Source of the DNA: a phage | DNA: 64,000 bases | Sequence record: NC_042307.1 | Reading direction: 5' to 3' (one strand) | Notes under the pieces: generated by a model | What the model saw: the letters and a program-made list of their open reading frames with translations, nothing else | Databases searched by the model: none | What the model was told of the DNA's origin: nothing | Made by a program: the position numbers and the translations under genes | In this document: one piece after another, positions 1-64,000 of the stretch | Layout: each line of letters begins with the position of its first letter | Position numbering within the stretch: position 1 is the first letter of the stretch

Positions 1-297
1 ACTAGGATATATGTTATGTATAGCCCCTCACATGGGGTTAAAATAGGTAGGTCTAACAATCCAGAGCGTAGACTTCTACATATTAGATCTAGTAGCCACC
101 TTATTGATTTGGAAATAATTAAAGTATTTGAAATTGGGGAATATAGTAGTGCAGTTCGAATAGAAAAATTAGCCCATAACTACTTTAAAGAGCAGAATTG
201 CCAGTACAAAGATTTTGACGGCGCTACGGAATTCTTCAATATTGAACCAAAAGTAGCTATAAAGTTTATCGAGGAAATAATCAATGACAGAGAATGA
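1..297 (+). CDS. T5orf172/GIY-YIG-like domain protein, C-terminal part; reading frame is open to the window start so the gene is probably 5'-truncated by the window edge
   Basis: Frame open from nt 1 with no stop; motif KIGRSNNPERRL and C-terminal TEFFNIEPKVAIKFIEEI closely parallel the C-terminus of the 51683..52357 ORF (TEFFNVAPEDIVIFLNSF), a T5orf172-like domain by recollection. Confidence 0.5.
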   Translation, partial: TRIYVMYSPSHGVKIGRSNNPERRLLHIRSSSHLIDLEIIKVFEIGEYSSAVRIEKLAHNYFKEQNCQYKDFDGATEFFNIEPKVAIKFIEEIINDRE

Positions 298-2110
298 ATT
301 AATTGAGAATTGCAAAGGTCTGCTCACTCTAACTGCGGATAAGGACTTACAGCATAATAATGCTAATAAGCCTAGTGAGATGTTCCATACTCAAAGAGAC
401 TTATTGGCCGGAGAAATCAACAAATATTTAGTATCGCAGGAATTACCCAAACATCTATTAGACGCCCATAATCTAGGTAAGATACACATTCATGATATGG
501 ATTACAGGGCGCAGGGGTACACTAACTGTTGCTTAGTAGACCTTGGTGGCATGCTGAAGAATGGTACTAAAATTGGTAATGCAAATATTGAAACTCCTAA
601 ATCCATAACTACTGCATGTGCAATCACTGCTCAGATTATTGCCCAAGTATCTGGTGCTCAGTATGGTGGCACCTCTATTGATCGTATCGACGAGGTTCTA
701 GCCCCGTATGTCAGAAAGTCTTACAATAAACATCTGGGTCGTGGGCTACGTTGGCTCAAGGATGAAAGAAAAGCTGCTGTGTATGCTACTGAGCTTACTG
801 AAAAAGAGTGTTATGATGCATTCCAAGCTCTAGAGTATGAAACTAATTCATTATTTAACTCTAATGGGCAGACCCCTTTTGTTACGCTTGGCTTTGGATT
901 AGGTCAGGAGTGGGAGGAAAGGATGATTCAGAAAGCCATCCTCCAAAATCGTATTAAAGGTTTAGGTGCTGCTGAGTCAACCCCTATCTTCCCTAAACTA
1001 GTATTCTCAGTTAAAGAAGGGTTAAATAAAAATCCAGGCGATCCTAACTACGATATAAAACAGCTAGCACTTGAGTGTTCTGCTACCCGTATGTACCCAG
1101 ACTATTTAAGCTATGAGAAAGTTGTAGCTGTTACTGGTGATTTTAAAGCCCCTATGGGTTGTCGTAGCTTTTTATCTGCTATCCCCTCCGGAGAAATTGC
1201 AGGGCGCAATAATTTAGGTGTAGTGTCTATTAATCTACCTATGGTTGCTGCTGAGGCAGATGGGGTTTTTGAAGATTTCTGGGATATTCTGGACAAATAT
1301 GTGGATGAGGCTTTTGAAGCTCATGATTTTTTCTTGGATAGACTTAAGAAAGTGAAGGCTAAACAAGCCCCTATTCTTTATATGCACGGTGGTTTTGGTG
1401 TGCGTTTAGATGGGGAAGAGTATGTATGGCCTATTTTTGAGGGTAGATCTTCTGTATCTCTTGGATACATTGGGGTCTATGAGATGTGCCAAATAATGTT
1501 TAGTCTACCACAAACCCATAGGGATTGTATTGAATTTACAGAAGAAGTTCTTACTCACCTAAAAAATCGTTGCGAAGTTAAAGCTAATGAGACTAATCTT
1601 GGATTTAGCTTATACGCTACCCCTAGTGAGTCTCTATGTAATCGTTTTAATAAATTACTAGAACGTAGATTCCCAGAGTATTCTTGGTTAACAGACAAAG
1701 GCTATCTTACTAATAGTCACCATTTGGACGTAAGAGAGAAGGTAGCCCCAGATACTAAATTTGAGTACGAAGCTCATTTTACCAAAATAGCTAATGGTGG
1801 TAATATATCGTTTGTGGAATTACCACAAATGAAAAAATTCCATAAAGCTCTTGAATACGTAGTAGATAAGGGACTAGAGTGTAGCCATTATATCGGTGTT
1901 AATATACCGATTGACGAGTGTTTCAACTGTGGATATATGGGTGAATCTATTGCCTCTGAGCGTGGGTTTGTATGTCCAAGTTGTGGGTCTGAAGAAATAG
2001 AGGTTACACGTAGGGTTTGCGGGTACCTGGGATCCCCGGGCAGTAGGCCTTTCAATTCTGGGAAACAAAAAGAAGTGCTTGGTAGAGTAAAACACTTAAA
2101 TCTTAAGTAA
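284..2110 (+). CDS. nrdD: anaerobic ribonucleoside-triphosphate reductase (class III RNR, NrdD)
   Basis: 608 aa; C-terminal Zn-ribbon CFNCGYMGES...CPSCGSEE followed by glycyl-radical motif RVCGYLG, both typical of NrdD; start overlaps stop of upstream ORF. Confidence 0.88.
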   Translation: MTENELIENCKGLLTLTADKDLQHNNANKPSEMFHTQRDLLAGEINKYLVSQELPKHLLDAHNLGKIHIHDMDYRAQGYTNCCLVDLGGMLKNGTKIGNANIETPKSITTACAITAQIIAQVSGAQYGGTSIDRIDEVLAPYVRKSYNKHLGRGLRWLKDERKAAVYATELTEKECYDAFQALEYETNSLFNSNGQTPFVTLGFGLGQEWEERMIQKAILQNRIKGLGAAESTPIFPKLVFSVKEGLNKNPGDPNYDIKQLALECSATRMYPDYLSYEKVVAVTGDFKAPMGCRSFLSAIPSGEIAGRNNLGVVSINLPMVAAEADGVFEDFWDILDKYVDEAFEAHDFFLDRLKKVKAKQAPILYMHGGFGVRLDGEEYVWPIFEGRSSVSLGYIGVYEMCQIMFSLPQTHRDCIEFTEEVLTHLKNRCEVKANETNLGFSLYATPSESLCNRFNKLLERRFPEYSWLTDKGYLTNSHHLDVREKVAPDTKFEYEAHFTKIANGGNISFVELPQMKKFHKALEYVVDKGLECSHYIGVNIPIDECFNCGYMGESIASERGFVCPSCGSEEIEVTRRVCGYLGSPGSRPFNSGKQKEVLGRVKHLNLK

Positions 2111-2117
2111 GCTAATC

Positions 2118-2150
2118 AGCCAGGTTGCTAGTCGACCTGGCTTTTATTTT
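2118..2150 (+). terminator. rho-independent terminator downstream of nrdD
   Basis: Stem agccaggt/acctggct with 9-nt loop followed by tttatttt. Confidence 0.6.
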
Positions 2151-2200
2151 ATTTGCTTTCAGCTAAAAATTTATGTATAATAGATTTATAAATTTGAGAG
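2151..2200 (+). promoter_or_regulatory. T5 early-type sigma70 promoter (TTGCTT -35, 17-bp spacer, TATAAT -10, conserved ATAAATTTGAGAG downstream box)
   Basis: -35 ttgctt at 2153-2158, -10 tataat at 2176-2181, then agatttataaatttgagagg; same architecture as promoters at 9887, 10913 and 12130. Confidence 0.65.
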
Positions 2201-2209
2201 GAAAAGACT

Positions 2210-2587
2210 ATGAAAGTAAAACCCTATATCATTGTTTCAACCTGTGGGAGCTACCAATTAGCGGTAGAAACCATAGAAGAAGCTATTTTTGCTGCTACTG
2301 GTGATTATTCTCATCTTGAGGGGGTTGGTTATCCTACCATTATTGGTAATTGGGTGGAAACTAATTTAGATGTTAATCCATATAATTCTGATTATGAAGA
2401 TGAAGAAGAGGTACAGGATAACATTGAATTTGTATATAAAAGAATCTTAAGTATCTATGAGCATCAGGGCAGCCCTATTGAGTATGTGGATATTACTGAA
2501 GTAGCTAAGAAGCGCCTTAAATACGTTTATGCCAATTTTTCAAATGAAGACCTGGAAACAGTTGCAGTGGAGTTTAATAATGACTAA
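2210..2587 (+). CDS. hypothetical protein
   Basis: 125-aa ORF immediately downstream of promoter with GAGAGG RBS; acidic middle region; no recognisable motif (not NrdG: no CxxxCxxC). Confidence 0.6.
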   Translation: MKVKPYIIVSTCGSYQLAVETIEEAIFAATGDYSHLEGVGYPTIIGNWVETNLDVNPYNSDYEDEEEVQDNIEFVYKRILSIYEHQGSPIEYVDITEVAKKRLKYVYANFSNEDLETVAVEFNND

Positions 2588-2786
2588 GAATGTAAAACAC
2601 CTTAAATATCGCTTAATTTACAACGGACGTATGGAAACAGAAGACCTAGCTCAATTAGCTATTAATTCTAATGAGGTCACGGTACGTGCGTTAGCTATTG
2701 AAAAGTTGCGGGCTTCTTATGAAAGTCGTATTATGGAACTAGAGGAGAAACTTTATGGCATTCTCGAAGCCGATGCTACCCGATAA
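2580..2786 (+). CDS. hypothetical protein
   Basis: ORF track 2529..2786; start moved to in-frame ATG at 2580 that overlaps the stop of the upstream gene (ATGA-type junction). Confidence 0.4.
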   Translation: MTKNVKHLKYRLIYNGRMETEDLAQLAINSNEVTVRALAIEKLRASYESRIMELEEKLYGILEADATR

Positions 2787-2976
2787 TGGCTTAAATGCTG
2801 CGCTGGAAAATGCATTGATGCAGCAGTGGGAGGCTGGATATAAGGATGGGGTTGAATCTTGTGCAAAAATAATGGATATTATGGCTAATTCTGTAGTTGG
2901 GAAAGCCCATCCAGAAGTATCTGATATACTCCATAACCTTAGTAAAAACTTCAGAGAGCAGGTGAAAAATGCGTAG
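2755..2976 (+). CDS. hypothetical protein
   Basis: 73-aa ORF in operon context; start uncertain (overlaps upstream ORF). Confidence 0.4.
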   Translation: MAFSKPMLPDNGLNAALENALMQQWEAGYKDGVESCAKIMDIMANSVVGKAHPEVSDILHNLSKNFREQVKNA

Positions 2977-3793
2977 ATTAATTATTATTAGTGGTGCAGG
3001 TTTGAGCGTTGAAAGTGGTGTACGAGCCTTCCGTACTGATACTGCTAGTGGTAAAGCATTGTGGGATGATTATGACTTAGAAGAGGTATGTAATATTCAT
3101 GCCTTTCGTGGTAGCTTTTACCACAAAACTCACGAGTTCTACAACAAACGTCGTGAAGAGTTAGAAACTGTTGAACCCAATCTTGCACACTTGCGTATTG
3201 GTGAGTGGTATAAACAATACCCAGGTCAAGTAGTAAACTTGACTACCAACGTTGATGACCTTATTGAGCGTGCTGGTGTTCCGCATAGTGACATTCTACA
3301 TATTCATGGGTATTTAAAAGAGGTTGTTGTAGCTGACAGCTACAATAGCAGTAATAAACGAGTTATTGATGTTGGGTATAGCTCTATTGACCCGGATGAT
3401 TATAAATGGGTTAAACCTAATGTAATCTTCTTTGGGGAGCATGCTCCAGCGTACGCAGAAATGTACAATATTTTTGATGGTATTACTAGTCAAGATATGA
3501 TAGTTGTAGTTGGTTGCTCTAACCAAGTAATTAATTTCTACTGGGAATTATTTCCTATTCTTAACCGTACTGCTGCGAAACTTATGGTAGTTAACTACTA
3601 TGATAGTGCCCTAGCGGCAGAACCAGGCTATCAAGGTATGACTCGTAGTGATATGTACCAACTGGAAGATCGTGGTATTCCTTACTGGAGTAAAGGTGCG
3701 GTAGATGCTTTCAGTGACCCTGGTTTTATCGCTCGTGTAGAAGCTCATCTAGAGGGTAGACCTTATATGCCGGGGAAACAGACATGTCCATAG
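2969..3793 (+). CDS. Sir2-family (CobB-like sirtuin) protein lacking the Zn-ribbon cysteines
   Basis: Motifs SGAGLSVESGVRAFR (cf. sirtuin GAGIS.ESGI..FR), TTNVDDLIERAG, ILHIHGYL (catalytic HG), NVIFFGE, VVVGCS; no Cys between HG and FGE motifs. Confidence 0.75.
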   Translation: MRRLIIISGAGLSVESGVRAFRTDTASGKALWDDYDLEEVCNIHAFRGSFYHKTHEFYNKRREELETVEPNLAHLRIGEWYKQYPGQVVNLTTNVDDLIERAGVPHSDILHIHGYLKEVVVADSYNSSNKRVIDVGYSSIDPDDYKWVKPNVIFFGEHAPAYAEMYNIFDGITSQDMIVVVGCSNQVINFYWELFPILNRTAAKLMVVNYYDSALAAEPGYQGMTRSDMYQLEDRGIPYWSKGAVDAFSDPGFIARVEAHLEGRPYMPGKQTCP

Positions 3794-3966
3794 TTAAATC
3801 TGTGTATACACATCCTGATGATATATTTGTATGGGCGGATGGTAGTTGGTGTTATCGATGTGAGCTATGGGAAATGGACTATAAATCTGATGACTATGGT
3901 GTCATATATGTTGATACGGTTGAGTATGATACGTTCTTAGCAAGGGACAAAAATGGAAATAAGTAA
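3784..3966 (+). CDS. hypothetical protein
   Basis: 60-aa ORF with overlapping start/stop junctions to neighbours. Confidence 0.4.
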   Translation: MSIVKSVYTHPDDIFVWADGSWCYRCELWEMDYKSDDYGVIYVDTVEYDTFLARDKNGNK

Positions 3967-4459
3967 TACTCCAATTATTTTTCTAGATATTGATGGGGTG
4001 CTCAACTCGAGCATCTCTCATCACCATGCACCTAATGATGAAAAGATTTTCTTTGGAAGTGACTGGGTTTTTAAACCGCTTCTCAAGGCTTTTCAGGACT
4101 TTATTCGTCCTTCTCCAATAATGATTGTTGGGGTATCTTCATGGTTCTCTGTCAGGAATGAGATGGAGAACGTTCAGATTATGACCGGATTAGATCTTAT
4201 CGATCGTTTTCTTGGTACAACGGATTTTACTGGTGGTGGGCTATCTAGGGGTAATTCTGTTCTTCGCTTCGTTGAAAAGTATAAGCTCAAACATTGGTGT
4301 GTGCTGGATGACGCTGGTGCTATGATGTATCAGTATCCAACGGTTATAGTCAATGGTAGAACTGGAATAAATCTTCAAGATTTAAGAGCTGTTAGCTATA
4401 TGTTAGAATTTAGTCCAGATCTTGAAATGTGTAAAGCCCTACAACAATTTAAGGTGTAA
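3953..4459 (+). CDS. HAD-superfamily hydrolase/phosphatase-like protein
   Basis: N-terminal IIFLDIDGVLN (HAD motif I DxDG) and downstream LDDAG. Confidence 0.55.
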   Translation: MEISNTPIIFLDIDGVLNSSISHHHAPNDEKIFFGSDWVFKPLLKAFQDFIRPSPIMIVGVSSWFSVRNEMENVQIMTGLDLIDRFLGTTDFTGGGLSRGNSVLRFVEKYKLKHWCVLDDAGAMMYQYPTVIVNGRTGINLQDLRAVSYMLEFSPDLEMCKALQQFKV

Positions 4460-4461
4460 AT

Positions 4462-4890
4462 ATGTTTAATAATGTATTCTCTAAAGAAGCTAACCCAATA
4501 TTGGTTAATTTTTGGCGTACTCTTCCAGACAACCTGTACAATGAGGCTATTAATGCCCTGAAAATATGGTGTGATAATAATGAAATCTCCTTTGCTTTTA
4601 GAGGTGAGGTTGAAGAATCTCCCTGTATTGGTTTAATTGTGCAGGTAGAGGATGGTTTTGAAGAGATTGTCGGCTGGAAAGAGTTAGATGAAATGGGCTT
4701 GGTTTTTGCATTAAACTATAAGCTATTTATGCCCAATAAACACCGTATTGTTGTTAACTATAAAACCGGTGAATCTCCTGGTTTTCAAGTTAACGAACAT
4801 TACGGTTGGTCTTACTCACCGGAAGAGGTAAATGATGGTATCCAGAAACTTCGTCGTTTTGGTTATCAAATTCCGGGTTTAACTGCCTAA
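4462..4890 (+). CDS. hypothetical protein, tandem paralog 1
   Basis: 142 aa; shares conserved blocks with next ORF (FAFRGEVEESPCIGL vs FTFPEQQIDDPCVGV; C-terminal YQIPGL vs IYVPGL). Confidence 0.6.
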   Translation: MFNNVFSKEANPILVNFWRTLPDNLYNEAINALKIWCDNNEISFAFRGEVEESPCIGLIVQVEDGFEEIVGWKELDEMGLVFALNYKLFMPNKHRIVVNYKTGESPGFQVNEHYGWSYSPEEVNDGIQKLRRFGYQIPGLTA

Positions 4891-4899
4891 GGAGGCACA

Positions 4900-5292
4900 A
4901 TGGAACAAGTATACTGGCGTCAGATAGACCCTAGTTTGGTGAAGCGTGCGGAGAAGCTGCTACAACGTTGGTTGGGGGTAAGACAAGCCTCCTTCACTTT
5001 TCCGGAGCAGCAAATAGACGATCCCTGTGTTGGTGTTTTTCTATCAGGCTACGCTGGGGAATGGGAATTGGATTGGAATGAATTGTCTGCTATAGGTCTA
5101 ATTGTTGCCCTAAATTTCTCTTTGTTCCATCCACGTGGTTTGGCCATATGTCGTGTGCCTGAGGACGGTTGTTCGCCCCATCTTTTACAGGTGGAAGATG
5201 ATATTTGGGAGTACACTCCAGATATTCTCAAAGAAGCCAAAGAACAATTAAACCGTGTTGGGATTTATGTTCCAGGCCTGAATGATGAATGA
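4900..5292 (+). CDS. hypothetical protein, tandem paralog 2
   Basis: 130 aa; paralogous to 4462..4890; GGAG RBS upstream. Confidence 0.6.
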   Translation: MEQVYWRQIDPSLVKRAEKLLQRWLGVRQASFTFPEQQIDDPCVGVFLSGYAGEWELDWNELSAIGLIVALNFSLFHPRGLAICRVPEDGCSPHLLQVEDDIWEYTPDILKEAKEQLNRVGIYVPGLNDE

Positions 5293-5431
5293 TTTTTATT
5301 AGCTGAACTTTGTAATCCGGGCTATTAGTGCTCGGATTATTACATAATCTTTTCAGTCGATTGATAGTCAAAATAAATTGTCGTTGACAATTTGGATGGA
5401 TTATGTAATAATATATGTATTGGAGGTGAGG

Positions 5432-5884
5432 ATGTCATTCACACAGCAAGAACTTTTAGATAACTTCCGGTATGAAGAGGGTAAGTTATTTAGAACTACA
5501 GGAAGAAATGCAGGGAAAGAATGTTGTGTTTCTACGGGTAACGGATATTATCGTATATCTCTAGGGAATAGGACTATGCTTCGGCATAGAGCAATATTTT
5601 TAATGCATCATGGATACTTACCTGATTTAGTAGACCATGTGAATACTATAAAAGGTGATGATCGTATTGAAAATCTTAGAGAGCAGACAGTATCCGGTAA
5701 TCTAAGAAATATCAAATATAAGAAAGGAATGCATGTTTACCCTTCTGGTAGTAAGAACTGGCAAGTGGTATTTACTATTAACCGTAAACGTATAGTTAAA
5801 GGAACATATGACAACTATGAGGTTGCATGTTCTATGGCCAAGATGTTTAGAGGTCAATTATACGGTAGGGAATCAATCCAGTAA
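5432..5884 (+). CDS. HNH homing endonuclease
   Basis: N-terminus MSFTQQELLDNFRYEEGKLF parallels MITQERLKELFDYSPETGEF of other HNH copies; HNH core HRAIFLMHHGYLP...DHVN; start set at ATG 5432 preceded by GGAGGTGAGG. Confidence 0.7.
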   Translation: MSFTQQELLDNFRYEEGKLFRTTGRNAGKECCVSTGNGYYRISLGNRTMLRHRAIFLMHHGYLPDLVDHVNTIKGDDRIENLREQTVSGNLRNIKYKKGMHVYPSGSKNWQVVFTINRKRIVKGTYDNYEVACSMAKMFRGQLYGRESIQ

Positions 5885-5892
5885 AATTTCAT

Positions 5893-5935
5893 TTGCAAGG
5901 GAGTATTATTTTATAGTATAATATTCCCATAAATG
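5893..5935 (+). promoter_or_regulatory. T5 early-type promoter upstream of long leader
   Basis: ttgcaa (5893-5898), 18-bp spacer, tataat (5917-5922), then cataaatgagagac downstream box. Confidence 0.5.
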
Positions 5936-6417
5936 AGAGACATTAGTAAAAATTGATTTTGCTAATTTTTCTTGTTTACAATCCGCGATACGGAACAGTT
6001 AGGCTGCCCCATTAAGGGTTGTTTTAACTATTACTAGTGTTTATATTGCATTAGTTAATCTTCAATTAAGTGATCTGTGTACCCTGAATTCGGAAAGGTA
6101 AATCCAAACCGTGCATATTTAGCTCGTTATATAGGCAGAGTTTTATATGGGGGTGCGAACGAAAAGAGCAGCGAATGGCGGCACGTACAGTAGTCACCTA
6201 CCAATAGGATAGTGAGGACAAATAGAATCGGCTTAGCGGCCAATGACCTAGGTTCTATTCTGTATATGAGCGAAGAGAGCACAGCACTGAGATATGATAA
6301 CTTATTCATATTGTTTGATGATAATTGATGTTTACGTAAATAGTAGTAATAGTTGTTCTATTCTTTCTGAATAGTCCTAAAGAAAAGATTTCGATTAACC
6401 AACACAGGAGTATTGTT

Positions 6418-9207
6418 GTGTTTTCTATCCTCCAAGGTCACGCCGGATTTTCTCGTGATTTAGCAACAGGTATTTGGCGAGAAATCAAAGCGGAAGATTA
6501 TACCTTTGCCAAGCGATTCTCGAAAGAGCATCCAGAAGGTAAACCAGCTTCTATGCCCTTCAAATTTGATGTAATAGAAGAGCACGACCCACAAAGCCTT
6601 GCCGAAATGTTACCCCTTATGAGACGTTTAACGTCTGATCCTCATATCGTTGCGGTACGAGGTCGATGTCTTGCACCAAAAAATAATGTGCGACGTAAGA
6701 AAGGTAACTTTAATGTATCTAATCCTAGTAATATTATTGCTATGGACGTGGATGGTATCCTAGATACCGGTGGGTACGACAAATTTAATCTTGTTGGTAT
6801 GGCCCGCCACATTATTAAGATGTTGAATAGTATTAGTGAGGATATGTTTCCTCTTGATGCAGGCTTTATAGCTCATGCATCGTCTTCGGCTGGGCTAAAA
6901 CCAGGTATCCGAATGCACTTAATGCTAGAATCTAACGTCAAGGTAACTCAGGGTCAGCTAAAGTTCTTATTTACATCTATCAACGATAGCAGTAAGCAAA
7001 AATTTGGTTTTGATATTGCCGACCTAGCTTATTATTCATCTGTCCAGCTCCACTATTTTGCCGACCCCTTATTTAGCGATGGTATTGTTGATCCGTTTAA
7101 AGCGGAGAGTAAGCCACGTCTGGTGTATGTTAAAGGTTCGAAAGTAAATTTGCCCAATAATCTGGTTGACTATGAAACAACTAGAGGGGAGTTTAAGGAA
7201 GAGTTTTATTCCTTACTTGATCAAATTAAAGGCAAAAAGATTGCTTCTGATAAAGTAGAAGAAACCATCAGCGAGTTAGAAGAGGCTGATGATGGAGTGT
7301 ATTTGCGTATTATCCCCAAACTATATCATAGAGCATTAGAGGATGGGGTTGATTTTGCATGGCTAGAACGTGAGATTAAACCAGCTTTATCTGAATATAT
7401 TGCAACTAAAGATAACAGTCGTAATATTCAAGATTACTTTAATAACGGTCGTAAGCAGGCTCTCAAAGCGTTTGTGAATAACTCCAAACGTGAGATTCCA
7501 TTAAATCTGAAAGGTGTTCCACTTAAGAAATTAGAAGTGGATTCTCCACCAGAAGTTCCATACCTGAAGATTAACATTGTGCCCCCAAAAGGCCATATAA
7601 CATTTGTTAAGGCAAGTCTTGGTACTGGTAAAACTACGGCAGTAACTAAATGGCTGGACGCAGGTGTTCTTCCTGGCAACTTTTTAGCAGTTACAAATAC
7701 TAGAGCACTAGTGTCTTCAAATGCTAAGAAATTTAGTGCAGGACAATATGATAAGTCTGTAGATATGCTTAATTTCAAGCGTGGTGCTATTGACCGTATG
7801 TCCACAACTATTCACTCTTTGCACAAGTTTAAGAGTTTTATTGGTCAAATTGATGCAATCTTTATCGATGAATGTGATGCAGTAATGAATGACTTATTAT
7901 TCGCCCCCGTTGTTAAACAACGTCGTGAATGTATTCAGGTTCTTCGGGATATTCTTGCAACTGCAAAAATAATTATATTATCTGATGGTGATATTAGTGC
8001 AGAAACAATTGAAGCCTATGGTTCTTTGATTGATTTTGATAAACCAGTAGCATTTTATAATCATCATCGTAAGATGCTGTCAAAAGCTCACGCTTATGAG
8101 TTTCCTGATGAATCCAGTATTTGGGTTGCACTTCAGACTTCTCTAGAAATGGGTGAGAAGTCCATTCTAGTATCTGATTGTGGGCCTGATGAGCTGAATG
8201 AGAAGGGTATGGCACTACGTCGTAATACTGGTGCGTTAGTTAAGGAAATCCATTCAAACTCTACCTCAGATGTGGATATTCGACGTATTCTGGATTATAC
8301 AACTAATGAGCTAATTGATCAACAAATTGATTGCTTATTATGTAGTCCATCCGTAACGAGTGGCGTTGACTTCAACTATTTCGATAATGTATTTGTTATT
8401 ACTAGAACCAGTAATCAGGCGCCGAACATGCGTTTCCAAGCAATCAGGCGCGACCGTGGTGCTCAGAACATCTATTATTTTATTGATAAATCCACTAGTG
8501 GGTTCTCCGCAGGTTCTGAACAATATAATATTGATGAAGGTTGGCTGGAGTTAGCACAGCAATTATACGCACGTCGTAGAGAGCTGGAATCTAGAAACTA
8601 TACTAGTACCTTACGTTATTATTTGCTTGATCAGGGCGCAACTATTGATATTTTCAGCGAAAGCTGGGGAACTATTGAAGGTGCTGGTAAAGAATATACA
8701 GAAGAGCGAATCAAAGCTATTCTGCATTCAACTCCAGATTATTGTGCCCCACGTCATGCAGATGCATATGAAGCTAAACTACTTCTTGTTCGCTATTATC
8801 ATCTTGAGTCTATTAAAGATGTAACAGTTGAGCATGTTGAACAATATATCAAAGATAAACCGAATGATCGAGCTGCATTCTTCCATAAGATGCACGAGAT
8901 GTTCTGGGAAGATATTAAGAAGTGTTCAAATGTAACCATTAAACCATTCATAGAAGCTCTGAAAGGTAAGAAGAAAGACTTCTTCCTTAAAACAGGTCAG
9001 AGTGCTAACCCAAAATATGCTAGAATGTATCTTGGTATGATGGGTATTGGTAAGGATATGAACACTGAAAATATCGTAGACTGGTACAGAACCTATTGTA
9101 AAATCGAGTGTATGCCGATTCCTTTCAAATTCATGACTGACGAGGAAAAACATATGCATGATGAAGCAATGTCAGAGCTAGGTGCTAGAAATGACAGTGA
9201 AGAATAA
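6418..9207 (+). CDS. putative replication primase-helicase / origin-binding-like protein (P-loop NTPase)
   Basis: 929 aa, GTG start with AGGAG RBS; N-terminal acidic DxD (IIAMDVDGI) and MHLMLE motifs suggestive of primase-polymerase fold; Walker A ASLGTGKTTAV and Walker B FIDECDAV. Confidence 0.6.
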   Translation: MFSILQGHAGFSRDLATGIWREIKAEDYTFAKRFSKEHPEGKPASMPFKFDVIEEHDPQSLAEMLPLMRRLTSDPHIVAVRGRCLAPKNNVRRKKGNFNVSNPSNIIAMDVDGILDTGGYDKFNLVGMARHIIKMLNSISEDMFPLDAGFIAHASSSAGLKPGIRMHLMLESNVKVTQGQLKFLFTSINDSSKQKFGFDIADLAYYSSVQLHYFADPLFSDGIVDPFKAESKPRLVYVKGSKVNLPNNLVDYETTRGEFKEEFYSLLDQIKGKKIASDKVEETISELEEADDGVYLRIIPKLYHRALEDGVDFAWLEREIKPALSEYIATKDNSRNIQDYFNNGRKQALKAFVNNSKREIPLNLKGVPLKKLEVDSPPEVPYLKINIVPPKGHITFVKASLGTGKTTAVTKWLDAGVLPGNFLAVTNTRALVSSNAKKFSAGQYDKSVDMLNFKRGAIDRMSTTIHSLHKFKSFIGQIDAIFIDECDAVMNDLLFAPVVKQRRECIQVLRDILATAKIIILSDGDISAETIEAYGSLIDFDKPVAFYNHHRKMLSKAHAYEFPDESSIWVALQTSLEMGEKSILVSDCGPDELNEKGMALRRNTGALVKEIHSNSTSDVDIRRILDYTTNELIDQQIDCLLCSPSVTSGVDFNYFDNVFVITRTSNQAPNMRFQAIRRDRGAQNIYYFIDKSTSGFSAGSEQYNIDEGWLELAQQLYARRRELESRNYTSTLRYYLLDQGATIDIFSESWGTIEGAGKEYTEERIKAILHSTPDYCAPRHADAYEAKLLLVRYYHLESIKDVTVEHVEQYIKDKPNDRAAFFHKMHEMFWEDIKKCSNVTIKPFIEALKGKKKDFFLKTGQSANPKYARMYLGMMGIGKDMNTENIVDWYRTYCKIECMPIPFKFMTDEEKHMHDEAMSELGARNDSEE

Positions 9208-9442
9208 AAAATGGGAAACAAGGAAGTTTCCAGTAAAAGAACGTAAAGTTCCTGTTTATGATACTTCGGAGAAGCTATGTAGGGTGGTTCCTGCTAGACT
9301 AGCATCCATAAATGGCATAGGCGCATGGTTGCTAAAGCAGAGAAAGCAAAGCATATCATTACGTATATCTTTTGAGTTAGACCAAATCTATAGAGAATTG
9401 GGAGAATTGATTAAAGAAAATGATAACACAGGAAGAGGTTAG
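9191..9442 (+). CDS. hypothetical protein
   Basis: ORF track 9182..9442; likely start at ATG 9191 overlapping upstream gene end. Confidence 0.4.
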   Translation: MTVKNKKWETRKFPVKERKVPVYDTSEKLCRVVPARLASINGIGAWLLKQRKQSISLRISFELDQIYRELGELIKENDNTGRG

Positions 9443-9878
9443 AGAGGCTTTTGAGTATGATCCTGAAACAGGCCATCTTAAATGGAAGAAAACAAGACAG
9501 AAGAGTCTAGTAGGTAAGTTTGCCGGTGGTAAACATAAAGGGTATATAAGAATAGGGTTTAAGCGTAGGCACTGGGGAGAACATCAGCTGGTATTCTTAT
9601 ATCATAAGGGGTACATACCAGAAGAGATAGACCACAAAAACAGGATTAAAGATTGCAACTTTATAGAGAATTTAGAAGACTCCAATAGATCTAAGCAAAT
9701 GCACAATATTAATGTACGTAAAGACAATAAGTTGGGTGAGCCTAATATCTACATGAGGGGCGATAAATATTGTGTGCTAATGCAGAAAGGATCTATTCGT
9801 AAGTACCAGCAGTGCAATACTATAGAAGAGGCTAAAAAAGTTAGGGCTAATTTTAAGTCCGAACTCTATCCAAATTAA
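9420..9878 (+). CDS. HNH homing endonuclease
   Basis: MITQEEVREAFEYDPETGHLKWKK N-terminus and HNH core LVFLYHKGYIPEEIDHKN. Confidence 0.75.
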   Translation: MITQEEVREAFEYDPETGHLKWKKTRQKSLVGKFAGGKHKGYIRIGFKRRHWGEHQLVFLYHKGYIPEEIDHKNRIKDCNFIENLEDSNRSKQMHNINVRKDNKLGEPNIYMRGDKYCVLMQKGSIRKYQQCNTIEEAKKVRANFKSELYPN

Positions 9879-9879
9879 A

Positions 9880-9925
9880 AATTTATTTGCTTTCAGGAAA
9901 AATTTTCTGTATAATAGATTCATAA
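9880..9925 (+). promoter_or_regulatory. strong T5 early promoter (PN25-like)
   Basis: aaatttatttgctttcaggaaaaattttctgtataatagattcataaatttgagagaggag; -35 ttgctt 9887-9892, 17-bp spacer, -10 tataat 9910-9915; matches my recollection of the T5 PN25 promoter. Confidence 0.8.
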
Positions 9926-9946
9926 ATTTGAGAGAGGAGTTTAAAT

Positions 9947-10651
9947 ATGGCTGGTTCTCGCAGAAAGAAACATATCCATGAAATCCCGGATGAAGTCTTT
10001 AAAAAAGTTATAGAGCATCTGGAAAACGGTGGTACTAAGAAAGCAGCATGCGAAATGCTCGGCGTATCATCCAACCCAACTATGGAAAGGATGATAGAAG
10101 AGTGGCAAGACCGTCAGATCCAAGTTGCCGAGATGAAGAAAAAGAAACGTGGTACACTCATTGAAGGTATTGAGTTGGCCAACGTTATTGAACAGTATCT
10201 ATCTGGTGATTCTTTTGAAGAGATTGCCGATCGTAATTACCGCTCCGTAGCAATGGTTAAATCTGTTCTGGAACGCTATGGTGCTCTGCTTCGTTTGAAT
10301 GATATTGTAGATCCATTGAATCCACCAATTATTCCTGATGATGCTGTGGCAGAAGAATTTGAGGTTGGAGAACTAGTTTGGGTTCCTGGATACCAGTGTA
10401 TCGGTGAAATCAAAAAAGCAATGGATAATCCTGTTGGTTGTTACCGTGTCTGGCTTCTATCAGAAGGCAAACAACAGAACGTTCATTATATGAATTACGA
10501 GCTGGCTTCTGTTAAACATCTGGAAAAGTTAGGGGTTGACGTAAAATCCCTGGGGTACAAGTGGACTCGTGAAGAAGTTATTACGTTGATTAACGAAGCT
10601 GTTAAGGCTGCCTTGAAACTTGATAAAGAAAAAGGAAAACGCCGTGAGTAG
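9947..10651 (+). CDS. putative HTH DNA-binding protein
   Basis: 234 aa directly downstream of PN25-like promoter; helix-turn-helix-like segment TKKAACEMLGVSSNPTMERM. Confidence 0.6.
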   Translation: MAGSRRKKHIHEIPDEVFKKVIEHLENGGTKKAACEMLGVSSNPTMERMIEEWQDRQIQVAEMKKKKRGTLIEGIELANVIEQYLSGDSFEEIADRNYRSVAMVKSVLERYGALLRLNDIVDPLNPPIIPDDAVAEEFEVGELVWVPGYQCIGEIKKAMDNPVGCYRVWLLSEGKQQNVHYMNYELASVKHLEKLGVDVKSLGYKWTREEVITLINEAVKAALKLDKEKGKRRE

Positions 10652-10895
10652 ACTAACTGATTTACTTAAAGATGGGGAAGTAAAAACACTATATCGTAGA
10701 AGCTGGGATAACGATAATAACGGCTTAGTGTTACTAACTTTAGATGCTGACTCGGATGTAGCTACTCAGCATACCTGGGTAGCCGGTAACTATCCATATA
10801 GCGAGGTTGTTTCATTAACAGTATGCGAAGCTATTGCAGATGATTGGGAGGTTGCCAGCATCGAGGATATGCTCGCTGTTGGCCTGGTGGAGTAA
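10644..10895 (+). CDS. hypothetical protein
   Basis: ORF track 10620..10895; probable GTG start at 10644 preceded by AAAGGAAAA. Confidence 0.45.
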   Translation: MSRLTDLLKDGEVKTLYRRSWDNDNNGLVLLTLDADSDVATQHTWVAGNYPYSEVVSLTVCEAIADDWEVASIEDMLAVGLVE

Positions 10896-10904
10896 CTACT
10901 TAAA

Positions 10905-10950
10905 AATTTCAGTTGCTTAATCCTACAATTCTTGATATAATATTCTCATA
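10905..10950 (+). promoter_or_regulatory. T5 early-type promoter
   Basis: ttgctt 10913-10918, 17-bp spacer, tataat 10936-10941. Confidence 0.6.
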
Positions 10951-10998
10951 GTTTGAAAGAACTATTCTGTTTAATTCTTAATTAAGGAAATATAAAAT

Positions 10999-11409
10999 AT
11001 GACTACTCCAACTCAGTGGACTGATGAACTGTTCGAAAAAATGTCTTCCGAATACGTTGCTCGTATGGAGCAATTCCCAGAGGATGAACGTCCGGGTGTT
11101 AGCATGGAAATTGTTAGCGAAATTGCCCAGGAAAATGGTGTAACTCCGAACGGTTTTCGTATGAAGCTGACTAAAGCAGGTTTGTATATTAAGAAAGCTG
11201 CTGGTTCTACTTCTAAATCTAGCGCATCTACTGGAGAAAAAGCTTCCGGTGGTTCTCGTACCTCCAAAGCTCAAGCCCATGCCGACCTTCGCGCAGCATT
11301 CTCTGACGCTGGCTTAGCACCAGATTTTATGGATGATGCAATTATCGACAAACTGACTGGTAAAGCGGCCGCTCATCTGGCAGAAGCAATTCGAGCTATC
11401 ACTAAGTAA
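10999..11409 (+). CDS. small highly expressed protein with HeH/Rho_N-like DNA-binding motif
   Basis: 136 aa; host-optimal codons (cgt, ctg, ggt, gct); motif EIVSEIAQENGVTPNGFRMKLTKAGL resembles repeats in 14136..14903. Confidence 0.65.
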   Translation: MTTPTQWTDELFEKMSSEYVARMEQFPEDERPGVSMEIVSEIAQENGVTPNGFRMKLTKAGLYIKKAAGSTSKSSASTGEKASGGSRTSKAQAHADLRAAFSDAGLAPDFMDDAIIDKLTGKAAAHLAEAIRAITK

Positions 11410-11445
11410 TTTTAGATAAATCCACCAACAAAAGGAACTACAGTT

Positions 11446-11601
11446 ATGACCAAAGCTGAAATTATCGCACAATGTGAAAAATTTGGTGAGTTTTATCTTC
11501 ATTACGAGAAACTTCGTCAGAAAGGAACCACGTACCTTCAGGGTACGATGGAATTTGATCCAGCTCAGGATAAATACCTGGCTGAGCGTATTAAACAGTG
11601 A
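11446..11601 (+). CDS. small protein (51 aa), possibly 5' part of a frame-interrupted gene
   Basis: ATG 11446 preceded by AAAAGGAAC; coding-like codon usage; ends ...AERIKQ-TGA; coding-like sequence continues in +1 frame to 11743. Confidence 0.4.
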   Translation: MTKAEIIAQCEKFGEFYLHYEKLRQKGTTYLQGTMEFDPAQDKYLAERIKQ

Positions 11602-11602
11602 A

Positions 11603-11743
11603 CGTATTCGTAAAGCGAAAGATGATGAAATCCTTGTCTTCTCTCGTACTAATGATAGCTTCCGTTTTATTCCTGTCGAGAAAGTTCGTCGTGTGACTAG
11701 CCTCCAATCAGAGTTAGATCGTGCTTCTCCAGTAGGCCGATAA
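11603..11743 (+). other. coding-like segment in +1 frame relative to 11446..11601 (ERIRKAKDDEILVFSRTNDSFRFIPVEKVRRVTSLQSELDRASPVGR), no start codon
   Basis: Strong codon bias, open frame lacking ATG/RBS, immediately after the TGA of the upstream small ORF. Confidence 0.35.
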
Positions 11744-11753
11744 GAAAACAATT

Positions 11754-11776
11754 AGCCCCTATATGGGGCTTTTTGT
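11754..11776 (+). terminator. rho-independent terminator
   Basis: agcccc-tatat-ggggct followed by ttttt. Confidence 0.6.
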
Positions 11777-11793
11777 GTATTTGGGATGTGTAA

Positions 11794-12102
11794 ATGAGCG
11801 AACAGGTAAATCAAAACTATGAAGGACACGTTGATGACCAGTCCATCATACTTTGGGAGAAGGAGGGGGAACAAGTAAGATTAACAGTATCTGAATTTCG
11901 TGGGAATCTATACATGGGTATTCGTTACTGGCTTCTTGATATTAATGATGAATGGTTTCCAACGAAATCTGGCTTCTCTTTTCCTTACACCCTAGAAACA
12001 ACATCACAGCTTTTCTATGCGTTTACACAGATTCTTAGCGAATCTGAGGTTTTACATGAAGTACAGAAACGAGCTGAAGAACTAAAAGCCAAGAATGCCT
12101 AG
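11794..12102 (+). CDS. hypothetical protein
   Basis: 102-aa ORF; stop lies in loop of downstream terminator. Confidence 0.6.
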   Translation: MSEQVNQNYEGHVDDQSIILWEKEGEQVRLTVSEFRGNLYMGIRYWLLDINDEWFPTKSGFSFPYTLETTSQLFYAFTQILSESEVLHEVQKRAEELKAKNA

Positions 12103-12116
12103 TTCTTGGCTTTTTC
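12088..12116 (+). terminator. rho-independent terminator
   Basis: gccaagaa-tgcctag-ttcttggc followed by ttttt. Confidence 0.6.
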
Positions 12117-12124
12117 TTTATAAA

Positions 12125-12170
12125 TGTATTTGCTTTCAACTCAGTTTTGTTATATAATATTTATATAAAT
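12125..12170 (+). promoter_or_regulatory. T5 early-type promoter
   Basis: ttgctt 12130-12135, 17-bp spacer, tataat 12153-12158, then taaattaatgagag. Confidence 0.6.
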
Positions 12171-12189
12171 TAATGAGAGATATAAATAA

Positions 12190-13161
12190 ATGACTAATGT
12201 AAAAGAATTTATTAAACGCTGTCAAGAAGCATATTATCAAGGCATGTCTTTAATCTCAGATGAAGAATATGATCGCCTGGTAAAACGCTTCCCGTTAGAG
12301 GAAGAGATCGGGCCTAAGGGTGATATTCCACATCTATATCGTATGTATTCTTTACAGAAAGTTTACTATAACCGCGGTGATAAACCACCATTCAATCCGT
12401 TAGGTCAAGTAGAAACTGATAAGTTAGATGGTTGTGCAATTTCTCTGCTATATATTAATGGCGAATTTGTTCAAGCACTAACTCGTGGTAATGGTATTCT
12501 GGGGAATGATGTCACAAGCAACGTAAGATTGCTGAACATTCCTAAAAAGATTTCCCAAAAAGTACCTACTCAAATCACTGGTGAAGTTCTAATTACAAAA
12601 GAAGTAGAAAATAAACGTAACTTTGCCTCTGGTGCTATTAACCTCAAAGATAGCGATGATTTCGTACAACGTATCGGGGAAGGTGGTTTAATCTTCGTTG
12701 CATATGGTATCCAGTGTTCTGCTGAATCTGTAGGTATTACAGAAGCATATTTAAAAGATATGCTTTGGCTAGAGAATGAGAACTTCTTAACAGTTGTTAA
12801 TGTGCGTTCCTTCTTTAAATGGATTCCGACGGACGGTAAAGTTGTTCGTATTAATGACAACAACAAATTCTTCCGCGAAGGCTGGACTAATAAATTTCCT
12901 CGTGGAGCATTCGCTGTTAAAGAGGATGAAGAAGGCGAGATTACAACTCTTACTAAAGTTGAATGGCAGGTAGGGGCTTCTGGTAAAGTAACTCCAGTTG
13001 GTTATTTCGAACCGGTAATTATTGATGATGCTACAATTGTTAAGGCGACTCTTAATAACGTTGATTATATTAACTCTCTCGATCTAGAGATCGGTTGCCA
13101 GATTCGAGTGATTCGTGCTGGTGGTGTAATCCCATGCATAGTAGAGCGAGTATACGATTAA
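12190..13161 (+). CDS. NAD-dependent DNA ligase, N-terminal fragment (adenylation + OB domains; 'subunit A')
   Basis: KxDG adenylation motif KLDGCAIS; 323 aa ends before the Zn-finger/HhH/BRCT region, which is encoded by the next ORF. Confidence 0.8.
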   Translation: MTNVKEFIKRCQEAYYQGMSLISDEEYDRLVKRFPLEEEIGPKGDIPHLYRMYSLQKVYYNRGDKPPFNPLGQVETDKLDGCAISLLYINGEFVQALTRGNGILGNDVTSNVRLLNIPKKISQKVPTQITGEVLITKEVENKRNFASGAINLKDSDDFVQRIGEGGLIFVAYGIQCSAESVGITEAYLKDMLWLENENFLTVVNVRSFFKWIPTDGKVVRINDNNKFFREGWTNKFPRGAFAVKEDEEGEITTLTKVEWQVGASGKVTPVGYFEPVIIDDATIVKATLNNVDYINSLDLEIGCQIRVIRAGGVIPCIVERVYD

Positions 13162-13211
13162 TACATAACCCTTTGCTACCCATCTACCATATCGGAATTA
13201 TAAAGTGGTTA

Positions 13212-13240
13212 TTGACATTTTCGCCGCTTAGGTATATACT
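13212..13240 (+). promoter_or_regulatory. consensus-like sigma70 promoter inside the ligase inter-ORF spacer
   Basis: TTGACA (13212-13217), 17-bp spacer, TATACT (13235-13240). Confidence 0.5.
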
Positions 13241-13304
13241 ATTATCATTCAGTTGAGGGATAGAAAGTTATGGCGAGGGTAAGCAAAGTTAGTTAAAATT
13301 GTAG

Positions 13305-13333
13305 TTGCTAAATGCTTAAATACTTGCTATAAT
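13305..13333 (+). promoter_or_regulatory. T5 early-type promoter upstream of ligase C-terminal ORF
   Basis: ttgcta 13305-13310, 17-bp spacer, tataat 13328-13333, then atttatataaattgataagg. Confidence 0.6.
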
Positions 13334-13363
13334 ATTTATATAAATTGATAAGGAAGAAATTTG

Positions 13364-14143
13364 ATGAAAATCGAAATTCCAACACAATGTCCCTCTTGTG
13401 GTTCTAAGCTAGATCTTGTCAACGGACAATTATTCTGTCGTAATAAGTCCAACTGTCCAGCGCAATCAAGTAAGTTAATTGAGAACTTCTGTACAAAAAT
13501 GAAGTTAAAGGGCTTTGGCCCAAAAACTATTGAGAAGCTGGAGCTGACGAAGATTTCAGAACTATTTTACCTAACCGAAGAAGATTTGGTTAGAGCCGTG
13601 GGTAGCAAGGTTGCCGCTAAGTTAATTAGCGAATTAAATACTAAAGTTCGCGGAGACATTGACTTTGGTTCAGTTCTCGGTTCTTTAGGAATCACTCTAA
13701 TTGGAGAGGTTGCAGCAAAGAAATTATCCCAAAATTGCACTAGCTTCCATGATGTGAAGGCTGACGGCAAGGCTGGAGAAAATTACAAAGCCTGGCTAAA
13801 TTCCCCACAAGGCAAGGATGTTATTGAACTACCGTGGAAATTTTCAACTGGTATTAAGGGCACTAAAGCTGACGTCATCATTACAGATGAATTAGTTGCC
13901 CAGCCAAATGGAATCGCGGTATGTATTACCGGATCTTTGCAAGATTTTGCAAATAGAACGGATGCAACAAACTATTTAGAAAGTCTAGGGTATACGGTTA
14001 AGAAATCCGTTACCAAAGACGTCAAATACCTAATCTGTGAGGATGAATCGAAGCGTTCCTCCTCATCTTATAAGAAAGCCGAAACGAATGGGATAGAAAT
14101 CCTGTCGATTAAAGAACTATTGGAGAAAAATAATAATGTCTAA
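13364..14143 (+). CDS. NAD-dependent DNA ligase, C-terminal fragment (Zn-finger, HhH, BRCT-like; 'subunit B')
   Basis: C4 Zn-finger CPSCGSKLDLVNGQLFCRNKSNCPAQ near N-terminus, then helix-hairpin-helix-like GFGPKTIEKL; ATG 13364 with AAGGAAG RBS. Confidence 0.8.
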   Translation: MKIEIPTQCPSCGSKLDLVNGQLFCRNKSNCPAQSSKLIENFCTKMKLKGFGPKTIEKLELTKISELFYLTEEDLVRAVGSKVAAKLISELNTKVRGDIDFGSVLGSLGITLIGEVAAKKLSQNCTSFHDVKADGKAGENYKAWLNSPQGKDVIELPWKFSTGIKGTKADVIITDELVAQPNGIAVCITGSLQDFANRTDATNYLESLGYTVKKSVTKDVKYLICEDESKRSSSSYKKAETNGIEILSIKELLEKNNNV

Positions 14144-14903
14144 ACTGAACTGGAACGTAGAAGGTGTAACCGAGTCTCTGAAAGCAAAAGCCACTGCTCT
14201 GGGTGTTGCTGTAATCTCTCAAGAACAAGTAGCTGCTATCGCTGCTGAACTGGCTGCTGAAACTGGCAAAGATGTTACTGCTCGCTCTGTTGGCTCTAAG
14301 CTGCGTAAAGAAGGTTTTGAAGTACAAAAAGCTAACGAAGTACAGAAATCCCCGTGGACTCCTGAGCAGGAAGCTGAACTGGTTGATTTCCTGAACGCTC
14401 ATGCTGGTCAGTATACCTATGCTGAAATCGCTGCTGCTGTAGCTGGTGGTCAGTTCGGTGCTAAACAGGTACAGGGTAAGATCCTGAGTCTGGAAATGAC
14501 CGCTTCTGTTAAACCAACTGAAAAAGCTGCTGCTGTTCGTTCCTTCACTCCGGATGAAGAAACTGATTTTGTTAATCAGGTTGTTGCTGGAGCTACTATT
14601 GAAGCTATCGCTGCTCACTTCGGTCGCAATATTAAGCAGATCCGTGGTAAAGCTCTGAGCCTGCTTCGTGAAGGTCGTATCGCCGCTATGCCGGTACAGG
14701 AAACTTCAAGTGCTAAAACTCGTGAAGATCTGTTAGAAGGTCTGGATCTGGCTAACATGACTGTTGCTGAGATCGCTGAGAAAACTGGTAAGTCTGAGCG
14801 CGGTGTTAAATCTATGCTGTCTCGTCGTGGTCTGGTTGCTAAGGACTATGATGGTGCCGCTAAGCGTGCTAAACTGGATGCAAAAGCTGCGGCTGCTGAA
14901 TAA
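14136..14903 (+). CDS. highly expressed Ala-rich protein with four tandem HeH/Rho_N-like repeats (putative DNA-binding protein)
   Basis: Four repeats of ~40 aa (e.g. IAAELAAETGKDVTARSVGSKLRKEGF; MTVAEIAEKTGKSERGVKSMLSRRGL); strongly host-optimal codon usage. Confidence 0.7.
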   Translation: MSKLNWNVEGVTESLKAKATALGVAVISQEQVAAIAAELAAETGKDVTARSVGSKLRKEGFEVQKANEVQKSPWTPEQEAELVDFLNAHAGQYTYAEIAAAVAGGQFGAKQVQGKILSLEMTASVKPTEKAAAVRSFTPDEETDFVNQVVAGATIEAIAAHFGRNIKQIRGKALSLLREGRIAAMPVQETSSAKTREDLLEGLDLANMTVAEIAEKTGKSERGVKSMLSRRGLVAKDYDGAAKRAKLDAKAAAAE

Positions 14904-14920
14904 TCTGGTAAATTAAACCT

Positions 14921-14953
14921 AAGGGGAGGGGGCTATGCTCCTTCCCCTTTTTG
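14921..14953 (+). terminator. rho-independent terminator
   Basis: aaggggagg / ccttcccctt hairpin (one G-U position) followed by ttttt. Confidence 0.55.
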
Positions 14954-14985
14954 CATTTAGAAGGCACGAAAGCGTGCAAAGGAGA

Positions 14986-16458
14986 ATGACCTTGTTTAAC
15001 GTGCAAGCTGTAGTGTTGAAGATGCTTCTAGCTTCCGAACAGAAGCAAATAGCATTGGAAACATTCTCAAAACTGCATAAAGATCATTTTAATGACGCTT
15101 TCTCCTCAATTTACCAAGCCGTCCAGAATTATTATAAAAAATATAACACAATGCCGTCCATTGACGCACTGATGCTTGAGGCTAATAGGAACGCCCGCCT
15201 TTCTCAAGCTCTAGTCGTTTTAGCTAACACTCAAATTCCAGAAGTTAGCATGGAACAGGCACTTGAAGTCCTAGAGGCCGAGTATACGCAGGATTTATTC
15301 CTGAAGCTTCTAGAAACAGACGTGCTTCAAGATTTAACAATGCTGGATCAGGGAGAAATTCTTAACCGAGTTGCCTCCCTTCACTTAAAATTAGAAGAGA
15401 AAGTAACGAATACTGGAAAAGTATTCAACGCAGATAACATGCGTATTTTCCAGAGAGAAGAAGATACCAAACTGAACTTAATCGCTCTTGGTATTTGTAA
15501 TGAGTTCGACGCTCAAATTGGTTTAGCTCGCACAGAAACGTTACTGCTTGGTGGTTGGCGTGGTACTGGTAAATCCATTATCTGTTCAAACATACAGGTT
15601 CAGCAATATTTGAATGGAGATATTGCTCCATACTTCTCAATTGAGATGAAAGAACATGAAGTATTTAGACGTAATCTAGCCATGTTAGCTGGTGTATCAG
15701 CACTAGCAATGCGTAATAATACTCTAGAAGGTGCAGCTCTGTTGAGATTAGCCAGAACTAGAGCTAGAATGTTTAACGGTGGTGAAGAGCTTTTCGATAA
15801 CTTCGTTAAACAATACACAATGGCTAAGATGAGTGATTTCTACGATATGGAAAGTAAGCTAATAGAAGGATATGAGCTACATACTCCTATGATTATTGTT
15901 TATGATCCTGAGCTGTCTATTACAACAGTTGACGTAGAATTAAATAAATTAGTTGCTAGATATGGGGATAAAGTTACAGTAGCTTTACTTGACTATATTA
16001 ACCAAACCCGACTTCCAGATTCTAAAACCATTGATATGTATGACTGGAAAGAACAGATGGTTGTTAGCTCGTCTTTCAAATCCCTCTGCCAGAAACATAA
16101 CGTGGCTGGTGTAGCTCCTTACCAGATTGATCAAGATGGTAGAACACGTATGTCAAAAGGGATTCTTGATTCCGCAGACATGGCTGCTAATCTTAATGCT
16201 GCAAAAGCTGATAATGGTCAAGGTGCTATTATGTTTGACTTCGTTAAGACCCGTTCTTCTGATAGCGTGAAGTTTATGCCTAAAATGAACTGGGAAACCC
16301 TGCGGATGGATAACACTACCAACCTAGCAATGGAAGATATATCTCAAATGGAAGCTGAGTTCGTTATCCCTATTGAGAAGGATAAGCCAGCTCAATCTAA
16401 ACGTGCTAAGAAAGACAAAGCTGAAAATTCAACAGGTGAACAGGCCAGCGATATATGA
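14986..16458 (+). CDS. replicative DNA helicase (DnaB-like P-loop ATPase)
   Basis: Walker A LLLGGWRGTGKS; start moved from track 14935 (inside terminator hairpin) to ATG 14986 preceded by AAAGGAGA. Confidence 0.6.
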   Translation: MTLFNVQAVVLKMLLASEQKQIALETFSKLHKDHFNDAFSSIYQAVQNYYKKYNTMPSIDALMLEANRNARLSQALVVLANTQIPEVSMEQALEVLEAEYTQDLFLKLLETDVLQDLTMLDQGEILNRVASLHLKLEEKVTNTGKVFNADNMRIFQREEDTKLNLIALGICNEFDAQIGLARTETLLLGGWRGTGKSIICSNIQVQQYLNGDIAPYFSIEMKEHEVFRRNLAMLAGVSALAMRNNTLEGAALLRLARTRARMFNGGEELFDNFVKQYTMAKMSDFYDMESKLIEGYELHTPMIIVYDPELSITTVDVELNKLVARYGDKVTVALLDYINQTRLPDSKTIDMYDWKEQMVVSSSFKSLCQKHNVAGVAPYQIDQDGRTRMSKGILDSADMAANLNAAKADNGQGAIMFDFVKTRSSDSVKFMPKMNWETLRMDNTTNLAMEDISQMEAEFVIPIEKDKPAQSKRAKKDKAENSTGEQASDI

Positions 16459-16988
16459 TAACACAGGAACGACTAAAAGAACTGTTTGACTACTCCCCAG
16501 AGACTGGGGAGTTTATTAGAAAAGTATCTAGAGGCAACCAGAAAGCCGGGAGTATAGTAACTAGAAAGGATTCAAACGGTTATATAATTATCGGTATAGA
16601 TGGTAGGGATTATAAAGCCCATCGTATGGCCTTCCTATTTATGGAAAACACGTTACCTGAAAAAGTAGACCATATAAACCGTATACGAAGTGATAATCGA
16701 TGGTGTAATCTAAGAGACGCCACAGCCCAGGAAAATAGTAGAAATAAAACCGCATGTAGTAAGTCTGGATATTTGGGAGTTGCTTGGGATATAGAAAAAC
16801 AAAGATGGAGAGTTCAAGTAAGAGACTCTAATAGCACTCTTAAAAATGGTGGCAGATTTAAGTATGAAGAGCTAGAGCTAGCTGTAAATTCAGCAAATAT
16901 ATTAAGGACTAAGTTACATGGAGAACGTGCTGTTATAGAATTTTTTGATACATCTAATTATCCTTCACTGGAGGAGTTAAATTCATGA
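16455..16988 (+). CDS. HNH homing endonuclease
   Basis: MITQERLKELFDYSPETGEF..., HNH core YKAHRMAFLFMENTLPEKVDHINR; ATGA overlap with flanking genes. Confidence 0.8.
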   Translation: MITQERLKELFDYSPETGEFIRKVSRGNQKAGSIVTRKDSNGYIIIGIDGRDYKAHRMAFLFMENTLPEKVDHINRIRSDNRWCNLRDATAQENSRNKTACSKSGYLGVAWDIEKQRWRVQVRDSNSTLKNGGRFKYEELELAVNSANILRTKLHGERAVIEFFDTSNYPSLEELNS

Positions 16989-17875
16989 GTAGAATAACAG
17001 AGTTACTTGATCTAAAAGGAATTGAGTACAAGGATACAGGCGGGGATATTCTTATATGCTGCCTGAATCCTGAACACGAGGATAAACACCCAAGTTTGCG
17101 TATTGATCCTGAAACCGGGATTATGCACTGCTTGAGTTGCGGTTTTGGCAAAGGTATACCTAGTATTTATCATTATTTTAATGAGACTCAATATAGACAA
17201 TCTCCAAGACTATCCCAAGTACGTAAAAAAATTTCTGAGATTAGAAATGGATCTACGAATCTTGCAATCCCAGAATCTGCTTTTCTTTTTGAAGGTGATT
17301 TCCGAGGTATCAGTTCTAAGACCTTAAAGAAATATTTTGCTTTCCAACACCAAGAGGACTGGGAAGGCAGAATTGTATTCCCAATCACAGATGCTGTTGG
17401 ACGCAATATCCTATTTTTGGGTCGTTCTATAAACAGTTCTGCCCCTCCTAAATACTTAGTAAAACCAAAACAAGTTTCACCGCCAATTTTTCCTGTACGA
17501 TATAATACTCCAGTTCTTATTCTAGTTGAAGGCATCTTTGATATGCTGAACCTAGAGGATAATGGTATAGACTATGCTTCTTGCTGCTTTGGTACACATC
17601 AGTTTACATCTGATAACATTGCTGATAAGTTCAGTCCTTACATTATTGCTGGAGTAAGAGTAGTTGTTATCTTGCTAGATAATGATGCCTCTGGTAATAA
17701 AGCTGCTCAAGCACTAGCGAAGCTAATTCGTACAAAAACACGTTTAACACCTGTAGTTGGTAACTTCCTTCTTCCAGAAGGTAAAGACCCAGGTGATTTA
17801 AATAAAGAAGAGATCGATATGTTGGCTCAACGTATTGAAATTTTAGTTGCCGAATCGCTCAAAGATTTGGTATAA
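16985..17875 (+). CDS. DNA primase (DnaG-like, Zn-finger + Toprim)
   Basis: Zn-binding CLNPEHEDKHPSLRIDPETGIMHCLSCGFGKG; Toprim acidic motifs LVEGIFDM and ILLDNDASGNKAA. Confidence 0.8.
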   Translation: MSRITELLDLKGIEYKDTGGDILICCLNPEHEDKHPSLRIDPETGIMHCLSCGFGKGIPSIYHYFNETQYRQSPRLSQVRKKISEIRNGSTNLAIPESAFLFEGDFRGISSKTLKKYFAFQHQEDWEGRIVFPITDAVGRNILFLGRSINSSAPPKYLVKPKQVSPPIFPVRYNTPVLILVEGIFDMLNLEDNGIDYASCCFGTHQFTSDNIADKFSPYIIAGVRVVVILLDNDASGNKAAQALAKLIRTKTRLTPVVGNFLLPEGKDPGDLNKEEIDMLAQRIEILVAESLKDLV

Positions 17876-17937
17876 TATATTGGTAAGTTAGAGAAGAAAC
17901 ACTGAAGTTATACTTACTTACCAAAAGGAGACTAAAT

Positions 17938-20505
17938 TTGAAAATTGCAGTAGTTGATAAAGCTCTAAATAACACTCGTTATGATAAACACTTCCAGCTT
18001 TATGGTGAGGAAGTTGATGTATTCCATATGTGTAACGAGAAGTTATCTGGTCGTTTGCTGAAAAAGCATATTACAATCGGAACTCCAGATAACCCGTTCG
18101 ATCCGAACGATTACGATTTTGTTGTGCTAGTCGGTGCTGAACCTTTCCTGTATTTCGCAGGTAAGAAAGGTATCGGTGATTATACTGGTAAACGTGTAGA
18201 GCATGGTGGCTATGCCAACTGGATTGCAAGTATTAGTCCAGCTCAGCTACACTTTAAACCTGAAATGAAACCAGTTTTCGATGCTACTGTTGAAAGTATT
18301 CACGACATTATTAATGGTCGTGAGAAGATTGCAAAAGCTGGTGATTATCGTCCTATTACTGATCCAGACGAAGCTGAAGAATACATCAAGATGGTGTATA
18401 ACATGGTTATCGGACCTATCGCATTCGACTCCGAAACCTCAGCTCTGTATGCTCGTGATGGTTATCTTCTTGGTGTTTCTATGTCTCACCAAGAGTATCA
18501 GGGTGTCTATATTGACTCTGACAGCATCACCGAAGTAGCTGTACATTATCTCCAGAAAATTCTGGATAGTGAAAACCACACTATTGTTTTTCACAACTTG
18601 AAGTTTGATATGCACTTTTATAAGTACCATCTGGGACTTTCCTTTGAGAAAGCGCATAAAGAGCGTAGACTTCACGATACCATGTTACAACACTATGTTC
18701 TCGATGAACGTCGTGGTACTCACGGCTTGAAATCTCTAGCAATGAAGTATACCGATATGGGTGACTATGACTTCGAACTAGATAAGTTCAAGGATGATTA
18801 TTGCAAGGCACATAAGATCAAAAAAGAGGATTTCAGCTATGATCTGATTCCTTTTGATATTATGTGGCCATATGCTGCAAAAGATACCGATGCTACTCTG
18901 CGTCTGCATAACTTCTTCTTACCAAAAATTGAGAAGAACGAAAAGCTTTGCAGTCTATACTACGAAGTTCTGATGCCTGGTTGTGTATTCCTGCAACGTG
19001 TTGAAGATCGTGGTGTACCGATTTCCGTTGATCGCTTGAAAGAAGCTCAGTATCAGTTGACTCATAATTTGAATAAAGCCCGGGAGAAACTGTACACTTA
19101 TCCAGAAGTCGTTCAGCTGGAGAAGGATCAGAACGAAGCGTTTAACCCGAACTCTGTTAAGCAACTCCGTGTTCTTCTGTTTGATTATGTTGGTTTGACT
19201 CCAACTGGTAAACTGACGGATACAGGTGCAGATTCTACAAATGCAGAAGCTCTGAATGAACTGGCTACTCAGCACCCGATTGCTAAAACTCTGCTAGAGA
19301 TTCGTAAGCTGACTAAGCTGATTTCTACTTATGTTGAGAAGATTCTTCTGAGCATCGATGCAGATGGTTGCATTCGTACAGGTTTCCACGAACACATGAC
19401 TACTTCTGGTCGTCTGAGTTCTTCTGGTAAGCTGAACCTGCAACAGTTACCACGTGATGAATCTATTATCAAGGGTTGTGTAGTAGCTCCTCCTGGATAT
19501 CGTGTAATCGCATGGGACTTAACAACTGCGGAAGTTTACTATGCTGCTGTTCTATCTGGTGACAGAAATATGCAACAAGTATTTATCAACATGAAGAATG
19601 AGCCTGATAAATACCCTGACTTCCACTCAAACATCGCACACATGGTATTTAAACTGACTTGTGAACCACGTGATGTTAAGAAGCTGTTCCCAGCTCTGCG
19701 TCAGGCTGCTAAGGCAATTACCTTCGGTATTCTGTATGGTTCTGGCCCAGCGAAAGTAGCTCATTCTGTTAACGAAGCTCTTCTGGAACAGGCTGCTAAG
19801 ACAGGCGAACCGTTTGTTGAATGTACCGTTGCAGATGCGAAGGACTATATCGAAACTTACTTCGGTCAGTTCCCTCAGCTTAAGCGTTGGATTGATAAGT
19901 GCCACGATCAGATCAAGAATCATGGATTTATCTATAGTCACTTTGGTCGTAAACGTCGTCTGCATAATATCCATTCCGAAGACCGTGGCGTTCAGGGTGA
20001 AGAAATTCGTTCTGGATTTAATGCAATCATTCAGTCTGCTTCTTCTGATAGTCTCCTTTTAGGTGCTGTAGATGCAGATAATGAGATCATTTCTCTTGGC
20101 TTAGAACAAGAGATGAAGATTGTTATGTTGGTTCATGACTCCGTAGTTGCTATTGTTCGTGAAGACTTGATTGATCAATACAATGAAATTCTGATTCGTA
20201 ATATTCAGAAAGACCGTGGTATCAGTATTCCTGGCTGTCCGATTGGTATTGATTCAGATTCTGAAGCTGGAGGTTCTCGTGACTATTCTTGTGGTAAGAT
20301 GAAGAAACAGCACCCATCAATCGCTTGTATTGATGATGATGAATATACTCGTTACGTTAAAGAAATGTTACTTGACGCAGATTTCGAGTATAAGAAATTA
20401 GCTGCAATGGATAAAGAGCATCCAGACCACAGCAAGTACAAGGATGATAAGTTTATTGCTGTATGTAAAGATTTGGATAATGTAAGAAGGATTCTCGGTG
20501 CTTAA
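17938..20505 (+). CDS. DNA polymerase, family A, with 3'-5' exonuclease domain
   Basis: 855 aa; TTG start with AAGGAG RBS; exo motif AFDSETSALY; Pol A motif B RQAAKAITFGILYG; motif C LVHDSVV. Confidence 0.9.
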   Translation: MKIAVVDKALNNTRYDKHFQLYGEEVDVFHMCNEKLSGRLLKKHITIGTPDNPFDPNDYDFVVLVGAEPFLYFAGKKGIGDYTGKRVEHGGYANWIASISPAQLHFKPEMKPVFDATVESIHDIINGREKIAKAGDYRPITDPDEAEEYIKMVYNMVIGPIAFDSETSALYARDGYLLGVSMSHQEYQGVYIDSDSITEVAVHYLQKILDSENHTIVFHNLKFDMHFYKYHLGLSFEKAHKERRLHDTMLQHYVLDERRGTHGLKSLAMKYTDMGDYDFELDKFKDDYCKAHKIKKEDFSYDLIPFDIMWPYAAKDTDATLRLHNFFLPKIEKNEKLCSLYYEVLMPGCVFLQRVEDRGVPISVDRLKEAQYQLTHNLNKAREKLYTYPEVVQLEKDQNEAFNPNSVKQLRVLLFDYVGLTPTGKLTDTGADSTNAEALNELATQHPIAKTLLEIRKLTKLISTYVEKILLSIDADGCIRTGFHEHMTTSGRLSSSGKLNLQQLPRDESIIKGCVVAPPGYRVIAWDLTTAEVYYAAVLSGDRNMQQVFINMKNEPDKYPDFHSNIAHMVFKLTCEPRDVKKLFPALRQAAKAITFGILYGSGPAKVAHSVNEALLEQAAKTGEPFVECTVADAKDYIETYFGQFPQLKRWIDKCHDQIKNHGFIYSHFGRKRRLHNIHSEDRGVQGEEIRSGFNAIIQSASSDSLLLGAVDADNEIISLGLEQEMKIVMLVHDSVVAIVREDLIDQYNEILIRNIQKDRGISIPGCPIGIDSDSEAGGSRDYSCGKMKKQHPSIACIDDDEYTRYVKEMLLDADFEYKKLAAMDKEHPDHSKYKDDKFIAVCKDLDNVRRILGA

Positions 20506-20995
20506 TTTCAAATTGCCCGTCTATGCGTTACGGGCGTTTGTATCAATTGAGCAGGAAGGTGATTATTCCATAATTACAACAAGATATAATAAATATGTGT
20601 TAGATAACAGGGAGTTGCCTGGCACATTCTCTCAACGTAGGTTAGCCTTATTTGAGAAGCGGAAAGAATTACCGTACAAGCTCTATCCTATTAGAGGTAG
20701 AATATCAATGTTGTCTCAATTAGTTGGGTCAAAGCGTAGCCAATTTATAGATTCTGATGGAAATCTTATTAACTGGAAGAAAACTACGTTCTATGATGTT
20801 GTCACCGCTAAAGTTTTGCATTCAGCTAGAATTTATAACGGAAAATACCAATGCTATGTAGCTAAAGTTCCATATCCATTTGTATTATCCTATGTTCCAG
20901 CTTATATAAGCTATATTCTGGTAAATAATAGCCCTGTTATTTATCAAGTCCATCAAGAGGAGCCTGAAATTCCTAGACTTAGAATAAAATTATGA
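20498..20995 (+). CDS. hypothetical protein
   Basis: 165-aa ORF overlapping polymerase stop and helicase start. Confidence 0.5.
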   Translation: MLNFKLPVYALRAFVSIEQEGDYSIITTRYNKYVLDNRELPGTFSQRRLALFEKRKELPYKLYPIRGRISMLSQLVGSKRSQFIDSDGNLINWKKTTFYDVVTAKVLHSARIYNGKYQCYVAKVPYPFVLSYVPAYISYILVNNSPVIYQVHQEEPEIPRLRIKL

Positions 20996-22338
20996 AGGTT
21001 GTTATATCTAATAAAGCCTATTTCAAGCCCGATGATGAACTTTGGGATTATTGTAGTAAGCAAACCACTTATCACATAGAGACAATGACTAGTAAATACC
21101 CTATTATGTATAAGAATAGTGGTGTTGTTGCCAAAGAGATTAAGTGGATTCCTATTACGCGTCTGGACTTATTAGATGCTAAAGGAATAAAATACGAATT
21201 AGTCGATAAACGCACATTAGCTCCGGTAGATATACCAGAACCGTCGTTTAAACTGCGTGAAGAAGATCAGCTTCCAATATACGAAGAATGCGATGATACC
21301 TGTATTATTAATGGTAAGCCTGGGTTTGGTAAAACTATCCTAGCACTTGCACTTGCGTATAAATTTGGCCAGAAAACTTTGGTAATCTGTACGAATACAT
21401 CCATTCGTGAAATGTGGGCGGCAGAAGTTCGTAAATGGTTTGGGTTTGAACCAGGCATCATAGGTTCTGGAAAGTACAATATTGATCCACCCATTGTGGT
21501 CAGTAATATTCAAACAGTGAATAAACATGCGAATAATCTTTCTAAAGTATTCGGTACTGTTATAGTTGATGAAGTTCACCATTGTGTGGCTACAACTTTC
21601 ACTAACTTCCTAGAAATATCATGTGCTCGCTATAAAATTGGACTATCCGGTACACTAAAACGAAAAGATGGTCTACAAGTTATGTTCAAAGATTTCTTTG
21701 GATATAAGATATTTAGCCCACCGGTTAATAATACTGTTGCACCTACAATCCATAGGTACTCCGTGCCTGTTGAGCTATCAGGAAACCAAAACGTACCGTG
21801 GGCATTACGTGCTAACGATGTGTATAACCATCCTGAATACCGAGAGACTATTATAAACCTAGCACATCTATATGTGAATATGGGGCATAAAGTACTCATT
21901 CTAAGTGATAGAACAGAGTTAATCCAAACAGTACTAGAAGCTCTTGCACAGCGTGGTGTTACAACCTATGAGATTATAGGTGCAACCCACTTAGATGACA
22001 GATTAAAAATTCAGGAAGATATAGCAAAAGGTGGGCCGTGTGTGCTTGCAGCAGCTCAAAGCATCTTCTCCGAAGGTATTTCACTTAACGAGCTGTCTTG
22101 TTTAATAATGGGGAGCCTCATTAATAATGAATCTCTCATTGAACAGCTTGCAGGCCGTGTTCAACGTATTGTCGAGGGTAAACTCGACCCAATCGTTGTA
22201 GATCTAATTATGAAAGGTGGCACTGGGTTAAGGCAGGCTTCTGGACGTATGGCCGTGTATCGCAATAACGCGTGGAAAGTAATCACAATGACCCCTGAGA
22301 AAGCTGTGAGATTAGCACAAGAAATATTTAAAACTTGA
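20992..22338 (+). CDS. SF2 DNA helicase (DEAH-like; T5 D10-like)
   Basis: Walker A GKPGFGKT, Walker B IVDEVHH, helicase C-terminal motifs (QLAGRVQR). Confidence 0.8.
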   Translation: MKVVISNKAYFKPDDELWDYCSKQTTYHIETMTSKYPIMYKNSGVVAKEIKWIPITRLDLLDAKGIKYELVDKRTLAPVDIPEPSFKLREEDQLPIYEECDDTCIINGKPGFGKTILALALAYKFGQKTLVICTNTSIREMWAAEVRKWFGFEPGIIGSGKYNIDPPIVVSNIQTVNKHANNLSKVFGTVIVDEVHHCVATTFTNFLEISCARYKIGLSGTLKRKDGLQVMFKDFFGYKIFSPPVNNTVAPTIHRYSVPVELSGNQNVPWALRANDVYNHPEYRETIINLAHLYVNMGHKVLILSDRTELIQTVLEALAQRGVTTYEIIGATHLDDRLKIQEDIAKGGPCVLAAAQSIFSEGISLNELSCLIMGSLINNESLIEQLAGRVQRIVEGKLDPIVVDLIMKGGTGLRQASGRMAVYRNNAWKVITMTPEKAVRLAQEIFKT

Positions 22339-22339
22339 C

Positions 22340-22873
22340 ATGATAACTCAACAAAGATTAAAAGAATTACTAATATATGATCCAGATTCTGGCCACTTTA
22401 TTAACAAGGTGTCCAGGGGCAGAGGAGGTAAAATTGGGGCTATTGCTGGAAGTCCTGATAAAGATGGATATATAATCATAGGTATAGATAGGAAATCTTA
22501 TAAAGCCCATCGCTTAGCCTTCTTGTACATGGAAGGCTATATGCCTACTGAAGTAGACCACGATAATAGAATACCTTATGATAATAAATGGAGTAACTTA
22601 AAAGATTCTTCTCATTCGGAAAATATGAAAAACCGTAACCCTTATAGTAAATCTGGTTATAAAGGAGTTACGTGGAATAAGGTTAAGAAGAAATGGCAAG
22701 TACAAGTGTGTAGGTCAGATGGTTCTACAGTTTATGGTGGGTTATTCCCTTATGAAGAATTAGAGTTAGCTATAAATAAAGCTAATGAACTTAGAGTACA
22801 GCATCTAGGTATGGATTCCAGGCAAGAACTATTTAAAGGATATATTTGCCGACGTGAGGACTTAGATAAGTAA
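22340..22873 (+). CDS. HNH homing endonuclease
   Basis: MITQQRLKELLIYDPDSGHF..., YKAHRLAFLYMEGYMPTEVDHDNR. Confidence 0.8.
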   Translation: MITQQRLKELLIYDPDSGHFINKVSRGRGGKIGAIAGSPDKDGYIIIGIDRKSYKAHRLAFLYMEGYMPTEVDHDNRIPYDNKWSNLKDSSHSENMKNRNPYSKSGYKGVTWNKVKKKWQVQVCRSDGSTVYGGLFPYEELELAINKANELRVQHLGMDSRQELFKGYICRREDLDK

Positions 22874-22881
22874 AATTGCAT

Positions 22882-22910
22882 TTGGCAACTGCTCATAATT
22901 ATTGTATAAT
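22882..22910 (+). promoter_or_regulatory. T5 early-type promoter (first of tandem pair)
   Basis: ttggca 22882-22887, 17-bp spacer, tataat 22905-22910, then cataaatttgagagag. Confidence 0.55.
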
Positions 22911-22981
22911 ATACACATAAATTTGAGAGAGAAAGTTTCGGATTGATAAGAAAGTCCGAAGCAGAAAAATAAAAATTGTAC

Positions 22982-23011
22982 TTGTCAAATCCTCCCGATT
23001 TAATGTATAAT
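22982..23011 (+). promoter_or_regulatory. T5 early-type promoter (second of tandem pair)
   Basis: ttgtca 22982-22987, 18-bp spacer, tataat 23006-23011, then cataaattgatgagagac. Confidence 0.55.
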
Positions 23012-23038
23012 ATATACATAAATTGATGAGAGACAAAA

Positions 23039-23401
23039 ATGAAATTCTTTGATTACGAGAGAATTTACCTCTTAGCTAGAGGAAACTCCGACCTGATTGT
23101 CAAGCTATTTAATAGAATGCTTGCAGAGCCTGATGCTCACCAACTACTGGTCGGTTATTCATTCATCTTGAATGAATCAACTATTGTTGATAACCCTTAC
23201 AAATTGTCTAATAGACAACTGGCAGAATATCTAGGAATTCTAAGTCTACGAAATTATGCCGAATATAAGTTTACAAACGATCCGAGTTTGGACATGCAAT
23301 ATGTTCCCATATGGATACCACGTTCTGTAATCGACACTAACCCACTAATTGCAATCAATAAATCGAAGATAATCTTTAAAGAGGAAATAAAATATGGCTA
23401 A
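23039..23401 (+). CDS. hypothetical protein
   Basis: 120-aa ORF downstream of tandem promoters. Confidence 0.55.
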   Translation: MKFFDYERIYLLARGNSDLIVKLFNRMLAEPDAHQLLVGYSFILNESTIVDNPYKLSNRQLAEYLGILSLRNYAEYKFTNDPSLDMQYVPIWIPRSVIDTNPLIAINKSKIIFKEEIKYG

Positions 23402-24167
23402 GTCTTGGGGCGAAACTACTGGCGGTTCTAACGATAAAATCGACTTCCTGAAATTCAACAACGGTGTAACTCGCGTTCGTATCGTTTCTGGTGTTCTTCC
23501 ACGTTATGTCTACTGGCTGACTAACAAAGATGGTAATGCAGCTCCATTTGAGTGCCTGCGTTTCAACCGTACTAAAGAGAGCTTCGTTCGCGGTAAAGCT
23601 GACCCGATTCACGAAATGGGCTTCTTCGAAAAAGAGCTGGACAAAGATGGTAATCGTGTTCCGCTGAAACCGAAGAAAAACTACATTGCTTTCGTTATCG
23701 ACCGTTCCGATAACAAACTGAAAGTTATGGAAGTTAAAGCTACTATCCTGAAAGGCATCCAGTCTATCATGAAGCAGCTTGAACTGGCAGATCCATTCGA
23801 TATCGATATTTCTATCGAGAAGAAAGGTAAAGGCTTCGATACTGAGTACGATGTACAGCAGATCGCAGCAATGCAGTTCCAGATGAAACTAAAAGATCCT
23901 ACCAGTGCTGAGTCTAAACTGCACGCCGCTGATGTTGATATCCTCGGTGAAGCTATGTGTGATGATACTGGTGAGTTCATCAAGTTCGAAAAGGTTCCTT
24001 CTCTGGAAGAAACCTACCCGGTTCCGTCCTACGAAGAGCAGAAAGAAGCTATTCTCGCCTTCATGGAAGGTCGTGAGAAGCAAGACGGCGGTGACGCTAA
24101 GTCTGGTGGAGATGCTGGTTCTCAGAAAGGCATCGACGCTGAAGCTGCTAGCGATCTGGACGACTAA
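23394..24167 (+). CDS. highly expressed protein with acidic C-terminal tail (putative ssDNA-binding / replication accessory protein)
   Basis: 257 aa; host-optimal codon usage; C-terminus GDAGSQKGIDAEAASDLDD resembles SSB acidic tails; function inferred. Confidence 0.45.
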   Translation: MAKSWGETTGGSNDKIDFLKFNNGVTRVRIVSGVLPRYVYWLTNKDGNAAPFECLRFNRTKESFVRGKADPIHEMGFFEKELDKDGNRVPLKPKKNYIAFVIDRSDNKLKVMEVKATILKGIQSIMKQLELADPFDIDISIEKKGKGFDTEYDVQQIAAMQFQMKLKDPTSAESKLHAADVDILGEAMCDDTGEFIKFEKVPSLEETYPVPSYEEQKEAILAFMEGREKQDGGDAKSGGDAGSQKGIDAEAASDLDD

Positions 24168-24174
24168 TAAACCA

Positions 24175-24201
24175 AGGGGAGCTACGGCTCCCTTTCTTTT
24201 T
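24175..24201 (+). terminator. rho-independent terminator
   Basis: gggagc-tacg-gctccc followed by tttcttttt. Confidence 0.6.
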
Positions 24202-24206
24202 AACTT

Positions 24207-24737
24207 ATGAGAAATAAGCTATATTCCTTATTTTTGGAAGACCCTAAAAAATTCATTTTATTAGTAAATAAATTCAGAGAAAGATTTTCCTATGATCCTG
24301 AGTCCGGGCTACTCTCTAGGAAAATAGGAACGGGTGGTCAGTTACCAGGATCTATAGTAGGCACGGATAATGGAAAAGGATATTTAAGAACCTCATTTAA
24401 TAAGGAGCAGTATCTTGTACATTTAATTATTTATGCCATGCAGACTAATGAAATGGCAGAAGTAGTAGATCACAAAGACTTAGATAAGAAGAATAATAGA
24501 TGGAGTAATCTAAGACCAACTAATAAATCAGGTAATGAAAGAAACACAAGCGTAAGATCTAATAGTACCACAGGTGTTAAAAATGTATATTGGATACCTG
24601 GGAGACATAAGTATAGGGTTCAGTTTAAAATCCACGGAGAAACAAAATACTTTGGATATTATGATACTATTCAAGAAGCAGAAGTAGTAGCTGATAGGGA
24701 ACGTAGGCGACTACACGGAGAATTTGCCAGATCATGA
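24207..24737 (+). CDS. HNH homing endonuclease
   Basis: N-terminal FSYDPESGLLSRK and HNH core YLVHLIIYAMQTNEMAEVVDHKD; ATGA overlap with downstream nuclease gene. Confidence 0.75.
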   Translation: MRNKLYSLFLEDPKKFILLVNKFRERFSYDPESGLLSRKIGTGGQLPGSIVGTDNGKGYLRTSFNKEQYLVHLIIYAMQTNEMAEVVDHKDLDKKNNRWSNLRPTNKSGNERNTSVRSNSTTGVKNVYWIPGRHKYRVQFKIHGETKYFGYYDTIQEAEVVADRERRRLHGEFARS

Positions 24738-25711
24738 AAATACTATTTAGTGCTGATCACCATATAAAACTTGGGCAAGATAAAATTCCCAAAGAATGGC
24801 AGAAGAAAAGATTCTTAATGCTGGGAGACCGTCTAAATGATATATTCCATAATCATAACTGTGATTTGCATATTATTGGTGGTGATTTATTTGATCATTC
24901 CGACCCGTCGTCGGAAGAAGTAGAACTTCTAGAAAAATTTATGTCTAGGCTAGATCATATAGGAATGGTATTTACAGGTAATCATGAATTAATAACTAAA
25001 ACCATTTCATGTCTATACCATTATGCGGGAGTTATTAATAAAGTAACTAGTGGGAAGTGGGAAGTAATTACCAAACCATATCGTTCCCCTGAATTTGATA
25101 TTGTTCCGTATGATGAGATTCATAAACCCAAGTGGAAACCTGCTGAATCAAAACTATGTTTCACGCATGTTCGTGGTGAAATCCCTCCACATGTAAAACC
25201 AGAAATTGATCTAACTAAGTACAACTGTTATGATACTGTAATTGCTGGCGATTTACATTCTTATACTAATAGCCAGACTATCGGATCTACTAGACTCCTC
25301 TATCCAGGGTCTCCATTAACTACATCGTTCCATAGAGAACGCACAAAAGGTACAAATGGTTGCTTTATCATTGATACCGACACATTAAAAGTAGAATGGA
25401 TTGAACTAGGTGATTTACCACAACTGATTCGTAAAACAATCGGAGCAGGTGAAGAGATGGAACCTAGTGATTATGATCGTGTAGTCTACGAAGTTACTGG
25501 TGACGTTGTTCAATTAAAGTCTATCAAAGACTCTGATTTATTAGATAAGAAGATTAACCATCGAGTTACTAAAGACGCTAAGTTAAATCTTGTTGATCTT
25601 GATATGTTAGGTGAACTTGAACTTTACTTCCGTGAAGTCGAGAAGTTATCTCAAGGCGACATTGATAGAATCTTGGCTAGAGCTGCGAAATATGTCAAAG
25701 ATTACAATTAA
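24734..25711 (+). CDS. Mre11/SbcD-like nuclease (calcineurin-like phosphoesterase; T5 D12-like)
   Basis: Motifs SADHH, GGDLFD, GNHE, GDLH in canonical order. Confidence 0.8.
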   Translation: MKILFSADHHIKLGQDKIPKEWQKKRFLMLGDRLNDIFHNHNCDLHIIGGDLFDHSDPSSEEVELLEKFMSRLDHIGMVFTGNHELITKTISCLYHYAGVINKVTSGKWEVITKPYRSPEFDIVPYDEIHKPKWKPAESKLCFTHVRGEIPPHVKPEIDLTKYNCYDTVIAGDLHSYTNSQTIGSTRLLYPGSPLTTSFHRERTKGTNGCFIIDTDTLKVEWIELGDLPQLIRKTIGAGEEMEPSDYDRVVYEVTGDVVQLKSIKDSDLLDKKINHRVTKDAKLNLVDLDMLGELELYFREVEKLSQGDIDRILARAAKYVKDYN

Positions 25712-27530
25712 GACACTAAAATTTAGTAACGTTATGTCTTACGGTAAGGACATCGTAATTCATTTCGATAAGAATCCAGTTACTCAACTAATTGGGGGCA
25801 ATGGGCTAGGGAAGTCCACTATTGCTACGGTTATCGAGGAGTTGTTTTATAACAAGAACTCTCGAGGTATCAAGAAGGATGCATTGTTCTCTTGGAATGC
25901 CCCTAAGAAAGAATACGATATGCACGCTTACTTCTCAAAAGATGAAGATGAGTATGAACTGCATAAAGTAGTTAAATCAACTGCTAAAGTTACACTCATT
26001 AAGAATGGAGAAGATATTAGTGGGCATACGGCAACCCAAACATATAAGATGATTGAAGAGATTATGGGTGGTGACTTTCAAACATTCACCAAACTAATTT
26101 ATCAATCAGTGGGTTCCAACCTAGATTTTCTAAAAGCAACGGATGCAACACGTAAGGCTTTTCTTGTTAACTTGTTCAATCAAGAGCAATACAAAGAAAT
26201 GTCGGAAACTATTAAGGCTGACCGTAAAGAAATAGCAAATACCCTAAATAATTTGCAGGGTCAGATGGCTGTAATTACGAAAATCCTTAATGGGAAAAAT
26301 AATCTAGGAACTTTGCAGGAACCTGTAGAAGTACCGGAGTTTGATGAAGAGCCATTAGCACAAGAACTTACTGAATCGAAAATTAAGGCGGCATTAGCCA
26401 AGTCACAAGAGGCTAATATTACTAAACTCCGTAATTTGGACAAAGCTGTACAAGTTGCCGAACAATCTTTCGAGCCTTTCAAAAATTTCCCTGCGCCCAC
26501 TGACCAATCTGAAGAGATCTCAAGTGTTACGCGTGACTTAACGATTGTTACCTCACGTGCGGGAGAAGTCAAGAAACGTTATCAGAAGTTTAAGCAAGAG
26601 GCTTCAAATACTGAATGTCCTACTTGTGGTACGCATCTTGATACAACTGCTGCTCAAAAAGCAATGGATATGGCTAGAACAGAATATGATCCTCTGTTTA
26701 AAGAGAAACAATCTCTCGAAGCTACATTGGAGCAGTTAAAGAAAGAACAACTCGAGTACGCTGCGTATACTAGAGCTAAGGATGCTTTAGATAAGGCAGT
26801 AGCAGCTAGAGACGAGTTCAAAAATTCAATGAGTGATGCTTCTTTTGAAGAACTCAATGTGCAAATCCTACAGGTGCAAATACGACAATTAGAACAGGAA
26901 ATCGCTGATGGACGTTCTAAAGTTGCAATTGCCAAAGAGCATAATGCAAATGTCGAATTAGCCAATGCAAAATATAAAGCAAAGCTAGAACAGATTGAGA
27001 AAGCAGAAGCAGAAATGACTGAGATTACTTCCAAACTTGATGGAGTAGCCGAAGCTGTAGCTGATCTTGATATTCTGATCGCTGCATTGAAAAATCTGGT
27101 AGGATATAAACTAGAGCATAGTGTGAAAGTATTTGAGGAATTGATTAATAAATATCTTTCTATTATGACTGGTGGTAAGTTCGCACTTGGATTTGAACTT
27201 GATGAAACTAAATTACAAGTAGTAATCTTCAATGATGGAAACCGTACCAGTATGGAGAACTGCTCTACTGGTCAGCAAAGTAGAATTAACCTAGCAACTC
27301 TGTTAGCAATTCGAATGCTGTTAACATCTATTAGTAAAGTTAATATTAATCTTCTGTTCCTTGACGAAGTTATTAGCTTTATTGATACGAAAGGACTTGA
27401 TACTCTCGTTGAATTATTAAATGAGGAAGATAGTCTGAATTCTATCATTGTTTCTCATGGGCACTCCCATCCGCTGGCACATAAGATTACTGTCAAAAAA
27501 GATGCAGAAGGATTTTCCTATTTAGAATAA
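25692..27530 (+). CDS. Rad50/SbcC-like ATPase (T5 D13-like)
   Basis: Walker A GGNGLGKST, long coiled-coil, zinc-hook CPTCG, D-loop/Walker B LLFLDEVISFID; start set at ATG 25692. Confidence 0.8.
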   Translation: MSKITIKTLKFSNVMSYGKDIVIHFDKNPVTQLIGGNGLGKSTIATVIEELFYNKNSRGIKKDALFSWNAPKKEYDMHAYFSKDEDEYELHKVVKSTAKVTLIKNGEDISGHTATQTYKMIEEIMGGDFQTFTKLIYQSVGSNLDFLKATDATRKAFLVNLFNQEQYKEMSETIKADRKEIANTLNNLQGQMAVITKILNGKNNLGTLQEPVEVPEFDEEPLAQELTESKIKAALAKSQEANITKLRNLDKAVQVAEQSFEPFKNFPAPTDQSEEISSVTRDLTIVTSRAGEVKKRYQKFKQEASNTECPTCGTHLDTTAAQKAMDMARTEYDPLFKEKQSLEATLEQLKKEQLEYAAYTRAKDALDKAVAARDEFKNSMSDASFEELNVQILQVQIRQLEQEIADGRSKVAIAKEHNANVELANAKYKAKLEQIEKAEAEMTEITSKLDGVAEAVADLDILIAALKNLVGYKLEHSVKVFEELINKYLSIMTGGKFALGFELDETKLQVVIFNDGNRTSMENCSTGQQSRINLATLLAIRMLLTSISKVNINLLFLDEVISFIDTKGLDTLVELLNEEDSLNSIIVSHGHSHPLAHKITVKKDAEGFSYLE

Positions 27531-27533
27531 AAC

Positions 27534-28016
27534 ATGGCCGTAGATAGTAGAGAGAAAGGTAAACGTGGTGAATATCAGGTAAGAGATATACTACGTGAAC
27601 GTACAGGTCTTGAGTGGGAACGTGTTCCAGGTTCTGGTGCTTTTGGCCAGAGCCATGGACTGAAGGGTGACATCTACCTTCCACCACAAAGCGGACACAT
27701 TAGTAAATACTGCTTCGAAGTTAAGTGGTATAAAGATGATAACATATCAAGTAATTTATTTAACGTTGGTGAATCCACTCTAGAGAAGTGGTGGCAGCAG
27801 TGTTCCCGTGAAGGTGAACAGATGAACTCCAAACCAGCCTTAATATTCAAGAAAGACAGAGGACAGTGGTTAATTGCTTTGGATAGCTCAGACCCTATGG
27901 TCGACAACTTAATGAGTCGTACCCATATGGTGTTAAATAAGAAAGACATGGAAATCGTAATCGGGTTATTCGAACCGTGGTTACATCACGCATCTGTTGA
28001 GGACTTAATTAAATAA
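27534..28016 (+). CDS. Hjc-like Holliday-junction resolvase / PD-(D/E)xK nuclease-like protein (T5 D14-like)
   Basis: KGKRGEYQVRDILRERTG...GSG...GDIY...YCFEVKW pattern resembles archaeal Hjc/RecB-family nuclease core. Confidence 0.5.
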   Translation: MAVDSREKGKRGEYQVRDILRERTGLEWERVPGSGAFGQSHGLKGDIYLPPQSGHISKYCFEVKWYKDDNISSNLFNVGESTLEKWWQQCSREGEQMNSKPALIFKKDRGQWLIALDSSDPMVDNLMSRTHMVLNKKDMEIVIGLFEPWLHHASVEDLIK

Positions 28017-28891
28017 TGAGTAAATCCTGGGGAAAATTTATTGAAGAGGAAGAAGCTGAGCTGGCTTCTCGTCGCAACCTAATGATTGTTGATGGAACTA
28101 ACTTAGGCTTCCGCTTCAAACATAATAATAGTAAGAAACCCTTCGCTTCAAGTTATGTTTCTACAATTCAATCTCTCGCAAAATCCTACTCAGCTAGAAC
28201 TACAATCGTTCTTGGTGATAAAGGAAAGTCTGTATTCCGTTTAGAGCACCTTCCTGATTATAAGGGCAACCGTGATGAAAAGTATGCTCAACGTACAGAA
28301 GAAGAGAAAGCACTAGATGAACAGTTCTTTGAGTATCTTCGTGATGCTTTCGAGTTGTGTGAAACCACATTCCCAACTTTCACTATTCGTGGTGTAGAAG
28401 CAGACGATATGGCAGCTTATATTGTTAAGCTCATAGGGCATTTATATGATCATGTTTGGTTGATTTCTACCGATGGTGACTGGGATACTCTATTAACTGA
28501 TCGAGTTTCTCGCTTCTCCTTCACCACACGTCGTGAGTACCATCTTCGTGATATGTATGAACATCATAACGTTGACGATGTAGATCAGTTTATCTCTCTG
28601 AAAGCAATTATGGGAGATCTTGGTGATAACATCCGTGGTGTTGAAGGCATCGGTGCAAAACGTGGTTATAATATTATCCGTGAATTTGGTAATGTTCTGG
28701 ATATTATTGATCAGCTCCCTCTGCCTGGGAAACAGAAATATATGCAGAATCTAAATGCATCGGAGGAGTTGCTTTTCCGAAATCTGATTCTGGTTGATTT
28801 ACCGACCTATTGTGTAGATGCTATTGCTGCTGTGGGTCAAGACGTATTAAATAAGTTTACGAAAGATATTTTGGAGATCGCGGGACAATGA
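28016..28891 (+). CDS. 5'-3' exonuclease / flap endonuclease (T5 D15-like)
   Basis: 291 aa; N-terminal NLMIVDGTNLGFRF and C-terminal H3TH region AIMGDLGDNIRGVEGIGAKRG; closely matches my recollection of T5 exonuclease. Confidence 0.9.
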   Translation: MSKSWGKFIEEEEAELASRRNLMIVDGTNLGFRFKHNNSKKPFASSYVSTIQSLAKSYSARTTIVLGDKGKSVFRLEHLPDYKGNRDEKYAQRTEEEKALDEQFFEYLRDAFELCETTFPTFTIRGVEADDMAAYIVKLIGHLYDHVWLISTDGDWDTLLTDRVSRFSFTTRREYHLRDMYEHHNVDDVDQFISLKAIMGDLGDNIRGVEGIGAKRGYNIIREFGNVLDIIDQLPLPGKQKYMQNLNASEELLFRNLILVDLPTYCVDAIAAVGQDVLNKFTKDILEIAGQ

Positions 28892-29334
28892 TTAAAATTA
28901 AACTAACTCATCCAGATTGCATGCCAAAGATTGGTTCTAATGATGCCGCAGGTATGGATCTGCGTGCATTCTTTGGTACTAACCTTGCAGCAGATTTACG
29001 TGCTATTGCACCAGGCAAATCCCTTATGATTGACACCGGTGTCGCGGTGGAAATTCCGCGAGGTTGGTTTGGTTTGGTAGTTCCTCGCAGCTCTTTAGGT
29101 AAGCGTAAACTGATGATCGCAAATACCGCAGGAGTGATCGACTCAGACTACCGTGGTACTATTAAGATGAACCTGTTTAACTACGGTTCTGAAATGCAAA
29201 CTCTGGAGAATTTCGAGAGACTTTGTCAGCTAGTGATACTACCATACTACTCAACACATCATTTTGAAATCGTTGACGAACTAGAGGAGACTGATCGTGG
29301 AGAAGGCGGCTTTGGAAGCTCAGGAAGTAAGTAA
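28888..29334 (+). CDS. dut: dUTP diphosphatase
   Basis: 148 aa; dUTPase motifs AAGMDLRA, RSSLG, GVIDSDYRG, RGEGGFGSSG. Confidence 0.9.
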   Translation: MIKIKLTHPDCMPKIGSNDAAGMDLRAFFGTNLAADLRAIAPGKSLMIDTGVAVEIPRGWFGLVVPRSSLGKRKLMIANTAGVIDSDYRGTIKMNLFNYGSEMQTLENFERLCQLVILPYYSTHHFEIVDELEETDRGEGGFGSSGSK

Positions 29335-29586
29335 TTTTGTTGATCCTAATCAAATAGAGATTGATGCTAATCAACACCCTAATTTCTATGGTGTGATTGT
29401 AGCACCCCCCTACCCTTGATAAGGTAGTACTAAAAGTGGATATGTTTGGCAATATGGAGCAATGGAAAGAAGAAGGGTTTATTAAACTGTGTTCTTAGTC
29501 TCAAGATCCTACCCTTAGGGCTATGCTTGCCGTGTATAACTTAGGTATTATCGCAGGTAGTAAAGAGTAATAAAACCCCCCCCCCT

Positions 29587-29616
29587 CCAGTGGACAATCC
29601 ACTGGGGTTTTCTCTT
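29587..29616 (+). terminator. rho-independent terminator closing the plus-strand early operons
   Basis: ccagtgg-acaat-ccactgg followed by ggttttctcttattt; preceded by a C-run. Confidence 0.5.
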
Positions 29617-29782
29617 ATTTAGTAAGGAGTTGTTTTACTAATTCCTTTAGTTTAGTAATCTTTTGTACTGAGAGGGTGCAAAACGAACCTCTTGCATTTT
29701 GTGTTTTCATATGTACATAAGAACAGCCTAAGAATCAGCGAACTGTTAATACAGTAGAACATGCATTGCGTTGCTAGGATAA

Positions 29783-29962
29783 TCAAAATTCAGGCTTGTT
29801 TCGCAGCAATATTTTTTCAGTGGCAAGTTGCTCCTGGAATGCTGTACGCTGTTGATCAAACGACTGAGCAGAGATCGCGCCAGCGATGGTACTAGTGCTA
29901 GAGGTGATCGCAGTGTTCAGCTCTGCAAAACCCTGGACAGACGCCAATAGGTTTTGAGTATT
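29783..29962 (-). other. in-frame coding-like continuation beyond the TAG (59 codons to TGA at 29783-29785), no start codon
   Basis: Same frame as upstream ORF; translation NTQNLLASVQGFAELNTAITSSTSTIAGAISAQSFDQQRTAFQEQLATEKILLRNKPEF with coding-like codon usage. Confidence 0.5.
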
Positions 29963-30292
29963 CTATTGGGTAATAGCGTTCAGGTTCATTGCGCCTGTGT
30001 TAGCGATTGCCAGATTGGTTGCACCCTGACCCTGTACAACAGTTAGGCCCAGATTGTTCAGTCCGCTCTGAATGGATTCGATATCGCTTACCAGTGAAGT
30101 AGTCAGCATGTTTGCAGCAGTACCAGCAACGGAAACCGCGCCATCCACACCACCAACGCCAACACCACGACCACCCACACCATTACCTAACCAGGAATCA
30201 ATCAGCGCACCACTAAAAGCAGCGATACCAGGCATAGCACCGTCACCACCGAGACCGCCCATGTTGGTCGGTAAAAGAGTCCTGTCAGACAT
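29963..30292 (-). CDS. Gly-rich hypothetical protein ending at an in-frame TAG (amber) codon
   Basis: ATG at 30290-30292 with AGGAG RBS 8 nt upstream; MSDRTLLPTNMGGLGGDGAMPG...NLNAITQ then TAG at 29963-29965. Confidence 0.55.
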   Translation of the reverse strand: MSDRTLLPTNMGGLGGDGAMPGIAAFSGALIDSWLGNGVGGRGVGVGGVDGAVSVAGTAANMLTTSLVSDIESIQSGLNNLGLTVVQGQGATNLAIANTGAMNLNAITQ

Positions 30293-30412
30293 AGTAAACA
30301 CTCCTGAGAGTTGATTGTTAAACACATGTAACACGCACATTACGAGTTAAGCATAGTGCATAACAAAAAGTTTACCTGGCATCTGATGTAAAGTTTTGTA
30401 AAGTTAAAAGTG

Positions 30413-30444
30413 ATAAAAATACGCAGCCGAAGCCGCGTATTTTA
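30413..30444 (-). terminator. bidirectional-looking rho-independent terminator downstream of tail fiber gene
   Basis: Near-perfect 12-bp stem aaaauacgcagc/gccgcguauuuu with cgaa tetraloop, flanked by A-run and T-run. Confidence 0.6.
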
Positions 30445-30447
30445 GGA

Positions 30448-32715
30448 TTAAGGAAGGTCTTGATTTGGAGCGGGGTCTTCAGGTAGAGTGGTTGGTTTAT
30501 CTTCTAACAAAGACTCTAACTTACTGACACGGGCGCTTAGCACCTGGATAGCAGCAAGCGCATCCAGTAACAGCACGTTAGTATCAAGCGAAAGAATTGT
30601 ATTTCCCTCCTTGTCCTCGCTTGAGTGTGTGTATTCAGGGTCTATGGTTGCCGCTTGCTGTGCAATGATTCCACGACGTACCCGACGCTTTATATCATCT
30701 TTGAAGATAAACGTCACGAGCTCTAACTGATTGATGTTGTTTAACGCACTCTTACCGTCCCATGGCTCAACCTGTTCTTTATAATCAATGTCGCTTGTAG
30801 GATCCAGCGTTACTCGCCCAATACGAGTACTATCAATCCATACATCGACTCCCGGATTTTCCCACGAGAAAGAATAGCTATTTGCTTGGAAATTACCACC
30901 AATACCTCTACGGCAAATGACACCTGCCGAGGGTAAGAGAGTTGTTAAGCGAGTAGCATCGTAGGTATCTAAAACAGATCGTGCAGTTCCATCGTAAAAA
31001 TCTACACGAGCGGCGTACTGTGTCACCTGCCCCGCCCCATAACTCAACTCCATGTTACCGGACGCCTCTCCTGGCGCACCTGTGTTACGACTAATAATCA
31101 GGCTTCTAATATTAGACATTTCGCCAAAGTCGCTAAAAAGATACTCCCAGCTTTCACCGGACACTCGAGTAGGCTTAATGCAGGCATATGTGACGCTTCC
31201 TACTGTGTGGTTTACGTAAAAATCAGCAGTCGCCGTTCCGATACCATAGCCTTCTACAATTGATCGCCACGACCAACCCAAAATTTGACCTGTTGAGCCA
31301 GCAGGATAATAATGTTTAGTAGCAATCATGGCGGTCGCAGTGTCACCACCTTTGGACAGCGCCCCGATGTTGTTGCGAGCACCCTCTGCGTCCCAAGCTC
31401 CAGTGCCGCCCTGTCCTACTCCTAAAGGTTTAAATACATTACTAGTATCGTCATAGACACCCCAAGACCCTGTATCCATTACAACTAAGTTGTAGCGGTT
31501 TGTCGGGTCATAAATGCGGGAACTATCAGCGCTCTGTTTAAGACGATCCACACTTAGGTTTATACGAGCCTGTACCTTGTCACTTAAGTCTGCAAGGTTC
31601 TGATCCTTTAACAAAGATATGCTCAAAGTTTGTTCAGCTTTGTTTGCTGCGGTCTCAGCTCGAGTTGCGGAACTGGATGCTGCTACGGCTTGTTCTCCTG
31701 CGGTTGTAGCGCTTCCAGCCGCGGCTGTAGCCTGTTCTGTAGCCGTTACTGCCTTTTGTCCAGCTAAGGTGGCAGCGTCTTCCGCAGCTTGTTTTAACGG
31801 GGTGATTTCAGCAATTGCGTTTGCCTTAGCTGTGTCAATTGCTCCTACTGCGTCCGTCTTAGCTGCTCCAATCTCTGTCGCCGCACCTTCTTTAATGGTC
31901 TGAGTGTCCGCTTTAAGCTGTTCAACATCGGACTTAAGACCCTGTATTGTGGTCATAGCTTGCGTAGCTATGTTCGCGCTATCTGATGCACCTTGCTGAG
32001 CTAGCTTAGCAGCGTCTTCACTAGCTTTTGAGTTAATTTCGCTAGTCTTTGTATTAGTTTCTGAGTTTTTTGCTGCTAATGCTGATGTGGAGGCTTGTGC
32101 AGCGAATGCTTCTGCTTCATCCCTGAATCCTTTGGAGTCAGAAGCAGAGGCAGCGGAATCAGCAGCATTAGTCTCGCTAGTTTTTGCTGCTGCTGCATAT
32201 GCTGCTGCATTAGTCTCGCTAGTTTTTGCGTTAGTCTCACTAGTTTTTGCATTAGTCTCACTAGTTTTTGCTGCAGCTGATGATTCTAGAGCGTTAGTTT
32301 CACTAGTTTTTGCTGCAGCTGATGATTCTGCAGCTTTAGTAGCGGACGCAGCAGATTGAGAAGCAGAAATAGCAGAGGCATCGGCACTATCTTTAGATAA
32401 ACCAGCTTGTCTCTCCGCTTCAGTAGCAGAAGTAGCAGATTGAGTTGCAGAAGCTTCTGAAGAGTTAGCATAATTTGCAGATAGGTTCTCAGAGTCCTTA
32501 GCATTTATTTCAGATTCTTTTGCTGCAATTTCAGAATCTTTTGCAGCCGCAGCAGACTTAGCTGCTGCCTCAATAGAAGATACTAACTCACTTGCAGTAA
32601 TAGAGCTAATAGAATTACCTAGAGTTACTGTATATCTAGGAAACTTACTAGCAGTAGCTTTAGTATCGTCAATATTTAATATCTGTTGTACAATAATTTT
32701 AGTAGTTACTGACAT
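30448..32715 (-). CDS. L-shaped tail fibre protein with C-terminal intramolecular chaperone (peptidase S74-like) domain
   Basis: 755 aa; Ala/Ser/Thr-rich N-terminal repeats (AKTSETNA); C-terminal SDIDYKEQVEP...RGIIAQQAATIDPEYT...KLESLLEDK matches the auto-cleaving chaperone domain of endosialidases and T5 pb1. Confidence 0.8.
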   Translation of the reverse strand: MSVTTKIIVQQILNIDDTKATASKFPRYTVTLGNSISSITASELVSSIEAAAKSAAAAKDSEIAAKESEINAKDSENLSANYANSSEASATQSATSATEAERQAGLSKDSADASAISASQSAASATKAAESSAAAKTSETNALESSAAAKTSETNAKTSETNAKTSETNAAAYAAAAKTSETNAADSAASASDSKGFRDEAEAFAAQASTSALAAKNSETNTKTSEINSKASEDAAKLAQQGASDSANIATQAMTTIQGLKSDVEQLKADTQTIKEGAATEIGAAKTDAVGAIDTAKANAIAEITPLKQAAEDAATLAGQKAVTATEQATAAAGSATTAGEQAVAASSSATRAETAANKAEQTLSISLLKDQNLADLSDKVQARINLSVDRLKQSADSSRIYDPTNRYNLVVMDTGSWGVYDDTSNVFKPLGVGQGGTGAWDAEGARNNIGALSKGGDTATAMIATKHYYPAGSTGQILGWSWRSIVEGYGIGTATADFYVNHTVGSVTYACIKPTRVSGESWEYLFSDFGEMSNIRSLIISRNTGAPGEASGNMELSYGAGQVTQYAARVDFYDGTARSVLDTYDATRLTTLLPSAGVICRRGIGGNFQANSYSFSWENPGVDVWIDSTRIGRVTLDPTSDIDYKEQVEPWDGKSALNNINQLELVTFIFKDDIKRRVRRGIIAQQAATIDPEYTHSSEDKEGNTILSLDTNVLLLDALAAIQVLSARVSKLESLLEDKPTTLPEDPAPNQDLP
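32160..32330. repeat. imperfect tandem repeats of a ~24-nt unit (gcattagtctcgctagtttttgc) inside the tail fibre gene
   Basis: At least five copies visible between 32160 and 32330; encode AKTSETNA-type repeats on the minus strand. Confidence 0.7.
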
Positions 32716-33137
32716 TATTTAGTTACCCCATCACTGATAAATACTTTACCCTCCATTATACGAAAAGAGCTAATTGCAGATCCTATAACATCTCGTGTCA
32801 TAATTATATCATAGTATCCTGCAAAACGTTGGCGAGGATTATATTTATCTCTTTCTTTGGTGGCTTTTTCACCAATATTCTCTACCGCCTCTACGGGTAA
32901 ACTTATAGCTATAGCACCTTGAGCAGCATCAATAATTTTAGTAGTAAAAGATGCCAAAGTTTCCGCATTCTCGTCAAGCCCGGCCTTTATAGTACCCCTT
33001 AGGGAATACCCTGTTAAGTTAACAGGGGTATTTGTAGGTGGATAAGTACTATCATCAACATCTAAGAATTGCATCATTAGACCATAAGGTACTTTCTCAG
33101 CTATTACTAAGTCTATAACTCTATTTTCAGTACTCAT
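32715..33137 (-). CDS. small tail/baseplate protein (T5 p132-like by size and position)
   Basis: 140 aa, immediately downstream of pb4-like gene and upstream of tail fibre gene; start overlaps fibre stop. Confidence 0.45.
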
Positions 33138-33143
33138 TATTTA

Positions 33144-35216
33144 TTACCTTATATGGATATACCCACTATTTAGGTCTATCTTCATCTTGTAGTATGCCTC
33201 AGGGTTTCCTGATAATGCAGCATTCCTATCATAAATGATGTTAACACCGATCTGAGATAAGAAAGCATTTCCTGCTACAATTTTATCTGCCGTCACCGTT
33301 CCATTAACAATCATGTTTCCGTGGAGAACCATTGCTGGACTAACCCAACCGGAACCATTCCACTGACGAGTAAATGCGGATTGCGGAGCATTACTATTAA
33401 ACTCAGTCAATACATCATATCTAACAGGAGGACTACCAAAGTTATTCTGGAAGAAGGCGTTAGCTTGTCCATCATCCCAGCCTCCAAGACCAGGAATACC
33501 TAAGGAGTACATTCCAGGACCACGTTGTCCATCATGTCCTATAGTACCTTCAGTACCACTCCACTGAACTACATCTGACCAGCTAGTACCCTCTAATAAT
33601 CTATTAGTAACTGGATCAAGTGTACCAGTAGTCGCATAGATATTTTGAGTCATATCTGTACGATTAGGTGGAGTTTTTGACCAACCAGGAGGTGGATAAT
33701 CTTGTTCTAGTGGTTTAGCTGGTAGAGATGTTGCTAACTTATAAACAAATACTGTCTGTTTACCTTGTAATCCAGTTCCAATATCTACGTCACCATTTGG
33801 TGTTCCAATGACTACACCACTAGAGATACGCAAAGTAGTACCATCATAACGTATCCATTGTGTAGCATTACCAATGTCTAATTTAGCTTTGGCAGAGGTA
33901 TTATCCATACCCATCCAAATACCAGAGTTATTATCCCCCCAAGATTTACCTTGAGTGTAGATTGCTGGATTATCCTTACCAGATAAATTAGTCATGATAA
34001 AATTCGCAGCATTAATATCTCTAGTAATTACTTTACCATCAACGTTAACAACACGGTTTATAGGGTCAAAAGAAATAGGTGCTTTTCCTTCTTCATCTAG
34101 CAGACCAATGTTAATAGCACCAGTAGCTGCGTCGATTAAGAATGTCTGTCTCCAGATTTCTCCATCTTTCATGCTGCCCTTAATAAAGGCATAATTAACA
34201 TCAATACCCGTCTCATTGACAAAGCTGTTGTCTAGAGGAGTATCTTCATTCAATATAAATGTTACAGGAGCTGATTCTGTTATATCTTGCTTATTTGGTC
34301 CCCAGGCAATTGATGATACCTTAAAAGTATGCTCAACTTTCCATGGGAATGATATAATCGTTGCAGCTCTAGCAGCACCAACGTTTATCTTTTGAGCTTT
34401 AGCCCAGCCAGTCTTAGCGTATTCTTCAGAGTTTATATAAGTAACCAGAAATTCACGGACATTAGCACCAGCACCACGTTCCCAGTCCCACTCTATTCTA
34501 ACATCATATCGTTCCTTACCATCTGCGATTCGTGCAGCTTTAAAGGCAATGTTAGTAGGTGCAGTAGGTGGTACGAAATTATAAGCTACAGTGAAAACGC
34601 TAGGATATTCATAATAGCCAGATGAGTCAACTGTAACACCATCTGGCATCGTAACTTGACCAGATATTCTGATCTTATAGTCGCCAACAGGAACACCACC
34701 AAATTTGATAGTAGGTCCCAGCGCGCCTATATAATACTTAACCCATTCACTATCTTCTGATGCAGTACTTTTTAATTCAATAGTGCAGTAACTAGCTTCA
34801 CCAGTAGTATCTACAACAACTATTGGAGCACCAACACCTACGTCGACGGGCTCTGATTCAGATCTTGCTGCAACAATTGTTGGCTTTTCTTTTGTCTTAA
34901 AGTTAGTTTCATTAGAGAGGTTGATACCAATTTTTGCATTTAAAAGCTCTGAGTCAATAATTGAGTCATAGAAAGCCCCCTGAATCTCATAGGAAGTAGA
35001 GGGGGTTAGATTATTAATCATTACGAAGAAAGTATCTATACCGGTGTAATCACGTCTATCTATACTTTCTCCTATTTTTAACCAAAAAGATCTACCAATA
35101 ACATCATAATCAGTATAAATGGAGTGCTGGACATAAGCCAAAGTATATCCAGTCATTATACTATTTAAGACCATTTTGGCTGGTGCATTATTTGAAATCA
35201 TTAAATGGATGCCCAC
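33144..35216 (-). CDS. baseplate/central fibre protein (T5 pb4-like)
   Basis: 690 aa between hub-like and collar-like genes; assignment by synteny and size. Confidence 0.5.
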   Translation of the reverse strand: MGIHLMISNNAPAKMVLNSIMTGYTLAYVQHSIYTDYDVIGRSFWLKIGESIDRRDYTGIDTFFVMINNLTPSTSYEIQGAFYDSIIDSELLNAKIGINLSNETNFKTKEKPTIVAARSESEPVDVGVGAPIVVVDTTGEASYCTIELKSTASEDSEWVKYYIGALGPTIKFGGVPVGDYKIRISGQVTMPDGVTVDSSGYYEYPSVFTVAYNFVPPTAPTNIAFKAARIADGKERYDVRIEWDWERGAGANVREFLVTYINSEEYAKTGWAKAQKINVGAARAATIISFPWKVEHTFKVSSIAWGPNKQDITESAPVTFILNEDTPLDNSFVNETGIDVNYAFIKGSMKDGEIWRQTFLIDAATGAINIGLLDEEGKAPISFDPINRVVNVDGKVITRDINAANFIMTNLSGKDNPAIYTQGKSWGDNNSGIWMGMDNTSAKAKLDIGNATQWIRYDGTTLRISSGVVIGTPNGDVDIGTGLQGKQTVFVYKLATSLPAKPLEQDYPPPGWSKTPPNRTDMTQNIYATTGTLDPVTNRLLEGTSWSDVVQWSGTEGTIGHDGQRGPGMYSLGIPGLGGWDDGQANAFFQNNFGSPPVRYDVLTEFNSNAPQSAFTRQWNGSGWVSPAMVLHGNMIVNGTVTADKIVAGNAFLSQIGVNIIYDRNAALSGNPEAYYKMKIDLNSGYIHIR

Positions 35217-38050
35217 TCCACAGACTGTTCTCCATCATCCCCTTCAGCTCTAATACGAAAATACAATTTTCTATTTATACCTAGAGCACCGCTGTTCTGG
35301 AGAGCAAAATCTGCCTTATTATATGTTAATAAATAGTCATAAGTATACTGATTTTCAATACGTACACTTCTTAACATCCTATTTTGCGAATCGTGTATTT
35401 CAAGGGTATAAAATATACTCTCTATTATATCTTCTTCAGGTATTCTATCCCAGGCTAGTTTCACATCTGGGCCAACAAACTCAGTTACATCTCCAGAGGC
35501 AGTATTAGTTACTCTAAAATTAGATACTACGCTTAGGTTTTTAGCAGAGTTAAGTTCTATAGATAATGTTACTGGAGAACTTCTTCTACCATTAATATCT
35601 ACTGCCCTTATTTCAAATATTGCTAAACCTGCAGGCTCTCCAATTATCTCTTGGATCATGCGTTCATTGGGATTTGTTTCTAGTTGCTGCACAATATAAG
35701 GTTCAGCATGACCGGAATGCACGATAGAGTAATAAACTACGTTATTAGTTAAGCTTGGAAGCCAAGATAACTCACCATTTTTTCCTATAGAACCTACTAA
35801 ACCGCCAGGAGTAGGGGTATACTTAAAGTCTCTAGGAGGAAGGACATTGTTACTAATATCAGGAATATCATTACCGCTATTATCAACCTGCTCAGAGTTG
35901 ATGAACACATCCTCTCCATACTCTTGTAGGGTAACATTTATCTTTCCTTCCCTAGAGTTTTCCACTTCGTCTACTAGGAAGTACTTCTTATCCCATCCGT
36001 AACGGTCGTATGTAAATGCAATAGCATCATTAGGCTCAATACCGATGAATTGATATGGCAATGAGAAAGAAAGTGTTCTTGAGTATCTAGATTTCTTAAG
36101 TTCCCTATCAGCAAAACTTCTTGCAGTATAATAATTAGTAATATTAGCAAAAGATAGTTGTAGTTTTTTATCCAGGTTCTTGTCTTGTTCCTTATACTTG
36201 GAGTTATAGAATGTAATGGCATTAGTTTTCCAACTAAGGGCAGGATCCACAATAGATGCTTGAACTGAGTTGAATTTATTTCTACCAGTAGTATCAGATA
36301 GCTCCAAATCACCGTAAGTATCTAGAAAATTAATCTCTAATGGAGTATTAGAGTATTTTTCTACAGTAACCCTATACTGGCCAGATAAATTGTTAATAGC
36401 CCCACCATAGGACTCTAACAAACCTTGCACATTTTTAAATACTGATTCAGATGTATCCAGAATAGTATTCATTTGTACTATTTGTCTATTTTCTGCTAGT
36501 GGATCAGTCCACCCAACGTATCTCCAATATGGCTGCCAAGATACCTGATAGGATTCATCTATAATATCTAAAATAGCTGCTTCCTGTATTAGTTGCTGAA
36601 GGGGGAACTGATCAATGGTAATATTAGCGCCGTATCTATCAGAGGTTAAGTAATCAAGTGTTTGCCAAATACCATTTAAACTAGTACTATTAGCAGTTAC
36701 TCTACCATCAGAATGATAGACTTTTACTTTTTTACCTTGAATTTCAGCACTAACTTCAGGAATCTCAGTCCTATTTTCATTAATAGTGAAGCGCACCACT
36801 GCGTATGCAGTATCTAGTAGTTTATACCTAGCATCCCAGTACTCCGGTCCATTGCCATTCATATTCTGGAGGTAGAACCCACGTTCTTTAGCTATATCTA
36901 CTAGTACTTCAGAAGCCGTTTGATCAGATTTTCCATGATACGTCCAAATTCTTATGTCCCCGTTACCATCATTATACTTATATTCCTGACCGTGCATGGA
37001 AGGGCTACTAGAGGGTGTCCCTGATGCTATTCTTTGCATGGTGTCCCCAGCCACTTTTTTAACACCAAAGCAGGTTCTGGAAGAACTATCATTATCATTC
37101 ATACAAATCATAGGGTTATCGCCAAAGGAAAAATCAAGAAAACCGTCTATCTCCCCTTCAGCAAAAGCATATACTACATAAACTATATTAGGATTATGTA
37201 GTTCTGTATCCGCAAAAATAGGTATTCCTGGTATTTTCTGCACGCCATAAACTACTGGTATATATTTAGCAGCAAGATTAAAATCTATATCTACTTCCTT
37301 AGTAACAGTTTCATAGTACTTTTTAAGGCTGTAGCTTCTAGATAAGCCAAATAGTTTTTTCTTTGATTTTAGCTTATACCTTTCTTCCTGTACTTGGTAC
37401 TTTGCTAGTATAGATATACTTTTATTAGCATGAAAGAACCCATAATCTTCTTGGTACTCAGGTCTTTTAGCCCCATTAGATGGAACTAATTGTCCTGCTA
37501 CAACTTCAAGTCCCCTATGGGAAGCGTCATCAGTATATCTACCATTAACTCTATCAAAGTCATAGAATTGGTTAGAACAATTCCAGGTAATTGTAGAGGT
37601 TCCTACTCCAGAGGTACTAATGTTATCTTTAATACCACCACCAGTAATCCTCCCCCTAAAATATAGTAAAGGACCATTTGTATCTGGGTCTACTGGTAGA
37701 ATAGAACCATCTTCAGTAATAATAGCTTGATGGATTGATACTGTCCTGTCTAAAAAGGATACACCATTTTGTACTAGTTTTAGTACTTCATCCTGTGCTG
37801 TACCAGTAATAGTAAAAGATAGACTACCAATAGATAAATCTCTATTTTGTTTGTGTGAGCTAATAGACTTAACTTTACCTGCCTGGTATAGGATGCCATT
37901 ATATAGTACATCCCTAAAATAATCAGTTAAATAAATAAAAGCAGTACTAGTACCAGTAGAGCCAGGTAACTCTAGGGAAATTAGACTAGCAGTTTTTATT
38001 CTGCTATTATTTTTTAAGTAGTTTCTAGCACTATCTAGTATTTTTTTCAT
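35201..38050 (-). CDS. baseplate hub protein (T5 pb3-like)
   Basis: 949 aa, directly downstream of distal tail protein gene; assignment by synteny and size. Confidence 0.55.
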   Translation of the reverse strand: MKKILDSARNYLKNNSRIKTASLISLELPGSTGTSTAFIYLTDYFRDVLYNGILYQAGKVKSISSHKQNRDLSIGSLSFTITGTAQDEVLKLVQNGVSFLDRTVSIHQAIITEDGSILPVDPDTNGPLLYFRGRITGGGIKDNISTSGVGTSTITWNCSNQFYDFDRVNGRYTDDASHRGLEVVAGQLVPSNGAKRPEYQEDYGFFHANKSISILAKYQVQEERYKLKSKKKLFGLSRSYSLKKYYETVTKEVDIDFNLAAKYIPVVYGVQKIPGIPIFADTELHNPNIVYVVYAFAEGEIDGFLDFSFGDNPMICMNDNDSSSRTCFGVKKVAGDTMQRIASGTPSSSPSMHGQEYKYNDGNGDIRIWTYHGKSDQTASEVLVDIAKERGFYLQNMNGNGPEYWDARYKLLDTAYAVVRFTINENRTEIPEVSAEIQGKKVKVYHSDGRVTANSTSLNGIWQTLDYLTSDRYGANITIDQFPLQQLIQEAAILDIIDESYQVSWQPYWRYVGWTDPLAENRQIVQMNTILDTSESVFKNVQGLLESYGGAINNLSGQYRVTVEKYSNTPLEINFLDTYGDLELSDTTGRNKFNSVQASIVDPALSWKTNAITFYNSKYKEQDKNLDKKLQLSFANITNYYTARSFADRELKKSRYSRTLSFSLPYQFIGIEPNDAIAFTYDRYGWDKKYFLVDEVENSREGKINVTLQEYGEDVFINSEQVDNSGNDIPDISNNVLPPRDFKYTPTPGGLVGSIGKNGELSWLPSLTNNVVYYSIVHSGHAEPYIVQQLETNPNERMIQEIIGEPAGLAIFEIRAVDINGRRSSPVTLSIELNSAKNLSVVSNFRVTNTASGDVTEFVGPDVKLAWDRIPEEDIIESIFYTLEIHDSQNRMLRSVRIENQYTYDYLLTYNKADFALQNSGALGINRKLYFRIRAEGDDGEQSVEWASI

Positions 38051-38661
38051 AAACTTTCCCGTAAATTTAATGAGATGCCGGAATATGTTCCGTTATTATT
38101 TAATGTAGATCCGAAAGCATCACCATTCATGAGTTTTGTTCTAAATAGTATCCCATTAAATACTGGTTTTTCAGCTCCAGTAGTAGTTACAAATAAATCA
38201 GGGTATAAATTTATAGACCATATATTGCCTGATTTGTTAAATGATGTTATTTTATATACTTTTGGGTGGTTAGACAGCTTAAATAGATCCCCCGGTTTTG
38301 GAGTACCCGTTAGGAGCCCTTTTGTATCCATAGTAATATTGGAACCTTTTTGTCCTGCTGGTATATTTACTGAGTTAGTATTACCCCTAACCCTAAAAGC
38401 CTCATACTGAGGTAATATAACATCAATGTAGCCTCCTGTCCTCTTATACTCTAGAATAAAGGAATCTAGAACACTATATTCATCTGGAAACAATTCTGGG
38501 TAAGAAATGTTTATACCCCAGTACTGAGCAGATACCTTAACTTCGTTAACTTTACCATTAGGTAACTCATCACGAATTACTGGGTCATTATCAATCAGGT
38601 TAACACTTTCGAATCCTAATCCTGAAAGTTCTGGATTCGTGTATGGGTCTGGTAATCTCAT
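38047..38661 (-). CDS. distal tail protein (Dit; T5 pb9-like)
   Basis: 204 aa, immediately downstream of tape-measure gene; AGGAG RBS; synteny. Confidence 0.55.
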   Translation of the reverse strand: MRLPDPYTNPELSGLGFESVNLIDNDPVIRDELPNGKVNEVKVSAQYWGINISYPELFPDEYSVLDSFILEYKRTGGYIDVILPQYEAFRVRGNTNSVNIPAGQKGSNITMDTKGLLTGTPKPGDLFKLSNHPKVYKITSFNKSGNIWSINLYPDLFVTTTGAEKPVFNGILFRTKLMNGDAFGSTLNNNGTYSGISLNLRESL

Positions 38662-38736
38662 AGTTAATTTCTCCTCTTAGATACAATTATTATAATAGTA
38701 TTAGAAAATTTTATCAAGAAATTTTTATTTTTCCAT

Positions 38737-38765
38737 AAAGAAAAGGAGGACTCAAAGTCCTCCTC
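38737..38765 (-). terminator. possible intra-operon terminator/attenuator between tape-measure and Dit genes
   Basis: aggaggact-caa-agtcctcct hairpin followed on minus strand by ttttcttt. Confidence 0.35.
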
Positions 38766-38770
38766 CAGTT

Positions 38771-41700
38771 TTAAGAATTTCCTAGTGTTTTTAGGCTAGC
38801 ACCATTCTCATTCAGAGCTAATTCTACTGCATCCCTCAGAGCACCGCTATTACTAGAGGCGAACTCTCTAAAACTAGCGGCATCCATAGCACTAATATTC
38901 AGGATGATAGGTCTTCCTGAGGTTGAATTAGAGGAATTTTTTAACTCATCATTAGGCGTAGCTTTCATAGGAATCATAGGTGTAATTACTTCTGTACCAT
39001 GTTCTCCCATCTGGTAGCTAACCCCTGGGTACATATTACCACCTTCGGCACGCGGCACAAATGAATTAGCATTACCAATACCTTGATCACCACGTACATA
39101 AGATAGTTCTCCAGCATTAGCAGACATAGATACATCAATGTTCTTCTGACGCTCTCCAAGAGTTAAATAACTAGTAGTATCCGCTCCAGAATCTGCAATA
39201 CTTGACATACTAGAGGCAGAGGATGCCTGCGCTAATGCCAGAGCACCTGCTAATCCTGCCGCTACCATCAGAGGGATAGAGAACGGGTATGGTACAGCTG
39301 TTGCTGCCTGCATAACTGCTACTGCAGTTTGGATGATAATCTGCTTCTTAGCTGCATCTTGTTGAATCTTCAGCTTTTCAGCTTCTAGCTTCTTCAATTT
39401 AGCTTTAGATGCTTCTGATTTACCATCACGTTTCTGCTCCGCTGCGATAGCTGCATCAATAGCACTAACCTGTTGACTAGTACTATACTGAATCATAGAA
39501 GATACAGTTTGCATGCCAGAAGCAATCAAGGAGGTAGTATCTAGGGATCCCTGAGAGAACTGAATCATAGCGTTAGTTAAGTTACCCATACTTTGAGCCA
39601 CAGCGGTTGCTTCAGAATTTAATTCAGATAGCTTAGAGATTGCCTGATCATAAGAAGCCATTCTATTTTGCATATCTGCAAAATCTTTGTCTTCCCCAGA
39701 TAGTCCAGTTGTAGGAGTGTACACAGCACCCACAGAAGATCCTACCTGTTGCTGCATTTGGCCTTCTCTTTGCTTTCTAAGTTGCTCTAGAGCAGCAGCA
39801 GTTTTATAGATCTCATTACGATACTTGATCTCTTCTTCGGTATTGCCCTTAGATAGTTCTAGCTGTTCTTGCAAAACAGATAATCTTTCCGTAAGAATCT
39901 GAGCTTGGCCAGTAACATTTCTTTGTGTTTGGCTGACTTCTAGTGCATCCATGAGAGCTGATACATGTGAGGCAGTTGCCTGCTTCTCCGCCTCCCATAA
40001 CTCCCGGCTTATTTGTGCTTGCGCACGTCTAGACTGTTCCGCCTCTTTCTGTTTGTCCGCTTGTTTTGTATACCATTCGTACTTCTCTTTCTCTACAGTT
40101 AGTTCTAGTTTTAGCTGAGCTAATCTATATTGAGTAGTAGTCATAGTACGGTCATTCAGAAGAGCTATCTCACGATCTACACCAAGAATTTTATCTGTGT
40201 AATCCTTGACCTTCTTCTGGGCTTCCATACCCTGATTGGTAAGTTTAAGTTTCTCCAGCTGAATTTTTTCAATTTCTTTCTCAACAGCTTTATTTCCCTG
40301 GTTTGTTTGAAGAACACGGCGTAAAGCAGCTTCTTGCTCTTCTAACTGTTGCAACTCTAAACGTCTACCAGCTTCCTGAGCCTTTTCCTTATCCTTAGTT
40401 TGATTATACACATCTGCTATCTTCTGATGAACAGCCAACTGATTCTTAGTCTCATTACCAGTTAGCTTAACGTATTCAGACAAGGCTTGAGAAGCAGTTT
40501 TCATCTCAGATAGTGTGTTATAACCTAGGTTAAGGTTTTTAACATACTCATCTGCGCTTTTACCGGTACCTTGAGATAGAGATTCTATGTTTTTTATAGC
40601 ATCTGCTAAAGTAGCACTAGTTTTAGCTGCAGTATCTGTATTCTGAGCAACGTTTTGTATATCATTAGCTAAGTCACTAGCAGTTTTCTTAGTTTGATTA
40701 TATGCTTTCTGTTGTTCAGTTAGTCCTTTTAATACTGTGGAGTTAAAGTCATATACAGCACCAGGATCAGTAGTATCCCTCTGTAGATTAATCTGTTTTT
40801 GGAATTCTGGATTAGCTTTTGCAGCAGCAGCACCCGCAGCTTGATAGGCTGACTTCCAAGCATTAAGGTTTTCAGTAGAATCTTCTACCTCCTTACCTAG
40901 TCTGGTTACTTGTAGACCCATAGCCGCAGTTTCTTCTACGAATTTTTTATTAGCTTCGGAAGCACCGGCAGCAGCAAGACCAACAGGAATACCTTCACCA
41001 ACTTGACGTATGGCTAATCTTGTATAGAAATCCGCTTGCTCCATTCGTTTATCGAATTCGGATTTTAGCTTATTACGCTTATCAAGAGATTCCTTATACA
41101 TATCTAGAGCTTTATTATAGCCTTCTTCAGAAGCGGCCAAACTTAAAGCAACAGCACCAACGTTGGTAGGATCTATCTGTCTATTAGTTTTTTCTTGAGC
41201 TCTAGCTGCTTCAGCAGATACAGAAGCCTGAGAAGTATAAAATACTGTGTTGATAGCATCAATTACTGGCCCTAAGTACTTAGCAGCAGCCTGCTGAATC
41301 TTTCTCAGTGCGGCATCAGCATTAGCGGCAAACTGCTCCCACGGGGTAGCACGTAAAACTTCATCTAAGTAACCAAAACGTTTAGTAGACTCTGCTATAA
41401 CAGCATTAGCATACGCTTGCTGTTTCTGGAAGGTAGTAAGGCTATTAATATTATATGTTATACCTGTGTTTGCAGCATTTAACTGTTTAACGTAATCAGC
41501 ATAAGCATCGTTAAGACGAATAGTAACACCAAGCTCATCCAGAAGTTCGATTTCCTGTTTAGATACACCCTTAATTACACGGTTAAGTGCATCAGTCATA
41601 TCAACGCCAAGAACAGCAGCAGCACGACGAGCTACTAGACCAAATTTATTAAGTTGTTCAGCATCAAAACCGTATGCAGAAGCAGAGGATGCTTGTCTCA

Positions 41701-42451
41701 TAGCTTCTTCAAAGGAAATAGCGTACCCGGCTGCTTCTTGTAGGGATCTAGCAAGGGACTGAACAGGAGTACCTGTCTGAGTACCCACTATAACACCAAA
41801 TTTTTCTAGACGATTTAGCTGATCACCTAGTTTAAGTTGTTCGAATGCAGATTGCAAAACGAAGATGTTGGAAGCAAGAGCTGCATACATAATAGGTAAA
41901 CTACCACCGATCTTAGCCATTGCTGCAAAGTCACGGGTAGCCCCACGTGCCGAACCAGAAGTATTACCAATAGCTCTAGAAGCTCTACCAGCAGCACCAG
42001 TAGTATCATTAAAGCCTTTAGCCGTACCTCCTAAAGCCCTATTAGTGTCGTATAACCTATCTTGAACTTTCTCTGTTGCAGCTGCAACATCATTGCCCAT
42101 TGTTTTAACAGATCTAGAAACTCCATCGAATCCAACTTCTAGCTTATCAGCTACCTCGATCATTGTAATAGCAAGGTCGTCCAGCTTAGCTCCTATATCA
42201 TTAATAGATTTAGTAACACTAAGCATACCCCTACTAGCCTGCATTTTAGTAAGACTTTTTGCTGCTCTATCTGCTGCCCTCTCAATGGAGTATAGAGTTT
42301 TGGGCATTTTACCTAACTGTTCATTCGTTAGCTCAGAAGCCGCAGCAGCATTCTCTAATGCATCAGATACGTTTTCAATAGACTTTGCAGTACGAGTTGC
42401 CCCCTTCTGTTTAACGTCTATTAGTAATTCTCGTATTAGCTTATCAGTCAT
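38771..42451 (-). CDS. tail tape-measure protein (T5 pb2-like)
   Basis: 1226 aa, extensive coiled-coil, C-terminal hydrophobic segment (IIIQTAVAVMQAATAVPYPFSIPLMVAAGLAGALALAQ); downstream of chaperone pair. Confidence 0.8.
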   Translation of the reverse strand: MTDKLIRELLIDVKQKGATRTAKSIENVSDALENAAAASELTNEQLGKMPKTLYSIERAADRAAKSLTKMQASRGMLSVTKSINDIGAKLDDLAITMIEVADKLEVGFDGVSRSVKTMGNDVAAATEKVQDRLYDTNRALGGTAKGFNDTTGAAGRASRAIGNTSGSARGATRDFAAMAKIGGSLPIMYAALASNIFVLQSAFEQLKLGDQLNRLEKFGVIVGTQTGTPVQSLARSLQEAAGYAISFEEAMRQASSASAYGFDAEQLNKFGLVARRAAAVLGVDMTDALNRVIKGVSKQEIELLDELGVTIRLNDAYADYVKQLNAANTGITYNINSLTTFQKQQAYANAVIAESTKRFGYLDEVLRATPWEQFAANADAALRKIQQAAAKYLGPVIDAINTVFYTSQASVSAEAARAQEKTNRQIDPTNVGAVALSLAASEEGYNKALDMYKESLDKRNKLKSEFDKRMEQADFYTRLAIRQVGEGIPVGLAAAGASEANKKFVEETAAMGLQVTRLGKEVEDSTENLNAWKSAYQAAGAAAAKANPEFQKQINLQRDTTDPGAVYDFNSTVLKGLTEQQKAYNQTKKTASDLANDIQNVAQNTDTAAKTSATLADAIKNIESLSQGTGKSADEYVKNLNLGYNTLSEMKTASQALSEYVKLTGNETKNQLAVHQKIADVYNQTKDKEKAQEAGRRLELQQLEEQEAALRRVLQTNQGNKAVEKEIEKIQLEKLKLTNQGMEAQKKVKDYTDKILGVDREIALLNDRTMTTTQYRLAQLKLELTVEKEKYEWYTKQADKQKEAEQSRRAQAQISRELWEAEKQATASHVSALMDALEVSQTQRNVTGQAQILTERLSVLQEQLELSKGNTEEEIKYRNEIYKTAAALEQLRKQREGQMQQQVGSSVGAVYTPTTGLSGEDKDFADMQNRMASYDQAISKLSELNSEATAVAQSMGNLTNAMIQFSQGSLDTTSLIASGMQTVSSMIQYSTSQQVSAIDAAIAAEQKRDGKSEASKAKLKKLEAEKLKIQQDAAKKQIIIQTAVAVMQAATAVPYPFSIPLMVAAGLAGALALAQASSASSMSSIADSGADTTSYLTLGERQKNIDVSMSANAGELSYVRGDQGIGNANSFVPRAEGGNMYPGVSYQMGEHGTEVITPMIPMKATPNDELKNSSNSTSGRPIILNISAMDAASFREFASSNSGALRDAVELALNENGASLKTLGNS

Positions 42452-42465
42452 ATTTTATTTTTCCC

Positions 42466-42498
42466 AATAAAAAGGCTCTGGGCATATCACCCAGAGCC
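42466..42498 (-). terminator. rho-independent terminator directly upstream of tape-measure start
   Basis: ggctctggg-catatca-cccagagcc followed on minus strand by tttttattgggaaaaataaaatATG. Confidence 0.6.
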
Positions 42499-42534
42499 AA
42501 GCCTCATCGTGGAACGCCCCATTGGAGGAAACTT

Positions 42535-42903
42535 TTACCGTGCACGAGATCTAGCATGTGGCTTAACGTTAGGTATTCTACCGTTTTGCGGCTTATGCTT
42601 CTCAGCACGTTTACGTGCAGCGTCTACAGCTTTAGCATCAAATATATTGATGATGTGTAGAACAAATTCTTTTTCTATAGGATCGGTAATCCCATAAATA
42701 TCGAATAAAACACCTAGGGCAGCCTTGTCTTTACCTATAAAGATAGGGAAGTCACCAGGTATGAAACAGTCAACTAGACTATTATAAATATTCATACTAA
42801 TAGCTACAATAGGTGGAAAATCTTCAAGTTCAACAGGCATAGCCTTAGGATCAGGTTCTATACCCATTGACTCACAAAGTATTAAATATTGTTGTTTAGT
42901 CAT
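42535..42903 (-). CDS. tail assembly chaperone, downstream ORF (candidate T-like extension)
   Basis: 122 aa; no Shine-Dalgarno upstream of ATG; frame stays open upstream into the end of the preceding ORF (42968-42990). Confidence 0.45.
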   Translation of the reverse strand: MTKQQYLILCESMGIEPDPKAMPVELEDFPPIVAISMNIYNSLVDCFIPGDFPIFIGKDKAALGVLFDIYGITDPIEKEFVLHIINIFDAKAVDAARKRAEKHKPQNGRIPNVKPHARSRAR

Positions 42904-42964
42904 TTTAGATGCTGAGCTTTTAATACACTTATCTGCAAAATCAGCAACAGCATCTAGTAGTTCT

Positions 42965-43369
42965 TTACGCTTTTGAGCTACGAAAAGTGTCTAAGTGGAA
43001 CACTGTCTGGTTGATCCAAGAATCAAACGCAGCAGAGTTCTGCATAAGCATTACAGCATTATCACGACTAAATGAAACTTCAGTAGCAGGATCAGCATCT
43101 GTTTCAATCAGCATCAGTTTTTCAACATCGCCTACAGTCAAACCAGTCCAACCTTTAATCGCAGCATCAACGAAAGCCTCAATAAACTTATCGTCATCCT
43201 GTACTTGAATTAGAGTACCATTAACCCATTCATCGCGTTTGGCAGAAGAGACAACACGCTTAGAAGTAGCACGAGACATGTAGTTAAGCTCTAGCTTAAA
43301 GTTTGGCATACCTGGGTATGAAAGAGTAATAGTACGGGTATCAAGAGTAATATCTTTTAAGTTAATCAT
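42965..43369 (-). CDS. tail assembly chaperone, upstream ORF (G-like)
   Basis: Start moved to ATG 43367-43369 (GGAGA RBS 8 nt upstream); position immediately upstream of tape-measure gene. Confidence 0.5.
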   Translation of the reverse strand: MINLKDITLDTRTITLSYPGMPNFKLELNYMSRATSKRVVSSAKRDEWVNGTLIQVQDDDKFIEAFVDAAIKGWTGLTVGDVEKLMLIETDADPATEVSFSRDNAVMLMQNSAAFDSWINQTVFHLDTFRSSKA

Positions 43370-44264
43370 TTTTAATTTCTCCAAAGAAATCTATTCTCAC
43401 AGGGTCTGAAGAAGCAGTAGGTATAATATCCCACTCAACTTTATACACATCTGAGAAATTTAGGCGTTTTGTAATACGTGCTAAAGGAAAATCTATAGAA
43501 ATATTATTATTTCTTATATTTAAAGGTACATCGGTTTCTGGTTCAATATTGTAAACCATATCTCCAGCAAAACGTTTTAAGTAATATAGAGAAATGGTTG
43601 CTGAAGCATTCATTTCATTTACATAGGCTCTTTTATTATTATAGACTTTATTTATATCAAAAACACTCTTATCTTCTCTCCAAGAGCATTGCTGTTGAAA
43701 AGATAAAGAAGCGGAAATAAGACCAGGTAAGATGCTACCGTTAGTAGAAACTATTACCGGGCTATAAGACATTGCTTCACCCTGTATAATAGAAGCTGCT
43801 TCTCTATATGTAGATACTTCGGAGAATTTCCCTGATTCGATACCAACGTTAAGAATTGGTATATTCTTATCCAAAGAAAAATCTACAGTAGATACATAGC
43901 AGTTCTCAAAATATACACAGTTATTATCTTTATTTACTATATAGATATTAAACATAATAGGTTCAATATTGTTACTATATAGTGGTAGTAAGAAAGTATT
44001 ACCTTTTCTATCAAAACCTAGCCATTCAAAAAAGTTAGCTTCAGTAAGTGTATTACTAAAATTTATTGCTAATGATATGGAAGAAGGAGTTTGAGCATTT
44101 ATAATAGAGTCTGCATAGTTAGTTCTACGATGAATAGTCCTACGAAGAGTCTTAAATTCTTCGTAGGAGGTTTGTACATCATAGTTTGTTAGGGCATCAA
44201 AATGAAATGCCCTACCATCATACTCAACTAAAACTTTTGACTCTCGCATTAGAGAGTAGTACAT
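43362..44264 (-). CDS. tail protein (T5 p140-like by size and position)
   Basis: 300 aa between tail tube gene and chaperone genes. Confidence 0.45.
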   Translation of the reverse strand: MYYSLMRESKVLVEYDGRAFHFDALTNYDVQTSYEEFKTLRRTIHRRTNYADSIINAQTPSSISLAINFSNTLTEANFFEWLGFDRKGNTFLLPLYSNNIEPIMFNIYIVNKDNNCVYFENCYVSTVDFSLDKNIPILNVGIESGKFSEVSTYREAASIIQGEAMSYSPVIVSTNGSILPGLISASLSFQQQCSWREDKSVFDINKVYNNKRAYVNEMNASATISLYYLKRFAGDMVYNIEPETDVPLNIRNNNISIDFPLARITKRLNFSDVYKVEWDIIPTASSDPVRIDFFGEIKND

Positions 44265-44268
44265 TTAT

Positions 44269-45675
44269 TTAACCACCAGCACTAACTGTGATAGTTTTAG
44301 TACCTTCTACACCAGAACCGTCTTTAGCTACAGCCTTCACAGTAACTTCACCAGTTCTAGAAGCATCGGCTGTTAATAGTCCAGATTCGGCATCAATCGT
44401 AGCGGCGTCACCACTAGAGATAGACCAAGTCACAGCCTTATTAGTAGCTTCTGGAGGTGTTACCTCAACAGACATCTGTAAAGTATTACTATTTGTTACA
44501 GAAGTAGCATCAGCAGCAGATTTAACTGTGATTGATTCGACTAGTTTTGGTGGAGTTTTAGCACCATCCCCCGTAGCAATCAGATTAGCCACAGTAGTTT
44601 TTGTATACTTGTTAGAAAATCCAAGATAACCTTCGTCACCAGTATCCAAATCTGTAGGAATAGCCTTAAACTCTACTGAAGTACCAAGTACATCATCAGT
44701 CTCAATAGTAGGAATGTTAACGTGTGCCTGTTTAGCAACTAACACAGCTGCCGGACGTTCATCATCATATTCACCACCGAGGATAAGTGCGATTTCAAAA
44801 CGGTTAACTACCTTAAGGGTTTTAATTAGATCTTTATATAATTCCATAGATCCTAGAGCTTTATCGTTAAGGTATGCCGTTAGAGAACCCGTTAACTCAA
44901 ATGCACCTGTAAATGAGCCAATTGAAATATTTACACGTGACATAATATCCGGGGTTAGGTACGTGATGTTGTTATTAATGGTAAAAGTACCACCAGTAAT
45001 AGGAATATCATATGCCTTATCAGAATCCATATCCTTAATTTTCAGGATAGTTAACTTGTTCTTAATGTAAGAACTCTGAATAGTCATATAGGTTTCATCA
45101 TCAATACCTAATGCATCCGGATCAAATGGTTGCGCATCCAGAGGAATAAGCTGATTACCATTACCAGACCAAGTTACACGACCAATATCCTCAATATCAA
45201 CGTTAACTTCTGCCTGATTAATCTGACAGGAATCGATATAACTCCATGCTTTATCAGTCAGAATATAAATATGTAACATTGCTAACTCATGATAAGAGTT
45301 ATCTTTAAAGTTAACCATGAAGTTAGCTTCATTATTATGCGCACCTGTGTCTCCCTCAAGGTTTAATGCTTTACCACTAGAAAGAGCGTGCCATAACATA
45401 TAGTCAGGAACAATCTGTTTGTTAGTAGTTTTATCTTTATATGGCAGGATATAAGTAGAGAAACTCCACTCAGCCGCGTTTAAAGAGTCATTAAAACGTT
45501 TAGAACCACGAGTTGGACGCGGACCAGCTTCATTAACAGTAATATCTGTTGAGTTACTGTCCTGACCCCAAGAAATATCATCCTGAACTAGAATCTCTTG
45601 CGTGTTGGTCTTATCATGACCAGTCTTAACCGTAGACACGAAGATTCGAGTATTACGTAATAGTTGTAAAGACAT
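44269..45675 (-). CDS. major tail tube protein with C-terminal Ig-like (Big_2-type) domain (T5 pb6-like)
   Basis: 468 aa; C-terminal AVTWSISSGDAATIDAESGLLTADASRTGEVTVKAVAKDGSGVEGTKTITV typical of Big_2 decoration domains. Confidence 0.75.
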   Translation of the reverse strand: MSLQLLRNTRIFVSTVKTGHDKTNTQEILVQDDISWGQDSNSTDITVNEAGPRPTRGSKRFNDSLNAAEWSFSTYILPYKDKTTNKQIVPDYMLWHALSSGKALNLEGDTGAHNNEANFMVNFKDNSYHELAMLHIYILTDKAWSYIDSCQINQAEVNVDIEDIGRVTWSGNGNQLIPLDAQPFDPDALGIDDETYMTIQSSYIKNKLTILKIKDMDSDKAYDIPITGGTFTINNNITYLTPDIMSRVNISIGSFTGAFELTGSLTAYLNDKALGSMELYKDLIKTLKVVNRFEIALILGGEYDDERPAAVLVAKQAHVNIPTIETDDVLGTSVEFKAIPTDLDTGDEGYLGFSNKYTKTTVANLIATGDGAKTPPKLVESITVKSAADATSVTNSNTLQMSVEVTPPEATNKAVTWSISSGDAATIDAESGLLTADASRTGEVTVKAVAKDGSGVEGTKTITVSAGG

Positions 45676-45701
45676 TTAATTATTTTCTCCTAATCTGTAA
45701 C

Positions 45702-46187
45702 TTATCTGCGAAGTGACCTACGTGGAGGCTGATACCTCACTGTTACATTTATTTCTGCTAAACCATATGGGGCCAGTAGACCCTCATCTGTACTAACTGA
45801 TGTAATGCTCATATCAGTCGCCTCACATGGGAAGGTCGATCCATTAGGTTTACTAACAGTATATTCTAAATTTCCACCTGTGTCAATAACGGTTTTTATA
45901 TCCGCTACGAGTTTTTCAAGTTGCTCTTGAATGTCTGTTTTCTCTTTATCGTACACCAGGATTGGAAGTTCTAAAAACATCCACTGTTGACCTGAAGGAA
46001 GATACTGCCCAGTTTCAGTTCCGATATGAACTGCAACATAAGGAAACTCTCGTATCTCCTCAAACTTATAAGTTTGACGTGAGACGTTTCCATACAAGTT
46101 ATTAAAATATTCATCTGGTCGGGAGCCATCCATTTGTTTGGCTATTCGATCAACCAGAGCTTGTGCTATACTTGTTCTGTGATCCAT
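45702..46187 (-). CDS. tail terminator-like protein
   Basis: 161 aa directly upstream of tail tube gene; synteny only. Confidence 0.4.
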   Translation of the reverse strand: MDHRTSIAQALVDRIAKQMDGSRPDEYFNNLYGNVSRQTYKFEEIREFPYVAVHIGTETGQYLPSGQQWMFLELPILVYDKEKTDIQEQLEKLVADIKTVIDTGGNLEYTVSKPNGSTFPCEATDMSITSVSTDEGLLAPYGLAEINVTVRYQPPRRSLRR

Positions 46188-46190
46188 TTA

Positions 46191-46958
46191 TTAGGTTCCT
46201 TGATTAACCTTAATTTTGTATCTGGAGTGAATTAAGTCTCTTGCAGCTTTAGCTATAGCCTCTCCAATTAGTCTTTGAGGGTTTCTAGCACCTGGGTAGG
46301 GTCGTAATGACAATCTTCGATATGTAGATACTGCAGGATTAAATACTGAATATGGACGTACCATATAATTATATGTAACATTTAATTCAGGAGCACCTTT
46401 GCTAGTTCCAGCATCTCTAAGCATAACATCTTTAACTTTTAGAGAATTTGCAAAACGACCTGTTCTAAATTTAAGTGGAGCTCCTGCTTTTTTCATATCC
46501 TTTATTAAGTATTCTTTAGCAACCAACTCCAGAATAACCTTCATATTACTGTTTGATACAAAACGACCAGAAGCACCTGTTACTGCGCCGGAATACCCAC
46601 CCTCAACATCACTAGGATCACCAAAGTTTACCTGTACCCTACCAGTAGAACGTTTTTTACCTACAGAGGATTTTTTACCAGCGGTTGCTTGAATAAGGCT
46701 TTCTAAAGCCCCTAAGTCTCCTGTTAGATCTAAGCTAGAAGATACAGCTTTTAGAATAGAAGCGGTCCTAACATTAAGGAGATCTTGGGATACAGGTTTT
46801 GAGAACTTAAAAGATACCTGAGCAACAGTACCATCCCTAGTAGGATCTTTTAGTCCTGTTTCAATAGAATATACAACAGTATTCTTATTGTTCTCGGAAC
46901 GCCCAACATTATCTAGCTGCTCCTTAATAATTTGTGTAGCTAAGTCAGAAAGAGACAT
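46191..46958 (-). CDS. head-tail joining / tail completion protein (hypothetical)
   Basis: 255 aa in neck-gene position; synteny only. Confidence 0.4.
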   Translation of the reverse strand: MSLSDLATQIIKEQLDNVGRSENNKNTVVYSIETGLKDPTRDGTVAQVSFKFSKPVSQDLLNVRTASILKAVSSSLDLTGDLGALESLIQATAGKKSSVGKKRSTGRVQVNFGDPSDVEGGYSGAVTGASGRFVSNSNMKVILELVAKEYLIKDMKKAGAPLKFRTGRFANSLKVKDVMLRDAGTSKGAPELNVTYNYMVRPYSVFNPAVSTYRRLSLRPYPGARNPQRLIGEAIAKAARDLIHSRYKIKVNQGT

Positions 46959-47470
46959 TATACTCTCCTGTAAACTTCAATAATAGTACGAATATGCTCT
47001 GGAATACCAGACTTAGTATTATTAAAAGTAACTGTTTCTCCGCCAATTGTTTTAGCTTGACGGTAATCCTGTTTATGCCAATGATCTACTAGCATACATG
47101 CTGCAAGTTTGAGATCCTCAGGTATTGGATTAAATCCACCTTGTGTGTATTCTACATCCATATAACCTTCCGGAGGATTAAATTTAAGAAGTATAACCCC
47201 ATCAGAGTACAACTTATACTGTTCGGGATCTATCTCCTTATCATTAATAGTCATTTTGGTTACTGAAGTAGCTGAGGGAGAACTTAAAAAGTATTTTTTA
47301 CGAGTAGGTTTTGTATTGATTAACTGGTCTACCGCATCAGCATCATCCATACCTAAAAGGCTAGTAATCAGCGCATTGGCAGCAGTAATCATCATCTCTA
47401 TTCCAGATTCTAGTTCAGGTCGTTTTAAACCACCGTATAATCTATAGTCTTCAGCTGTGATTATTTGCAT
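46958..47470 (-). CDS. head completion / adaptor-like protein (hypothetical)
   Basis: 170 aa; ATG preceded by conserved tttttattgggaaaaataa element. Confidence 0.4.
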   Translation of the reverse strand: MQIITAEDYRLYGGLKRPELESGIEMMITAANALITSLLGMDDADAVDQLINTKPTRKKYFLSSPSATSVTKMTINDKEIDPEQYKLYSDGVILLKFNPPEGYMDVEYTQGGFNPIPEDLKLAACMLVDHWHKQDYRQAKTIGGETVTFNNTKSGIPEHIRTIIEVYRRV

Positions 47471-47482
47471 TTATTTTTCCCA

Positions 47483-47510
47483 ATAAAAAAGGAGAGCCGA
47501 AGCTCTCCTT
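47483..47510 (-). terminator. rho-independent terminator downstream of major capsid gene
   Basis: aaggagagc-cgaa-gctctcctt followed on minus strand by ttttttattggg. Confidence 0.65.
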
Positions 47511-47529
47511 ATCGGCTGAAAAGCCTGTA

Positions 47530-48906
47530 TTAAGCGGTAGCGTAAGCACCGGATACAACACCATTACTAAAGTAACGTTGCAGGTTAACACGCTGAGTAA
47601 CGTAGTATGCATCACGCTGTTTACCAGCTTGGCGCTCACGTTCAACAGTAACAGCACGCTGACGTGGCATTACGAAGTTATCTTTATAAACAATAACTGC
47701 GAACTCTTTCTCAGCTGCTTTAGCTGGGAAGTACTCAGAAACCACAACCGGCAGACCATAAATACGACCAACCTGACCTTGCAGTTTAACAGCATCGTTA
47801 CCAACCTGTGCAACATCCTGCCATTCTTCATCTTCCAGAAGATCATAGTAAGCATCCATAGATACGATAAGTACCAGTTTGCTCAGTTTCAGACCATGAC
47901 GGCCCAGTTTACGACGCAGTTTAGAGATAGTTTTAGCAGTTACCAGAACAGAACCATCAGCTTTAGCTTCAGTAGTAACTTTAGCACCATCATCTTCAGC
48001 CAGTTTCAACAGACCTTTCGGCTTACCAGTACCATCACCAGTCATAAAAGCTTCTTCGATAGAAACAGCGTGTGCTTCAATCAGACGCTTACGCAGCAGC
48101 GGCAGCAGGGAGAAGATTGCATCTTCTTCAGTTTCATCAGTAATGAAGGACTTAGCAGCCAGTTTGTAAGTACTGAAGTGAATTTCTTTAAGAGCACCTT
48201 TAACTTCATCACCGGTAGTAGTATCAGTACCATAAGTAGAAGCAGCAACCCAAGTAGCTTTACCAGCATCCGGTTCAACCAGCATAGTAAGAATCTTACT
48301 GGACATCGGCAGTTCTTCAAACAGTGCGCCAACTACCAGCTCTTTCTGCAGGTCACGGATAATACGCTGAGAGAAAATAGTTTCATAGCTTTCACTAGAA
48401 ACTTCTACAGAAGAAGACTGATTCACTGCTTTCAGGTGTTTTTGACCGTGTTCGGTTTCGAATACACCTTTTTCCATTACGTAAGACAACAGAACCAGTT
48501 TTTCTACTTCGTCTTCAAAGTTTTCCTGAGTACCATACAGTGCTTTAGCAACACTATCACCAACGAAGGAACGACCTTCACGAGCTGTTAGCAGAGATTT
48601 AATTTCGTCCTGAAGACCAACAATAGTTTCCTGTTGTTTTTCTACAGTTTGTGCAAACAGTTCTGCGCTCTTCTTAGATTTCTCATCCAGAGACTTAACC
48701 AAATCCAGAGCCTCTTCCAGACGCTTACGGTCTTCACCAACAGCTTTAGAAACTAGGTCATTCATACGAGCCAGTTCTTTTTCTTCCTGCTCTTTACGCA
48801 TACGTTCAGCTTCCTGAGCTTTCTGAGCAGCGGTCAGACCTTCCAGAGATTTAGCCAGATCACCCAGACCAAGTTCTTCTTTCAGCTTATTAATATCAAT
48901 AGTCAT
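47530..48906 (-). CDS. major capsid protein precursor with N-terminal scaffold-like delta domain (T5 pb8-like)
   Basis: 458 aa; N-terminal ~150 aa coiled-coil (EELGLGDLAKSLEGLTAAQKAQEAERMRKEQEEKELARM); strong RBS; upstream of protease gene. Confidence 0.8.
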   Translation of the reverse strand: MTIDINKLKEELGLGDLAKSLEGLTAAQKAQEAERMRKEQEEKELARMNDLVSKAVGEDRKRLEEALDLVKSLDEKSKKSAELFAQTVEKQQETIVGLQDEIKSLLTAREGRSFVGDSVAKALYGTQENFEDEVEKLVLLSYVMEKGVFETEHGQKHLKAVNQSSSVEVSSESYETIFSQRIIRDLQKELVVGALFEELPMSSKILTMLVEPDAGKATWVAASTYGTDTTTGDEVKGALKEIHFSTYKLAAKSFITDETEEDAIFSLLPLLRKRLIEAHAVSIEEAFMTGDGTGKPKGLLKLAEDDGAKVTTEAKADGSVLVTAKTISKLRRKLGRHGLKLSKLVLIVSMDAYYDLLEDEEWQDVAQVGNDAVKLQGQVGRIYGLPVVVSEYFPAKAAEKEFAVIVYKDNFVMPRQRAVTVERERQAGKQRDAYYVTQRVNLQRYFSNGVVSGAYATA

Positions 48907-48923
48907 TTTTAAATAATTCTCCG

Positions 48924-49556
48924 TTATTCTTTAACGTAGCCTAAAGCTATCGCAAGTTTTTCTAGTTCAGAAAGATTACGTTCTTGAGCTGGGACAGCTT
49001 TAGAACTTATTGCAGTAAAAGATTTACGCCATTCAGTATAATCATGACCATTCATGCTCTTAGCGAGATTGAATGTTGAGTCCTGATTACAAGGTACAGA
49101 AACTACCGAGACTTCGTATAGTTCTAAATCTTTAATAATAAATATATCAGTAGCTTCATCCCACTCTGCATCTAGGCAGCGGAATCCGATACTAAAAGTT
49201 TTCAGTACACCGTTTTTAATTAGTGAAAAGATAGCCGGATCAGAACTTTCATAGATCTCGCATTCGATTTCGAGACCCATTTCAGTAGGGTTAAGATCAA
49301 TACACTTACCGATTGGACGACGATGATCGTGTCCGAAAAGAATAATCGGGTTTTTCATGTAGTTAGTAAGTGCATTAGACGTTTTCCACGCAGAAGCAGG
49401 AATTACATCACCAGCGCGATCTTTACTAATTGTATTAGCGAATCCACGGATTTTTACAACACCTTCTTTGGATTCGCTATCAATAGATTTAATATAAGCA
49501 TCTAAATGAACGGGTGCTGATTTTAACTTGTTATAGTCAATAGCAGCTTGTGTCAT
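48924..49556 (-). CDS. prohead maturation protease
   Basis: 210 aa between decoration and capsid genes; synteny and size. Confidence 0.55.
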   Translation of the reverse strand: MTQAAIDYNKLKSAPVHLDAYIKSIDSESKEGVVKIRGFANTISKDRAGDVIPASAWKTSNALTNYMKNPIILFGHDHRRPIGKCIDLNPTEMGLEIECEIYESSDPAIFSLIKNGVLKTFSIGFRCLDAEWDEATDIFIIKDLELYEVSVVSVPCNQDSTFNLAKSMNGHDYTEWRKSFTAISSKAVPAQERNLSELEKLAIALGYVKE

Positions 49557-49559
49557 TTA

Positions 49560-50042
49560 TTAGCCTCCAACACCAAGGTTAACTGTCACAGTACACGCAG
49601 TAGAATCCTTACTTACTCGCTTACTATCTGTTACAGTTACTTTATAAGAGCCTGCATCCTCAGCTGCTGCTGTAGGCTTAGTATAGGTAGCTCCTGAAGC
49701 ACCAGGAATAGGAGAACCATTTTTAGTCCATGCATAGGTATATGGACCAGTACCACCAGTTGCAGTAACAGAAAGTGTTAAAGCTGCTCCAGTATCAACG
49801 GACATGCTAGCAGTTAAATCTTTAGAAAGAGTTAATGGTGGAGCTGGAGGAATTGCTTTACCATAAGCCTCTACAAATTTCTTCCATACTTTACGGTTAG
49901 TATGCGCAGATGAAAGTCCTAGTTCTCTACGCAGAAAAGCATAGCTAGGAACATATTTATGCGCAGCAACCGTAGCAAAGAAGATATGAGATTCTGGTAG
50001 TTTTTCACCAAAAATGGTCCTTAGACCACTATAATCAATCAT
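49560..50042 (-). CDS. capsid decoration protein with C-terminal Ig-like domain (T5 pb10-like)
   Basis: 160 aa; C-terminal TGGTGPYTYAWTKNGSPIPGASGATYTKPTAAAEDAGSYKVTVTD is a typical I-set/Ig-like domain. Confidence 0.6.
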   Translation of the reverse strand: MIDYSGLRTIFGEKLPESHIFFATVAAHKYVPSYAFLRRELGLSSAHTNRKVWKKFVEAYGKAIPPAPPLTLSKDLTASMSVDTGAALTLSVTATGGTGPYTYAWTKNGSPIPGASGATYTKPTAAAEDAGSYKVTVTDSKRVSKDSTACTVTVNLGVGG

Positions 50043-50044
50043 TC

Positions 50045-51256
50045 TTAATCTCCCTCGGTGGAACCTTTAGGTCTACCACCTTCTTGACCAGATACACCTG
50101 TTGCAGAACCAGCGACGTTAGCAGGAATACGGATCTTATTCATCTGCTCATCATCTAAAGGCTCAAGGTTCAGCTCTGAACGAGCTTCGTTACCGGTTAT
50201 AATACCATTATTAACCAATGAGGTTAAATGTTTAGCCTCTGCTTCTTTATCTGGTGTTAATGCTGCGACTTCCTTAGTATTAGGAGTGATCTTATAACCA
50301 AAAAAGAAAGTAAGAGAACTAGTCAGTTTGTTCAGCATAGGAATGATAGTCATATAATAGAACAATTCGATGTTTGGTCGAATGTTCGCATTATTACCAC
50401 CATCAAGCAGTACTTGCGGAACTCCAAAGGCTAGACAAATAGATTTATTAAATCCTTCGATGTCTTCCTTAAAGTCTAGATCTTTAAAAGAGGATATTTG
50501 GGAGTACGGTTTAGCTTTCATACCACCATCTAGAATCAGGACAGAAGACTGACCCGTACTAGGATTATAATCGAGTTGTAATTCTTCTTGTTTACGCTCA
50601 CGCAATTTCTTGTTCAGGATTTCATCCGTCTCAAGAATAAGACCAATCACGGTTCCGTTATCGAGGAATTTCTCTTTAAAGTTAAGCATCTTAGAACGCT
50701 TCTCAAGAGAATCAATAACAGTAGCAACACGAGATTGTCCAGAAATTTGAGAGTTTGTGCCACACACGTAACTGTTATCCTTTATAAAGATAATCTCATC
50801 TACGCGATAGTCTATCTGATTATTAAATGTAAATTTTTTGATAAACTTATTGGCATCTGCCTCGACCTGCATAAGAGCAGCCGGGACGTGGTAAAGCGAT
50901 GTGCCATCCCAATAGATGTATGCACAACCTTCAAAAAGTAGGTCAGTGACTACAAGTCTACGGAATGTGCTTATATCCATGAATGGATTAGGTCGTACAT
51001 TTAAGAGAGTGTCTAGAGTCTTTGTTTTGACGCCATTAGCGTACGTAACAATATTATATTTATCTCCGACAGTATAAGAACACTCCGCCGCACTATCTAT
51101 AACCATATTAGCAGTTCGATTGAGAATCTCAATCTTGCTATAGGCTTGTCCAGTGGTAAAAGGCTTACGGTTAGTGCGATGACTAACTGGTTCCATGTCT
51201 CTTATAATACGTTGACCCGGATTTAGCTTTTCAGTAATCCAGCTTTTAAAACCCAT
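50045..51256 (-). CDS. portal protein
   Basis: 403 aa between terminase region and decoration/protease genes; synteny and size. Confidence 0.65.
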   Translation of the reverse strand: MGFKSWITEKLNPGQRIIRDMEPVSHRTNRKPFTTGQAYSKIEILNRTANMVIDSAAECSYTVGDKYNIVTYANGVKTKTLDTLLNVRPNPFMDISTFRRLVVTDLLFEGCAYIYWDGTSLYHVPAALMQVEADANKFIKKFTFNNQIDYRVDEIIFIKDNSYVCGTNSQISGQSRVATVIDSLEKRSKMLNFKEKFLDNGTVIGLILETDEILNKKLRERKQEELQLDYNPSTGQSSVLILDGGMKAKPYSQISSFKDLDFKEDIEGFNKSICLAFGVPQVLLDGGNNANIRPNIELFYYMTIIPMLNKLTSSLTFFFGYKITPNTKEVAALTPDKEAEAKHLTSLVNNGIITGNEARSELNLEPLDDEQMNKIRIPANVAGSATGVSGQEGGRPKGSTEGD

Positions 51257-51708
51257 TATAAGAACCTTGCGAATCCTGATTTTGTTTCAGTCTTGACTTG
51301 TGTCTTTTCTTGAGGATTCTGTATTTTGTCTTTCTGCTTTTGAACCCACACTTTTTGCTTATTAGCAGAAAATAAAGGAGGTTCTTTTGTGTAAACCTTA
51401 TGTAATAGTTGGTGATGGTGCTGGCACAATGTTACCACGTCCCTAACTAACTCATGCTCATATTTCTTGTAGAATGCTTCCCTATTTGAAAGGACGATAT
51501 TCTCATCAGTGAAATCCAGCTGGAGTTCTTTAGCAAATTTTTTTATTAGCTGAGATATAGTATGATAGTGATGAAGTTCTAGGTCTTCACTACTACCACA
51601 TATAGCACAGCAACCATCCTTACTATACCTAGATTTTATACCATCCCTCATTATGGAAATGGCATCACGTTTGTACTTAGTATTAGTGGCCATACTCCTC
51701 CAATCCAA
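51256..51708 (-). CDS. HNH endonuclease (terminase-associated type)
   Basis: 150 aa; CAICGSSEDLELHHYH...CQHHHQLLHKV HNH/Zn motif. Confidence 0.7.
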   Translation of the reverse strand: MDWRSMATNTKYKRDAISIMRDGIKSRYSKDGCCAICGSSEDLELHHYHTISQLIKKFAKELQLDFTDENIVLSNREAFYKKYEHELVRDVVTLCQHHHQLLHKVYTKEPPLFSANKQKVWVQKQKDKIQNPQEKTQVKTETKSGFARFL

Positions 51709-52357
51709 AGCTATTTAGAAAGATTACTATATCCTCAGGAGCAACATTAAAAAATTCCGTGCTTCCTGTAAAATTAGAAAACCCACAGTTTTTATTATAA
51801 TATTCTCTGTGAACTTCCTTTTCTAAATCTAAAGCAGTCTCTCTATCTGGCAGATGATACATGGTGAACAAGTACAGGTCAGAAAATCCAGATTCTCTTT
51901 TAACTTCATTCAACCGTTTCTCGGGATATAAGCTTATGCCTACTTTAGTACCGCTAGAGAAGGACATGATATAGAGGAATCCACCATTCTCCCACTTAAG
52001 AGAACAATAAGGACATCTCTTACCTTGAGTCAATCCATCTAAGGTAATGAAACAGTCATGCCCATTATTGCAGCGTAGATGTAGTTTTGTTTTAGCATTA
52101 GTATAGCTGCTTAACAGAGTATACCCTATATTAGATATTCTGTTACTAACTTCATCTAACGATATTGTATTATTGGAGCAGTGTGGACAACCTCTCCTCA
52201 TATGGAGTATAGAATGTGGTGTTGCTTCCCAAACGTGTGCTCTCTGGCATTTAAATACTGTTTTTGTACGTTGGTTTACATATTCACCGACAATTTGGAT
52301 TCCACGATCAGCTAATCTAATATTTATATCTTTTATTGTTAGCTTTTGTCGACCCAT
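51683..52357 (-). CDS. T5orf172/GIY-YIG-like domain protein with duplicated Zn-ribbon-like motifs
   Basis: Start moved to ATG (MGRQKLTIKD) with AGGAG RBS; RGCPHCSNN and RCPYCS motifs; C-terminal FLYIMSFSSGTKVGIS...TEFFNVAP homologous to ORF at 1..297. Confidence 0.55.
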   Translation of the reverse strand: MGRQKLTIKDINIRLADRGIQIVGEYVNQRTKTVFKCQRAHVWEATPHSILHMRRGCPHCSNNTISLDEVSNRISNIGYTLLSSYTNAKTKLHLRCNNGHDCFITLDGLTQGKRCPYCSLKWENGGFLYIMSFSSGTKVGISLYPEKRLNEVKRESGFSDLYLFTMYHLPDRETALDLEKEVHREYYNKNCGFSNFTGSTEFFNVAPEDIVIFLNSFGLEEYGH

Positions 52358-52473
52358 AGAATCTCCTACACCCATGTAGAGCATTAATTTTTCTTGTTTA
52401 CGTTCTATTATGGGAGAAGTTCTCCCGATCAATGAATATAGTATACATAATCGTATCGAATTTGTAAAGGGGA

Positions 52474-52514
52474 TTTTAAAATACAGGAATGGGATACCAA
52501 CTGAGTAGTATCCC
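52474..52514 (-). terminator. hairpin downstream of terminase large subunit gene (possible terminator)
   Basis: gggatac-N10-gtatccc stem followed on minus strand by auuccuguauuuu. Confidence 0.35.
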
Positions 52515-52527
52515 ATCCTATACTTAT

Positions 52528-53844
52528 TTATTTACCACGGGAAATAGAGTAAATTCCATAGCGGAGCGCGTCACAAAGGTGAGAGTTTGCATCATGACGT
52601 GGTTTTTCACGTGATAATTTCTCTTCGCCTTCCTGGAAGTCCCACTTATAGTTCTGCAATGCATGAATTAAGGAGGAACATGAGGCATCCACAATAATTT
52701 TCCCTTGCTGGAATAACGCTTGCAAACATGCTAGGCCATCTAGAACAGATTTTTTAGCTGGAGCTGATGCAATTTCGTGCTCGTAAGCTAAGTCCTGGCG
52801 GAATTGGGCTGCTGCGGAGTCCACAAAGATACGATCAACGTTGTAACGATCTATACAGTGCTGAATATATGCTGCATGTTGAGCCGTGGTCTTCTCAGCT
52901 TGCTGGTATTCCTCCAATACATAGTAGATATCGGTATCGTAATGATATTTAATAGTAAGAACTGCGGTAGGATCTCGATAACCAACGTCAATACCAAGTA
53001 AGGTTTCGAATGCTTCATCATCTTTAAAGAAGTGACGCATACCTTTAAGGTCTTTAACATGCTCAATGGCGTTGAAGGTATCAAAGATCTGTCCTTCGAA
53101 CACAGAGAAGTCAGCCTCATATTCTTGTCGGAAGTAGTTTTTACTAACAGTACGACGAGCTTCCTCGATATCGTTAAGGTCAGCACGTGGGTTGTCACGA
53201 TACGTCCCATGGATAGATACCCAGTTAGGTAGTGTCTCGTTAAATCCTTTCTCATAAAACTCTTTGAACCAGTTACCACCACGAGGGGTAGAAATGAAAA
53301 GAGCCTTAGAGTTTGGTTTATCTAGGGTTGGACGAAGCTGAATATCGAATGCAGCACCACCAACGTCAGAGATTGCGGCTTCATCAAAGATGATGAAATC
53401 ATAGGAACGACCAACTGCGGAGTCAGCCTGAGCAGCAGAAGCTAATTTGAACAGAGAACCGTTGGCCAGCTCAATTTCTTTATCTTTGGCATTCTCACGC
53501 TCAGTCTGCAATCCATATTTTTTAATTAGACCACGAATCTGTGACCAACCGATGTTTGCTAGTGAGTAGTTAGGTGCAACTACCAGCACTTTTACATTAG
53601 GTTCTAGCAGTTTTAGGAACCCAAGTGTATATGCGATAAATGACTTACCTACACGACGTGATACACAAGCAGTTACGAAACGATGTCTAGGATCTTCCAG
53701 TGCGTTAATAATAGCTACCTGAGGGGCATTAGGCGTAATCCCCTCTTGAGCTAGAATACTGGAAACTGGTAAACGAAAGAAACGTTTATCAATCCCAAAG
53801 TCTATGACGTCTGTTGTGTTAATATAGGGTCTTGAGACCTCCAT
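52528..53844 (-). CDS. terminase large subunit
   Basis: 438 aa; Walker A-like ACVSRRVGKSF, Walker B-like DFIIFDEAA, C-terminal nuclease-like acidic motifs. Confidence 0.8.
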   Translation of the reverse strand: MEVSRPYINTTDVIDFGIDKRFFRLPVSSILAQEGITPNAPQVAIINALEDPRHRFVTACVSRRVGKSFIAYTLGFLKLLEPNVKVLVVAPNYSLANIGWSQIRGLIKKYGLQTERENAKDKEIELANGSLFKLASAAQADSAVGRSYDFIIFDEAAISDVGGAAFDIQLRPTLDKPNSKALFISTPRGGNWFKEFYEKGFNETLPNWVSIHGTYRDNPRADLNDIEEARRTVSKNYFRQEYEADFSVFEGQIFDTFNAIEHVKDLKGMRHFFKDDEAFETLLGIDVGYRDPTAVLTIKYHYDTDIYYVLEEYQQAEKTTAQHAAYIQHCIDRYNVDRIFVDSAAAQFRQDLAYEHEIASAPAKKSVLDGLACLQALFQQGKIIVDASCSSLIHALQNYKWDFQEGEEKLSREKPRHDANSHLCDALRYGIYSISRGK

Positions 53845-54326
53845 TACCTTTTACCTCCCGTTGCTAGCGAGGTAATTAAGTCCATGTAGTTCTGATCACC
53901 GGAGCCAGCAATAATATTGTTCTGAATATTAGTCTGATTAGTAGGAGCACGAGTGGCAGCTCTTGCCTTCTCCAGCTCTACCATCATCTTCATTTCTTCC
54001 ATCTTCATTTTATGGGCTTTCCACAGAATATCCATGATATCCTGGTCAGATCCCATACCCGTTTCTTCAAGTTCTTCCAGCTTACGCTTGATAACCTCAT
54101 CAAGAACTCCAAACAACTTGTCACGGTTGCGGAACCCACTTTCCATAAAGATATCATTGAGGTAGTTCTTAACTTCCCCACGATTCATAATATCCCTGAA
54201 TGCAATTTCCGACATACCAAGACTACGGGCAGCCATGCGTACATCGCTACCGCACTGTAAATAAGCCTCGATTACATCCATGCCTTCAGGGGACATAAGA
54301 TCCGGTACTAAAACATCATTTGCCAT
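53844..54326 (-). CDS. putative terminase small subunit
   Basis: 160 aa immediately upstream of and overlapping large terminase start; HTH-like N-terminus; synteny. Confidence 0.4.
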
Positions 54327-56239
54327 TATGTTAACCTCTGAATATTAAGTCTTAGTTTGTGGTATTGAACCCACGGAGTATATGAAACAGGCAGACCGCT
54401 CATTGGCAATGCCCTAGAAGTTACCCAGAATTCTAGGATATTGGAGGCGTTCTTTCTGATATAGTATTGGAATTTGTTTCGAGGAGCACCAGCAGCACCT
54501 CCAGCATACGAGATAGTATTAGTAGTTAGAATAGGTACAAAAGTATTTGTATGTAATACTACAATTTGGTGAGAAACACCATCACCAGCGTCATAGTCAT
54601 ACTTAGTCAAACGTCTGGCAGCCCCCACATATGGACCACTACCTGCACCGCTACCAGCATTGTTACCAATACGCTGCATGTTTACGTCACCATCAGTATC
54701 ACATAGAGAGTTACCCATCCATTCAATACTTAGGAGAATCGTGGAAGGTTCTGGACTACCACCTAAACCAACATCAACTGTGTTTATTAATCTGGTTTCA
54801 CCATATGCCATAGGATACAGCCTACCATTATCTCCAAGAATAATATTGTTGGCTTTATTCTGCGTAAATAAATGTAGAGGTCTTACATTGGGACTCCAGA
54901 TATCCACACCGTTAATAGCTATCTTATTCTGTGGGGAGTTAATCTCGATATTACTATTTTGTGGAAGTCTGTACAATCCGATATTCCATGGTGTTGAGTT
55001 ACCCACTGTACTACCTGTGTTACTTCCAGTAAATCCTTTCAAACCGCCCCAGGCATTAGCACCAAAGAATCTGAAAGCACCACCATCATCCATCTCTGTA
55101 GAGGACCAAGCAAACACGTTACTAGAGAAGTAAGTATTACTAATGCTAGGAGTACCGGTACTCACAGCTGCTAACATTTCGTAGTTGGTATTTCTTAGAT
55201 CAACTCCTTTAATTATGAAGGAATCTTTTGCAATCTTAATGTCATTACCAGTAAACAGGTTTTCAGCTGAGTAACCCCAGTAGTTATCAAACGTAACGTT
55301 TAACCATAGGTACTCCATACGAACTGGGGTGAATGGGTAGTAAACCTCACTGAATCCAGACATACGCGCATTAGCCACATGACGTTCAGCACCAGCAGTT
55401 AGATAAGCGGAACTAGAGTTAGCCATTGGAATCTGATAGGGGAAATCCAGGTTACGAACCTTAGTATAAGCTGTATTACCATAGGCATTAGGATCACCCA
55501 TACCAGTAGCACATCTAGCACCACCTGCTCTAACATACACAGCATCGTAAACACTGCTAGAAGGTCCAAGTGGATGCATGTAATCAGGATTTACCAGGTT
55601 CTGACTGTCTTCATAGTTCATGATAGGACGGCTTTGAGCACGTGGTATCCAGTTAGTATACATATACCAGTCCTGTGGATCACGCCATTGGTACATAATC
55701 CAACCACCCGCTAAATCATAATAGGCATCAGCAGCGTAGTCTTCACCACCTTCATGGTCAAATATAGTATGCCCACCAGTACCATAGTTACCAATCTGAT
55801 CCCAGACAGCACCACCCTGTTTCCAGTACCCCCATTCAAGGTTCAAGTCAAACTGAATAGATCCGGTATATTGACCCCAGATACTAATATTCTCATAAAG
55901 GTTACGCCATCTATACGTACTGTTCCTCTGAATACCTGTCATCTGGTGGTAATATTCTGTACCATCAGCATTATCTCGTACCACTAGGACTGGAAGAATC
56001 ACATTTGCCCTATTTGCTAGAAGATAGCTGAGGTCGGATGGTAAGGCTCCGGTAAAGTATCCATTACCTGCGTTCCCTAAACCCACCTGAAAACGGCGTT
56101 TAACAAACATGTGAGGCATGTCTGAATGGAAGATGGAGTTTGTGTTGGGACTGTAATGAACGTTGATGTCTCCTCCACTAGCCCTATTTAAAGATAGGAC
56201 TGTTTTTCCATCTGTATATTTTCCTGCGAAGAAGCTCAT
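54326..56239 (-). CDS. putative receptor-binding tail protein (T5 pb5-like by size and position)
   Basis: 637 aa, Gly/Asn/Tyr-rich, last late gene before the early-promoter cassette; synteny only. Confidence 0.45.
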
Positions 56240-56257
56240 AAAATCTCAAAATTTCAC

Positions 56258-56290
56258 TTGTCAACAAGTCTTTATTTTTATATAATATAA
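56258..56290 (+). promoter_or_regulatory. sigma70 promoter (TTGTCA-17-TATAAT) driving plus-strand cassette
   Basis: ttgtca 56258-56263, 17-bp spacer, tataat 56281-56286. Confidence 0.6.
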
Positions 56291-56361
56291 GTATAAATTA
56301 AAAAGGCATCCAAGTAAACAAATTTTTTTATTTTCTGGATGGGTCACTGGTAGCAAACACT

Positions 56362-56688
56362 ATGCAAGAAGATGATAAGCCCTTTCAGGAACCTCTACCA
56401 CTAGAAATGAATCCTAGGGCTAAAGCAGTTCATGATGCAGTTAACGAAATCATTCAAGACGTCATAGAAGATACAATGGAAGATGTGATGGGTACATCCT
56501 TCATACTAGAAGAATCCGGCTTTGATGAAGTAATGGATATTATTGGGACAGTCGTTATGGTTCGTGCAATATGTAGAATTTTTCAAATACCAGGCTTACA
56601 GGAGAAGCAGCGTGCTAACGCAAGAAAGATTAAAAGAAGTGCTAAGGTACGACCCGAATACCGGTATATTTGTAAATTTACAAAGTAG
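56362..56688 (+). CDS. hypothetical acidic protein
   Basis: 108-aa ORF with no obvious RBS; C-terminal part overlaps HNH start in another frame. Confidence 0.35.
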   Translation: MQEDDKPFQEPLPLEMNPRAKAVHDAVNEIIQDVIEDTMEDVMGTSFILEESGFDEVMDIIGTVVMVRAICRIFQIPGLQEKQRANARKIKRSAKVRPEYRYICKFTK

Positions 56689-57146
56689 AGGAAACAAAAA
56701 AGCAGGTAGTATAGCAGGTACATCGAGATAAAGATGGCTATATAGTAATTCGTATTGACAGACTACCTTATAGAGCACATAGACTGGCCTTCTTATACAT
56801 GGAAGGATATATGCCCGTAGAAGTGGACCATGATAATAGAGTTAGAGATGATAATAGGTGGGATAATCTATTTGATGCATCTAGGCAGGAAAATATGCGT
56901 AATAGACCTTCTTGGGGTATATCTGGTTACCTAGGAGTATCCTGGAATAAATTAAAACAAAAATGGCAAGTTAGAGTACAAGATAGTAAAGGTAATCAAA
57001 TATCTGGAGGATTCTTTCCCTACCAAGATCTAAAGTTAGCGGTGGAGAAGGCTAATACGATGCGCGTACAGTTTCATGGACCACGTGCAGTTCAGGAGTT
57101 ATTTAAGGGATACAAAGTTTCTAGTGTGGAGGAGTTAAATAAATGA
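56612..57146 (+). pseudogene. HNH homing endonuclease gene interrupted by a +1 frame change near 56715-56730
   Basis: GTG 56612 (GGAGAAG RBS) encodes VLTQERLKEVLRYDPNTGIF...AGSIAGTSR-stop (56729-56731); HNH core continues in next frame from 56727 (RDKDGYIVIRIDRLPYRAHRLAFLYMEGYMPVEVDHDNR...) to 57146. Confidence 0.7.
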
Positions 57147-57262
57147 GTAAAAATAAAAGAGGGGAAGTATATGAAAGTTGGATAAATTCTTTCGGATTCG
57201 GGACTGTGTTATTCTTTATCTTTGTACTCTTTTGGTTAGCAGCTATGGCGGGGTGGTTATAA
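57143..57262 (+). CDS. small membrane protein (39 aa)
   Basis: MSKNKRGEVYESWINSFGFGTVLFFIFVLFWLAAMAGWL; ATG overlaps HNH stop; one predicted TM helix; not in ORF track (below 60 aa). Confidence 0.4.
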   Translation: MSKNKRGEVYESWINSFGFGTVLFFIFVLFWLAAMAGWL

Positions 57263-57366
57263 TGGAAGTAGTAATTATTGCTTTACTAGTTGTGGTAATT
57301 ATAGGGCAGTGCATCTTAGATAACCACTTAGCTCGTATCGAACGTAAGCTGCGGGGAGACAAGTAA
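57262..57366 (+). CDS. small membrane protein (34 aa)
   Basis: MEVVIIALLVVVIIGQCILDNHLARIERKLRGDK; internal ATG of track ORF 57178..57366; overlaps upstream stop. Confidence 0.4.
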   Translation: MEVVIIALLVVVIIGQCILDNHLARIERKLRGDK

Positions 57367-57611
57367 TGTTTAGTTTTGTAGCTATCTTCATTATCGGGGT
57401 ACTTGCGGGAATCTTCGGAACACTCGGGGCTATTAACAAACATCGTGAATATATTGCGGGGGTATCGCGAGAGCTTTCGGAAAGAGAGCGGAGGTTTGCG
57501 GAGAAACGTGCGGAGTTTGAACGAGAAGGGTCTGAGGGATCTCGGGCGTCGCGGAGGAGATTTCGTATGTCAGAATCAGGAGACAAGCCGGTAGACCGGT
57601 GTTCCTCCTAA
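57366..57611 (+). CDS. small membrane-anchored protein (81 aa)
   Basis: N-terminal TM helix MFSFVAIFIIGVLAGIFGTLGAI followed by charged Arg/Glu-rich tail; TAATG overlap with upstream ORF. Confidence 0.5.
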   Translation: MFSFVAIFIIGVLAGIFGTLGAINKHREYIAGVSRELSERERRFAEKRAEFEREGSEGSRASRRRFRMSESGDKPVDRCSS

Positions 57612-57722
57612 GTTAGCGCTAATTACCAATTCTCGAAATCTCATAAGATTACACATGCGGATGGGCCCAGTGGTTCCCCAGATGAGAATGAGTCTCATTA
57701 CCGCCCCCTTACTTAGCAAGCT

Positions 57723-57770
57723 AATAGTCACACCATGTTATCATTACACAGTGTGACTATTTTATTTTTA
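57723..57770 (+). terminator. rho-independent terminator between convergent plus-strand cassette and minus-strand dmp-like gene
   Basis: 11-bp inverted repeat aatagtcacac/gtgtgactatt with 17-nt loop, followed by ttttatttttaa. Confidence 0.55.
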
Positions 57771-57774
57771 ATTA

Positions 57775-58509
57775 TTATGCAACTTTTAGTTTCTCAATAT
57801 ATTGTTGCGGGCTGCAACTATATTCTGCGCGTTCTTCCTCGGTCATACCTTCCCAACATAATTGCAGGCGGTCGGCTAGGAACTGATAATCATTATCATC
57901 CTCAAGAGATTCATCAATAAAGGTTTCACCTATCAATGTAACCCCAATCGATAGAATATCGTTTATAGCTTGCGCGTCCAGCGTTTTAAACCCATATGAT
58001 GCCGCCGCCGCCAATACTCCTTTATGATCGTCGATCATCGTGAAATCAGCGTTCGGATATAGTTGTTTAAATAACTCAAAGTAATGGCTTTTATAAATAG
58101 CGTCCTTACTGTGGTATATTTCGCTAACCTTATCAGCCTCAAAATATTTGTGTAGTGTATCGCGGGAAAATACACGGATATTACTATCACCACGACCGCG
58201 CAACCCTTGTTTACGCAAATAATAATAGTCCGACTTGCTCATTAGTCGAGCGGTGCAAATAATGTTTAAAGTATTTGCGTCATTCATGCACTGGCGCATA
58301 TATTCAACTAATGGTAATAATGAATCCTGCATTATTAAATGATGTTTACACGCTTCATTTTTATACTTATTTAAATCTAAATTCCCGTTATCATCAAAGC
58401 AAGGCGCTACACGATGGAAAGAATTTATAATCGTTCCGTCTAAATCCCAAATCATAACGCGGGAAATATGCGGGAAAGCGCGGGTAATATTCATATTGAC
58501 TTTATTCAT
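57775..58509 (-). CDS. dmp: HAD-family 5'-deoxyribonucleotidase (T5 Dmp-like)
   Basis: 244 aa; HAD motif I VMIWDLDGTIINSF; size and location next to A1-like gene match T5 pre-early dmp by recollection. Confidence 0.6.
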   Translation of the reverse strand: MNKVNMNITRAFPHISRVMIWDLDGTIINSFHRVAPCFDDNGNLDLNKYKNEACKHHLIMQDSLLPLVEYMRQCMNDANTLNIICTARLMSKSDYYYLRKQGLRGRGDSNIRVFSRDTLHKYFEADKVSEIYHSKDAIYKSHYFELFKQLYPNADFTMIDDHKGVLAAAASYGFKTLDAQAINDILSIGVTLIGETFIDESLEDDNDYQFLADRLQLCWEGMTEEERAEYSCSPQQYIEKLKVA

Positions 58510-58589
58510 TTTGTTACGTTCTCCATTTAAGGGATTAGATTAATTCAGCATTACCCGCTATTTATAAGCGGGTAATAATAAATTAACTA

Positions 58590-58982
58590 TTAAAGACCAT
58601 AAGCCAACGCATCAGCGATAAAACTAACATCTTCACCCGATACACTGGAACGAATCCCCGCACAAGTATATACTTTTGCGCTGATCAATTGATCATCAAG
58701 ACAAGCGGGGCAAGGCGCGACAACTGCAAAGGCTAGGCCGGATTTTACGGCGTCGATGATAATCGTTTCTTGTTTCACCGTGTCAACATAAACGCCTGCG
58801 GCCTTAATGTAACTACTTGCGCGGCCTTGCGTATAGGCAAAGGTAGTAACCTGCAAAGCGTCATTAAAGTCTAGTAGTTCATCAATAACGTGCCCTGCCT
58901 CAACGTGATACCGCTCACCATTAGAATAAACCAGAACAATTGAGGACTGAGCGCGATCGAATGGAATATTTTGCTTTTTCAT
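58590..58982 (-). CDS. hypothetical pre-early-module protein
   Basis: 130-aa ORF with GC-richer codon usage. Confidence 0.5.
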   Translation of the reverse strand: MKKQNIPFDRAQSSIVLVYSNGERYHVEAGHVIDELLDFNDALQVTTFAYTQGRASSYIKAAGVYVDTVKQETIIIDAVKSGLAFAVVAPCPACLDDQLISAKVYTCAGIRSSVSGEDVSFIADALAYGL

Positions 58983-59003
58983 ATTTATATAACTCCAATT
59001 AAT

Positions 59004-59513
59004 TTAATAAGGGATATTAAATTCTTTACACTTTGATTTAACCCATTCTAAAAGAATAGATAAATCATAATTGCCTTTTGAAACATATTTATTTGTTATA
59101 GGGTTTTTAATTTTTGCCCTGTAATATTCTCCCGCTATGGGATCAACTTTATCAAGATAAATATATTTCGGTAGTTTATTACGCCTTTTATAATCACTCT
59201 TATTTGTCATATTAACAGCATGAGTAACTAGGCGTAAATTATTTATATCGTTGTTAACGGGGTAAGAAATTATTTTATGATCTATATCTAAATCAGGGTT
59301 AATTTCTTTATTAAATAAAACCCAAATTAAACGATGAGCTTTATATAATTCACCATTAATCATTACATCATAATAGCCTGTCTGATTTAATGTTCCCGCT
59401 ACACTTCCAGCTTTCACACCGGGCTTACTTATTTTCCATCGTAAAAATGATGGGCTAGATTCATCATAATAAACATTCTCGTTAACTTCATTAAAATCTA
59501 TTTCTTTTGCCAT
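59004..59513 (-). CDS. HNH homing endonuclease
   Basis: YKAHRLIWVLF...DIDHKI...INNLRLVTHAVN HNH motif; C-terminus homologous to decayed copy at 63500..63960. Confidence 0.7.
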   Translation of the reverse strand: MAKEIDFNEVNENVYYDESSPSFLRWKISKPGVKAGSVAGTLNQTGYYDVMINGELYKAHRLIWVLFNKEINPDLDIDHKIISYPVNNDINNLRLVTHAVNMTNKSDYKRRNKLPKYIYLDKVDPIAGEYYRAKIKNPITNKYVSKGNYDLSILLEWVKSKCKEFNIPY

Positions 59514-59583
59514 TTATAATCCTCCAATTAATATTGTCTCACTAATTGGAGGATTTAGGCAAATAAGATTTTAATTTATTGGC

Positions 59584-61308
59584 TTACTGTACAAAAAATT
59601 TACCGTTTTTAAAGTCGATCAAAGTACGTTGCCCGTTTGCATAGGTAATTAAATGCGTTTGCGTCCAGCTTGACGCGCCCACGTTGTAGCCCATATCAAG
59701 CGACCCCGCCACGCCAGCGGTATAAACGCCGCCGTAAATGCTAGCCGTATGAGTATGACCAGTGTTAAGGCGTCCCAACTTTTTAAACTGCTTAGGATTG
59801 CCCCGACTGCCGTTAATGCCATTGTGACCGTGTACGCCGCATTCAATGCCAGCGATTTTAAATGATTGGTCTGTCGTCAGGAAAATAGCGTTAAATTCGC
59901 AACCTGCGACATTACGCAAGGCGTAATCTAGAACGTTAAAGGTATCATCCTTTTCAGCAATAGCGGCGTAAATCGCAGCGTTTAGACGGTGATACAATTC
60001 CGCGTTTGCGGGATCGTCTTTAATGTTTGCGTTACGATCATCTAGCCAGCGTGAAAGAGCTAAATCATGGTTAGATTCCACAATGATTGTTTGAGAGAAA
60101 TCACGCTCCATAGACTCTAAAACGCGTCCAGTATCGATAAGATCATCTAGAACCTTGTCACGTCCGGCGGCGTACTGTTTAGCAAGGAATACACCACTTG
60201 CGCGGTTATGATGATTGCGCGATGTAAAATCATGCACATCATGAATAAACTGATATTTCGGTTTAAGAATATCAAGCAAGCTGTTTTCACTAGCCCATGA
60301 TGCAACGGCGCAATCATCATCTAATTTTTCGGCGTGAATATCGCCATATTGCAAGCCTAGAACATGATCGGATGTTTCAAAACATCCGGTAGGCATAGCG
60401 CAAACATTCAAATCGTAGAACATGCCGCTTTCGTCCATTGTTTCAAGCTGGCGGCAATAAAATTCTCCGTCGTCGTCAAATTCTACTAGCAAAGCGCCGA
60501 AATTATGTAAAGCCTCGGCTTTTTGACCTGCTTTCTGCTGAATGTAGTTTTTAAGCGTAGCCGTTCCGGTTGAATACATACGGCGCACTACTTCACCTTT
60601 TAACGCTGGCACACTTTCAGCGGTGATTTTAGCATGACCGATTGCCAAACCTTCGATATTTAAAGCCGTGGCGGTTTCTGCGAATCCTGAAAGCGGATAA
60701 TCTGCCGTTGGTAAAACGTTAATTTCAGCCATGAAAGCGAAACGGCGGTTATTTAAAAACACGTTTTTGCTGCAAATATATTTGTCAAATGCAGAATCAT
60801 ATTTGATTCCGTCGGCGCCCTCGCCATTTTGAAAACCGTTTTTATTATAAATATATTTTGAAACGAGCAAATCAGCGCCGATAAACTGGGCATATTGTTC
60901 AAGCGCGGCCAAAAAGTTTTTATGCGGGAACGTATTATTCTGAATCGACGTAATAATGAAGCGGTTGCCCTGCTTTACTTCCCAGCTTTCTACCGTGCTA
61001 GAAATAACTCCAGCGGCTTCAGGGCGTTCGTCGTTTTTGATAGCTTTTACAGCTTTCGCCGTTTTTGGTTTCGCTGGTTTATTTGCTTCCAACCAATCAC
61101 AAATAGCGGTGGAATGTTTTGCAGTATCGTAAACCATTTTTGAGATGTCGTCGCATACTTCCAGCTTAGTAGCGCGCAGACGTTTACCGTAGAAATTGAA
61201 ATCAGCGGCAAGGTTGAGGATCTGGGTTTGTTTTTCTGCGGAAATAACCATAGTAATAAACTCCATTAAAGGGATTAAAAAACGTTTGTTATTGGCAAAT
61301 ATTGCCAA
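59584..61308 (-). CDS. A1-like pre-early protein with calcineurin-like metallophosphoesterase motifs
   Basis: 574 aa; motifs GDIHAE, SNHDLA, GVHGHNG, NTGHTH in the order expected for metallophosphatase active site. Confidence 0.6.
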   Translation of the reverse strand: MAIFANNKRFLIPLMEFITMVISAEKQTQILNLAADFNFYGKRLRATKLEVCDDISKMVYDTAKHSTAICDWLEANKPAKPKTAKAVKAIKNDERPEAAGVISSTVESWEVKQGNRFIITSIQNNTFPHKNFLAALEQYAQFIGADLLVSKYIYNKNGFQNGEGADGIKYDSAFDKYICSKNVFLNNRRFAFMAEINVLPTADYPLSGFAETATALNIEGLAIGHAKITAESVPALKGEVVRRMYSTGTATLKNYIQQKAGQKAEALHNFGALLVEFDDDGEFYCRQLETMDESGMFYDLNVCAMPTGCFETSDHVLGLQYGDIHAEKLDDDCAVASWASENSLLDILKPKYQFIHDVHDFTSRNHHNRASGVFLAKQYAAGRDKVLDDLIDTGRVLESMERDFSQTIIVESNHDLALSRWLDDRNANIKDDPANAELYHRLNAAIYAAIAEKDDTFNVLDYALRNVAGCEFNAIFLTTDQSFKIAGIECGVHGHNGINGSRGNPKQFKKLGRLNTGHTHTASIYGGVYTAGVAGSLDMGYNVGASSWTQTHLITYANGQRTLIDFKNGKFFVQ

Positions 61309-61348
61309 ATATAACGCCGTTTATTTACAGCGTTATAATTTGCAACAT

Positions 61349-61546
61349 TTAACTAATTGGCATTAGGCTAGAACTAACACCACAAACAACGGCGGCAATA
61401 AAACAAAGTAAGCCCAAACGCTTAGCTAATTTAGATTTACGTTTAAAATAATATGAATCTAAATCATTTTGAAAATAAGCAAACAATAATGAGGCCGCCA
61501 TAATAAATAAGCCTAGAATTAAAGATTCAGTAGGAAAGAAAATCAT
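61349..61546 (-). CDS. small membrane protein
   Basis: 65 aa with two hydrophobic segments. Confidence 0.4.
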   Translation of the reverse strand: MIFFPTESLILGLFIMAASLLFAYFQNDLDSYYFKRKSKLAKRLGLLCFIAAVVCGVSSSLMPIS

Positions 61547-61635
61547 TTTTAAAACTCCTGATTTAAGGGAAGAAAATAACTATCGCTAAACAGTTATATT
61601 ATTGCCCTCCCACTAGGAAGGGCAAGGTATAACTA

Positions 61636-62052
61636 TTATTCACCTGCGGCTTGTTTTACTTCATCGGCAACGCCTAACAGTTGCGCCACGGCGTCCAGCG
61701 TTTCCAATTTTGCACTTTCCAGTGATGCCAAATCGTCGGCGTCTTTGATAATGCCTGAATCGATGGCATGTTTTGCAATAACACGCACATAATGCGCTTT
61801 ACGGATGGAACTACCGCCGCCAACTTTACGCGGTTTATCACTTTTCTGGTACGCTTTTGCGCTTGTCAGTTTAGAACGTACAGAAACAGGGCTTGCAGCG
61901 CCAACGGCGGCGGCAATTTCTTTCAGGCCGTCACTGTTAGCAAATTCAATTCCGCTTTTAGCGACCATTTCAGAATACATAGAAACAGCCTTTTCGGTGT
62001 TTTCTTCGTTCCAAGAGAATTTTGCGGTTTTTTCGGTTTTAACGTTAGACAT
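61636..62052 (-). CDS. hypothetical pre-early-module protein
   Basis: 138-aa ORF, GC-richer codon usage; upstream AT-rich intergenic region. Confidence 0.55.
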   Translation of the reverse strand: MSNVKTEKTAKFSWNEENTEKAVSMYSEMVAKSGIEFANSDGLKEIAAAVGAASPVSVRSKLTSAKAYQKSDKPRKVGGGSSIRKAHYVRVIAKHAIDSGIIKDADDLASLESAKLETLDAVAQLLGVADEVKQAAGE

Positions 62053-62111
62053 AATTTAATACTCCATTCAATTATTAATTAAGGGATTATGATTAACTAA
62101 ATGTTAATCGC

Positions 62112-62138
62112 TATATATTCTATTAGCTAGAATATATA
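62112..62138. repeat. AT-rich perfect 10-bp inverted repeat (tatatattct / agaatatata, 7-nt spacer)
   Basis: Located in the 285-bp AT-rich intergenic region upstream of the 61636..62052 gene; operator/terminator-like. Confidence 0.5.
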
Positions 62139-62338
62139 ACGGAAACATTTTATTTTTATTTCCAGTTTCAAGCGGTTTATTAATTCCCGAATATATTTAT
62201 ATTCTCACCTTATCCGGCTTGCCAGAGAATTAATAAGGCAACATTGTATTTATACGCTGTTTATTATTCCGTTCACGCTAGGAATATTTCGAGTTATCTT
62301 TATTGCCTAACTAAGCATGATATGTAAGGCGCATTAAT

Positions 62339-62590
62339 TTATGCGATAGCTTGCCATTTATCATCTTTCTGAATGATTTTTACAACGTCGCCAGATTTAA
62401 CACGGACGTTATAAATAGGCTTGCCGTGGTTACTGCGTTCCGTTTCCGCATAGACCGCTTCAATCTTATCAAAGGGATCAAGCGCCGCACCTTTAATACG
62501 TTCGGCTTTTCCGGTTAATTCATCCGTTTTAGTTACAAAAGGAATGAATACAGATTGACCTACTTTCGGCGCGGTAATAACGTTTTGCAT
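62339..62590 (-). CDS. hypothetical protein
   Basis: 83-aa ORF. Confidence 0.5.
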   Translation of the reverse strand: MQNVITAPKVGQSVFIPFVTKTDELTGKAERIKGAALDPFDKIEAVYAETERSNHGKPIYNVRVKSGDVVKIIQKDDKWQAIA

Positions 62591-62754
62591 TTTTAATACT
62601 CCGGTTTATTGGGGATTATTCCACAATAGCGCCTCGATACTTTGAAACGCTATTAGATTATAATCCGCTAGGAGTTAGCCTAAACATTACCGTTATCCAA
62701 ATTGTTAAAGAGCAGTTACTACGGGGAACATCTTAAAACCTATCGGCTAGCGTG

Positions 62755-62973
62755 TCAAGCGTTTTTTAAACTTTTTTCGATTTGATGTGAGTTATATAAA
62801 TCAATCATTATATTACGCCACACCATTTCCAGACCTTGCTGCTTACCTTTCTTGTATTGCTTGAATCTGTATTTTACAGATCTTTGCGCTACTGTCAACA
62901 AATTTTTTGTTCTGCTATCCAGTGGGCTAGCAGGTTTTGCACTAATCACTAAAGCGTTTTTTGATTTGATCAT
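62755..62973 (-). CDS. hypothetical basic protein
   Basis: 72-aa Lys/Arg-rich ORF. Confidence 0.4.
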   Translation of the reverse strand: MIKSKNALVISAKPASPLDSRTKNLLTVAQRSVKYRFKQYKKGKQQGLEMVWRNIMIDLYNSHQIEKSLKNA

Positions 62974-63431
62974 TATCGTCGATTCCTTATAATGTATAAG
63001 TTTACCGCCGATAGGCTTTAAGATGTTCCCTAGTTTTTAAAGAGCATGGCGGTAAACTTCCCCGCCGTTGTAGTCTGGCCTTTCGTTTCCGTCTTGCCGT
63101 CCTACGAGATAAATAATAGGTTATTCCCGAAAATGGCGCAAGCGTATTTTTGTAAAGAAACGTAAAGAAAACCACTACCCGCAAACGTCCAGCGACTGCC
63201 TAAAATTTAATGAAACGGGCGCGAATACCATAAAACCTAGCAGGTTGGCAAGTAATTTTTTCATTTATATCTGCTCTAGGGTACTTGATTTTTCTAGAAT
63301 CCATCAGGTGAGGCGATCGGCATAGTGGCAATGCACTTGCCTAGCTTTTCCTTTGAGGCGCTTAGAATGCGTTCTAGACGCCTTAAATTGGACTTAACAA
63401 ATATTTAACAAAAGCAAAAATGAAATAAATA

Positions 63432-63464
63432 CGAAAAACCCCTTGACTTATAAAAATCAAGGGG
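63432..63464 (-). terminator. rho-independent terminator downstream of decayed HNH gene
   Basis: ccccttga-N10-tcaagggg hairpin followed on minus strand by ttttt. Confidence 0.6.
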
Positions 63465-63499
63465 CATTGCGTTAATTTATTAAATAAAATATTTGACTT

Positions 63500-63960
63500 T
63501 TAAATATTATACTGAATGCCATGCTCTGCACATTTTTTGATCACCCAATCTAGTAACGTAGGTAAATCATAACCAGACTTACTAATGCGCCGCTTACTAT
63601 TAGGAATCCTAATTTGAGCCAGCAAATAATCACGTCCGTTACTATCACGCTTGCCATTACTACTACGATAAATAAAACGAGGTAAATCATTATCACGCTT
63701 ACTATTAACACGATTATTATTATTCTGCATATGATCAACTAAACGTAAGTTTTTAATGTTATTATTTAGCCGGTTATTATCTATATGATCAATTAATAAG
63801 GCGCTATCTATTTCACCATTGAAATATTACCCATATGATTCGAATTCCACTGTAAACAGCGGTAACCATAACCCTAAGGGCATAATAACCAACTGGTAAT
63901 TAATACATTCCCGGCCAATTTTTAACGCGGCCTTTTTAATTTTCCTCCGCGGGTTATTTT
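63500..63960 (-). pseudogene. decayed HNH homing endonuclease paralog (multiple frameshifts/stop)
   Basis: Track ORF 63500..63730 is only the C-terminus (SGYDLPTLLDWVIKKCAEHGIQYNI, cf. NYDLSILLEWVKSKCKEFNIPY of 59004..59513); HNH core (IDHIDNNRLNNNIKNLRLVDH) continues upstream without Met; GYYALRVMVTAVYSGIRIIWVIF lies in another frame ending in a stop. Confidence 0.6.
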
Positions 63961-64000
63961 TCCCACTCTTAAAAAAAATGTATTGGCGGAATGCACTCCC

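Follow-up and report, generated by a model that had tools for sequence, protein, structure and literature searches.

The locus at positions 12,190 to 14,143 of the phage sequence NC_042307.1 raises the question of how an NAD-dependent DNA ligase that is specified by two separate open reading frames, ligA and ligB, is made, and of what the spacer lying between them is. The whole sequence of 64,000 nt is referred to below as the window. On sequence grounds the window can be assigned to a T5-like phage (Tequintavirus): its nucleotide identity with T5 amounts to 97.8% over 2.1 kb at this locus, and the T5 record names the same genes and promoters, ligA and ligB being T5p114 and T5p115 (AAU05253 and AAU05254) and the promoters between them P-K28b and P-K28a. 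Both phages have the same series of elements here (PC4-like gene, promoter, ligA, two promoters, ligB, D5, dnaB) and differ only by strain-level substitutions. The split NAD-dependent ligase is already known in T5 and its relatives, where it is annotated as subunits A and B, and has been documented since the T5 genome paper of 2005. The gene arrangement, which was correctly read from the raw sequence without being recognized as the one published for T5, adds no new biology, and a literature search yielded no biochemistry on the T5 LigA and LigB proteins. What is new here is modest: the split is derived, an unsplit syntenic relative being available, and the promoter cassette located between the two genes is strongly conserved.

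The ligA gene (12190-13161, plus strand; stop codon TAA at 13159-13161) encodes subunit A, a protein of 323 aa consisting of a putative short domain Ia, a nucleotidyltransferase domain and an OB fold. It matches the Pfam families DNA_ligase_aden (PF01653, E 2.2e-23, above the curated cut-off) and DNA_ligase_OB (PF03120, E 3.8e-22), the OB fold aligning with residues 284-390 of the E. coli LigA. The KxDG motif reads K78-L-D-G81, and K78, D80 and G81 are invariant in the ten split and fused relatives. The putative domain Ia, which in the LigA family binds the NMN moiety of NAD+ and bears the signature Y-[HY]...D..YD, is shorter than its bacterial counterparts: AYYQGMSLISDEEYDRL pairs, as a weak stretch, with RYYVLADPEISDAEYDRLL of PDB 1v9p, and the residues Y15, G18 and D28 in this region are invariant across the relatives compared. 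The protein is 99.7% identical in amino acid sequence to the T5 LigA and matches chain A of PDB 9hu3 with an E-value of 1.1e-103.

The ligB gene (13364-14143, plus strand) encodes subunit B, a protein of 259 aa when counted from the ATG, in which a Cys4 Zn finger is followed by an HhH region of reduced length and by a BRCT domain; in the T5 record the start is a TTG located one codon 5' of this ATG (13361 here). The Shine-Dalgarno sequence AAGGA (13350-13354, plus strand), 9 nt 5' of the ATG, is invariant in close relatives. Pfam recognizes the BRCT domain (E 5.7e-8), while HHH_2 remains below its cut-off (20.9 vs 27 bits). In the alignment with the E. coli LigA (PDB 2owo), residues 3-122 of LigB cover the Zn-finger/HhH region (402-529) and a further segment covers the BRCT region (585-666); the Zn-finger cysteines C9, C12, C25 and C31 are invariant across the relatives. 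LigB matches chain B of PDB 9hu3 with an E-value of 8.5e-80, and the same chain is the top PDB match of its AlphaFold2 model (mean pLDDT 85). The earlier note had made the adenylation/OB part with its KxDG motif end at 13161 and the Zn-finger/HhH/BRCT part start at 13364 with its own ribosome-binding site: the former agrees with the coordinates and the Pfam matches, and the latter with the open reading frame, the domains and the AAGGA. The comparison with LigA profiles, which it had named as a possible refutation, places both halves in the LigA family, on the basis of the Pfam matches and the alignment with the E. coli enzyme.

The domains of the E. coli LigA (671 aa) follow the same order (Ia, which is putative in the phage, then NTase, OB, Zn, HhH and BRCT), and it has the same KxDG lysine and the same Cys4 finger; the N-terminal half of the phage enzyme aligns with it up to about residue 390 and the C-terminal half from residue 402. 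The E. coli enzyme is a single polypeptide, whereas that of the phage is compact, totalling 582 aa, its putative domain Ia and its HhH region both being short. Where E. coli has an OB-Zn linker of about 10 residues, the phage has a stop codon followed by the spacer and another start. The KxDG domain, the OB fold and the Zn finger/HhH/BRCT part of the LigA family can thus all be recognized in the phage proteins, for which the use of NAD+ is predicted. Since there is no single polypeptide, what we have here is a split variant of the family, as named in the case of T5; judging from the sequence, it is of the T5 LigA/LigB type, with two same-strand genes homologous to those of T5 and broken in the OB-Zn linker.

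The comparison with the ligase loci of related phages, which had been proposed as a check, showed that the gene is split at the same residue in every member of the Demerecviridae inspected, including Sugarlandvirus, Novosibvirus, Shenzhenvirus, Thalassavirus and the oyster Vibrio phages. There is one break point: all the LigA sequences end at one alignment column and all the LigB sequences start at one methionine. The gap between ligA and ligB in the relatives consists of 183-200 nt or contains 1-3 ORFs; some Vibrio and Proteus phages have unrelated ORFs between the halves, and in the relatives the distance reaches 1.36 kb, three ORFs being present in that case. In addition, about 100 cluster representatives that resemble LigB and stand alone were found, each of roughly 250 aa. 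In nine relatives, the variable sites at codon position 3 versus position 2 amount to 58% versus 9% in ligA and to 29% versus 5% in ligB, a pattern indicating that purifying selection acts on both halves. Insertions into the spacer were suspected to account for the extra length observed in many relatives, but these proved to be small ORFs located upstream of ligA, except in TrudiRoth.

The closest structural counterpart is the heterodimeric DNA ligase of the Providencia phage PR1 (PDB 9hu3 and 9i5i, released on 2026-01-14). The entry 9hu3, the chain B of which is 100% identical to Providencia phage PR1, is entitled 'PR1 phage heterodimeric DNA ligase in complex with 21-mer nicked DNA containing phage nick sequence'; the evidence for the heterodimer consists of this title and the chain composition, and no paper on PDB 9hu3 or on a 'heterodimeric DNA ligase' was found in a literature search. 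Like the present ligase, that of PR1 is divided into two chains at the same point, and it was solved on nicked DNA. It differs from that of the present phage in its sequence (identity roughly 55-60%), in its subunit A of 339 aa with small insertions, and in its subunit B of 248 aa, which lacks part of the linker 164-180 predicted with low confidence in the model of the present LigB.

In the light of these data, the locus very probably encodes an NAD+-dependent ligase of the LigA type, the gene of which is divided in the short OB-Zn linker and the two products of which act together as subunits. The production of the ligase as two polypeptides, the first of the two alternatives in the earlier note, is supported by the subunit annotation in T5, the constant break point, the ORFs lying between the halves and the structure 9hu3. 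On subunit A (putative domain Ia, adenylation domain and OB fold), NAD+ would be bound and K78 would become the lysyl-AMP intermediate; the DNA-binding half of the clamp would come from subunit B (Zn finger, HhH and BRCT); and the two would associate non-covalently on nicked DNA, where the nick would be sealed. This division of labour is proposed by analogy with LigA biochemistry and with an experiment on truncated LigN, in which the LigA-type N-terminal fragment self-adenylated and no ligation occurred without the ZnF/HhH/BRCT part. From the homology with PDB 9hu3, we infer that the two proteins of the present phage form an active enzyme.

The question then arises as to what the 202-nt spacer (13162-13363, plus strand) contains. 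It carries the ligB leader and two promoters on the plus strand: P-K28b (TTGACA-17-TATACT, 13212-13240), which matches the consensus hexamers at 11 of 12 positions, and P-K28a (TTGCTA-17-TATAAT with an upstream TG, 13305-13333), which matches them at 10 of 12; both lie at places matching those of the features named 'promoter P-K 28b' and 'promoter P-K 28a' in T5. In raw numbers, promoter-like sites are no more frequent here than would be expected by chance (5 found vs 7.8 expected), and these two are credible because they have the two best plus-strand scores, coincide with features named in T5 and are conserved in the family. Counterparts of both sites are present in KpGranit, Aeromonas TS3, Proteus RP7, Vibrio D239 and Thalassa, and each of the six family genomes read retains the layout with two promoters. 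The two sigma70-type promoters that the earlier note had seen in the spacer were thus recovered by the scan as well as in T5 and across the family. The ligA gene is preceded by a promoter of its own (TTGCTT-17-TATAAT, 12130-12158, plus strand), which was read from the sequence and has a 'putative promoter' of T5 at the matching place; it fell under the scan threshold because its -35 hexamer matches at only 3 of 6 positions. It shares the -10 hexamer and the initial transcribed region, TATAATATTTATATAAATT, with P-K28a, and the 19-mer common to the two has exact copies at 12153 and 13328.

The consensus of the T5 early promoters includes an A/T-rich discriminator, ATATT (PMC7472727), and the TATA-ATATT-TAT present at both P-K28a and the ligA promoter fits this consensus, whereas P-K28b has CTATT instead. 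On the strength of their hexamers, 17-nt spacing, discriminator and position in T5, P-K28a and P-K28b can be classed as T5 early sigma-70 promoters that are predicted to be active, their activity being assumed from the GenBank feature names. No paper was found in a literature search on P-K28a and P-K28b. Transcription from P-K28a would give a ligB leader of about 23 nt, and the leader from P-K28b, of about 90 nt, contains a conserved Shine-Dalgarno-like GAGGGA and no conserved ORF. The activity of the two promoters was reportedly described by Gentz and Bujard in 1985.

The conservation of the spacer is uneven. It was measured by counting the variable sites in nine genomes and by population identity bands. 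In the 5' part (13162-13194, plus strand), 18 of the 33 sites vary among nine close relatives, and it is at this position that other relatives carry extra DNA or small ORFs (about 156 extra nt in TrudiRoth, and ORFs in Proteus and Vibrio phages). The remainder (13195-13363, plus strand), consisting of the tandem early-promoter cassette and the ligB leader, is nearly invariant: 4 of its 169 sites vary in the nine relatives, in which the variable sites amount to 27.6% in ligA and 14.5% in ligB. An identity of 99% or more is shown by this core in 415 of 438 phage records, as compared with 14 of 416 and 16 of 401 in the case of coding pieces of equal length. Since the promoter-bearing part is more conserved in the nine relatives than even the second codon positions, it is not decaying. 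A single-genome identity test against the phage ende was dropped: the coding DNA is also full of long identical runs, the genomes being recombination mosaics. Elsewhere in the window, a second, similar tandem early-promoter pair is present at 22874-23038, ahead of unrelated genes.

Upstream of ligA, a terminator-like hairpin with a T run (12084-12114, plus strand; 13-pair stem, TCTTTAT tail) follows an ORF with a PC4 domain and is the end of the upstream transcription unit. A sub-threshold sRNA match was also obtained with Rfam on a terminator hairpin at 11731-11774. There is no terminator between ligA and ligB. Downstream, the D5 DNA-binding protein gene (14136-14903, plus strand) begins with an ATG that overlaps the end of ligB (ATGTCTAA), and the two genes therefore form one transcription unit, driven by P-K28b and P-K28a. 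The spacer would therefore be the start of a transcription unit and not debris, its promoters driving ligB and the translationally coupled D5, which would be followed by the helicase gene on the same strand, while ligA would depend on its own promoter.

How the gene came to be split is a separate matter. An unsplit ligase of 557 aa is encoded in a distant T5-like metagenomic contig, in the syntenic PC4-ligase-D5-DnaB-primase position, and ten fused proteins align colinearly across the break; the split is therefore derived, the direction (fission and not fusion) being based on outgroup logic. Unsplit compact LigA proteins of this kind (P0225, P0151, P0172 and others, 555-578 aa) show 33-40% identity to LigA plus LigB and the same compact domains, and P0225 lies in a syntenic T5-like replication module. 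In contrast to the phage genes, they are continuous through the linker (e.g. ...IINVLSSGTGRIIAPTECPSC...) and have no intergenic promoters there; they are available only from uncultured contigs. It is possible, although we rate the chances at clearly less than even, that the once continuous gene was broken up by a mobile element from which the spacer descends; this could have been a homing endonuclease gene or else a 'moron' cassette with promoters. The unsplit syntenic ligase and the colinear fused proteins speak for such an event, as do the foreign ORFs accepted by the gap in relatives and the mobility of HNH endonuclease genes in such genomes (an HNH_3 ORF present at 22340-22873 is absent from ende). 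The conserved part of the spacer nevertheless consists of promoters and not of gene remnants, and the fission is oriented by the outgroup only. Pfam searches on five intervening ORFs of relatives and on an unannotated 60-aa ORF of TrudiRoth detected no domain above threshold, and no HNH, GIY-YIG or LAGLIDADG domain in particular, the sole match being a sub-threshold DprA-like one. The idea that the spacer is the remnant of an excised endonuclease gene or intron could not be upheld, as the present sequence shows no Rfam intron match, significant fold or decay of the promoter-bearing part, and the intervening ORFs of relatives no endonuclease domain. An origin by mobile insertion would be purely historical and is compatible with the two-subunit explanation.

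Another possibility is that the separate promoters make the amount or timing of LigB differ from that of LigA, or serve a second task of LigB involving its BRCT domain, so that the ligase activity could be tuned, the site-specific nicks of T5-type genomes being spared, for instance. In favor of this idea, three promoters serve ligB as against one for ligA, the cassette is nearly invariant in close relatives with a layout kept family-wide, and the title of 9hu3 ties the enzyme to a 'phage nick sequence'. We regard it as unlikely, however, given the second tandem pair mentioned above: such a cassette is thus used by T5 as a general device, and at the present locus it may be aimed at D5 and the replication genes instead of ligB. 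That the P-K28b leader or an unequal promoter supply regulates LigB relative to LigA, the fission having been selected for and not merely tolerated, seems to us quite improbable.

It is very improbable that an insertion inactivated the ligase gene, leaving the two ORFs as halves in decay, and that the phage uses the LigA of its host. The host does have an NAD-dependent ligase, and a shortened ligB is annotated in the Eps7 record, but both halves occur with the same boundaries in all the family members inspected, down to about 50% amino acid identity, with variation concentrated at third codon positions and with invariant catalytic lysine motif and Zn-finger cysteines, and a homologous pair has been solved bound to nicked DNA. 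The family-wide split at the same residue and the unrelated ORFs in some of the gaps argue against a pseudogene and equally against an intron or a bypass. That the spacer might be an intron or a translational bypass element giving one full-length ligase is favored by nothing more than the known cases in which phage genes are interrupted (group I introns, the T4 gene 60 bypass) and can practically be dismissed, since there are several stops in all three frames of the spacer, the frame of ligB is shifted by +1 relative to that of ligA, ligB is provided with a conserved Shine-Dalgarno sequence and ATG, up to 1.36 kb and three ORFs separate the halves in relatives, and the deposited homologue consists of two separate chains. 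An Rfam scan of positions 11500-15000 with E-values of up to 1 gave no match with an intron family, and the predicted folding of the spacer RNA does not surpass that of shuffled sequence (z -0.78), which rules out an intron or a structured RNA; readthrough and frameshifting are ruled out by the stops in all frames and the differing frames of the two genes.

The T5-type enzyme is therefore best regarded as a naturally split LigA, which shows that a bacterial-type ligase can work with its catalytic half and its DNA-clamping half on separate proteins. As such, it is of interest for studies on the mechanism of ligases and their engineering, and on the handling of the site-specific nicks in the DNA of T5-type phages. 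The derived split and the conserved cassette might provide a context for studies on why the gene was split. If regulation via the leader or the promoters did prove to be true, it would set the time of nick sealing in a phage which packages a deliberately nicked genome.

The NAD-dependent DNA ligase is encoded in the window by two genes on the + strand: ligA (12190–13161; 323 aa; TAA at 13159–13161), encoding subunit A, and ligB (13364–14143; 259 aa), encoding subunit B and preceded nine bases upstream by its own ribosome-binding site, AAGGA. The ORF list and the sequence confirmed every coordinate proposed in the earlier note for these genes and the spacer between them (13162–13363), as well as the ligB ribosome-binding site. 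Both products are related to LigA, as had been suggested: Pfam detected the LigA adenylation domain (PF01653, E 2.2e-23) and OB fold (PF03120, E 3.8e-22) in the ligA product and a BRCT domain (E 5.7e-8) in the ligB product, which aligns to residues 402–529 (Zn finger and HhH) and 585–666 (BRCT) of E. coli LigA (PDB 2owo). The catalytic residues K78, D80, and G81 of LigA and the zinc-binding residues C9, C12, C25, and C31 of LigB are conserved. Among nine Markadamsvirinae showing 87–98% overall identity, 27.6% of the ligA sites are variable (58% at codon position 3, 9% at position 2) and 14.5% of those of ligB (29 and 5%, respectively), and purifying selection was shown to act on both genes.

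The region 12100–14200 shows 97.8% identity to phage T5 (AY692264); of the 445 phage records that it matches, nearly all belong to Tequintavirus or Epseptimavirus. The split ligase is already known: its essentials are annotated and cited in the literature, and the structure of a homolog has been solved. This structure, PDB 9hu3 (also 9i5i), is the strongest outside evidence for two proteins, the main reading of the earlier note, which is supported. It is a two-chain entry, entitled [quoted passage not shown] and released on 2026-01-14, in which the ligA half matches chain A (E 1.1e-103) and the ligB half chain B (E 8.5e-80); our literature search found no publication behind it. The ligB product of Providencia phage vB_PreS_PR1, which belongs to the same family as the window phage, shows 100% identity to chain B; this chain is also the best PDB match of the AlphaFold2 model of LigB (mean pLDDT 85). 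A single chain is further opposed by the several stop codons present in all three frames of the spacer and by the different frames of ligA and ligB; Rfam yielded no intron, and shuffled sequence folds as well as the spacer RNA (z -0.78).

The spacer consists of 202 non-coding bases following the ligA TAA. The promoter scan placed there the two promoters previously noted, both on the + strand: P-K28b at 13212–13240 (TTGACA-17-TATACT) and P-K28a at 13305–13333 (TTGCTA-17-TATAAT, with an upstream TG). Since the surrounding 2.7 kb contains five promoter-like sites vs. 7.8 expected from shuffled sequence, which is not above expectation, the scan alone is little proof, and it is annotation and conservation that carry the case. 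The sites coincide with "promoter P-K 28b" and "promoter P-K 28a" in the T5 record, which also has a "putative promoter" 5' of ligA. Both are reportedly among the very strong T5 promoters that Gentz and Bujard isolated by function in 1985. In the nine Markadamsvirinae, 54.5% of the sites are variable in the first 33 nt of the spacer (13162–13194) vs. 2.4% in the remaining 169 nt (13195–13363). The latter show at least 99% identity in 415 of the 438 matching phage records, as compared with 14/416 and 16/401 for equal-length coding pieces of ligA and ligB, these genomes being recombination mosaics with long identical runs elsewhere also. In distant relatives, the spacer sequence has diverged and the layout is retained: TTGAC(A/G)-17-TATA(C/A)T, followed about 85–100 nt on by a second promoter with the -10 hexamer TATAAT (TATACT in Aeromonas phage TS3), directly 5' of the ligB ribosome-binding site. 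The spacer is thus a conserved promoter cassette. A Shine-Dalgarno-like GAGGGA lies about 15 nt 3' of the P-K28b -10 hexamer and precedes an 8-codon ORF, MARVSKVS (13271–13297; whole element 13255–13297). The Shine-Dalgarno-like part occurs at the same place in the Klebsiella, Aeromonas, Vibrio, and Proteus relatives, the mini-ORF not being conserved; this element could stabilize the mRNA, be the vestige of a gene start, or belong to the promoter.

The sequence TATAATATTTATATAAATT, which spans the -10 hexamer plus the initial transcribed region, is present in identical copies 5' of ligA (12153) and ligB (13328). With up to three mismatches, it has seven matches in the window vs. 0.19 expected (2176, 12153, 13328, 22905, 23006, and 56281 on the + strand; 43508 on the - strand), and it agrees with the ATATT discriminator that PMC7472727 reports in T5 early promoters. 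At 22874–23038, T5 early-type promoters occur in tandem a second time, their -10 hexamers (22905 and 23006) being separated by about 101 nt. This pair has the same layout as the ligA-ligB spacer, and its first promoter precedes GAGAGAGAAAG and a hairpin (TTTCGGA...TCCGAA). The cassette is therefore not ligase-specific but a T5 device of general use. A 177-aa ORF at 22340–22873 carries an HNH_3 endonuclease domain (E 1e-8), and the window does not align with Salmonella phage ende at 22316–22871; it is apparently a free-standing homing endonuclease gene that some T5-like genomes possess and others lack.

Comparison with the ligase loci of related phages, as the earlier note had advised, showed separate ligA and ligB genes in all five further genera or groups of Demerecviridae examined, over a range of LigA identity from 72% down to 49%. 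The gap measures about 200 nt in Klebsiella phage KpGranit and about 183 nt in Aeromonas phage TS3, and holds a 55-aa ORF in Proteus phage RP7, a 98-aa ORF in Vibrio phage D239, and three ORFs (1.36 kb) in Vibrio phage Thalassa. Foreign ORFs, where present, lie 3' of the ligA stop and 5' of the first promoter. The spacer of Escherichia phage TrudiRoth (L005, about 2030–2215) is some 156 nt longer than that of the window, the extra DNA, directly 3' of the ligA stop, containing an unannotated 60-aa ORF (MLEALEKLFWNG...) for which Pfam gave no match; downstream of it, the promoter core is unaltered. The intervening ORFs of RP7, D239, and Thalassa and the TrudiRoth ORF gave no Pfam domain above threshold and do not resemble homing endonucleases. 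Together with the negative Rfam and folding results, this leaves the proposal that the spacer is the remnant of an intron or endonuclease gene unsupported for the present sequence; such an element is only a possible historical cause of the split. The LigB homologs all begin at one methionine (M-K/Q-I-x-I-P-x-x-C-P-x-C) and the split LigA proteins all terminate at one alignment column, and these shared ends indicate that the family-wide split stems from one ancestral event. When 1.84 billion cluster representatives were searched, stand-alone proteins of roughly 225–270 aa made up about 100 of the 150 best matches. In the record of Escherichia phage Eps7 (L016, 1954–2343), ligB is annotated as 390 nt only, yet the DNA aligns at full length, and the short gene is probably a frameshift or an annotation artifact of an old record. 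T5-like ligase sequences also occur under the labels Campylobacter, Brucella melitensis, Salmonella enterica, and Listeria phage LM 4-11-1 (short fragments, 100% identical over 169 nt); contamination of public data or mislabelling of phage contigs is the probable cause.

The same search yielded compact single-chain relatives of 555–578 aa. Ten fused forms, known from metagenomes only, are colinear with LigA plus LigB at 33–40% identity and continuous through the break, the window phage missing only a few linker residues. One of them, P0225, is most closely related, among isolated phages, to the split Demerecviridae ligases. Its 18-kb contig carries a PC4-like gene, the ligase, a D5-like gene (44% identical to the window D5), a DnaB-like helicase (29%), and a primase, in the same order as the window. 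Since this syntenic form is fused and LigA is also a single chain in bacteria and jumbo phages, the continuous gene is likely to be ancestral and the split derived, an argument based on these comparisons. Inside the unsplit ligase gene of metagenome contig L012 (Ga0502775_0003803), a strong promoter-like site (8992–9020; TTGACA-17-CATAAT with upstream TG, 11/12) lies about 50 nt 3' of the position equivalent to the T5 break. It may be due to chance (eight sites found vs. 7.4 expected in the region); as a possible forerunner of the intergenic promoters, it would be of interest. At 59–2429, this T5-like contig also carries genes whose Pfam domains are of the NAPRTase/NAMPT and ribose-phosphate pyrophosphokinase families; they may form an NAD+ salvage pair, a few kb from the NAD-dependent ligase.

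As regards the mechanism, LigA would bind NAD+ via the short domain Ia (AYYQGMSLISDEEYDRL) and adenylate K78, LigB would provide the BRCT domain along with the DNA-binding surface of Zn finger and HhH, and the pair would close round the nick in the manner of single-chain LigA. In agreement with this division of labor, an N-terminal fragment of LigN, an enzyme of the LigA type, shows normal self-adenylation and is incapable of ligation (PMC1684257). A terminator-like hairpin at 12084–12114 precedes ligA and its own promoter. Further upstream, a weak Rfam match to the Streptococcus sRNA SpF51 (11731–11774; 28.7 bits vs. a gathering score of 50) is overlapped by a bidirectional terminator-like hairpin (11754–11770), to which it is most likely a chance match. 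The end of ligB overlaps the start of the DNA-binding protein gene D5 (14136–14903) at 14136–14143 (ATGTCTAA, stop and start codons), which suggests that D5 is translationally coupled to ligB; a helicase gene is next on the same strand. Since no terminator was predicted between the two ligase genes, ligB can be transcribed from three promoters. The subunits might consequently be produced in unequal amounts, and this might be relevant to the sealing or sparing of the nicks of T5-type DNA.

Follow-up and report, generated by a model that had tools for sequence, protein, structure and literature searches.

A very probably non-functional, multi-hit phrog_9288 pseudogene next to the lateral tail-fibre gene of T5-like Salmonella phages

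Introduction

The A1 protein of phage Q-beta is produced by programmed read-through of a UGA codon, and its extension is intact, conserved and essential. Gene relics, for their part, occur at the mosaic boundaries of tail-fibre modules, as part of the mosaicism of tailed phages. The locus described here has features of both, and its intact homologues belong to the phage protein family phrog_9288. This family comprises 185 clusters, and the 120 listed are all uninterrupted proteins of 223-265 aa encoded on siphophage contigs of at most 72 kb. They occur in T1-like phages (Drexlerviridae), 9g/JenP1-like phages and related siphophages, in which the gene lies just 3' of the lateral tail-fibre gene. 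Homologues of the copy studied here include gp23 of the Tlsvirus PHB07 (Salmonella phage vB_SenS_PHB07; YP_009799777; an uninterrupted protein of 237 aa, encoded immediately 3' of the tail-fibre gene), gp76 of Escherichia phage aaroes, and the metagenomic proteins P0028 and P0111, whose contexts are T1-like (primase, S74 fibre, phrog_9288 gene, small ORFs, Erf). Phage BHUENT9 is arranged like PHB07. In a family alignment (A1), the members share a Gly-rich N-terminus, an invariant CCC, the conserved stretches QAVLICDLK and NFKLPTPPTPP, and usually a PTPPTPPTGCC(GC) tail.

A full-text search found no literature on this gene, and the BASEL paper does not comment, for this gene, on the label "putative sugar-binding protein" that some records of BASEL phages bear. 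Searches with the intact family gave sub-threshold noise only against Pfam and no match against NCBIfam and PADLOC; photosystem II extrinsic proteins, returned by a PDB profile search with E-values of 0.03 or worse, were judged spurious. An AlphaFold2 monomer model of the intact protein (pLDDT 49.8, pTM 0.20) had a disordered N-terminus, with pLDDT values under 50 at residues 1-84, and one helix from residue 85 to residue 222; the protein may thus be an oligomeric coiled coil or fibrous.

Here we analyze a 64-kb stretch of phage DNA (record NC_042307.1, 64,000 nucleotides; hereafter the window) in which a first-pass annotation, made from the sequence alone, had described a Gly-rich ORF on the minus strand, interrupted by a TAG codon and followed by 59 further sense codons in the same frame. 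Amber read-through, an amber mutation of the sequenced isolate and a recent nonsense truncation had been put forward as explanations, together with the guess that the product could be a fibre accessory or assembly protein.

Results

Organization of the locus

Re-reading and translation of the minus strand reproduced all the coordinates and sequence features of that description (29783-30292), and the ORF list confirmed the placement between the dUTPase and tail-fibre genes. The features of the region are, from the fibre gene to the dUTPase gene:

30448-32715, minus strand: lateral (L-shaped) tail-fibre gene encoding 755 aa, with an intramolecular chaperone domain at the C-terminus
30416-30443, minus strand: intrinsic terminator directly 3' of the fibre gene, with a 12-bp stem, a UUCG loop and a U-tract
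30293-30415, minus strand: conserved leader with the ribosome-binding site, preceding the ATG at 30292
30305-30301, minus strand: ribosome-binding site AGGAG, with an 8-nt spacer to the ATG (30292-30290)
29966-30292, minus strand: segment A, codons 1-109, Gly-rich N-terminal part, matching phrog_9288 (E 5.6e-18)
29963-29965, minus strand: in-frame TAG, at a Gln codon position of the family (Q103 of P0001)
29783-29962, minus strand: segment B, 59 homologous sense codons, in the same tblastn HSP as segment A
29812-29817, minus strand: poly-A run (A6), site of a -2 frameshift with respect to the ancestral frame
29668-29811, minus strand: segment C, relic of the C-terminal helix region in a shifted frame, second tblastn HSP
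29608-29667, minus strand: probable last remnant of the gene, recognized by eye in the frame translation
29572-29607, no strand assigned: hairpin CCCCAGTGGATTGTCCACTGG, then a G-run and a T-run, with a plus-strand terminator-like site at 29585-29607
28888-29334, plus strand: dUTPase gene

Translation from the ATG gives 109 sense codons, the last residues being NLNAITQ, before the TAG (29965-29963); the 59 sense codons that follow (NTQNLLASVQGF...LLRNKPEF; NTQNLL...RNKPEF) end at a TGA (29785-29783). As had been noted in the first-pass annotation, this downstream segment has no start signal of its own: it contains no ATG, and its sole alternative start, a TTG at 29947, is not preceded by a Shine-Dalgarno sequence, though it is the start of a 54-aa ORF in some GenBank records. 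Of the window's stop-to-stop intervals, 3.1% were open for 59 or more codons, compared with 2.1% after shuffling. Taken by itself the open frame after the TAG is thus only weakly unusual, and it is homology that decides.

The 755-aa fibre protein carries a Pfam Peptidase_S74 domain at residues 641-695 (E 6.3e-10) and matches the tail-fibre family phrog_5481 (E 3e-143). An S74-chaperone fibre gene also invariably precedes the intact phrog_9288 gene, as in PHB07, in BHUENT9 and in the P0111 and P0028 contigs. Synteny is the sole support for the fibre link of the earlier guess; no function could be assigned. With the fibres that adjoin intact homologues, the window fibre has only the S74 end in common (42% identity over ~100 aa); joint import of fibre and gene from a T1-like donor was considered and rejected on this account, and no donor module could be named.

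The terminator behind the fibre gene folds with -16.3 kcal/mol (z = -6.2), a value matched by none of 200 shuffles, and a consensus scan revealed no sigma-70-like promoter between it and the ATG. Because the intact homologues have an equivalent terminator and a partly conserved leader of ~150 nt, this layout is ancestral and silent on expression either way, and we did not accept the terminator that precedes the ORF as a sign against expression. The leader was the least variable part of the locus, and the whole 155-nt spacer between the fibre stop codon and the ATG (30293-30447) had one variable site among the 8 phages that share it; in the same alignments, the density of variable sites was 5.8% in segment A, 9.0% in segment B and 12.4% in segment C. 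Either a function of its own, as a terminator or regulatory leader, or hitch-hiking with a recently spread fibre allele would account for the low variation of the spacer.

At the other side, the hairpin and G/T-run at 29572-29607 mark the end of the relic and probably constitute a terminator acting in both directions, between the dUTPase and late units, which converge here. The G-run (around 29576-29585) is itself of variable length: it reaches about 10 G in the window and in the phages nearest to it, and only about 4 G in several others. Between the dUTPase gene and the relic there are candidate small ORFs of 40-58 aa (window 29297-29419, plus strand); their annotation is inconsistent among relatives, the equivalents being orf23 of S126, polluks_41 and AGC_0145 of Eps7.

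Homology across the stop codon and further lesions

The window comes from a T5-like Salmonella phage of the genus Epseptimavirus: Megablast searches against GenBank phages showed 95-99% identity to phages of this genus, among them S126, ende, beppo, SE19 and S147. When the conceptually joined protein was used as a tblastn query, the close relatives were matched in one piece, and matches to many siphophages of ~50-60 kb extended across the stop position (query residues ~70-163). In a collection of 5.8 billion proteins, the nearest intact relatives were two proteins of 245 and 247 aa, P0028 and P0111; the former is 69% identical to the joined query, of which the alignment covers 97%. Like PHB07 gp23, these homologues are uninterrupted. 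In a converse tblastn search, PHB07 gp23 matched the region 29300-30400 in two HSPs lying in different frames. The first covers residues 1-154 with 57% identity over 160 residues (E 8e-58) and has the TAG inside it, whereas the second, in the other frame, covers residues 148-202 with 49% identity (E 1e-11) and contains 3 in-frame stops. A repaired conceptual sequence showed 65% identity with the intact P0111 over 155 residues spanning both the TAG and the frameshift.

The intact homologues have Gln at the position of the TAG (...AITQQNTQNLLASVQGF...). P0111 and P0028 read AITQQNTQNLLA there (longer stretch ...NTGAMNLNAITQQNTQNLLA...), PHB07 reads ITNQNTQNLLA (...STFNGITNQNTQNLLASVQGFAGLNTAITQSTNTIAGAIASQSFDQQRTAFEAQLAAERCCCETNLNIERQ...), and the corresponding Q103, in P0001 numbering, is an invariant column of alignment A1. 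The presence of Gln where the window has TAG implies that the 59 downstream codons are truly homologous to the family, and a single C-to-T transition from CAG to TAG would explain the stop.

Homology and stops both continue beyond the TGA, a fact absent from the first-pass annotation: another frame reads KKYCCETSLNFDYPSNAMHVLLY*QFADS*AVLMYI*KHKMQEVRFAPSQ..., and the switch of frame is located at the A6 run (29812-29817). Phages polluks and gmork have A8 there, and their frame continues as ATEKKYCCETSLN, like AAERCCCETNLN of the intact proteins. As the frame is open into the relic where the run has eight A, the shift in the window is attributable to homopolymer slippage, and the TGA of segment B is an out-of-frame stop reached through the poly-A frameshift. 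Segment C (YCCETSLN...QFADS.AVLMY...MQEVRFAPSQ) holds the stops TAA (29746-29748), TAG (29728-29730) and TGA (29707-29709). In the stretch 29608-29667, LLN.RN..NNSLLNKRKP can be set against ALNCKINQVEQLVNFKLP of the family, a resemblance too weak for a significant HSP, and three further stops probably lie at about 29640-29650. The C-terminal third thus contains at least three stop codons, probably six, plus small indels.

The window copy combines a significant similarity to the phrog_9288 profile with the expected position 3' of a Peptidase_S74 fibre gene, and differs from every listed member in not being a single ORF, as it is broken by the TAG at codon 110, by the -2 frameshift and by at least three more stops. 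For comparison, the intact protein matches the same profile with an E-value of 1.7e-124. The invariant C-terminal residues of the family (C154, C155, C156, Q181, A182, I185, D187, K189, P229 and P230 in P0001) are out of frame and partly substituted in the relic (YCCETSLN...QFADS*AVLMYI*K), which has no counterpart of the PTPP tail.

Distribution of the lesions among Epseptimavirus phages

The window and 16 GenBank genomes, out of roughly 40 copies in GenBank, were aligned; these 17 Epseptimavirus copies originate from Denmark, Canada, Germany, Poland and China. The identical TAG was present in 17/17. Leader, ribosome-binding site and ATG were likewise kept in all 17, whereas the ORF of segment A was intact in 15 and the 59 downstream codons were open in 16. 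The exceptions are SE19 and SE20, with an additional G inside segment A at about codon 89 (+1), and KKP_3831, with an additional A (+1) about two codons past the TAG; in SP_Thor, segment A is shortened in frame by a deletion of 6 nt. The poly-A run measures about 6, 7, 8, 10 or 14 A depending on the phage, and the relic of the relatives contains more 1-nt indels, a 14-nt indel and a copy-number difference in a CAAAATG heptamer (around 29690-29700), of which there is one copy in the window and three in Eps7 and SB9. The poly-A, poly-G and heptamer tracts vary in length among phages that are 95-99% identical. Within segment A, the Gly-rich GVGGRGVGVGGVDG coding repeats (window 30130-30190) expand and contract in frame among relatives: rokbiter (P0126) has a GRGVGAGGRGVGA duplication, the 6-nt deletion of SP_Thor lies in these repeats, as does one in P0124, and the GenBank records of bux and rokbiter annotate a repeat_region there.

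In two phages, Eps7 and SB9, the fibre gene has another 3' region and the 5' two-thirds of the pseudogene (segments A and B) are missing, with the 3' relic still in place. Their relic reads LLC*QFADS*AVLMY, and the first two stops of segment C are common to all Epseptimavirus copies. Since even these two phages share them, the stops in LL[Y/C]*QFADS*AV are probably the oldest lesions, and the relic appears to mark a fibre-module exchange boundary. In SB9 (Salmonella phage vB_SenS_SB9) the relic is in tandem duplicate (L009:1204-1401 and 1502-1672), with the same two stops in each copy, and the first copy begins about 10 nt past the end of a different tail-fibre gene.

The survey of lesions was based on GenBank phages and on the protein collection. 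In the latter, all matches of at least 89% identity were proteins of 107-110 aa on contigs of 104-114 kb, and no T5-like contig with an intact copy was found among the matches listed. This allele was found neither in IMG/VR, by a protein-pattern scan and by an exact DNA pattern in which the first base of the TAG was left as N, nor in JGI metagenomes.

Selection at the locus

Substitutions were evaluated by crude site counting in the window's frames, which ignores the tree and transition bias, so that the omega values are to be read as approximate. The functional neighbor, dUTPase, had 8 nonsynonymous and 18 synonymous substitutions (omega 0.13; p = 8e-7 against neutrality). On the other hand, segment A had 12 and 7 (omega 0.62; p = 0.22), and segment C, the dead relic, 20 and 8 (omega 0.59, or 0.90 in an 8-phage subset; p = 0.15). 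Segment A differed from dUTPase (Fisher test; p = 0.04) and did not differ from relic C (p = 0.75), and segment C differed from dUTPase as well (p < 0.01). For segment B the counts were 9 and 7 (omega 0.40; p = 0.064 against neutrality, 0.12 against dUTPase and 0.34 against relic C), comparisons that are underpowered at 16 substitutions. The substitution patterns at the locus fit neutrality, with selection relaxed compared to dUTPase.

tRNA genes and suppression

ARAGORN detected no tRNA gene within the 64-kb window. In the whole genome of the sister phage S126, none of the 28 tRNAs has a CUA anticodon, while the set includes tRNA-Gln with CUG and with UUG anticodons. Epseptimavirus isolates have been grown on many different wild-type Salmonella hosts. 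As a side observation, S126 carries a 74-nt tRNA-like gene (MH370376, 65383-65456) whose UCA anticodon would decode UGA; its annotation is 'tRNA-Sec', it scores 33 bits against an Rfam threshold of 29, and it has several non-canonical pairs. A tRNA-Trp is absent among the 28 tRNAs, and the UCA gene could be an opal suppressor, a Trp-like tRNA or a decayed tRNA.

Discussion

The stretch from 30292 to about 29610 on the minus strand is very probably a non-functional phrog_9288 pseudogene with multiple hits, dead throughout the Epseptimavirus lineage. Homology to an intact family is found here together with disabling lesions, relaxed selection and lineage-specific frame-breaking indels. The resemblance to phrog_9288 genes is extensive: identity amounts to 57-69% over the first ~160 residues and to about 49% over the relic, and the N-terminus (MSD.TLLPT), the Gly-rich region, the place 3' of the S74 fibre gene and the terminator-leader-RBS layout are shared. 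In contrast to those genes, which are intact over 225-258 codons and encode the CCC motif, a long predicted helix and usually the PTPPTPPTGCC tail, the window copy is broken and its C-terminal tail has been lost.

The first of the earlier explanations to fall is an amber mutation private to the isolate, to which an error in sequencing or assembly can be added. All that favors it is the single in-frame stop itself, and the identical TAG in 17 independently isolated and sequenced genomes, and in all the annotated products of 107-110 aa, leaves it practically no probability. The uniform 107-110 aa of the proteins with at least 89% identity refutes a private mutation as well. Read-through of the TAG, at low level or programmed, for example by a near-cognate phage tRNA-Gln(CUG), to yield a functional protein of 168 residues has somewhat more in its favor, as the ancestral residue is Gln, S126 encodes tRNA-Gln genes of its own with both CUG and UUG anticodons, and the 59 codons are open in 16 of the 17 copies with an omega whose departure from neutrality falls short of significance in an underpowered count. 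We nevertheless regard it as very unlikely. The extension ends at a TGA made by slippage, and with a poly-A run of variable length the C-terminus would differ among phages; KKP_3831 has its frame broken two codons past the TAG; a CUA-anticodon tRNA was found neither in the window nor in S126; and the conserved C-terminal third is unreachable behind at least three further stops. Given the -2 frameshift and the later stops, suppression of the TAG would give a 168-residue product with a junk C-terminus and never the native ~240 residues. Common descent, with genomes about 95-99% identical at the locus, explains the shared TAG more simply. The same contrast separates the locus from Q-beta A1, which it resembles in having an in-frame stop followed by an open, coding-looking extension: in the window a frameshift cuts the extension short, the relatives do not conserve its frame, and the native C-terminus has been destroyed.

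The other alternative is that the 109-residue Gly-rich fragment still works after loss of the C-terminal two-thirds. The intact leader, AGGAG and ATG in 17/17 copies, the low variation of the leader, the uninterrupted ORF A in 15/17 and an omega of segment A below 1 speak for it. However, that omega resembles neutrality and the value of relic C and exceeds that of dUTPase. SE19 and SE20 carry a frameshift inside the fragment, indels affect the Gly-rich repeats of several copies, and Eps7 and SB9 lack segment A entirely. The fragment is also devoid of the most conserved columns of the family (CCC, QAVLICDLK and NFKLPTPPTPP), and disorder is predicted for the corresponding part of the intact protein (residues 1-84). 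A functional truncated gene is thus unlikely. Taken more broadly, the proposal that the remnant, as leader, ribosome-binding site and 109-codon ORF or as the 168-residue tRNA-Gln(CUG) read-through product, is a retained and neo-functionalised phrog_9288 derivative receives from us a low probability, if one marginally above that of the truncated gene. Of the earlier proposals, the recent nonsense truncation comes closest to the pseudogene described here: truncation by nonsense is essentially right, but it is not recent, nor is it the sole lesion.

A Gln codon has become TAG at position 110, and the poly-A run has slipped by -2. We propose either that the death of the gene predates the diversification of the genus, or that the relic has served fibre-module exchange as a recombination boundary. 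Segment A is likely the only part of the pseudogene to be translated. If the region is transcribed, the ribosome would probably make the 109-residue Gly-rich fragment and stop at the TAG, since the 5' leader, the ribosome-binding site and the ATG are intact; without the most conserved parts of the family, the long helix of the C-terminal region and the invariant CCC, this fragment would most likely be inert. The 59 codons after the TAG may look coding only because the time has been too short for their decay.

Among known systems, the locus is also comparable to the relics at mosaic boundaries of tail-fibre modules. As in those, a decaying fragment edges an exchangeable host-range module, and the fibre 3' region of Eps7 and SB9 abuts the same relic. 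It departs from them in that the family is otherwise found in other phages (Drexlerviridae and others), and in that successive states of decay have been preserved. These states (the TAG by itself, the TAG together with a slipped poly-A run, a frameshift on the 5' side, and a 5' part lost completely) make the locus a small, clean case of stepwise gene decay at the boundary of a host-range module.

In the GenBank records of the clade, the locus figures as "hypothetical proteins" of 109 aa, sometimes accompanied by a second of 54 aa, and the appropriate annotation is that of a pseudogene, derived from a gene of ~240 codons. The intact phrog_9288 protein is evidently dispensable to T5-like Salmonella phages. 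The more interesting question is the role of that protein in the phages that keep it next to S74-type lateral fibre genes, and the useful outputs of this analysis are the corrected annotation and a pointer to this uncharacterised, fibre-linked gene family.

Follow-up and report, generated by a model that had tools for sequence, protein, structure and literature searches.

Late genes and terminators at the two sites

The window, i.e., the whole 64,000-nt stretch of DNA under analysis, belongs to a T5-like phage (Tequintavirus). On its minus strand, the stop codon of the major capsid gene (47532–47530) lies ahead of site B, where the ATG at 47470–47468 opens a 170-aa head-completion protein (Pfam HCP, E = 1.7e-80), and the stop codon of the tail-assembly chaperone gene (42537–42535) lies ahead of site A, where the ATG at 42451–42449 opens the 1226-aa tape-measure protein pb2. 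At both sites, a GC-rich hairpin is directly followed by the same minus-strand 19-mer, TTTTTATTGGGAAAAATAA, which abuts the ATG (Table 1). The original prediction was right on these three points; its interval for site A (42452–42472) was off by 1–3 nt, and the correct one is 42455–42473.

Table 1. Features at and around the two sites, with positions of the whole window.
Feature	Coordinates	Strand	Remarks
Small upstream hairpin, GGC-N6-GCC	47514..47525	-	Between capsid stop codon and terminator B; fold prediction
Site B terminator hairpin, AAGGAGAGC-UUCG-GCUCUCCUU	47489..47510	-	After major capsid gene; -14.5 kcal/mol
Site B 19-mer copy	47471..47489	-	U-tract tail UUUUUAUU, SD GGGA at 47481-47478, spacer AAAAUAA
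Late promoter PJ5 (TTGACA-17-TATACT)	45858..45886	-	11/12 consensus matches; T5 annotation; PMC7472727
Conserved non-coding block, AAGUUUCCUCCAAUGGGGCGUUCCACGAUGAGGCUU	42499..42534	-	Upstream of terminator A; complementary to U-tract and SD
Site A terminator hairpin, GGCUCUGGG-UGAUAUG-CCCAGAGCC	42474..42498	-	After tail-assembly chaperone gene; -19.1 kcal/mol
Site A 19-mer copy	42455..42473	-	U-tract tail, SD GGGA at 42465-42462, A-rich spacer, then AAU and pb2 ATG
Site C: terminator GGAGGAGGAC-UUU-GAGUCCUCC, then degenerate motif copy UUUUCUUUAUGGAAAAAUAAAAAU	38721..38766	-	After pb2; T5 annotation: terminator and promoter
Late promoter PG25 (TTGATA-17-TATAAT)	38689..38717	-	11/12 consensus matches; T5 annotation P-G25; PMC7472727
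Terminator with UUCG loop and symmetric A4/U5 frame	30416..30443	-	End of late tail-fibre gene

Both hairpins have the same orientation as the gene that they follow. The site A stem (11 bp, 7 GC pairs) lies 36 nt from the chaperone stop codon, and the 9-bp stem of site B, where the hairpin reads GGAGAGC-UUCG-GCUCUCC, lies 19 nt from the capsid stop codon; on the transcribed strand, a U-tract begins at the stem base in each case (UUUUUAUU at site A and UUUUUUAUU at site B). The terminators at 96553–96587 and 101563–101586 of T5 (AY543070) represent the same two loci with the same hairpins, and the site B sequence is identical. In HdH2, AKFV33, Sepoy, and Sealy, the orthologous terminators likewise follow the chaperone gene and the major head gene. 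The site A terminator is annotated in T5, HdH2, and Sealy and the site B terminator in T5, HdH2, AKFV33, Sepoy, and Sealy, in each case as rho-independent, and the CPT records (Sepoy and Sealy) also mark the ribosome-binding sites (RBSs). Both hairpins and the downstream RBSs are already known and annotated and do not constitute a new promoter or signal; the annotations of T5 and its relatives are silent on the common sequence downstream of the hairpins.

Among the strong terminators of the window, an ATG follows at once only at sites A and B; sigma-70 promoters come next at site C and after the early-region terminators at 2118 and 12085. The terminator of the tail-fibre gene has just the UUUUUAU tail in common with the 19-mer, and this tail recurs at several terminators of the phage. 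A CGAA tetraloop had been ascribed to this hairpin and to that of site B. The two loops (47501–47498 and within 30443–30416) are indeed alike; however, CGAA is the plus-strand reading, and the transcribed minus strand carries UUCG closed by C-G.

Copy number and composition of the repeat

The 19-mer has exactly two copies in the window, which form part of an exact repeat of 20 nt (plus strand 42454–42473 and 47470–47489), and it is separated from the ATG by 3 nt (AAU) at site A and by 0 nt at site B. Only five exact repeats of ≥19 nt were found in the whole window. Three or more matches at ≤3 mismatches to the 19-mer were obtained in 0 of 100 dinucleotide shuffles, and when the window was simulated 100 times with a first-order Markov model, an exact 19-mer direct repeat arose in just two runs. 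Each complete T5-like genome has only two copies of the motif. In the genome-wide motif search, it was located only at the two post-terminator starts (A and B) among approximately 25 late genes, which is at odds with a general late-gene start signal. A match with three mismatches at 26284–26302 falls in a coding region and is plainly fortuitous.

Rather than being a single element, the 19-mer combines three ordinary parts, namely the distal U-tract of the terminator (UUUUUAU), a weak Shine–Dalgarno (SD) core (GGGA) 7–10 nt ahead of the AUG, and an A-rich, probably unstructured spacer with a terminal UAA. Judged from the sequence, GGGAAAAATAA is a predicted ribosome-binding context. The duplex of GGGA with the anti-SD was calculated at −4.2 kcal/mol at both sites (window median, −6.1; background median, −1.7), and its strength lies in the bottom quarter of 45 genes. 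GGGA is spaced 7 nt from the ATG at site B; at site A, the spacing is 10 nt here and 7 nt in Epseptimavirus. The SD is predicted to be mostly unpaired at site B (P = 0.84) and mostly paired at site A (P(unpaired) = 0.27). At the orthologous position, GGAGG, AGGAG, GGAG, GAGGU, AGGUGA, or AGGA was found in the relatives with substituted SDs (JSF10, 70E37-4, PVo5, Chazly21, DU_PP_V, Proteus phage 1, DT571/2, and L247). The idea of an unusual ribosome-binding context was thus upheld as to ribosome binding, given these canonical SDs and the position of GGGA 7 or 10 nt from the ATG, but the site is weak, not unusual.

Two other readings of the sequence were rejected. When considered as a hairpin of its own (UUUAUU/AAUAAA with a GGGAAA loop), the 19-mer gave an isolated fold of 0 kcal/mol, and the inverted repeat is lost in relatives. 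The other reading was that the cassettes encode protein, in a hidden ORF or by frameshift read-through. At each site there is an open frame that runs up to the UAA ahead of the ATG, but close relatives differ by 1-nt indels (GGGG versus GGG at site A, with a T-run of variable length), which excludes coding.

Conservation and inserted genes

Both cassettes are better conserved than the flanking CDSs, a pattern that indicates purifying selection. The site B stem is identical in the Klebsiella, Pectobacterium, Proteus, and Providencia relatives, and four Vibrio phages have it swapped for different perfect stems. Between the window and Providencia phage PSTCR5, a 49-nt stretch of site B is identical bar a 1-nt indel, while the head-completion proteins are only ~29% identical. 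The nucleotide invariance of site B exceeds the normal need of a terminator plus an RBS and counts against the explanation preferred below. In the small hairpin upstream of terminator B, the GGC/GCC stem is kept across genera and the loop is variable. The site B hairpin was rejected as a Demerecviridae-specific signature, as its exact 23-mer is found in many unrelated viral contigs with other flanks.

In T5, the gene T5.141 sits exactly inside the site A motif, after TTTTTTATT. It has replaced the RBS half of site A, leaving one full copy of the 19-mer in that genome; thus, the lack of the motif upstream of pb2 in T5 is due to replacement by a mobile gene. A related CapR-domain gene adjoins the site B cassette in JLBYU43, L018, L020, and L025. 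A common ancestry of T5.141 with the 251-aa gene of Vibrio phages was discarded, as the two have no similarity.

Leader of the tape-measure gene

The block upstream of terminator A (UUCCUCC...GGGCGUUCCACGA) is conserved downstream of the chaperone stop codon in phages ranging from those of E. coli to those of Vibrio, and because relatives differ in it by 1-nt indels, it is non-coding. Its duplex with the downstream segment was calculated at −9.7 kcal/mol, with p ~0.005 against shuffles in Tequintavirus and Epseptimavirus. For the duplex of the block with the SD, p values of 0.015–0.066 against shuffles were obtained in Providencia, Pectobacterium, and Klebsiella phages, and no significance against shuffles was reached in Proteus and Vibrio phages. 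Compensatory changes were observed in 7 of the 15 predicted pairs of site A (11 in the stem and 4 in the long-range UUCC/GGAA helix); the SD-masking consensus helix UUCC/GGAA itself is mostly invariant, with little covariation. These folding results suggest that the block may mask the SD in read-through RNA. A 43-kb contig (L109) matching the block pattern was dismissed as a GC-rich chance match, and an Rfam search of 29000–57000 returned no match near either site at E ≤5.

SD sites with an A-rich spacer are well known, as is SD sequestration by cis-pairing, a form of translational attenuation by mRNA structure. As in classical SDs, the core at sites A and B is a purine tract complementary to the 3′ end of 16S rRNA at 7–10 nt from the AUG, and as in SD sequestration, a pyrimidine-rich block upstream at site A may be able to pair with it. 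Unlike in the classical cases, the SD is weak (GGGA), the masking helix of site A would enclose the whole terminator hairpin, and covariation is limited.

Promoters and site C

A −35/−10 sigma-70 consensus scan and direct inspection revealed nothing overlapping 42440–42500 or 47460–47515; TTTATT, TATTGG, and TAAAAT are present at the sites, each without a usable partner. In promoter-coupled terminators, a −10 element directly follows the T-tract (Fletcher et al., bioRxiv 10.64898/2026.08.19.745784). At sites A and B, no −10 element (A at −11 and T at −7) follows the T-tract, and no −35 element lies at 16–18 bp. The terminator-plus-reinitiation cassette of the original prediction was therefore retained as a terminator followed by the translation start of the next late gene, but not as a point of transcription reinitiation. 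The validated T5 late promoters PJ5 and PG25 were found by primer extension to be canonical sigma-70 promoters (PMC7472727). PJ5 lies between sites B and A, within the gene for the tail-terminator protein, and PG25 drives the genes downstream of pb2.

The degenerate copy at site C, which repeat-family grouping places with site A, is the AT-rich upstream region of PG25 and has no ATG adjacent to it; an AT-rich −43 region is a feature of T5 promoters (PMC3326045). As this copy lacks a neighbouring start codon, the A-rich part can also serve another role there, that of a promoter upstream region. Set against promoter-coupled terminators (10.64898/2026.08.19.745784) and the T5 −43/UP region (PMC3326045), site C consists of a terminator, an A-rich block, and PG25. 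Its promoter is ~24 nt from the terminator, adjacent and non-overlapping, unlike in promoter-coupled terminators, and sites A and B are unlike these in having neither a −10 nor a −35 element.

Interpretation and alternatives

We consider it likely, with a probability of roughly 0.8, that sites A and B are leaky rho-independent terminators in the late structural cluster that are fused to the weak SD of the next gene and reduce low-copy proteins encoded downstream of high-copy ones. Site A would follow the tail-tube/chaperone block and site B the major capsid gene, and RNA escaping termination would at once enter the region in which translation of the next gene starts. Neither the head-completion gene nor the tape-measure gene has a promoter in the interval that separates it from its upstream terminator (B and A, respectively), and both would therefore be expressed only from read-through transcripts. 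From the observed sequence anatomy, conservation, SD substitutions in relatives, promoter absence, and annotations, we infer partial read-through and a tuning of stoichiometry, in which the terminator and the weak SD together would keep the output of the head-completion and tape-measure proteins below that of the capsid and tail-tube proteins. At site A, masking by pairing of the upstream block with the U-tract and SD in read-through RNA would lower tape-measure translation further.

Internal operon terminators (attenuators) are known to control how much of the downstream products is made relative to the upstream ones; examples are T-phi of T7, which follows gene 10 (major capsid), and the internal terminators of rplL-rpoB and rpsU-dnaG in E. 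coli. Sites A and B resemble them in having a strong hairpin and U-tract after a very highly expressed gene and promoterless, read-through-dependent genes downstream. T-phi acts on T7 RNA polymerase, whereas the late genes considered here are transcribed by the host sigma-70 RNA polymerase (PMC7472727).

A late promoter or promoter-coupled terminator, at which transcription would restart right after the stop, is very unlikely. Site C gives it a precedent in the same phage, with a terminator and then a promoter with a motif-like AT-rich upstream region; promoters also come after the early-region terminators of the window, and promoter–terminator coupling is described as widespread in bacteria. 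However, the consensus scan gave no −10/−35 pair overlapping either site, the T5 late promoters validated by primer extension lie elsewhere and are canonical, a transcript begun at the motif, 0–3 nt ahead of the ATG, would miss the RBS or start codon, and pb2 is expressed in T5 without the motif; accordingly, the late promoter element of the original prediction was abandoned. Chance coincidence in AT-rich sequence is effectively refuted: chance copies of the 15-mer core do exist in numerous unrelated, AT-rich viral contigs, and a fortuitous match is present at 26284–26302, but the observed repeat was reached at the shuffle and simulation frequencies given above (0/100 and 2/100), and both copies occupy the same functional position and are conserved across genera.

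The AU-rich single-stranded segment by the stable hairpin is unlikely to act in RNA processing or stability, e.g., as a site of RNase E entry or cleavage, where putative cleavage would part hairpin-protected upstream mRNA from less stable downstream mRNA. Unpaired AU-rich RNA directly 3′ of a stable stem and a cassette conservation above the expectation for an RBS alone fit such a site, which would be compatible with the leaky-terminator explanation and not exclusive of it; on the other hand, there is no Rfam family match, and the conserved G cluster gives way to canonical SDs in relatives, which suits ribosome binding better than a nuclease site. We also regard as quite improbable that the cassettes are protein targets, either a translational operator bound by a phage regulator or recognition sites of the inserting CapR-domain homing-endonuclease-like genes, with repeated homing or gene conversion keeping them uniform across genera. 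The insertion of T5.141 exactly within the site A motif, the CapR-domain gene next to site B in the four genomes named above, the invariance of site B without covariation among enterobacterial genera, and the higher conservation of the cassettes than of the flanking CDSs would be accounted for in this way. Against it, sites A and B drift independently between genomes with no sign of concerted evolution, and the exact site B hairpin occurs in at least 12 unrelated phage contexts and is thus reachable by convergence on a strong terminator.

Under the leaky-terminator explanation, T5-like late structural genes would be divided into dosage classes by leaky internal terminators, the relevance of which is mostly for annotation. 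The cassettes would represent compact, highly conserved terminator-plus-RBS parts, and they mark insertion spots of mobile endonuclease-type genes, which is useful for the engineering of T5-like phages. The conserved leader ahead of the tape-measure gene is a candidate for translational control. It is possible, though doubtful, that this ~85-nt chaperone/tape-measure leader (42534–42452) is a family-wide, uncatalogued cis-regulatory RNA of Demerecviridae, made up of the pyrimidine-rich block, terminator, and SD, that sets the tape-measure dose independently of transcription, and a similar sequence-specific constraint might then apply to the near-invariant site B cassette. Such a leader might alternate between two folds, the hairpin by itself and a longer helix in which the U-tract and SD are buried; alternatively, a phage protein might bind to it.

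Terminators and the repeated 19-mer

The region shares ~95% identity with Tequintavirus genomes, among them ESCO40, HdH2 and DT57C, and its minus strand carries the late structural genes. The identical minus-strand element expected upstream of two late genes was found as an exact 19-mer, with a total exact repeat length of 20 nt, between the tail-assembly chaperone and tape-measure genes (site A) and between the major capsid and head-completion genes (site B). The second copy lay where predicted, and the first was slightly displaced (42455-42473 rather than 42452-42472). At both sites, the 19-mer begins at the base of a strong hairpin and ends directly before the next ATG or 3 nt from it. The predicted CGAA tetraloops were corrected, as the transcribed strand reads UUCG. 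Overall, the original observation was confirmed; of its interpretation, the terminator and ribosome-binding context were retained and the promoter was not. Reference genomes already carry annotations of the feature.

Coordinates of the features (window positions unless a related genome or contig, L-number, is named)
Feature	Position	Strand	Remarks
Major capsid pb8	47530-48906	-	First in transcription order; then site B
Site B hairpin	47510-47489	-	-14.5 kcal/mol
Site B 19-mer	47471-47489	-	0 nt to ATG
Head-completion protein	46958-47470	-	Directly after site B; Pfam HCP, E = 1.7e-80
Two neck/tail genes, tail tube, minor tail protein, two chaperone ORFs, site A		-	In transcription order after head completion
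Block AAGUUUCCUCCAAUGGGGCGUUCCACGAUGAGGCUU	42534-42499	-	Between chaperone stop codon and terminator A
Site A hairpin	42498-42474	-	-19.1 kcal/mol
Site A 19-mer	42455-42473	-	3 nt to ATG
Tape measure pb2	38771-42451	-	Between sites A and C
Site C, terminator and degenerate copy	38721-38766	-	After pb2
Distal tail and baseplate genes		-	After site C
PJ5	45886-45858	-	Late promoter
PG25	38717-38689	-	Late promoter
Early-type promoter regions	2148-2200, 9882-9934, 12125-12177, 13300-13352, 17843-17895, 22877-22929, 56253-56305		
T5.141	L002 15778-16530		T5
JLBYU43_173	L033 7114-7683		JLBYU43
Vibrio ~245-253-aa gene	L035 2150-2905; L127 6931-7689; L128 6927-7688; L129 6879-7616		

The whole window holds five exact direct repeats of at least 19 nt. 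Any such repeat appeared in 2 of 100 Markov simulations of the window, and the observed match count of the 19-mer was reached in none of 100 shuffles. Three of the five repeats fall in tandem 42-nt repeats (GCATTAGTCTCGCTAGTTTTTGC..., 32051-32355) within a 755-aa late gene of the tail-fibre region (30448-32715). A match with three mismatches (TCCTTAATGGGAAAAATAA, 26284-26302, plus strand) inside a 639-aa early ORF was judged fortuitous.

The T5 (AY543070) and HdH2 records list the two hairpins as putative rho-independent terminators, which supports the claimed terminator; the hairpins are also annotated in AKFV33, HASG4, Sepoy, Sealy, and Shiner, and the CPT records additionally mark an RBS after them. 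Compensatory changes occur in stem A (GGCCUAGGG/CCCUAGGCC in phages of Klebsiella and GCUCUAGGCG/CGUCUAGAGC in those of Proteus), with both-sided changes in 7 of the 15 predicted pairs at the site (11 stem pairs and four in a long-range UUCC/GGAA helix). Stem B is invariant across the enterobacterial genera, and other perfect stems substitute for it in four Vibrio phages. Exact GGAGAGC-UUCG-GCUCUCC followed by a U-run was found in 12 or more unrelated families of viral contigs, whose flanks are unrelated too (L039-L104, e.g., L039, L041, L052, L054, and L065), and thus it would be a generic strong terminator reached independently by different phages, which seem to have converged on one "ideal" terminator. 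The downstream AUUGGGAAAAAUAA, unlike the stem B sequence, is restricted to T5 relatives.

Among the strong terminators of the window, only those at sites A and B run directly into a start codon. A terminator-like hairpin (GGGGAGC-UACG-GCUCCC plus UUUCUUUUU, 24175-24194, plus strand) lies 12 nt before the ATG (24207) of a 176-aa ORF, and the stretch between them shows no recognisable Shine-Dalgarno (SD) sequence; the start call for this ORF may be wrong, or the layout may be akin to that of sites A and B.

Ribosome-binding context

The 19-mer is made up of a terminator tail, a weak SD, and an A-rich spacer. Its UUUUUAU(U) portion is the terminator U-tract, and the tail UUUU(U/C)UUUAU also follows the terminators at 12085-12113 (plus strand), 30443-30416, and 38766-38742 (both minus strand). 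GGGA is spaced from the ATG by 7 nt at site B and 10 nt at site A, and its duplex with the 3' end of 16S rRNA was calculated at -4.2 kcal/mol, compared with medians of -6.1 for 45 window genes and -1.7 for random 17-mers. The spacer AAAAUAA has UAA at its end, a context ("...AAUAA AUG") common to several other late genes.

The decisive evidence for GGGA as a putative SD is comparative: the sequences that follow the UUUUUUAUU tail in relatives support the predicted ribosome-binding context. Sites A and B vary independently between genomes, and their identity here therefore reflects parallel constraint and not ongoing copying from one to the other.

Sequences following the UUUUUUAUU tail in relatives
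Phage or contig	Site B	Site A
Vibrio JSF10	GGAGGUAAUAAA-AUG	AGGAGAAAAC...
Vibrio 70E37-4	AGGAGGUAAGAA-AUG	Not applicable: different hairpin, GGAAAUUUAAA-AUG
Vibrio PVo5 and Chazly21	GGGGAA...	GGAGAAAACA-AUG
Pectobacterium DU_PP_V	AGAGGUAUAUA-AUG	UUGGAAAAAUU-AUG
Proteus phage 1	UUGGGUAAAAUAA-AUG	AGGUGAAAUUCAU-AUG
DT571/2-type	UUAGGAAAAAUAA-AUG	As in window
Metagenomic contig L247	Outside fetched stretch	GGAGAAAAG-AUG

Promoters and a proposed dosage role

T5 late genes use canonical sigma-70 promoters, of which PJ5 and PG25 were found to be late by primer extension (PMC7472727); both are present in the window. The suggested late promoter element was not borne out, as a consensus scan of the window identified no sigma-70-like site overlapping either cassette (terminator hairpin plus 19-mer) and the validated late promoters lie elsewhere. 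Sites A and B lack the -10 element by which promoter-coupled terminators are defined. The terminator at site C is followed by a sigma-70 promoter, as are those of the early region at 2118 and 12085. A family of seven early-type promoter regions of 53 nt each (TTGCTT...TATAAT...ATAAATT) was also observed, several of them lying directly after terminators. In the repeat search, the degenerate motif copy at site C (UUUUCUUUAUGGAAAAAUAAAAAU), which adjoins no start codon, fell into one group with site A. Its A-rich part is located just upstream of the PG25 -35 element, in agreement with an AT-rich -43 region that has been described in T5 promoters (PMC3326045).

As the cassettes lack a promoter and run straight into start codons, the genes downstream would need read-through; this would apply to the head-completion gene, the next two genes, and the tape-measure gene. 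The cassettes would work like classic internal operon terminators. In the T5 virion, the capsid and tail-tube proteins are required in hundreds of copies, and the head-completion and tape-measure proteins in about a dozen copies or fewer. These copy numbers match a dosage-lowering role of the cassettes.

Distribution and inserted genes

In complete T5-like genomes, the 15-mer core of the motif occurs at sites A and B only, and no other gene among the about 25 late genes carries it; the motif is neither general nor essential. In T5 itself, T5.141 is inserted inside the site A motif, right after UUUUUUAUU, and pb2 is coupled to it via ...CAGGAAAACAUUAG-AUG. T5.141 (250 aa) contains a CapR homology domain and a treble-clef zinc finger and is thus homing-endonuclease-like. 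A related CapR-domain gene is located near site B in JLBYU43 and three other relatives (L018, L020, and L025), inserted after the capsid stop codon and ahead of the small hairpin. Judged from these insertions, the cassettes at sites A and B appear to be hot spots for mobile-type genes.

All four Vibrio Demerecviridae examined have a ~245-253-aa gene between the chaperone and tape-measure genes, and their site A cassette feeds this gene, not the tape-measure gene. The JSF10 version had no Pfam match; kinship with T5.141 was considered and rejected, as the two are unrelated.

Conservation and the tape-measure leader

In the enterobacterial lineages, both intergenic cassettes surpassed the adjoining coding sequence (150 nt on each side) in conservation (75-100% identity vs. 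56-91% for site B and 72-92% vs. 54-86% for site A), and the lead of site A over its flanks extended to three of four Vibrio phages. The non-coding block AAGUUUCCUCCAAUGGGGCGUUCCACGAUGAGGCUU is kept from E. coli to Vibrio Demerecviridae, where chaperone protein identity is only ~38%, and it had no Rfam match. This conserved tape-measure leader may be a dedicated translational control element.

In minimum-free-energy folds, the block is paired with the U-tract and SD, to which it is complementary in this lineage; the proposed masking partners are the UUCCACGAUGAGG block and the UUAUUGGGAA segment. The duplex between the block and the downstream sequence was predicted at -9.7 kcal/mol (p ~0.005 vs. 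shuffles) in this lineage. Support ranged from marginal to significant in phages of Klebsiella, Providencia, and Pectobacterium, and Proteus or Vibrio phages gave no significant difference from shuffles. RNAalifold retained the UUCC/GGAA helix with little covariation. For site A, a mostly paired SD was predicted, with an unpaired probability of 0.26-0.45 across 10 genomes; at site B, the SD was predicted to be mostly open, with values of 0.75-0.89 for four of six genomes. With a predicted paired SD and little covariation, SD masking at site A is plausible and unproven.

The 122-aa chaperone ORF (42535-42903) lacks an SD (-0.1 kcal/mol). Its frame is open upstream and overlaps, in the +1 frame, the end of the 139-aa ORF (42965-43384; region 42880-43030, minus strand). 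This arrangement suggests that it is a G/GT-type programmed frameshift product and not an independent gene.

Follow-up and report, generated by a model that had tools for sequence, protein, structure and literature searches.

The window, i.e. the whole 64,000-nucleotide stretch of DNA that was analysed, derives from a Tequintavirus (T5-like, family Demerecviridae), with Salmonella phage Shivani as its closest match (97.7% identity) and Escherichia phage DT57C, also a Tequintavirus, as the second (96.9% identity). A 969-base stretch around the locus described here matched 443 phage records. Every gene of this region is carried on the minus strand, as are all features given below, and the order in the direction of transcription is pb6-like, minor tail, G, T, hairpin, pb2-like, and then pb9-like and pb3-like. 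The pb6-like tail tube gene (44269-45675) is followed by a minor tail protein gene (43362..44264; 300 aa, a homologue of T5.144), the 3' end of which overlaps the start of a G-like tail assembly chaperone ORF (42965..43369), a homologue of T5.143 present in the ORF list and matching phrog_313, whose 134-aa protein is the product of standard decoding. The next ORF, as commonly annotated, is T-like (42535..42903; 122 aa, a homologue of T5.142 matching phrog_3914 and phrog_313) and would form the C-terminal domain of the fusion proposed here. The T stop is separated from the start of the tape-measure gene by a terminator-like hairpin (42474..42498) with a stem of 11 bp, 7 of them GC, followed by a U-tract; the PR1 and Slocum records annotate a terminator between the T ORF and the tape-measure gene, and the matches in AKFV33 and EASG3 overlie annotated terminator features. 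The gene beyond it (38771..42451; 1226 aa), named 'T5 pb2-like' in the Shivani record, encodes the pb2-like tape-measure and pore-forming tail tip protein, which is the presumed client of the chaperone. The T5 locus tags used here (T5.143 etc.) were taken from notes in the Slocum record. G and T occupy the position of the pair of small ORFs between the tail tube gene and the tape-measure gene by which a G/GT-type locus is recognised.

The G ORF runs from ATG 43369 to the TAA at 42967-42965 and has a Shine-Dalgarno sequence, GGAGA (43378..43382), read from the sequence 8 nt 5' of its start codon. The T ORF runs from ATG 42903 to a stop at 42537-42535, and inspection of the sequence preceding this ATG, AAAAGCUCAGCAUCUAAA, found no purine-rich Shine-Dalgarno tract, as the first-pass annotation of this DNA had remarked. 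That annotation had also described the T frame as remaining open upstream of its ATG (42904-42990), overlapping the last eight codons of G and being offset by +1 rather than -1, all of which the sequence bears out. The frame is open from 42990 and lies at +1 relative to G in the window as in every cultured relative, and the overlap in the window lacks a canonical -1 heptamer of the form X_XXY_YYZ. A UAG in the +1 frame (42991..42993) marks how far upstream a shift could still yield an open fusion. The overlap takes in the final eight sense codons and the stop of G, 26 nt in all, and reads ACU UUU CGU AGC UCA AAA GCG UAA in the G frame, with UCA-AAA-GCG-UAA at 42976-42965; the distance from the G stop to ATG 42903 is 62 nt. 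A fusion of about 260 aa had been anticipated, which is corrected here to 277 aa for the predicted GT coding sequence, join(43369..42983, 42981..42535), spanning 42535..43369 with the junction ...HLDTF|VAQKRK... (predicted junction peptide ...INQTVFHLDTFVAQK). An open extension as long as the 29 codons upstream of T was present in 4 of the 68 window ORFs of at least 100 aa, the random expectation being 0.15, so that its length is unremarkable alone and the case rests on comparison with relatives.

Within the extension, the 26 T-frame codons at 42904..42981 (VAQKRKELLDAVADFADKCIKSSASK) contain no ATG, GTG or TTG and are predicted to be translated solely after a frameshift, and none of these three codons was found by ORF list or sequence across the full 29 codons. 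The first 17 nt of this segment are dual-coded with the tail of G (RSSKA*). Among 33 unique T5-like and Epseptimavirus sequences, the 78 nt from UUU_C to ATG 42903 contained 23 variable sites, which were distributed 5/1/17 over T-frame codon positions 1/2/3 (binomial p=8e-5), the same pattern as was seen in the bodies of the two ORFs (G 26/5/90, T 17/9/68), and which gave rise to just three protein variants. Both variable sites in the dual-coded stretch were synonymous in T and non-synonymous in G (S/P and A/T). At greater distances, tblastn with the whole open T frame as query aligned Klebsiella (53% identity), Vibrio and Proteus phages from residues 1-4 onwards, i.e. from 26-29 residues before the Met at 42903.

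The Met itself is not conserved, being present in about half of the lineages and replaced by I, V, L or F in eight: Ile in Sugarlandvirus and KKP_3711, Val in AAS21 and Slocum, Leu in PG07 and the L016 group, and Phe in Thalassa and phi3. The substituted codons are AUA, GUU, GUA, CUA or of UUU type. Since the extension is coding, contains no start codon and leads into a Met that is not conserved, the T frame must be entered from G, and T is, judged from these alignments, a domain without a conserved route to independent expression. The coding but start-less 78 nt, the variable Met and the +1 offset thus support the initial proposal that the small ORFs before the tape-measure gene form a G/GT-like pair, and the comparative coding evidence likewise favours its suggestion that T is reached by a +1 change of frame. 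A G-T fusion is very probably made by a change of frame within 42990-42965; the peptide VAQKRKELLDAVADFADK is expected of such a fusion and not of T initiated at ATG 42903.

The two ORFs also share a protein family. The profile phrog_313, 'Tail assembly chaperone' (258 positions), is matched by G at positions 12-141 (E=7e-33) and by T at positions 170-258, and a single PHROG covering G and then T is the pattern expected of a family containing fused proteins; T also matches phrog_3914 (E=1e-56), likewise annotated as a tail assembly chaperone. There was no Pfam match for either window protein, although sub-threshold matches to Phage_TAC_5 were obtained for 6 of 18 G homologues (best E=7e-4). 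Profile searches of the PDB returned chance matches only, with no PDB relative, and an AlphaFold model built from the G sequence alone was too poor to be used (pLDDT 34). An exhaustive HMMER search with the extended T frame returned T-sized ORF calls and two spurious repeat proteins, with no in-frame G-T fusion among the best 146 matches.

To locate the shift within the overlap, approximately 75 loci drawn from an annotated phage collection and IMG/VR were examined, the Demerecviridae records numbering approximately 900. A zero-frame xxx_UUU_CG(U/A) lies inside the overlap, with T at +1, in 17 of 17 +1 lineages, cultured or metagenomic. These lineages comprise Tequintavirus, Epseptimavirus, Sugarlandvirus, Novosibvirus, Priunavirus, Myunavirus, Hongcheonvirus, Pogseptimavirus, Thalassavirus, Jesfedecavirus, Shenzhenvirus Akh-2, Serratia Slocum, Pantoea AAS21, Enterobacter KKP_3711, Vibrio D232, and the metagenomic L014 and L063. 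In the window the proposed site (42982..42985) consists of the Phe129 codon UUU at 42985-42983 and the C at 42982, the first base of CGU 42982-42980. The E-site codon before UUU varies among lineages (ACU, AAC, AAU, UCU, UCC, UCA, ACG, ACC, GGG), and the A-site codon is always CGU or CGA, the latter in the PG07/X1, Thalassa and Akh-2 lineages. An alignment of 18 G proteins shows Phe129 to be invariant, and it is encoded by UUU in 23 of 23 unique tails, whereas Phe115, equally invariant in G, is encoded by UUU in 15 and UUC in 8. The phage of the window disfavours UUU for Phe before pyrimidines (36%, vs 71% before purines, p=3e-19).

An overlap of just 14 nt, AC(A/U)(A/C)CUUUCGUUAA, is found in Vibrio phage D232 and Pectobacterium phage My1, and within it UUU to UUC is the sole possibility for +1 re-pairing. 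Homology among G proteins stops exactly at Phe129, the zero-frame tails beyond it being unrelated and 1-21 aa long, and fusions joined at Phe129 are colinear and gap-free over the junction in 22 lineages (the window and 21 others). Conservation of the Phe-Arg pair could be partly due to protein constraint on the end of G. Taken at the level of the family, UUU_C at 42985-42982 is likely to be the main slip site.

No Shine-Dalgarno-like or purine-rich tract upstream of UUU_C was found in the sequence or the alignment, and no conserved downstream RNA structure was found across lineages, with fold z-scores ranging from -3.3 to +1.2 at differing positions. A hairpin at 42956-42906 was considered as a family-wide stimulator and rejected, being confined to the T5 clade (z=-1.9) and unconserved elsewhere. 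CGU is the commonest Arg codon in the window ORFs (379 of 845), so that a 'hungry' A site is not evident in the enterobacterial lineages, and there are no tRNA genes in the window. In-frame UUU_CGU occurs 7 times in the window ORFs, six of them besides that of G, vs 8.7 expected; at about its expected rate, the tetranucleotide alone is not specific and its efficiency may be low. One of these, near the end of the ORF at 32715-33137, meets a +1 stop immediately and thus provides no second candidate. With no stimulator, a common CGU and UUU_CGU at the expected rate, the shift efficiency is probably low, which would suit a G:GT ratio like that of lambda.

Several metagenomic contigs (23-40% identical) carry the T frame at -1, with canonical slippery heptamers. 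In one set (L015-L021, L024-L027, L032) the heptamer is A_AAU_UUU on the same Asn-Phe codons; in another (L029-L031, L033) it is A_AAA_AAC directly before the G stop, 11 codons later, and the segment that is shifted-frame in other lineages is encoded in frame 0. In contig L063 the sequence is A_AAU_UUU_CGU and T lies at +1. A neighbour-joining tree, effectively unrooted, places the -1 lineages in one clade adjoining L014 and L063. The -1 heptamers provide independent support for recoding as the family's route to the fusion, with the Phe codon as the usual site. It is proposed with moderate confidence that the Demerecviridae as a whole use a minimal, stimulator-free +1 shift on UUU_CGN, accompanied by a switch of direction between -1 and +1 at one homologous Phe codon, such that some marine relatives would shift -1 on A_AAU_UUU and others +1 on UUU_CGN. 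From its sequence, L063 looks like an intermediate able to shift either way.

A different position for the shift was suggested by the first-pass annotation, which noted UCA-AAA-GCG in the overlap and proposed that tRNA-Lys could re-pair there at +1, from AAA to AAG. The corresponding site, UCA_AAA_G (AAA_G at 42970..42973), lies four codons downstream of UUU_C and within the permitted 26-nt interval, and a fusion made at 42973-42970 would carry ...TFRSSK|RKELL after a +1 slip of tRNA-Lys or ...TFRSSK|KRKELL after a -2 slip. tRNA-Lys decodes both AAA and AAG, which permits re-pairing at the A-run, and AAA followed by G or A is found in 33 of 33 unique T5/Epseptimavirus sequences (AAA_A in place of AAA_G in phage falkor). 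The sole public fused annotation also places its join here: an exact-sequence look-up of ten candidate junctions recovered only Shivani AJA73579.1 / YP_009194776.1, a 277-aa 'tape measure chaperone' with a -2 join after AAA (...TFRSSK|KRKELL). The Shivani genome announcement is silent on the chaperone, and the join has no published justification.

The A-run is nevertheless unconserved across the +1 lineages. Sugarlandvirus carries AAA_C or AAA_U and Enterobacter phage KKP_3711 carries AAA_U, and the run is missing from AAS21 (Pantoea), Slocum (Serratia), Proteus, My1, D232, PG07 and Thalassa, all of which keep the +1 arrangement. A -2 slip at AAA would, moreover, put tRNA-Lys on CAA with a first-position mismatch, and the TCA/CCA (S/P) polymorphism just 5' of AAA is synonymous in the T frame, which fits T-frame translation of that codon. 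Thus the noted sequence is present in the overlap as described, and the +1 overlap is kept in 17 of 17 lineages when relatives are compared, but the A-run followed by G or A is not kept outside the T5/Epseptimavirus clade and as a slip site would be confined to it. A fusion made principally at the A-run is therefore unlikely, with AAA_G being a possible secondary site within the T5 clade.

The absence of any recoding, with two separate proteins and the 122-aa T initiated at ATG 42903, e.g. by termination-reinitiation after the G stop, agrees with the annotation of two proteins in nearly all GenBank records, with the Met retained in about half of lineages, at which many database ORF calls begin, and with the statement on T5 in the chaperone passage of the Sugarland genome note that is discussed below. 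This is judged very unlikely given that ATG 42903 has no Shine-Dalgarno sequence, that eight lineages have swapped the Met codon for AUA, GUU, GUA, CUA or a UUU-type codon, that the 78 nt upstream are coding in the T frame and conserved at the protein level in distant relatives, that every cultured lineage has the +1 frame overlap around UUU_C, and that relatives carry canonical -1 heptamers at the same place; an extra T-only product may be made in the T5 clade. Initiation of the extended T frame at a non-canonical codon within the extension, giving an independent protein of approximately 140-150 aa unlinked to G, is exceedingly improbable: some annotators have called upstream GTG starts (Klebsiella K32PH164C1, directly after UUC, Thalassa and Pantoea AAS21) and database ORF calls such as P0017 and P0018 take in the extension, but the extension has no ATG, GTG or TTG in the T5 clade, Proteus, D232, My1 and others, upstream start positions are unconserved and lack a Shine-Dalgarno sequence, and an independent start would leave the invariant UUU_CGN and the obligatory overlap with G unexplained. 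Three further mechanisms were rejected: a shifty stop would require +1 re-pairing on the last sense codons (GCG, CGU, AUC, ...), none of which allows it; the T-run, 3-4 nt in length, is too short for transcriptional slippage; and a -2 slip would move the tRNA from UUU onto CUU or ACU, or from AAA onto CAA.

The observed order of genes, their reading frames, the coding constraint that acts on the extension and the invariance of UUU_CGN throughout the family are together consistent with a tail assembly chaperone pair of the lambda G/GT type, and the locus probably is such a pair, with a +1 frameshift at UUU_C. The slip, its efficiency and the functions of the proteins would then be as follows. 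The majority of ribosomes would make the 134-aa G and end at the UAA at 42967-42965. A minority, with peptidyl-tRNA-Phe on the Phe129 UUU and the A site awaiting the tRNA for CGU, would slip by +1, the tRNA-Phe re-pairing from UUU (42985-42983) to UUC (42984-42982). Decoding would resume at GUA (Val) GCU CAA in the +1 frame and continue through ATG 42903 to the stop at 42535, giving the predicted 277-aa fusion ...HLDTF-VAQKRKELL.... By analogy with lambda, the G part would bind the tape-measure protein pb2 and the T part would recruit the tail tube protein, with the low frequency of the shift setting the G:GT ratio.

The system closest in organisation is that of lambda, in which, according to the passages of PMC5009743 that treat it, gpG and gpGT are produced by a programmed -1 frameshift (Levin, Hendrix & Casjens 1993; Xu, Hendrix & Duda 2004, 2013, 2014), G binds the tape measure, T recruits the tube protein, and the G:GT ratio is 30:1. 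As in lambda, there are two small overlapping ORFs just before the tape-measure gene, the second without initiation signals of its own, and neither product is expected in virions. Unlike lambda, the predicted shift is +1 rather than -1 and uses no X_XXY_YYZ, with a single P-site tRNA-Phe slipping on UUU_C. No sequence similarity to lambda G or T was detectable, nor was there a significant Pfam match. The predicted T5-like shift resembles those of prfB (RF2), at CUU_UGA, and SPP1 gp17.1* in being a +1 P-site slippage that yields a C-terminally extended product, and differs from that of prfB, which has a stop codon in the A site, in having no A-site stop. The prfB shift also has an upstream Shine-Dalgarno-like stimulator, and the SPP1 gp17.1* site is a shifty stop; unlike both, the T5-like site has neither an SD-like stimulator nor a shifty stop. 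The joined coding sequence of Shivani concerns the same locus in the closest relative and likewise embodies a G-T fusion, joined at -2 after AAA in contrast to the junction at UUU_C proposed here.

Precedents for the slip itself come from outside the tail chaperones. In the account given in the relevant section of PMC5009743, Yersinia YopN-TyeA and bacterial UUU_Y sites involve a +1 shift of tRNA-Phe from UUU to UUY that fuses adjacent ORFs at a low level, and do so, as would be the case here, with neither a neighbouring stop codon nor an elaborate stimulator; YopN-TyeA is a type III secretion regulator, unlike the phage chaperone, the site of which is conserved over a whole virus family. The same source, in its treatment of influenza A PA-X (Jagger et al. 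2012), describes a site, UCC_UUU_CGU, with the same P- and A-site codons UUU_CGU and the same proposed mechanism, in which tRNA-Phe moves from UUU to UUC with the A site awaiting Arg-tRNA. PA-X differs in being decoded by eukaryotic ribosomes in a host in which CGU is rare; in the T5-like phage Arg is most often encoded by CGU, and the E-site codon is unconserved. For the G-T genes of the archaeal myovirus HSTV-2, the part of PMC5009743 concerned calls the shift 'very likely +1', a precedent for +1 shifting in tail chaperone genes, albeit in an unrelated virus and host domain.

With respect to existing knowledge of the family, the passage of the Sugarland genome note on the chaperone describes it as 'similar to T5', without a predicted frameshift signal, and cites Zivanovic et al. 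2014. Searches of the available literature on T5, T5-like and Demerecviridae chaperones and frameshifting found no description of the UUU_C site. Nearly all records annotate G and T as two proteins, often hypothetical, and the Shivani record is a precedent for the idea of a fusion and not for its site. What the sequence comparison indicates is a chaperone frameshift of the G/GT type, in the +1 direction on UUU_CGN and kept throughout the family.

T5 is a model siphophage, the tail structure of which is well studied, yet its chaperones are annotated separately in almost all of more than 400 genomes. Placing the slip at UUU_C makes a precise and cheap experimental test possible. If the proposed frameshift is true, it would correct the annotation throughout a phage family that counts many therapeutic Salmonella and E. 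coli phages among its members, and the Demerecviridae would provide an example, conserved family-wide, of bacterial ribosomes shifting +1 at UUU_CGN. Shifting at -1 and +1 on the same codon in homologues would further offer a natural system for studying what sets the G:GT ratio and how signals for recoding evolve.

The chaperone overlap of L063, a locus on a metagenomic contig (L063:1580-1670; IMGVR_UViG_3300001450_002043), reads GAA_AAU_UUU_CGU with the frame of the downstream ORF, T, at +1, and thereby joins both signals, the -1 slippery heptamer (A_AAU_UUU) of its nearest relatives and the T5-group +1 site. This overlap may represent an intermediate stage in evolution or a site that works in both directions. 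In the record of Aeromonas phage Akh-2 (L008; MK318083.1), the annotation splits the chaperone locus into many tiny ORFs. A scan of this record found the reading frame of the homologue of G, the upstream chaperone ORF, to be broken well short of its expected end, in what looks like the result of sequencing frameshift errors, although the motif CAG_UUU_CGA is nonetheless present.

Two hairpins were located on the minus strand around T in the window. The first, UAGAUGCUG...CAGCAUCUA (42906-42956, -; centroid -20 kcal/mol, z=-1.9), has its 3' end 3 nt upstream of ATG 42903, and could mask internal initiation at that codon. Its outer stem is retained in Epseptimavirus and not in other genera. The second is a strong terminator-like hairpin (42474-42498, -), with a stem of 11 bp including 7 GC followed by UUUUUAUU, which lies between the stop of T and the start of the tape-measure gene. 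The PR1 and Slocum records carry an annotated terminator between these same two genes, and those of AKFV33 and EASG3 have terminator features under their matches to the window. A terminator in this position, within the tail operon and directly 5' of the tape-measure gene, may set the ratio of tube and chaperone transcripts to tape-measure transcripts.

Elsewhere in the window, an in-frame UCU_UUU_CGU also occurs on the minus strand, late in a short ORF and close to its 3' end (32715-33137, codon 125 of 140), but was rejected as a second recoding candidate because the +1 frame meets UAA two codons on. Phe codons were also counted over the whole window, in 59 ORFs that do not overlap and are 100 aa or longer, and their choice was found to vary with the following base, UUU making up 36% where a pyrimidine follows versus 71% where a purine does (Fisher p=3e-19). 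Such a bias is consistent with UUU_Y, which is prone to +1 shifts, being avoided throughout the genome.
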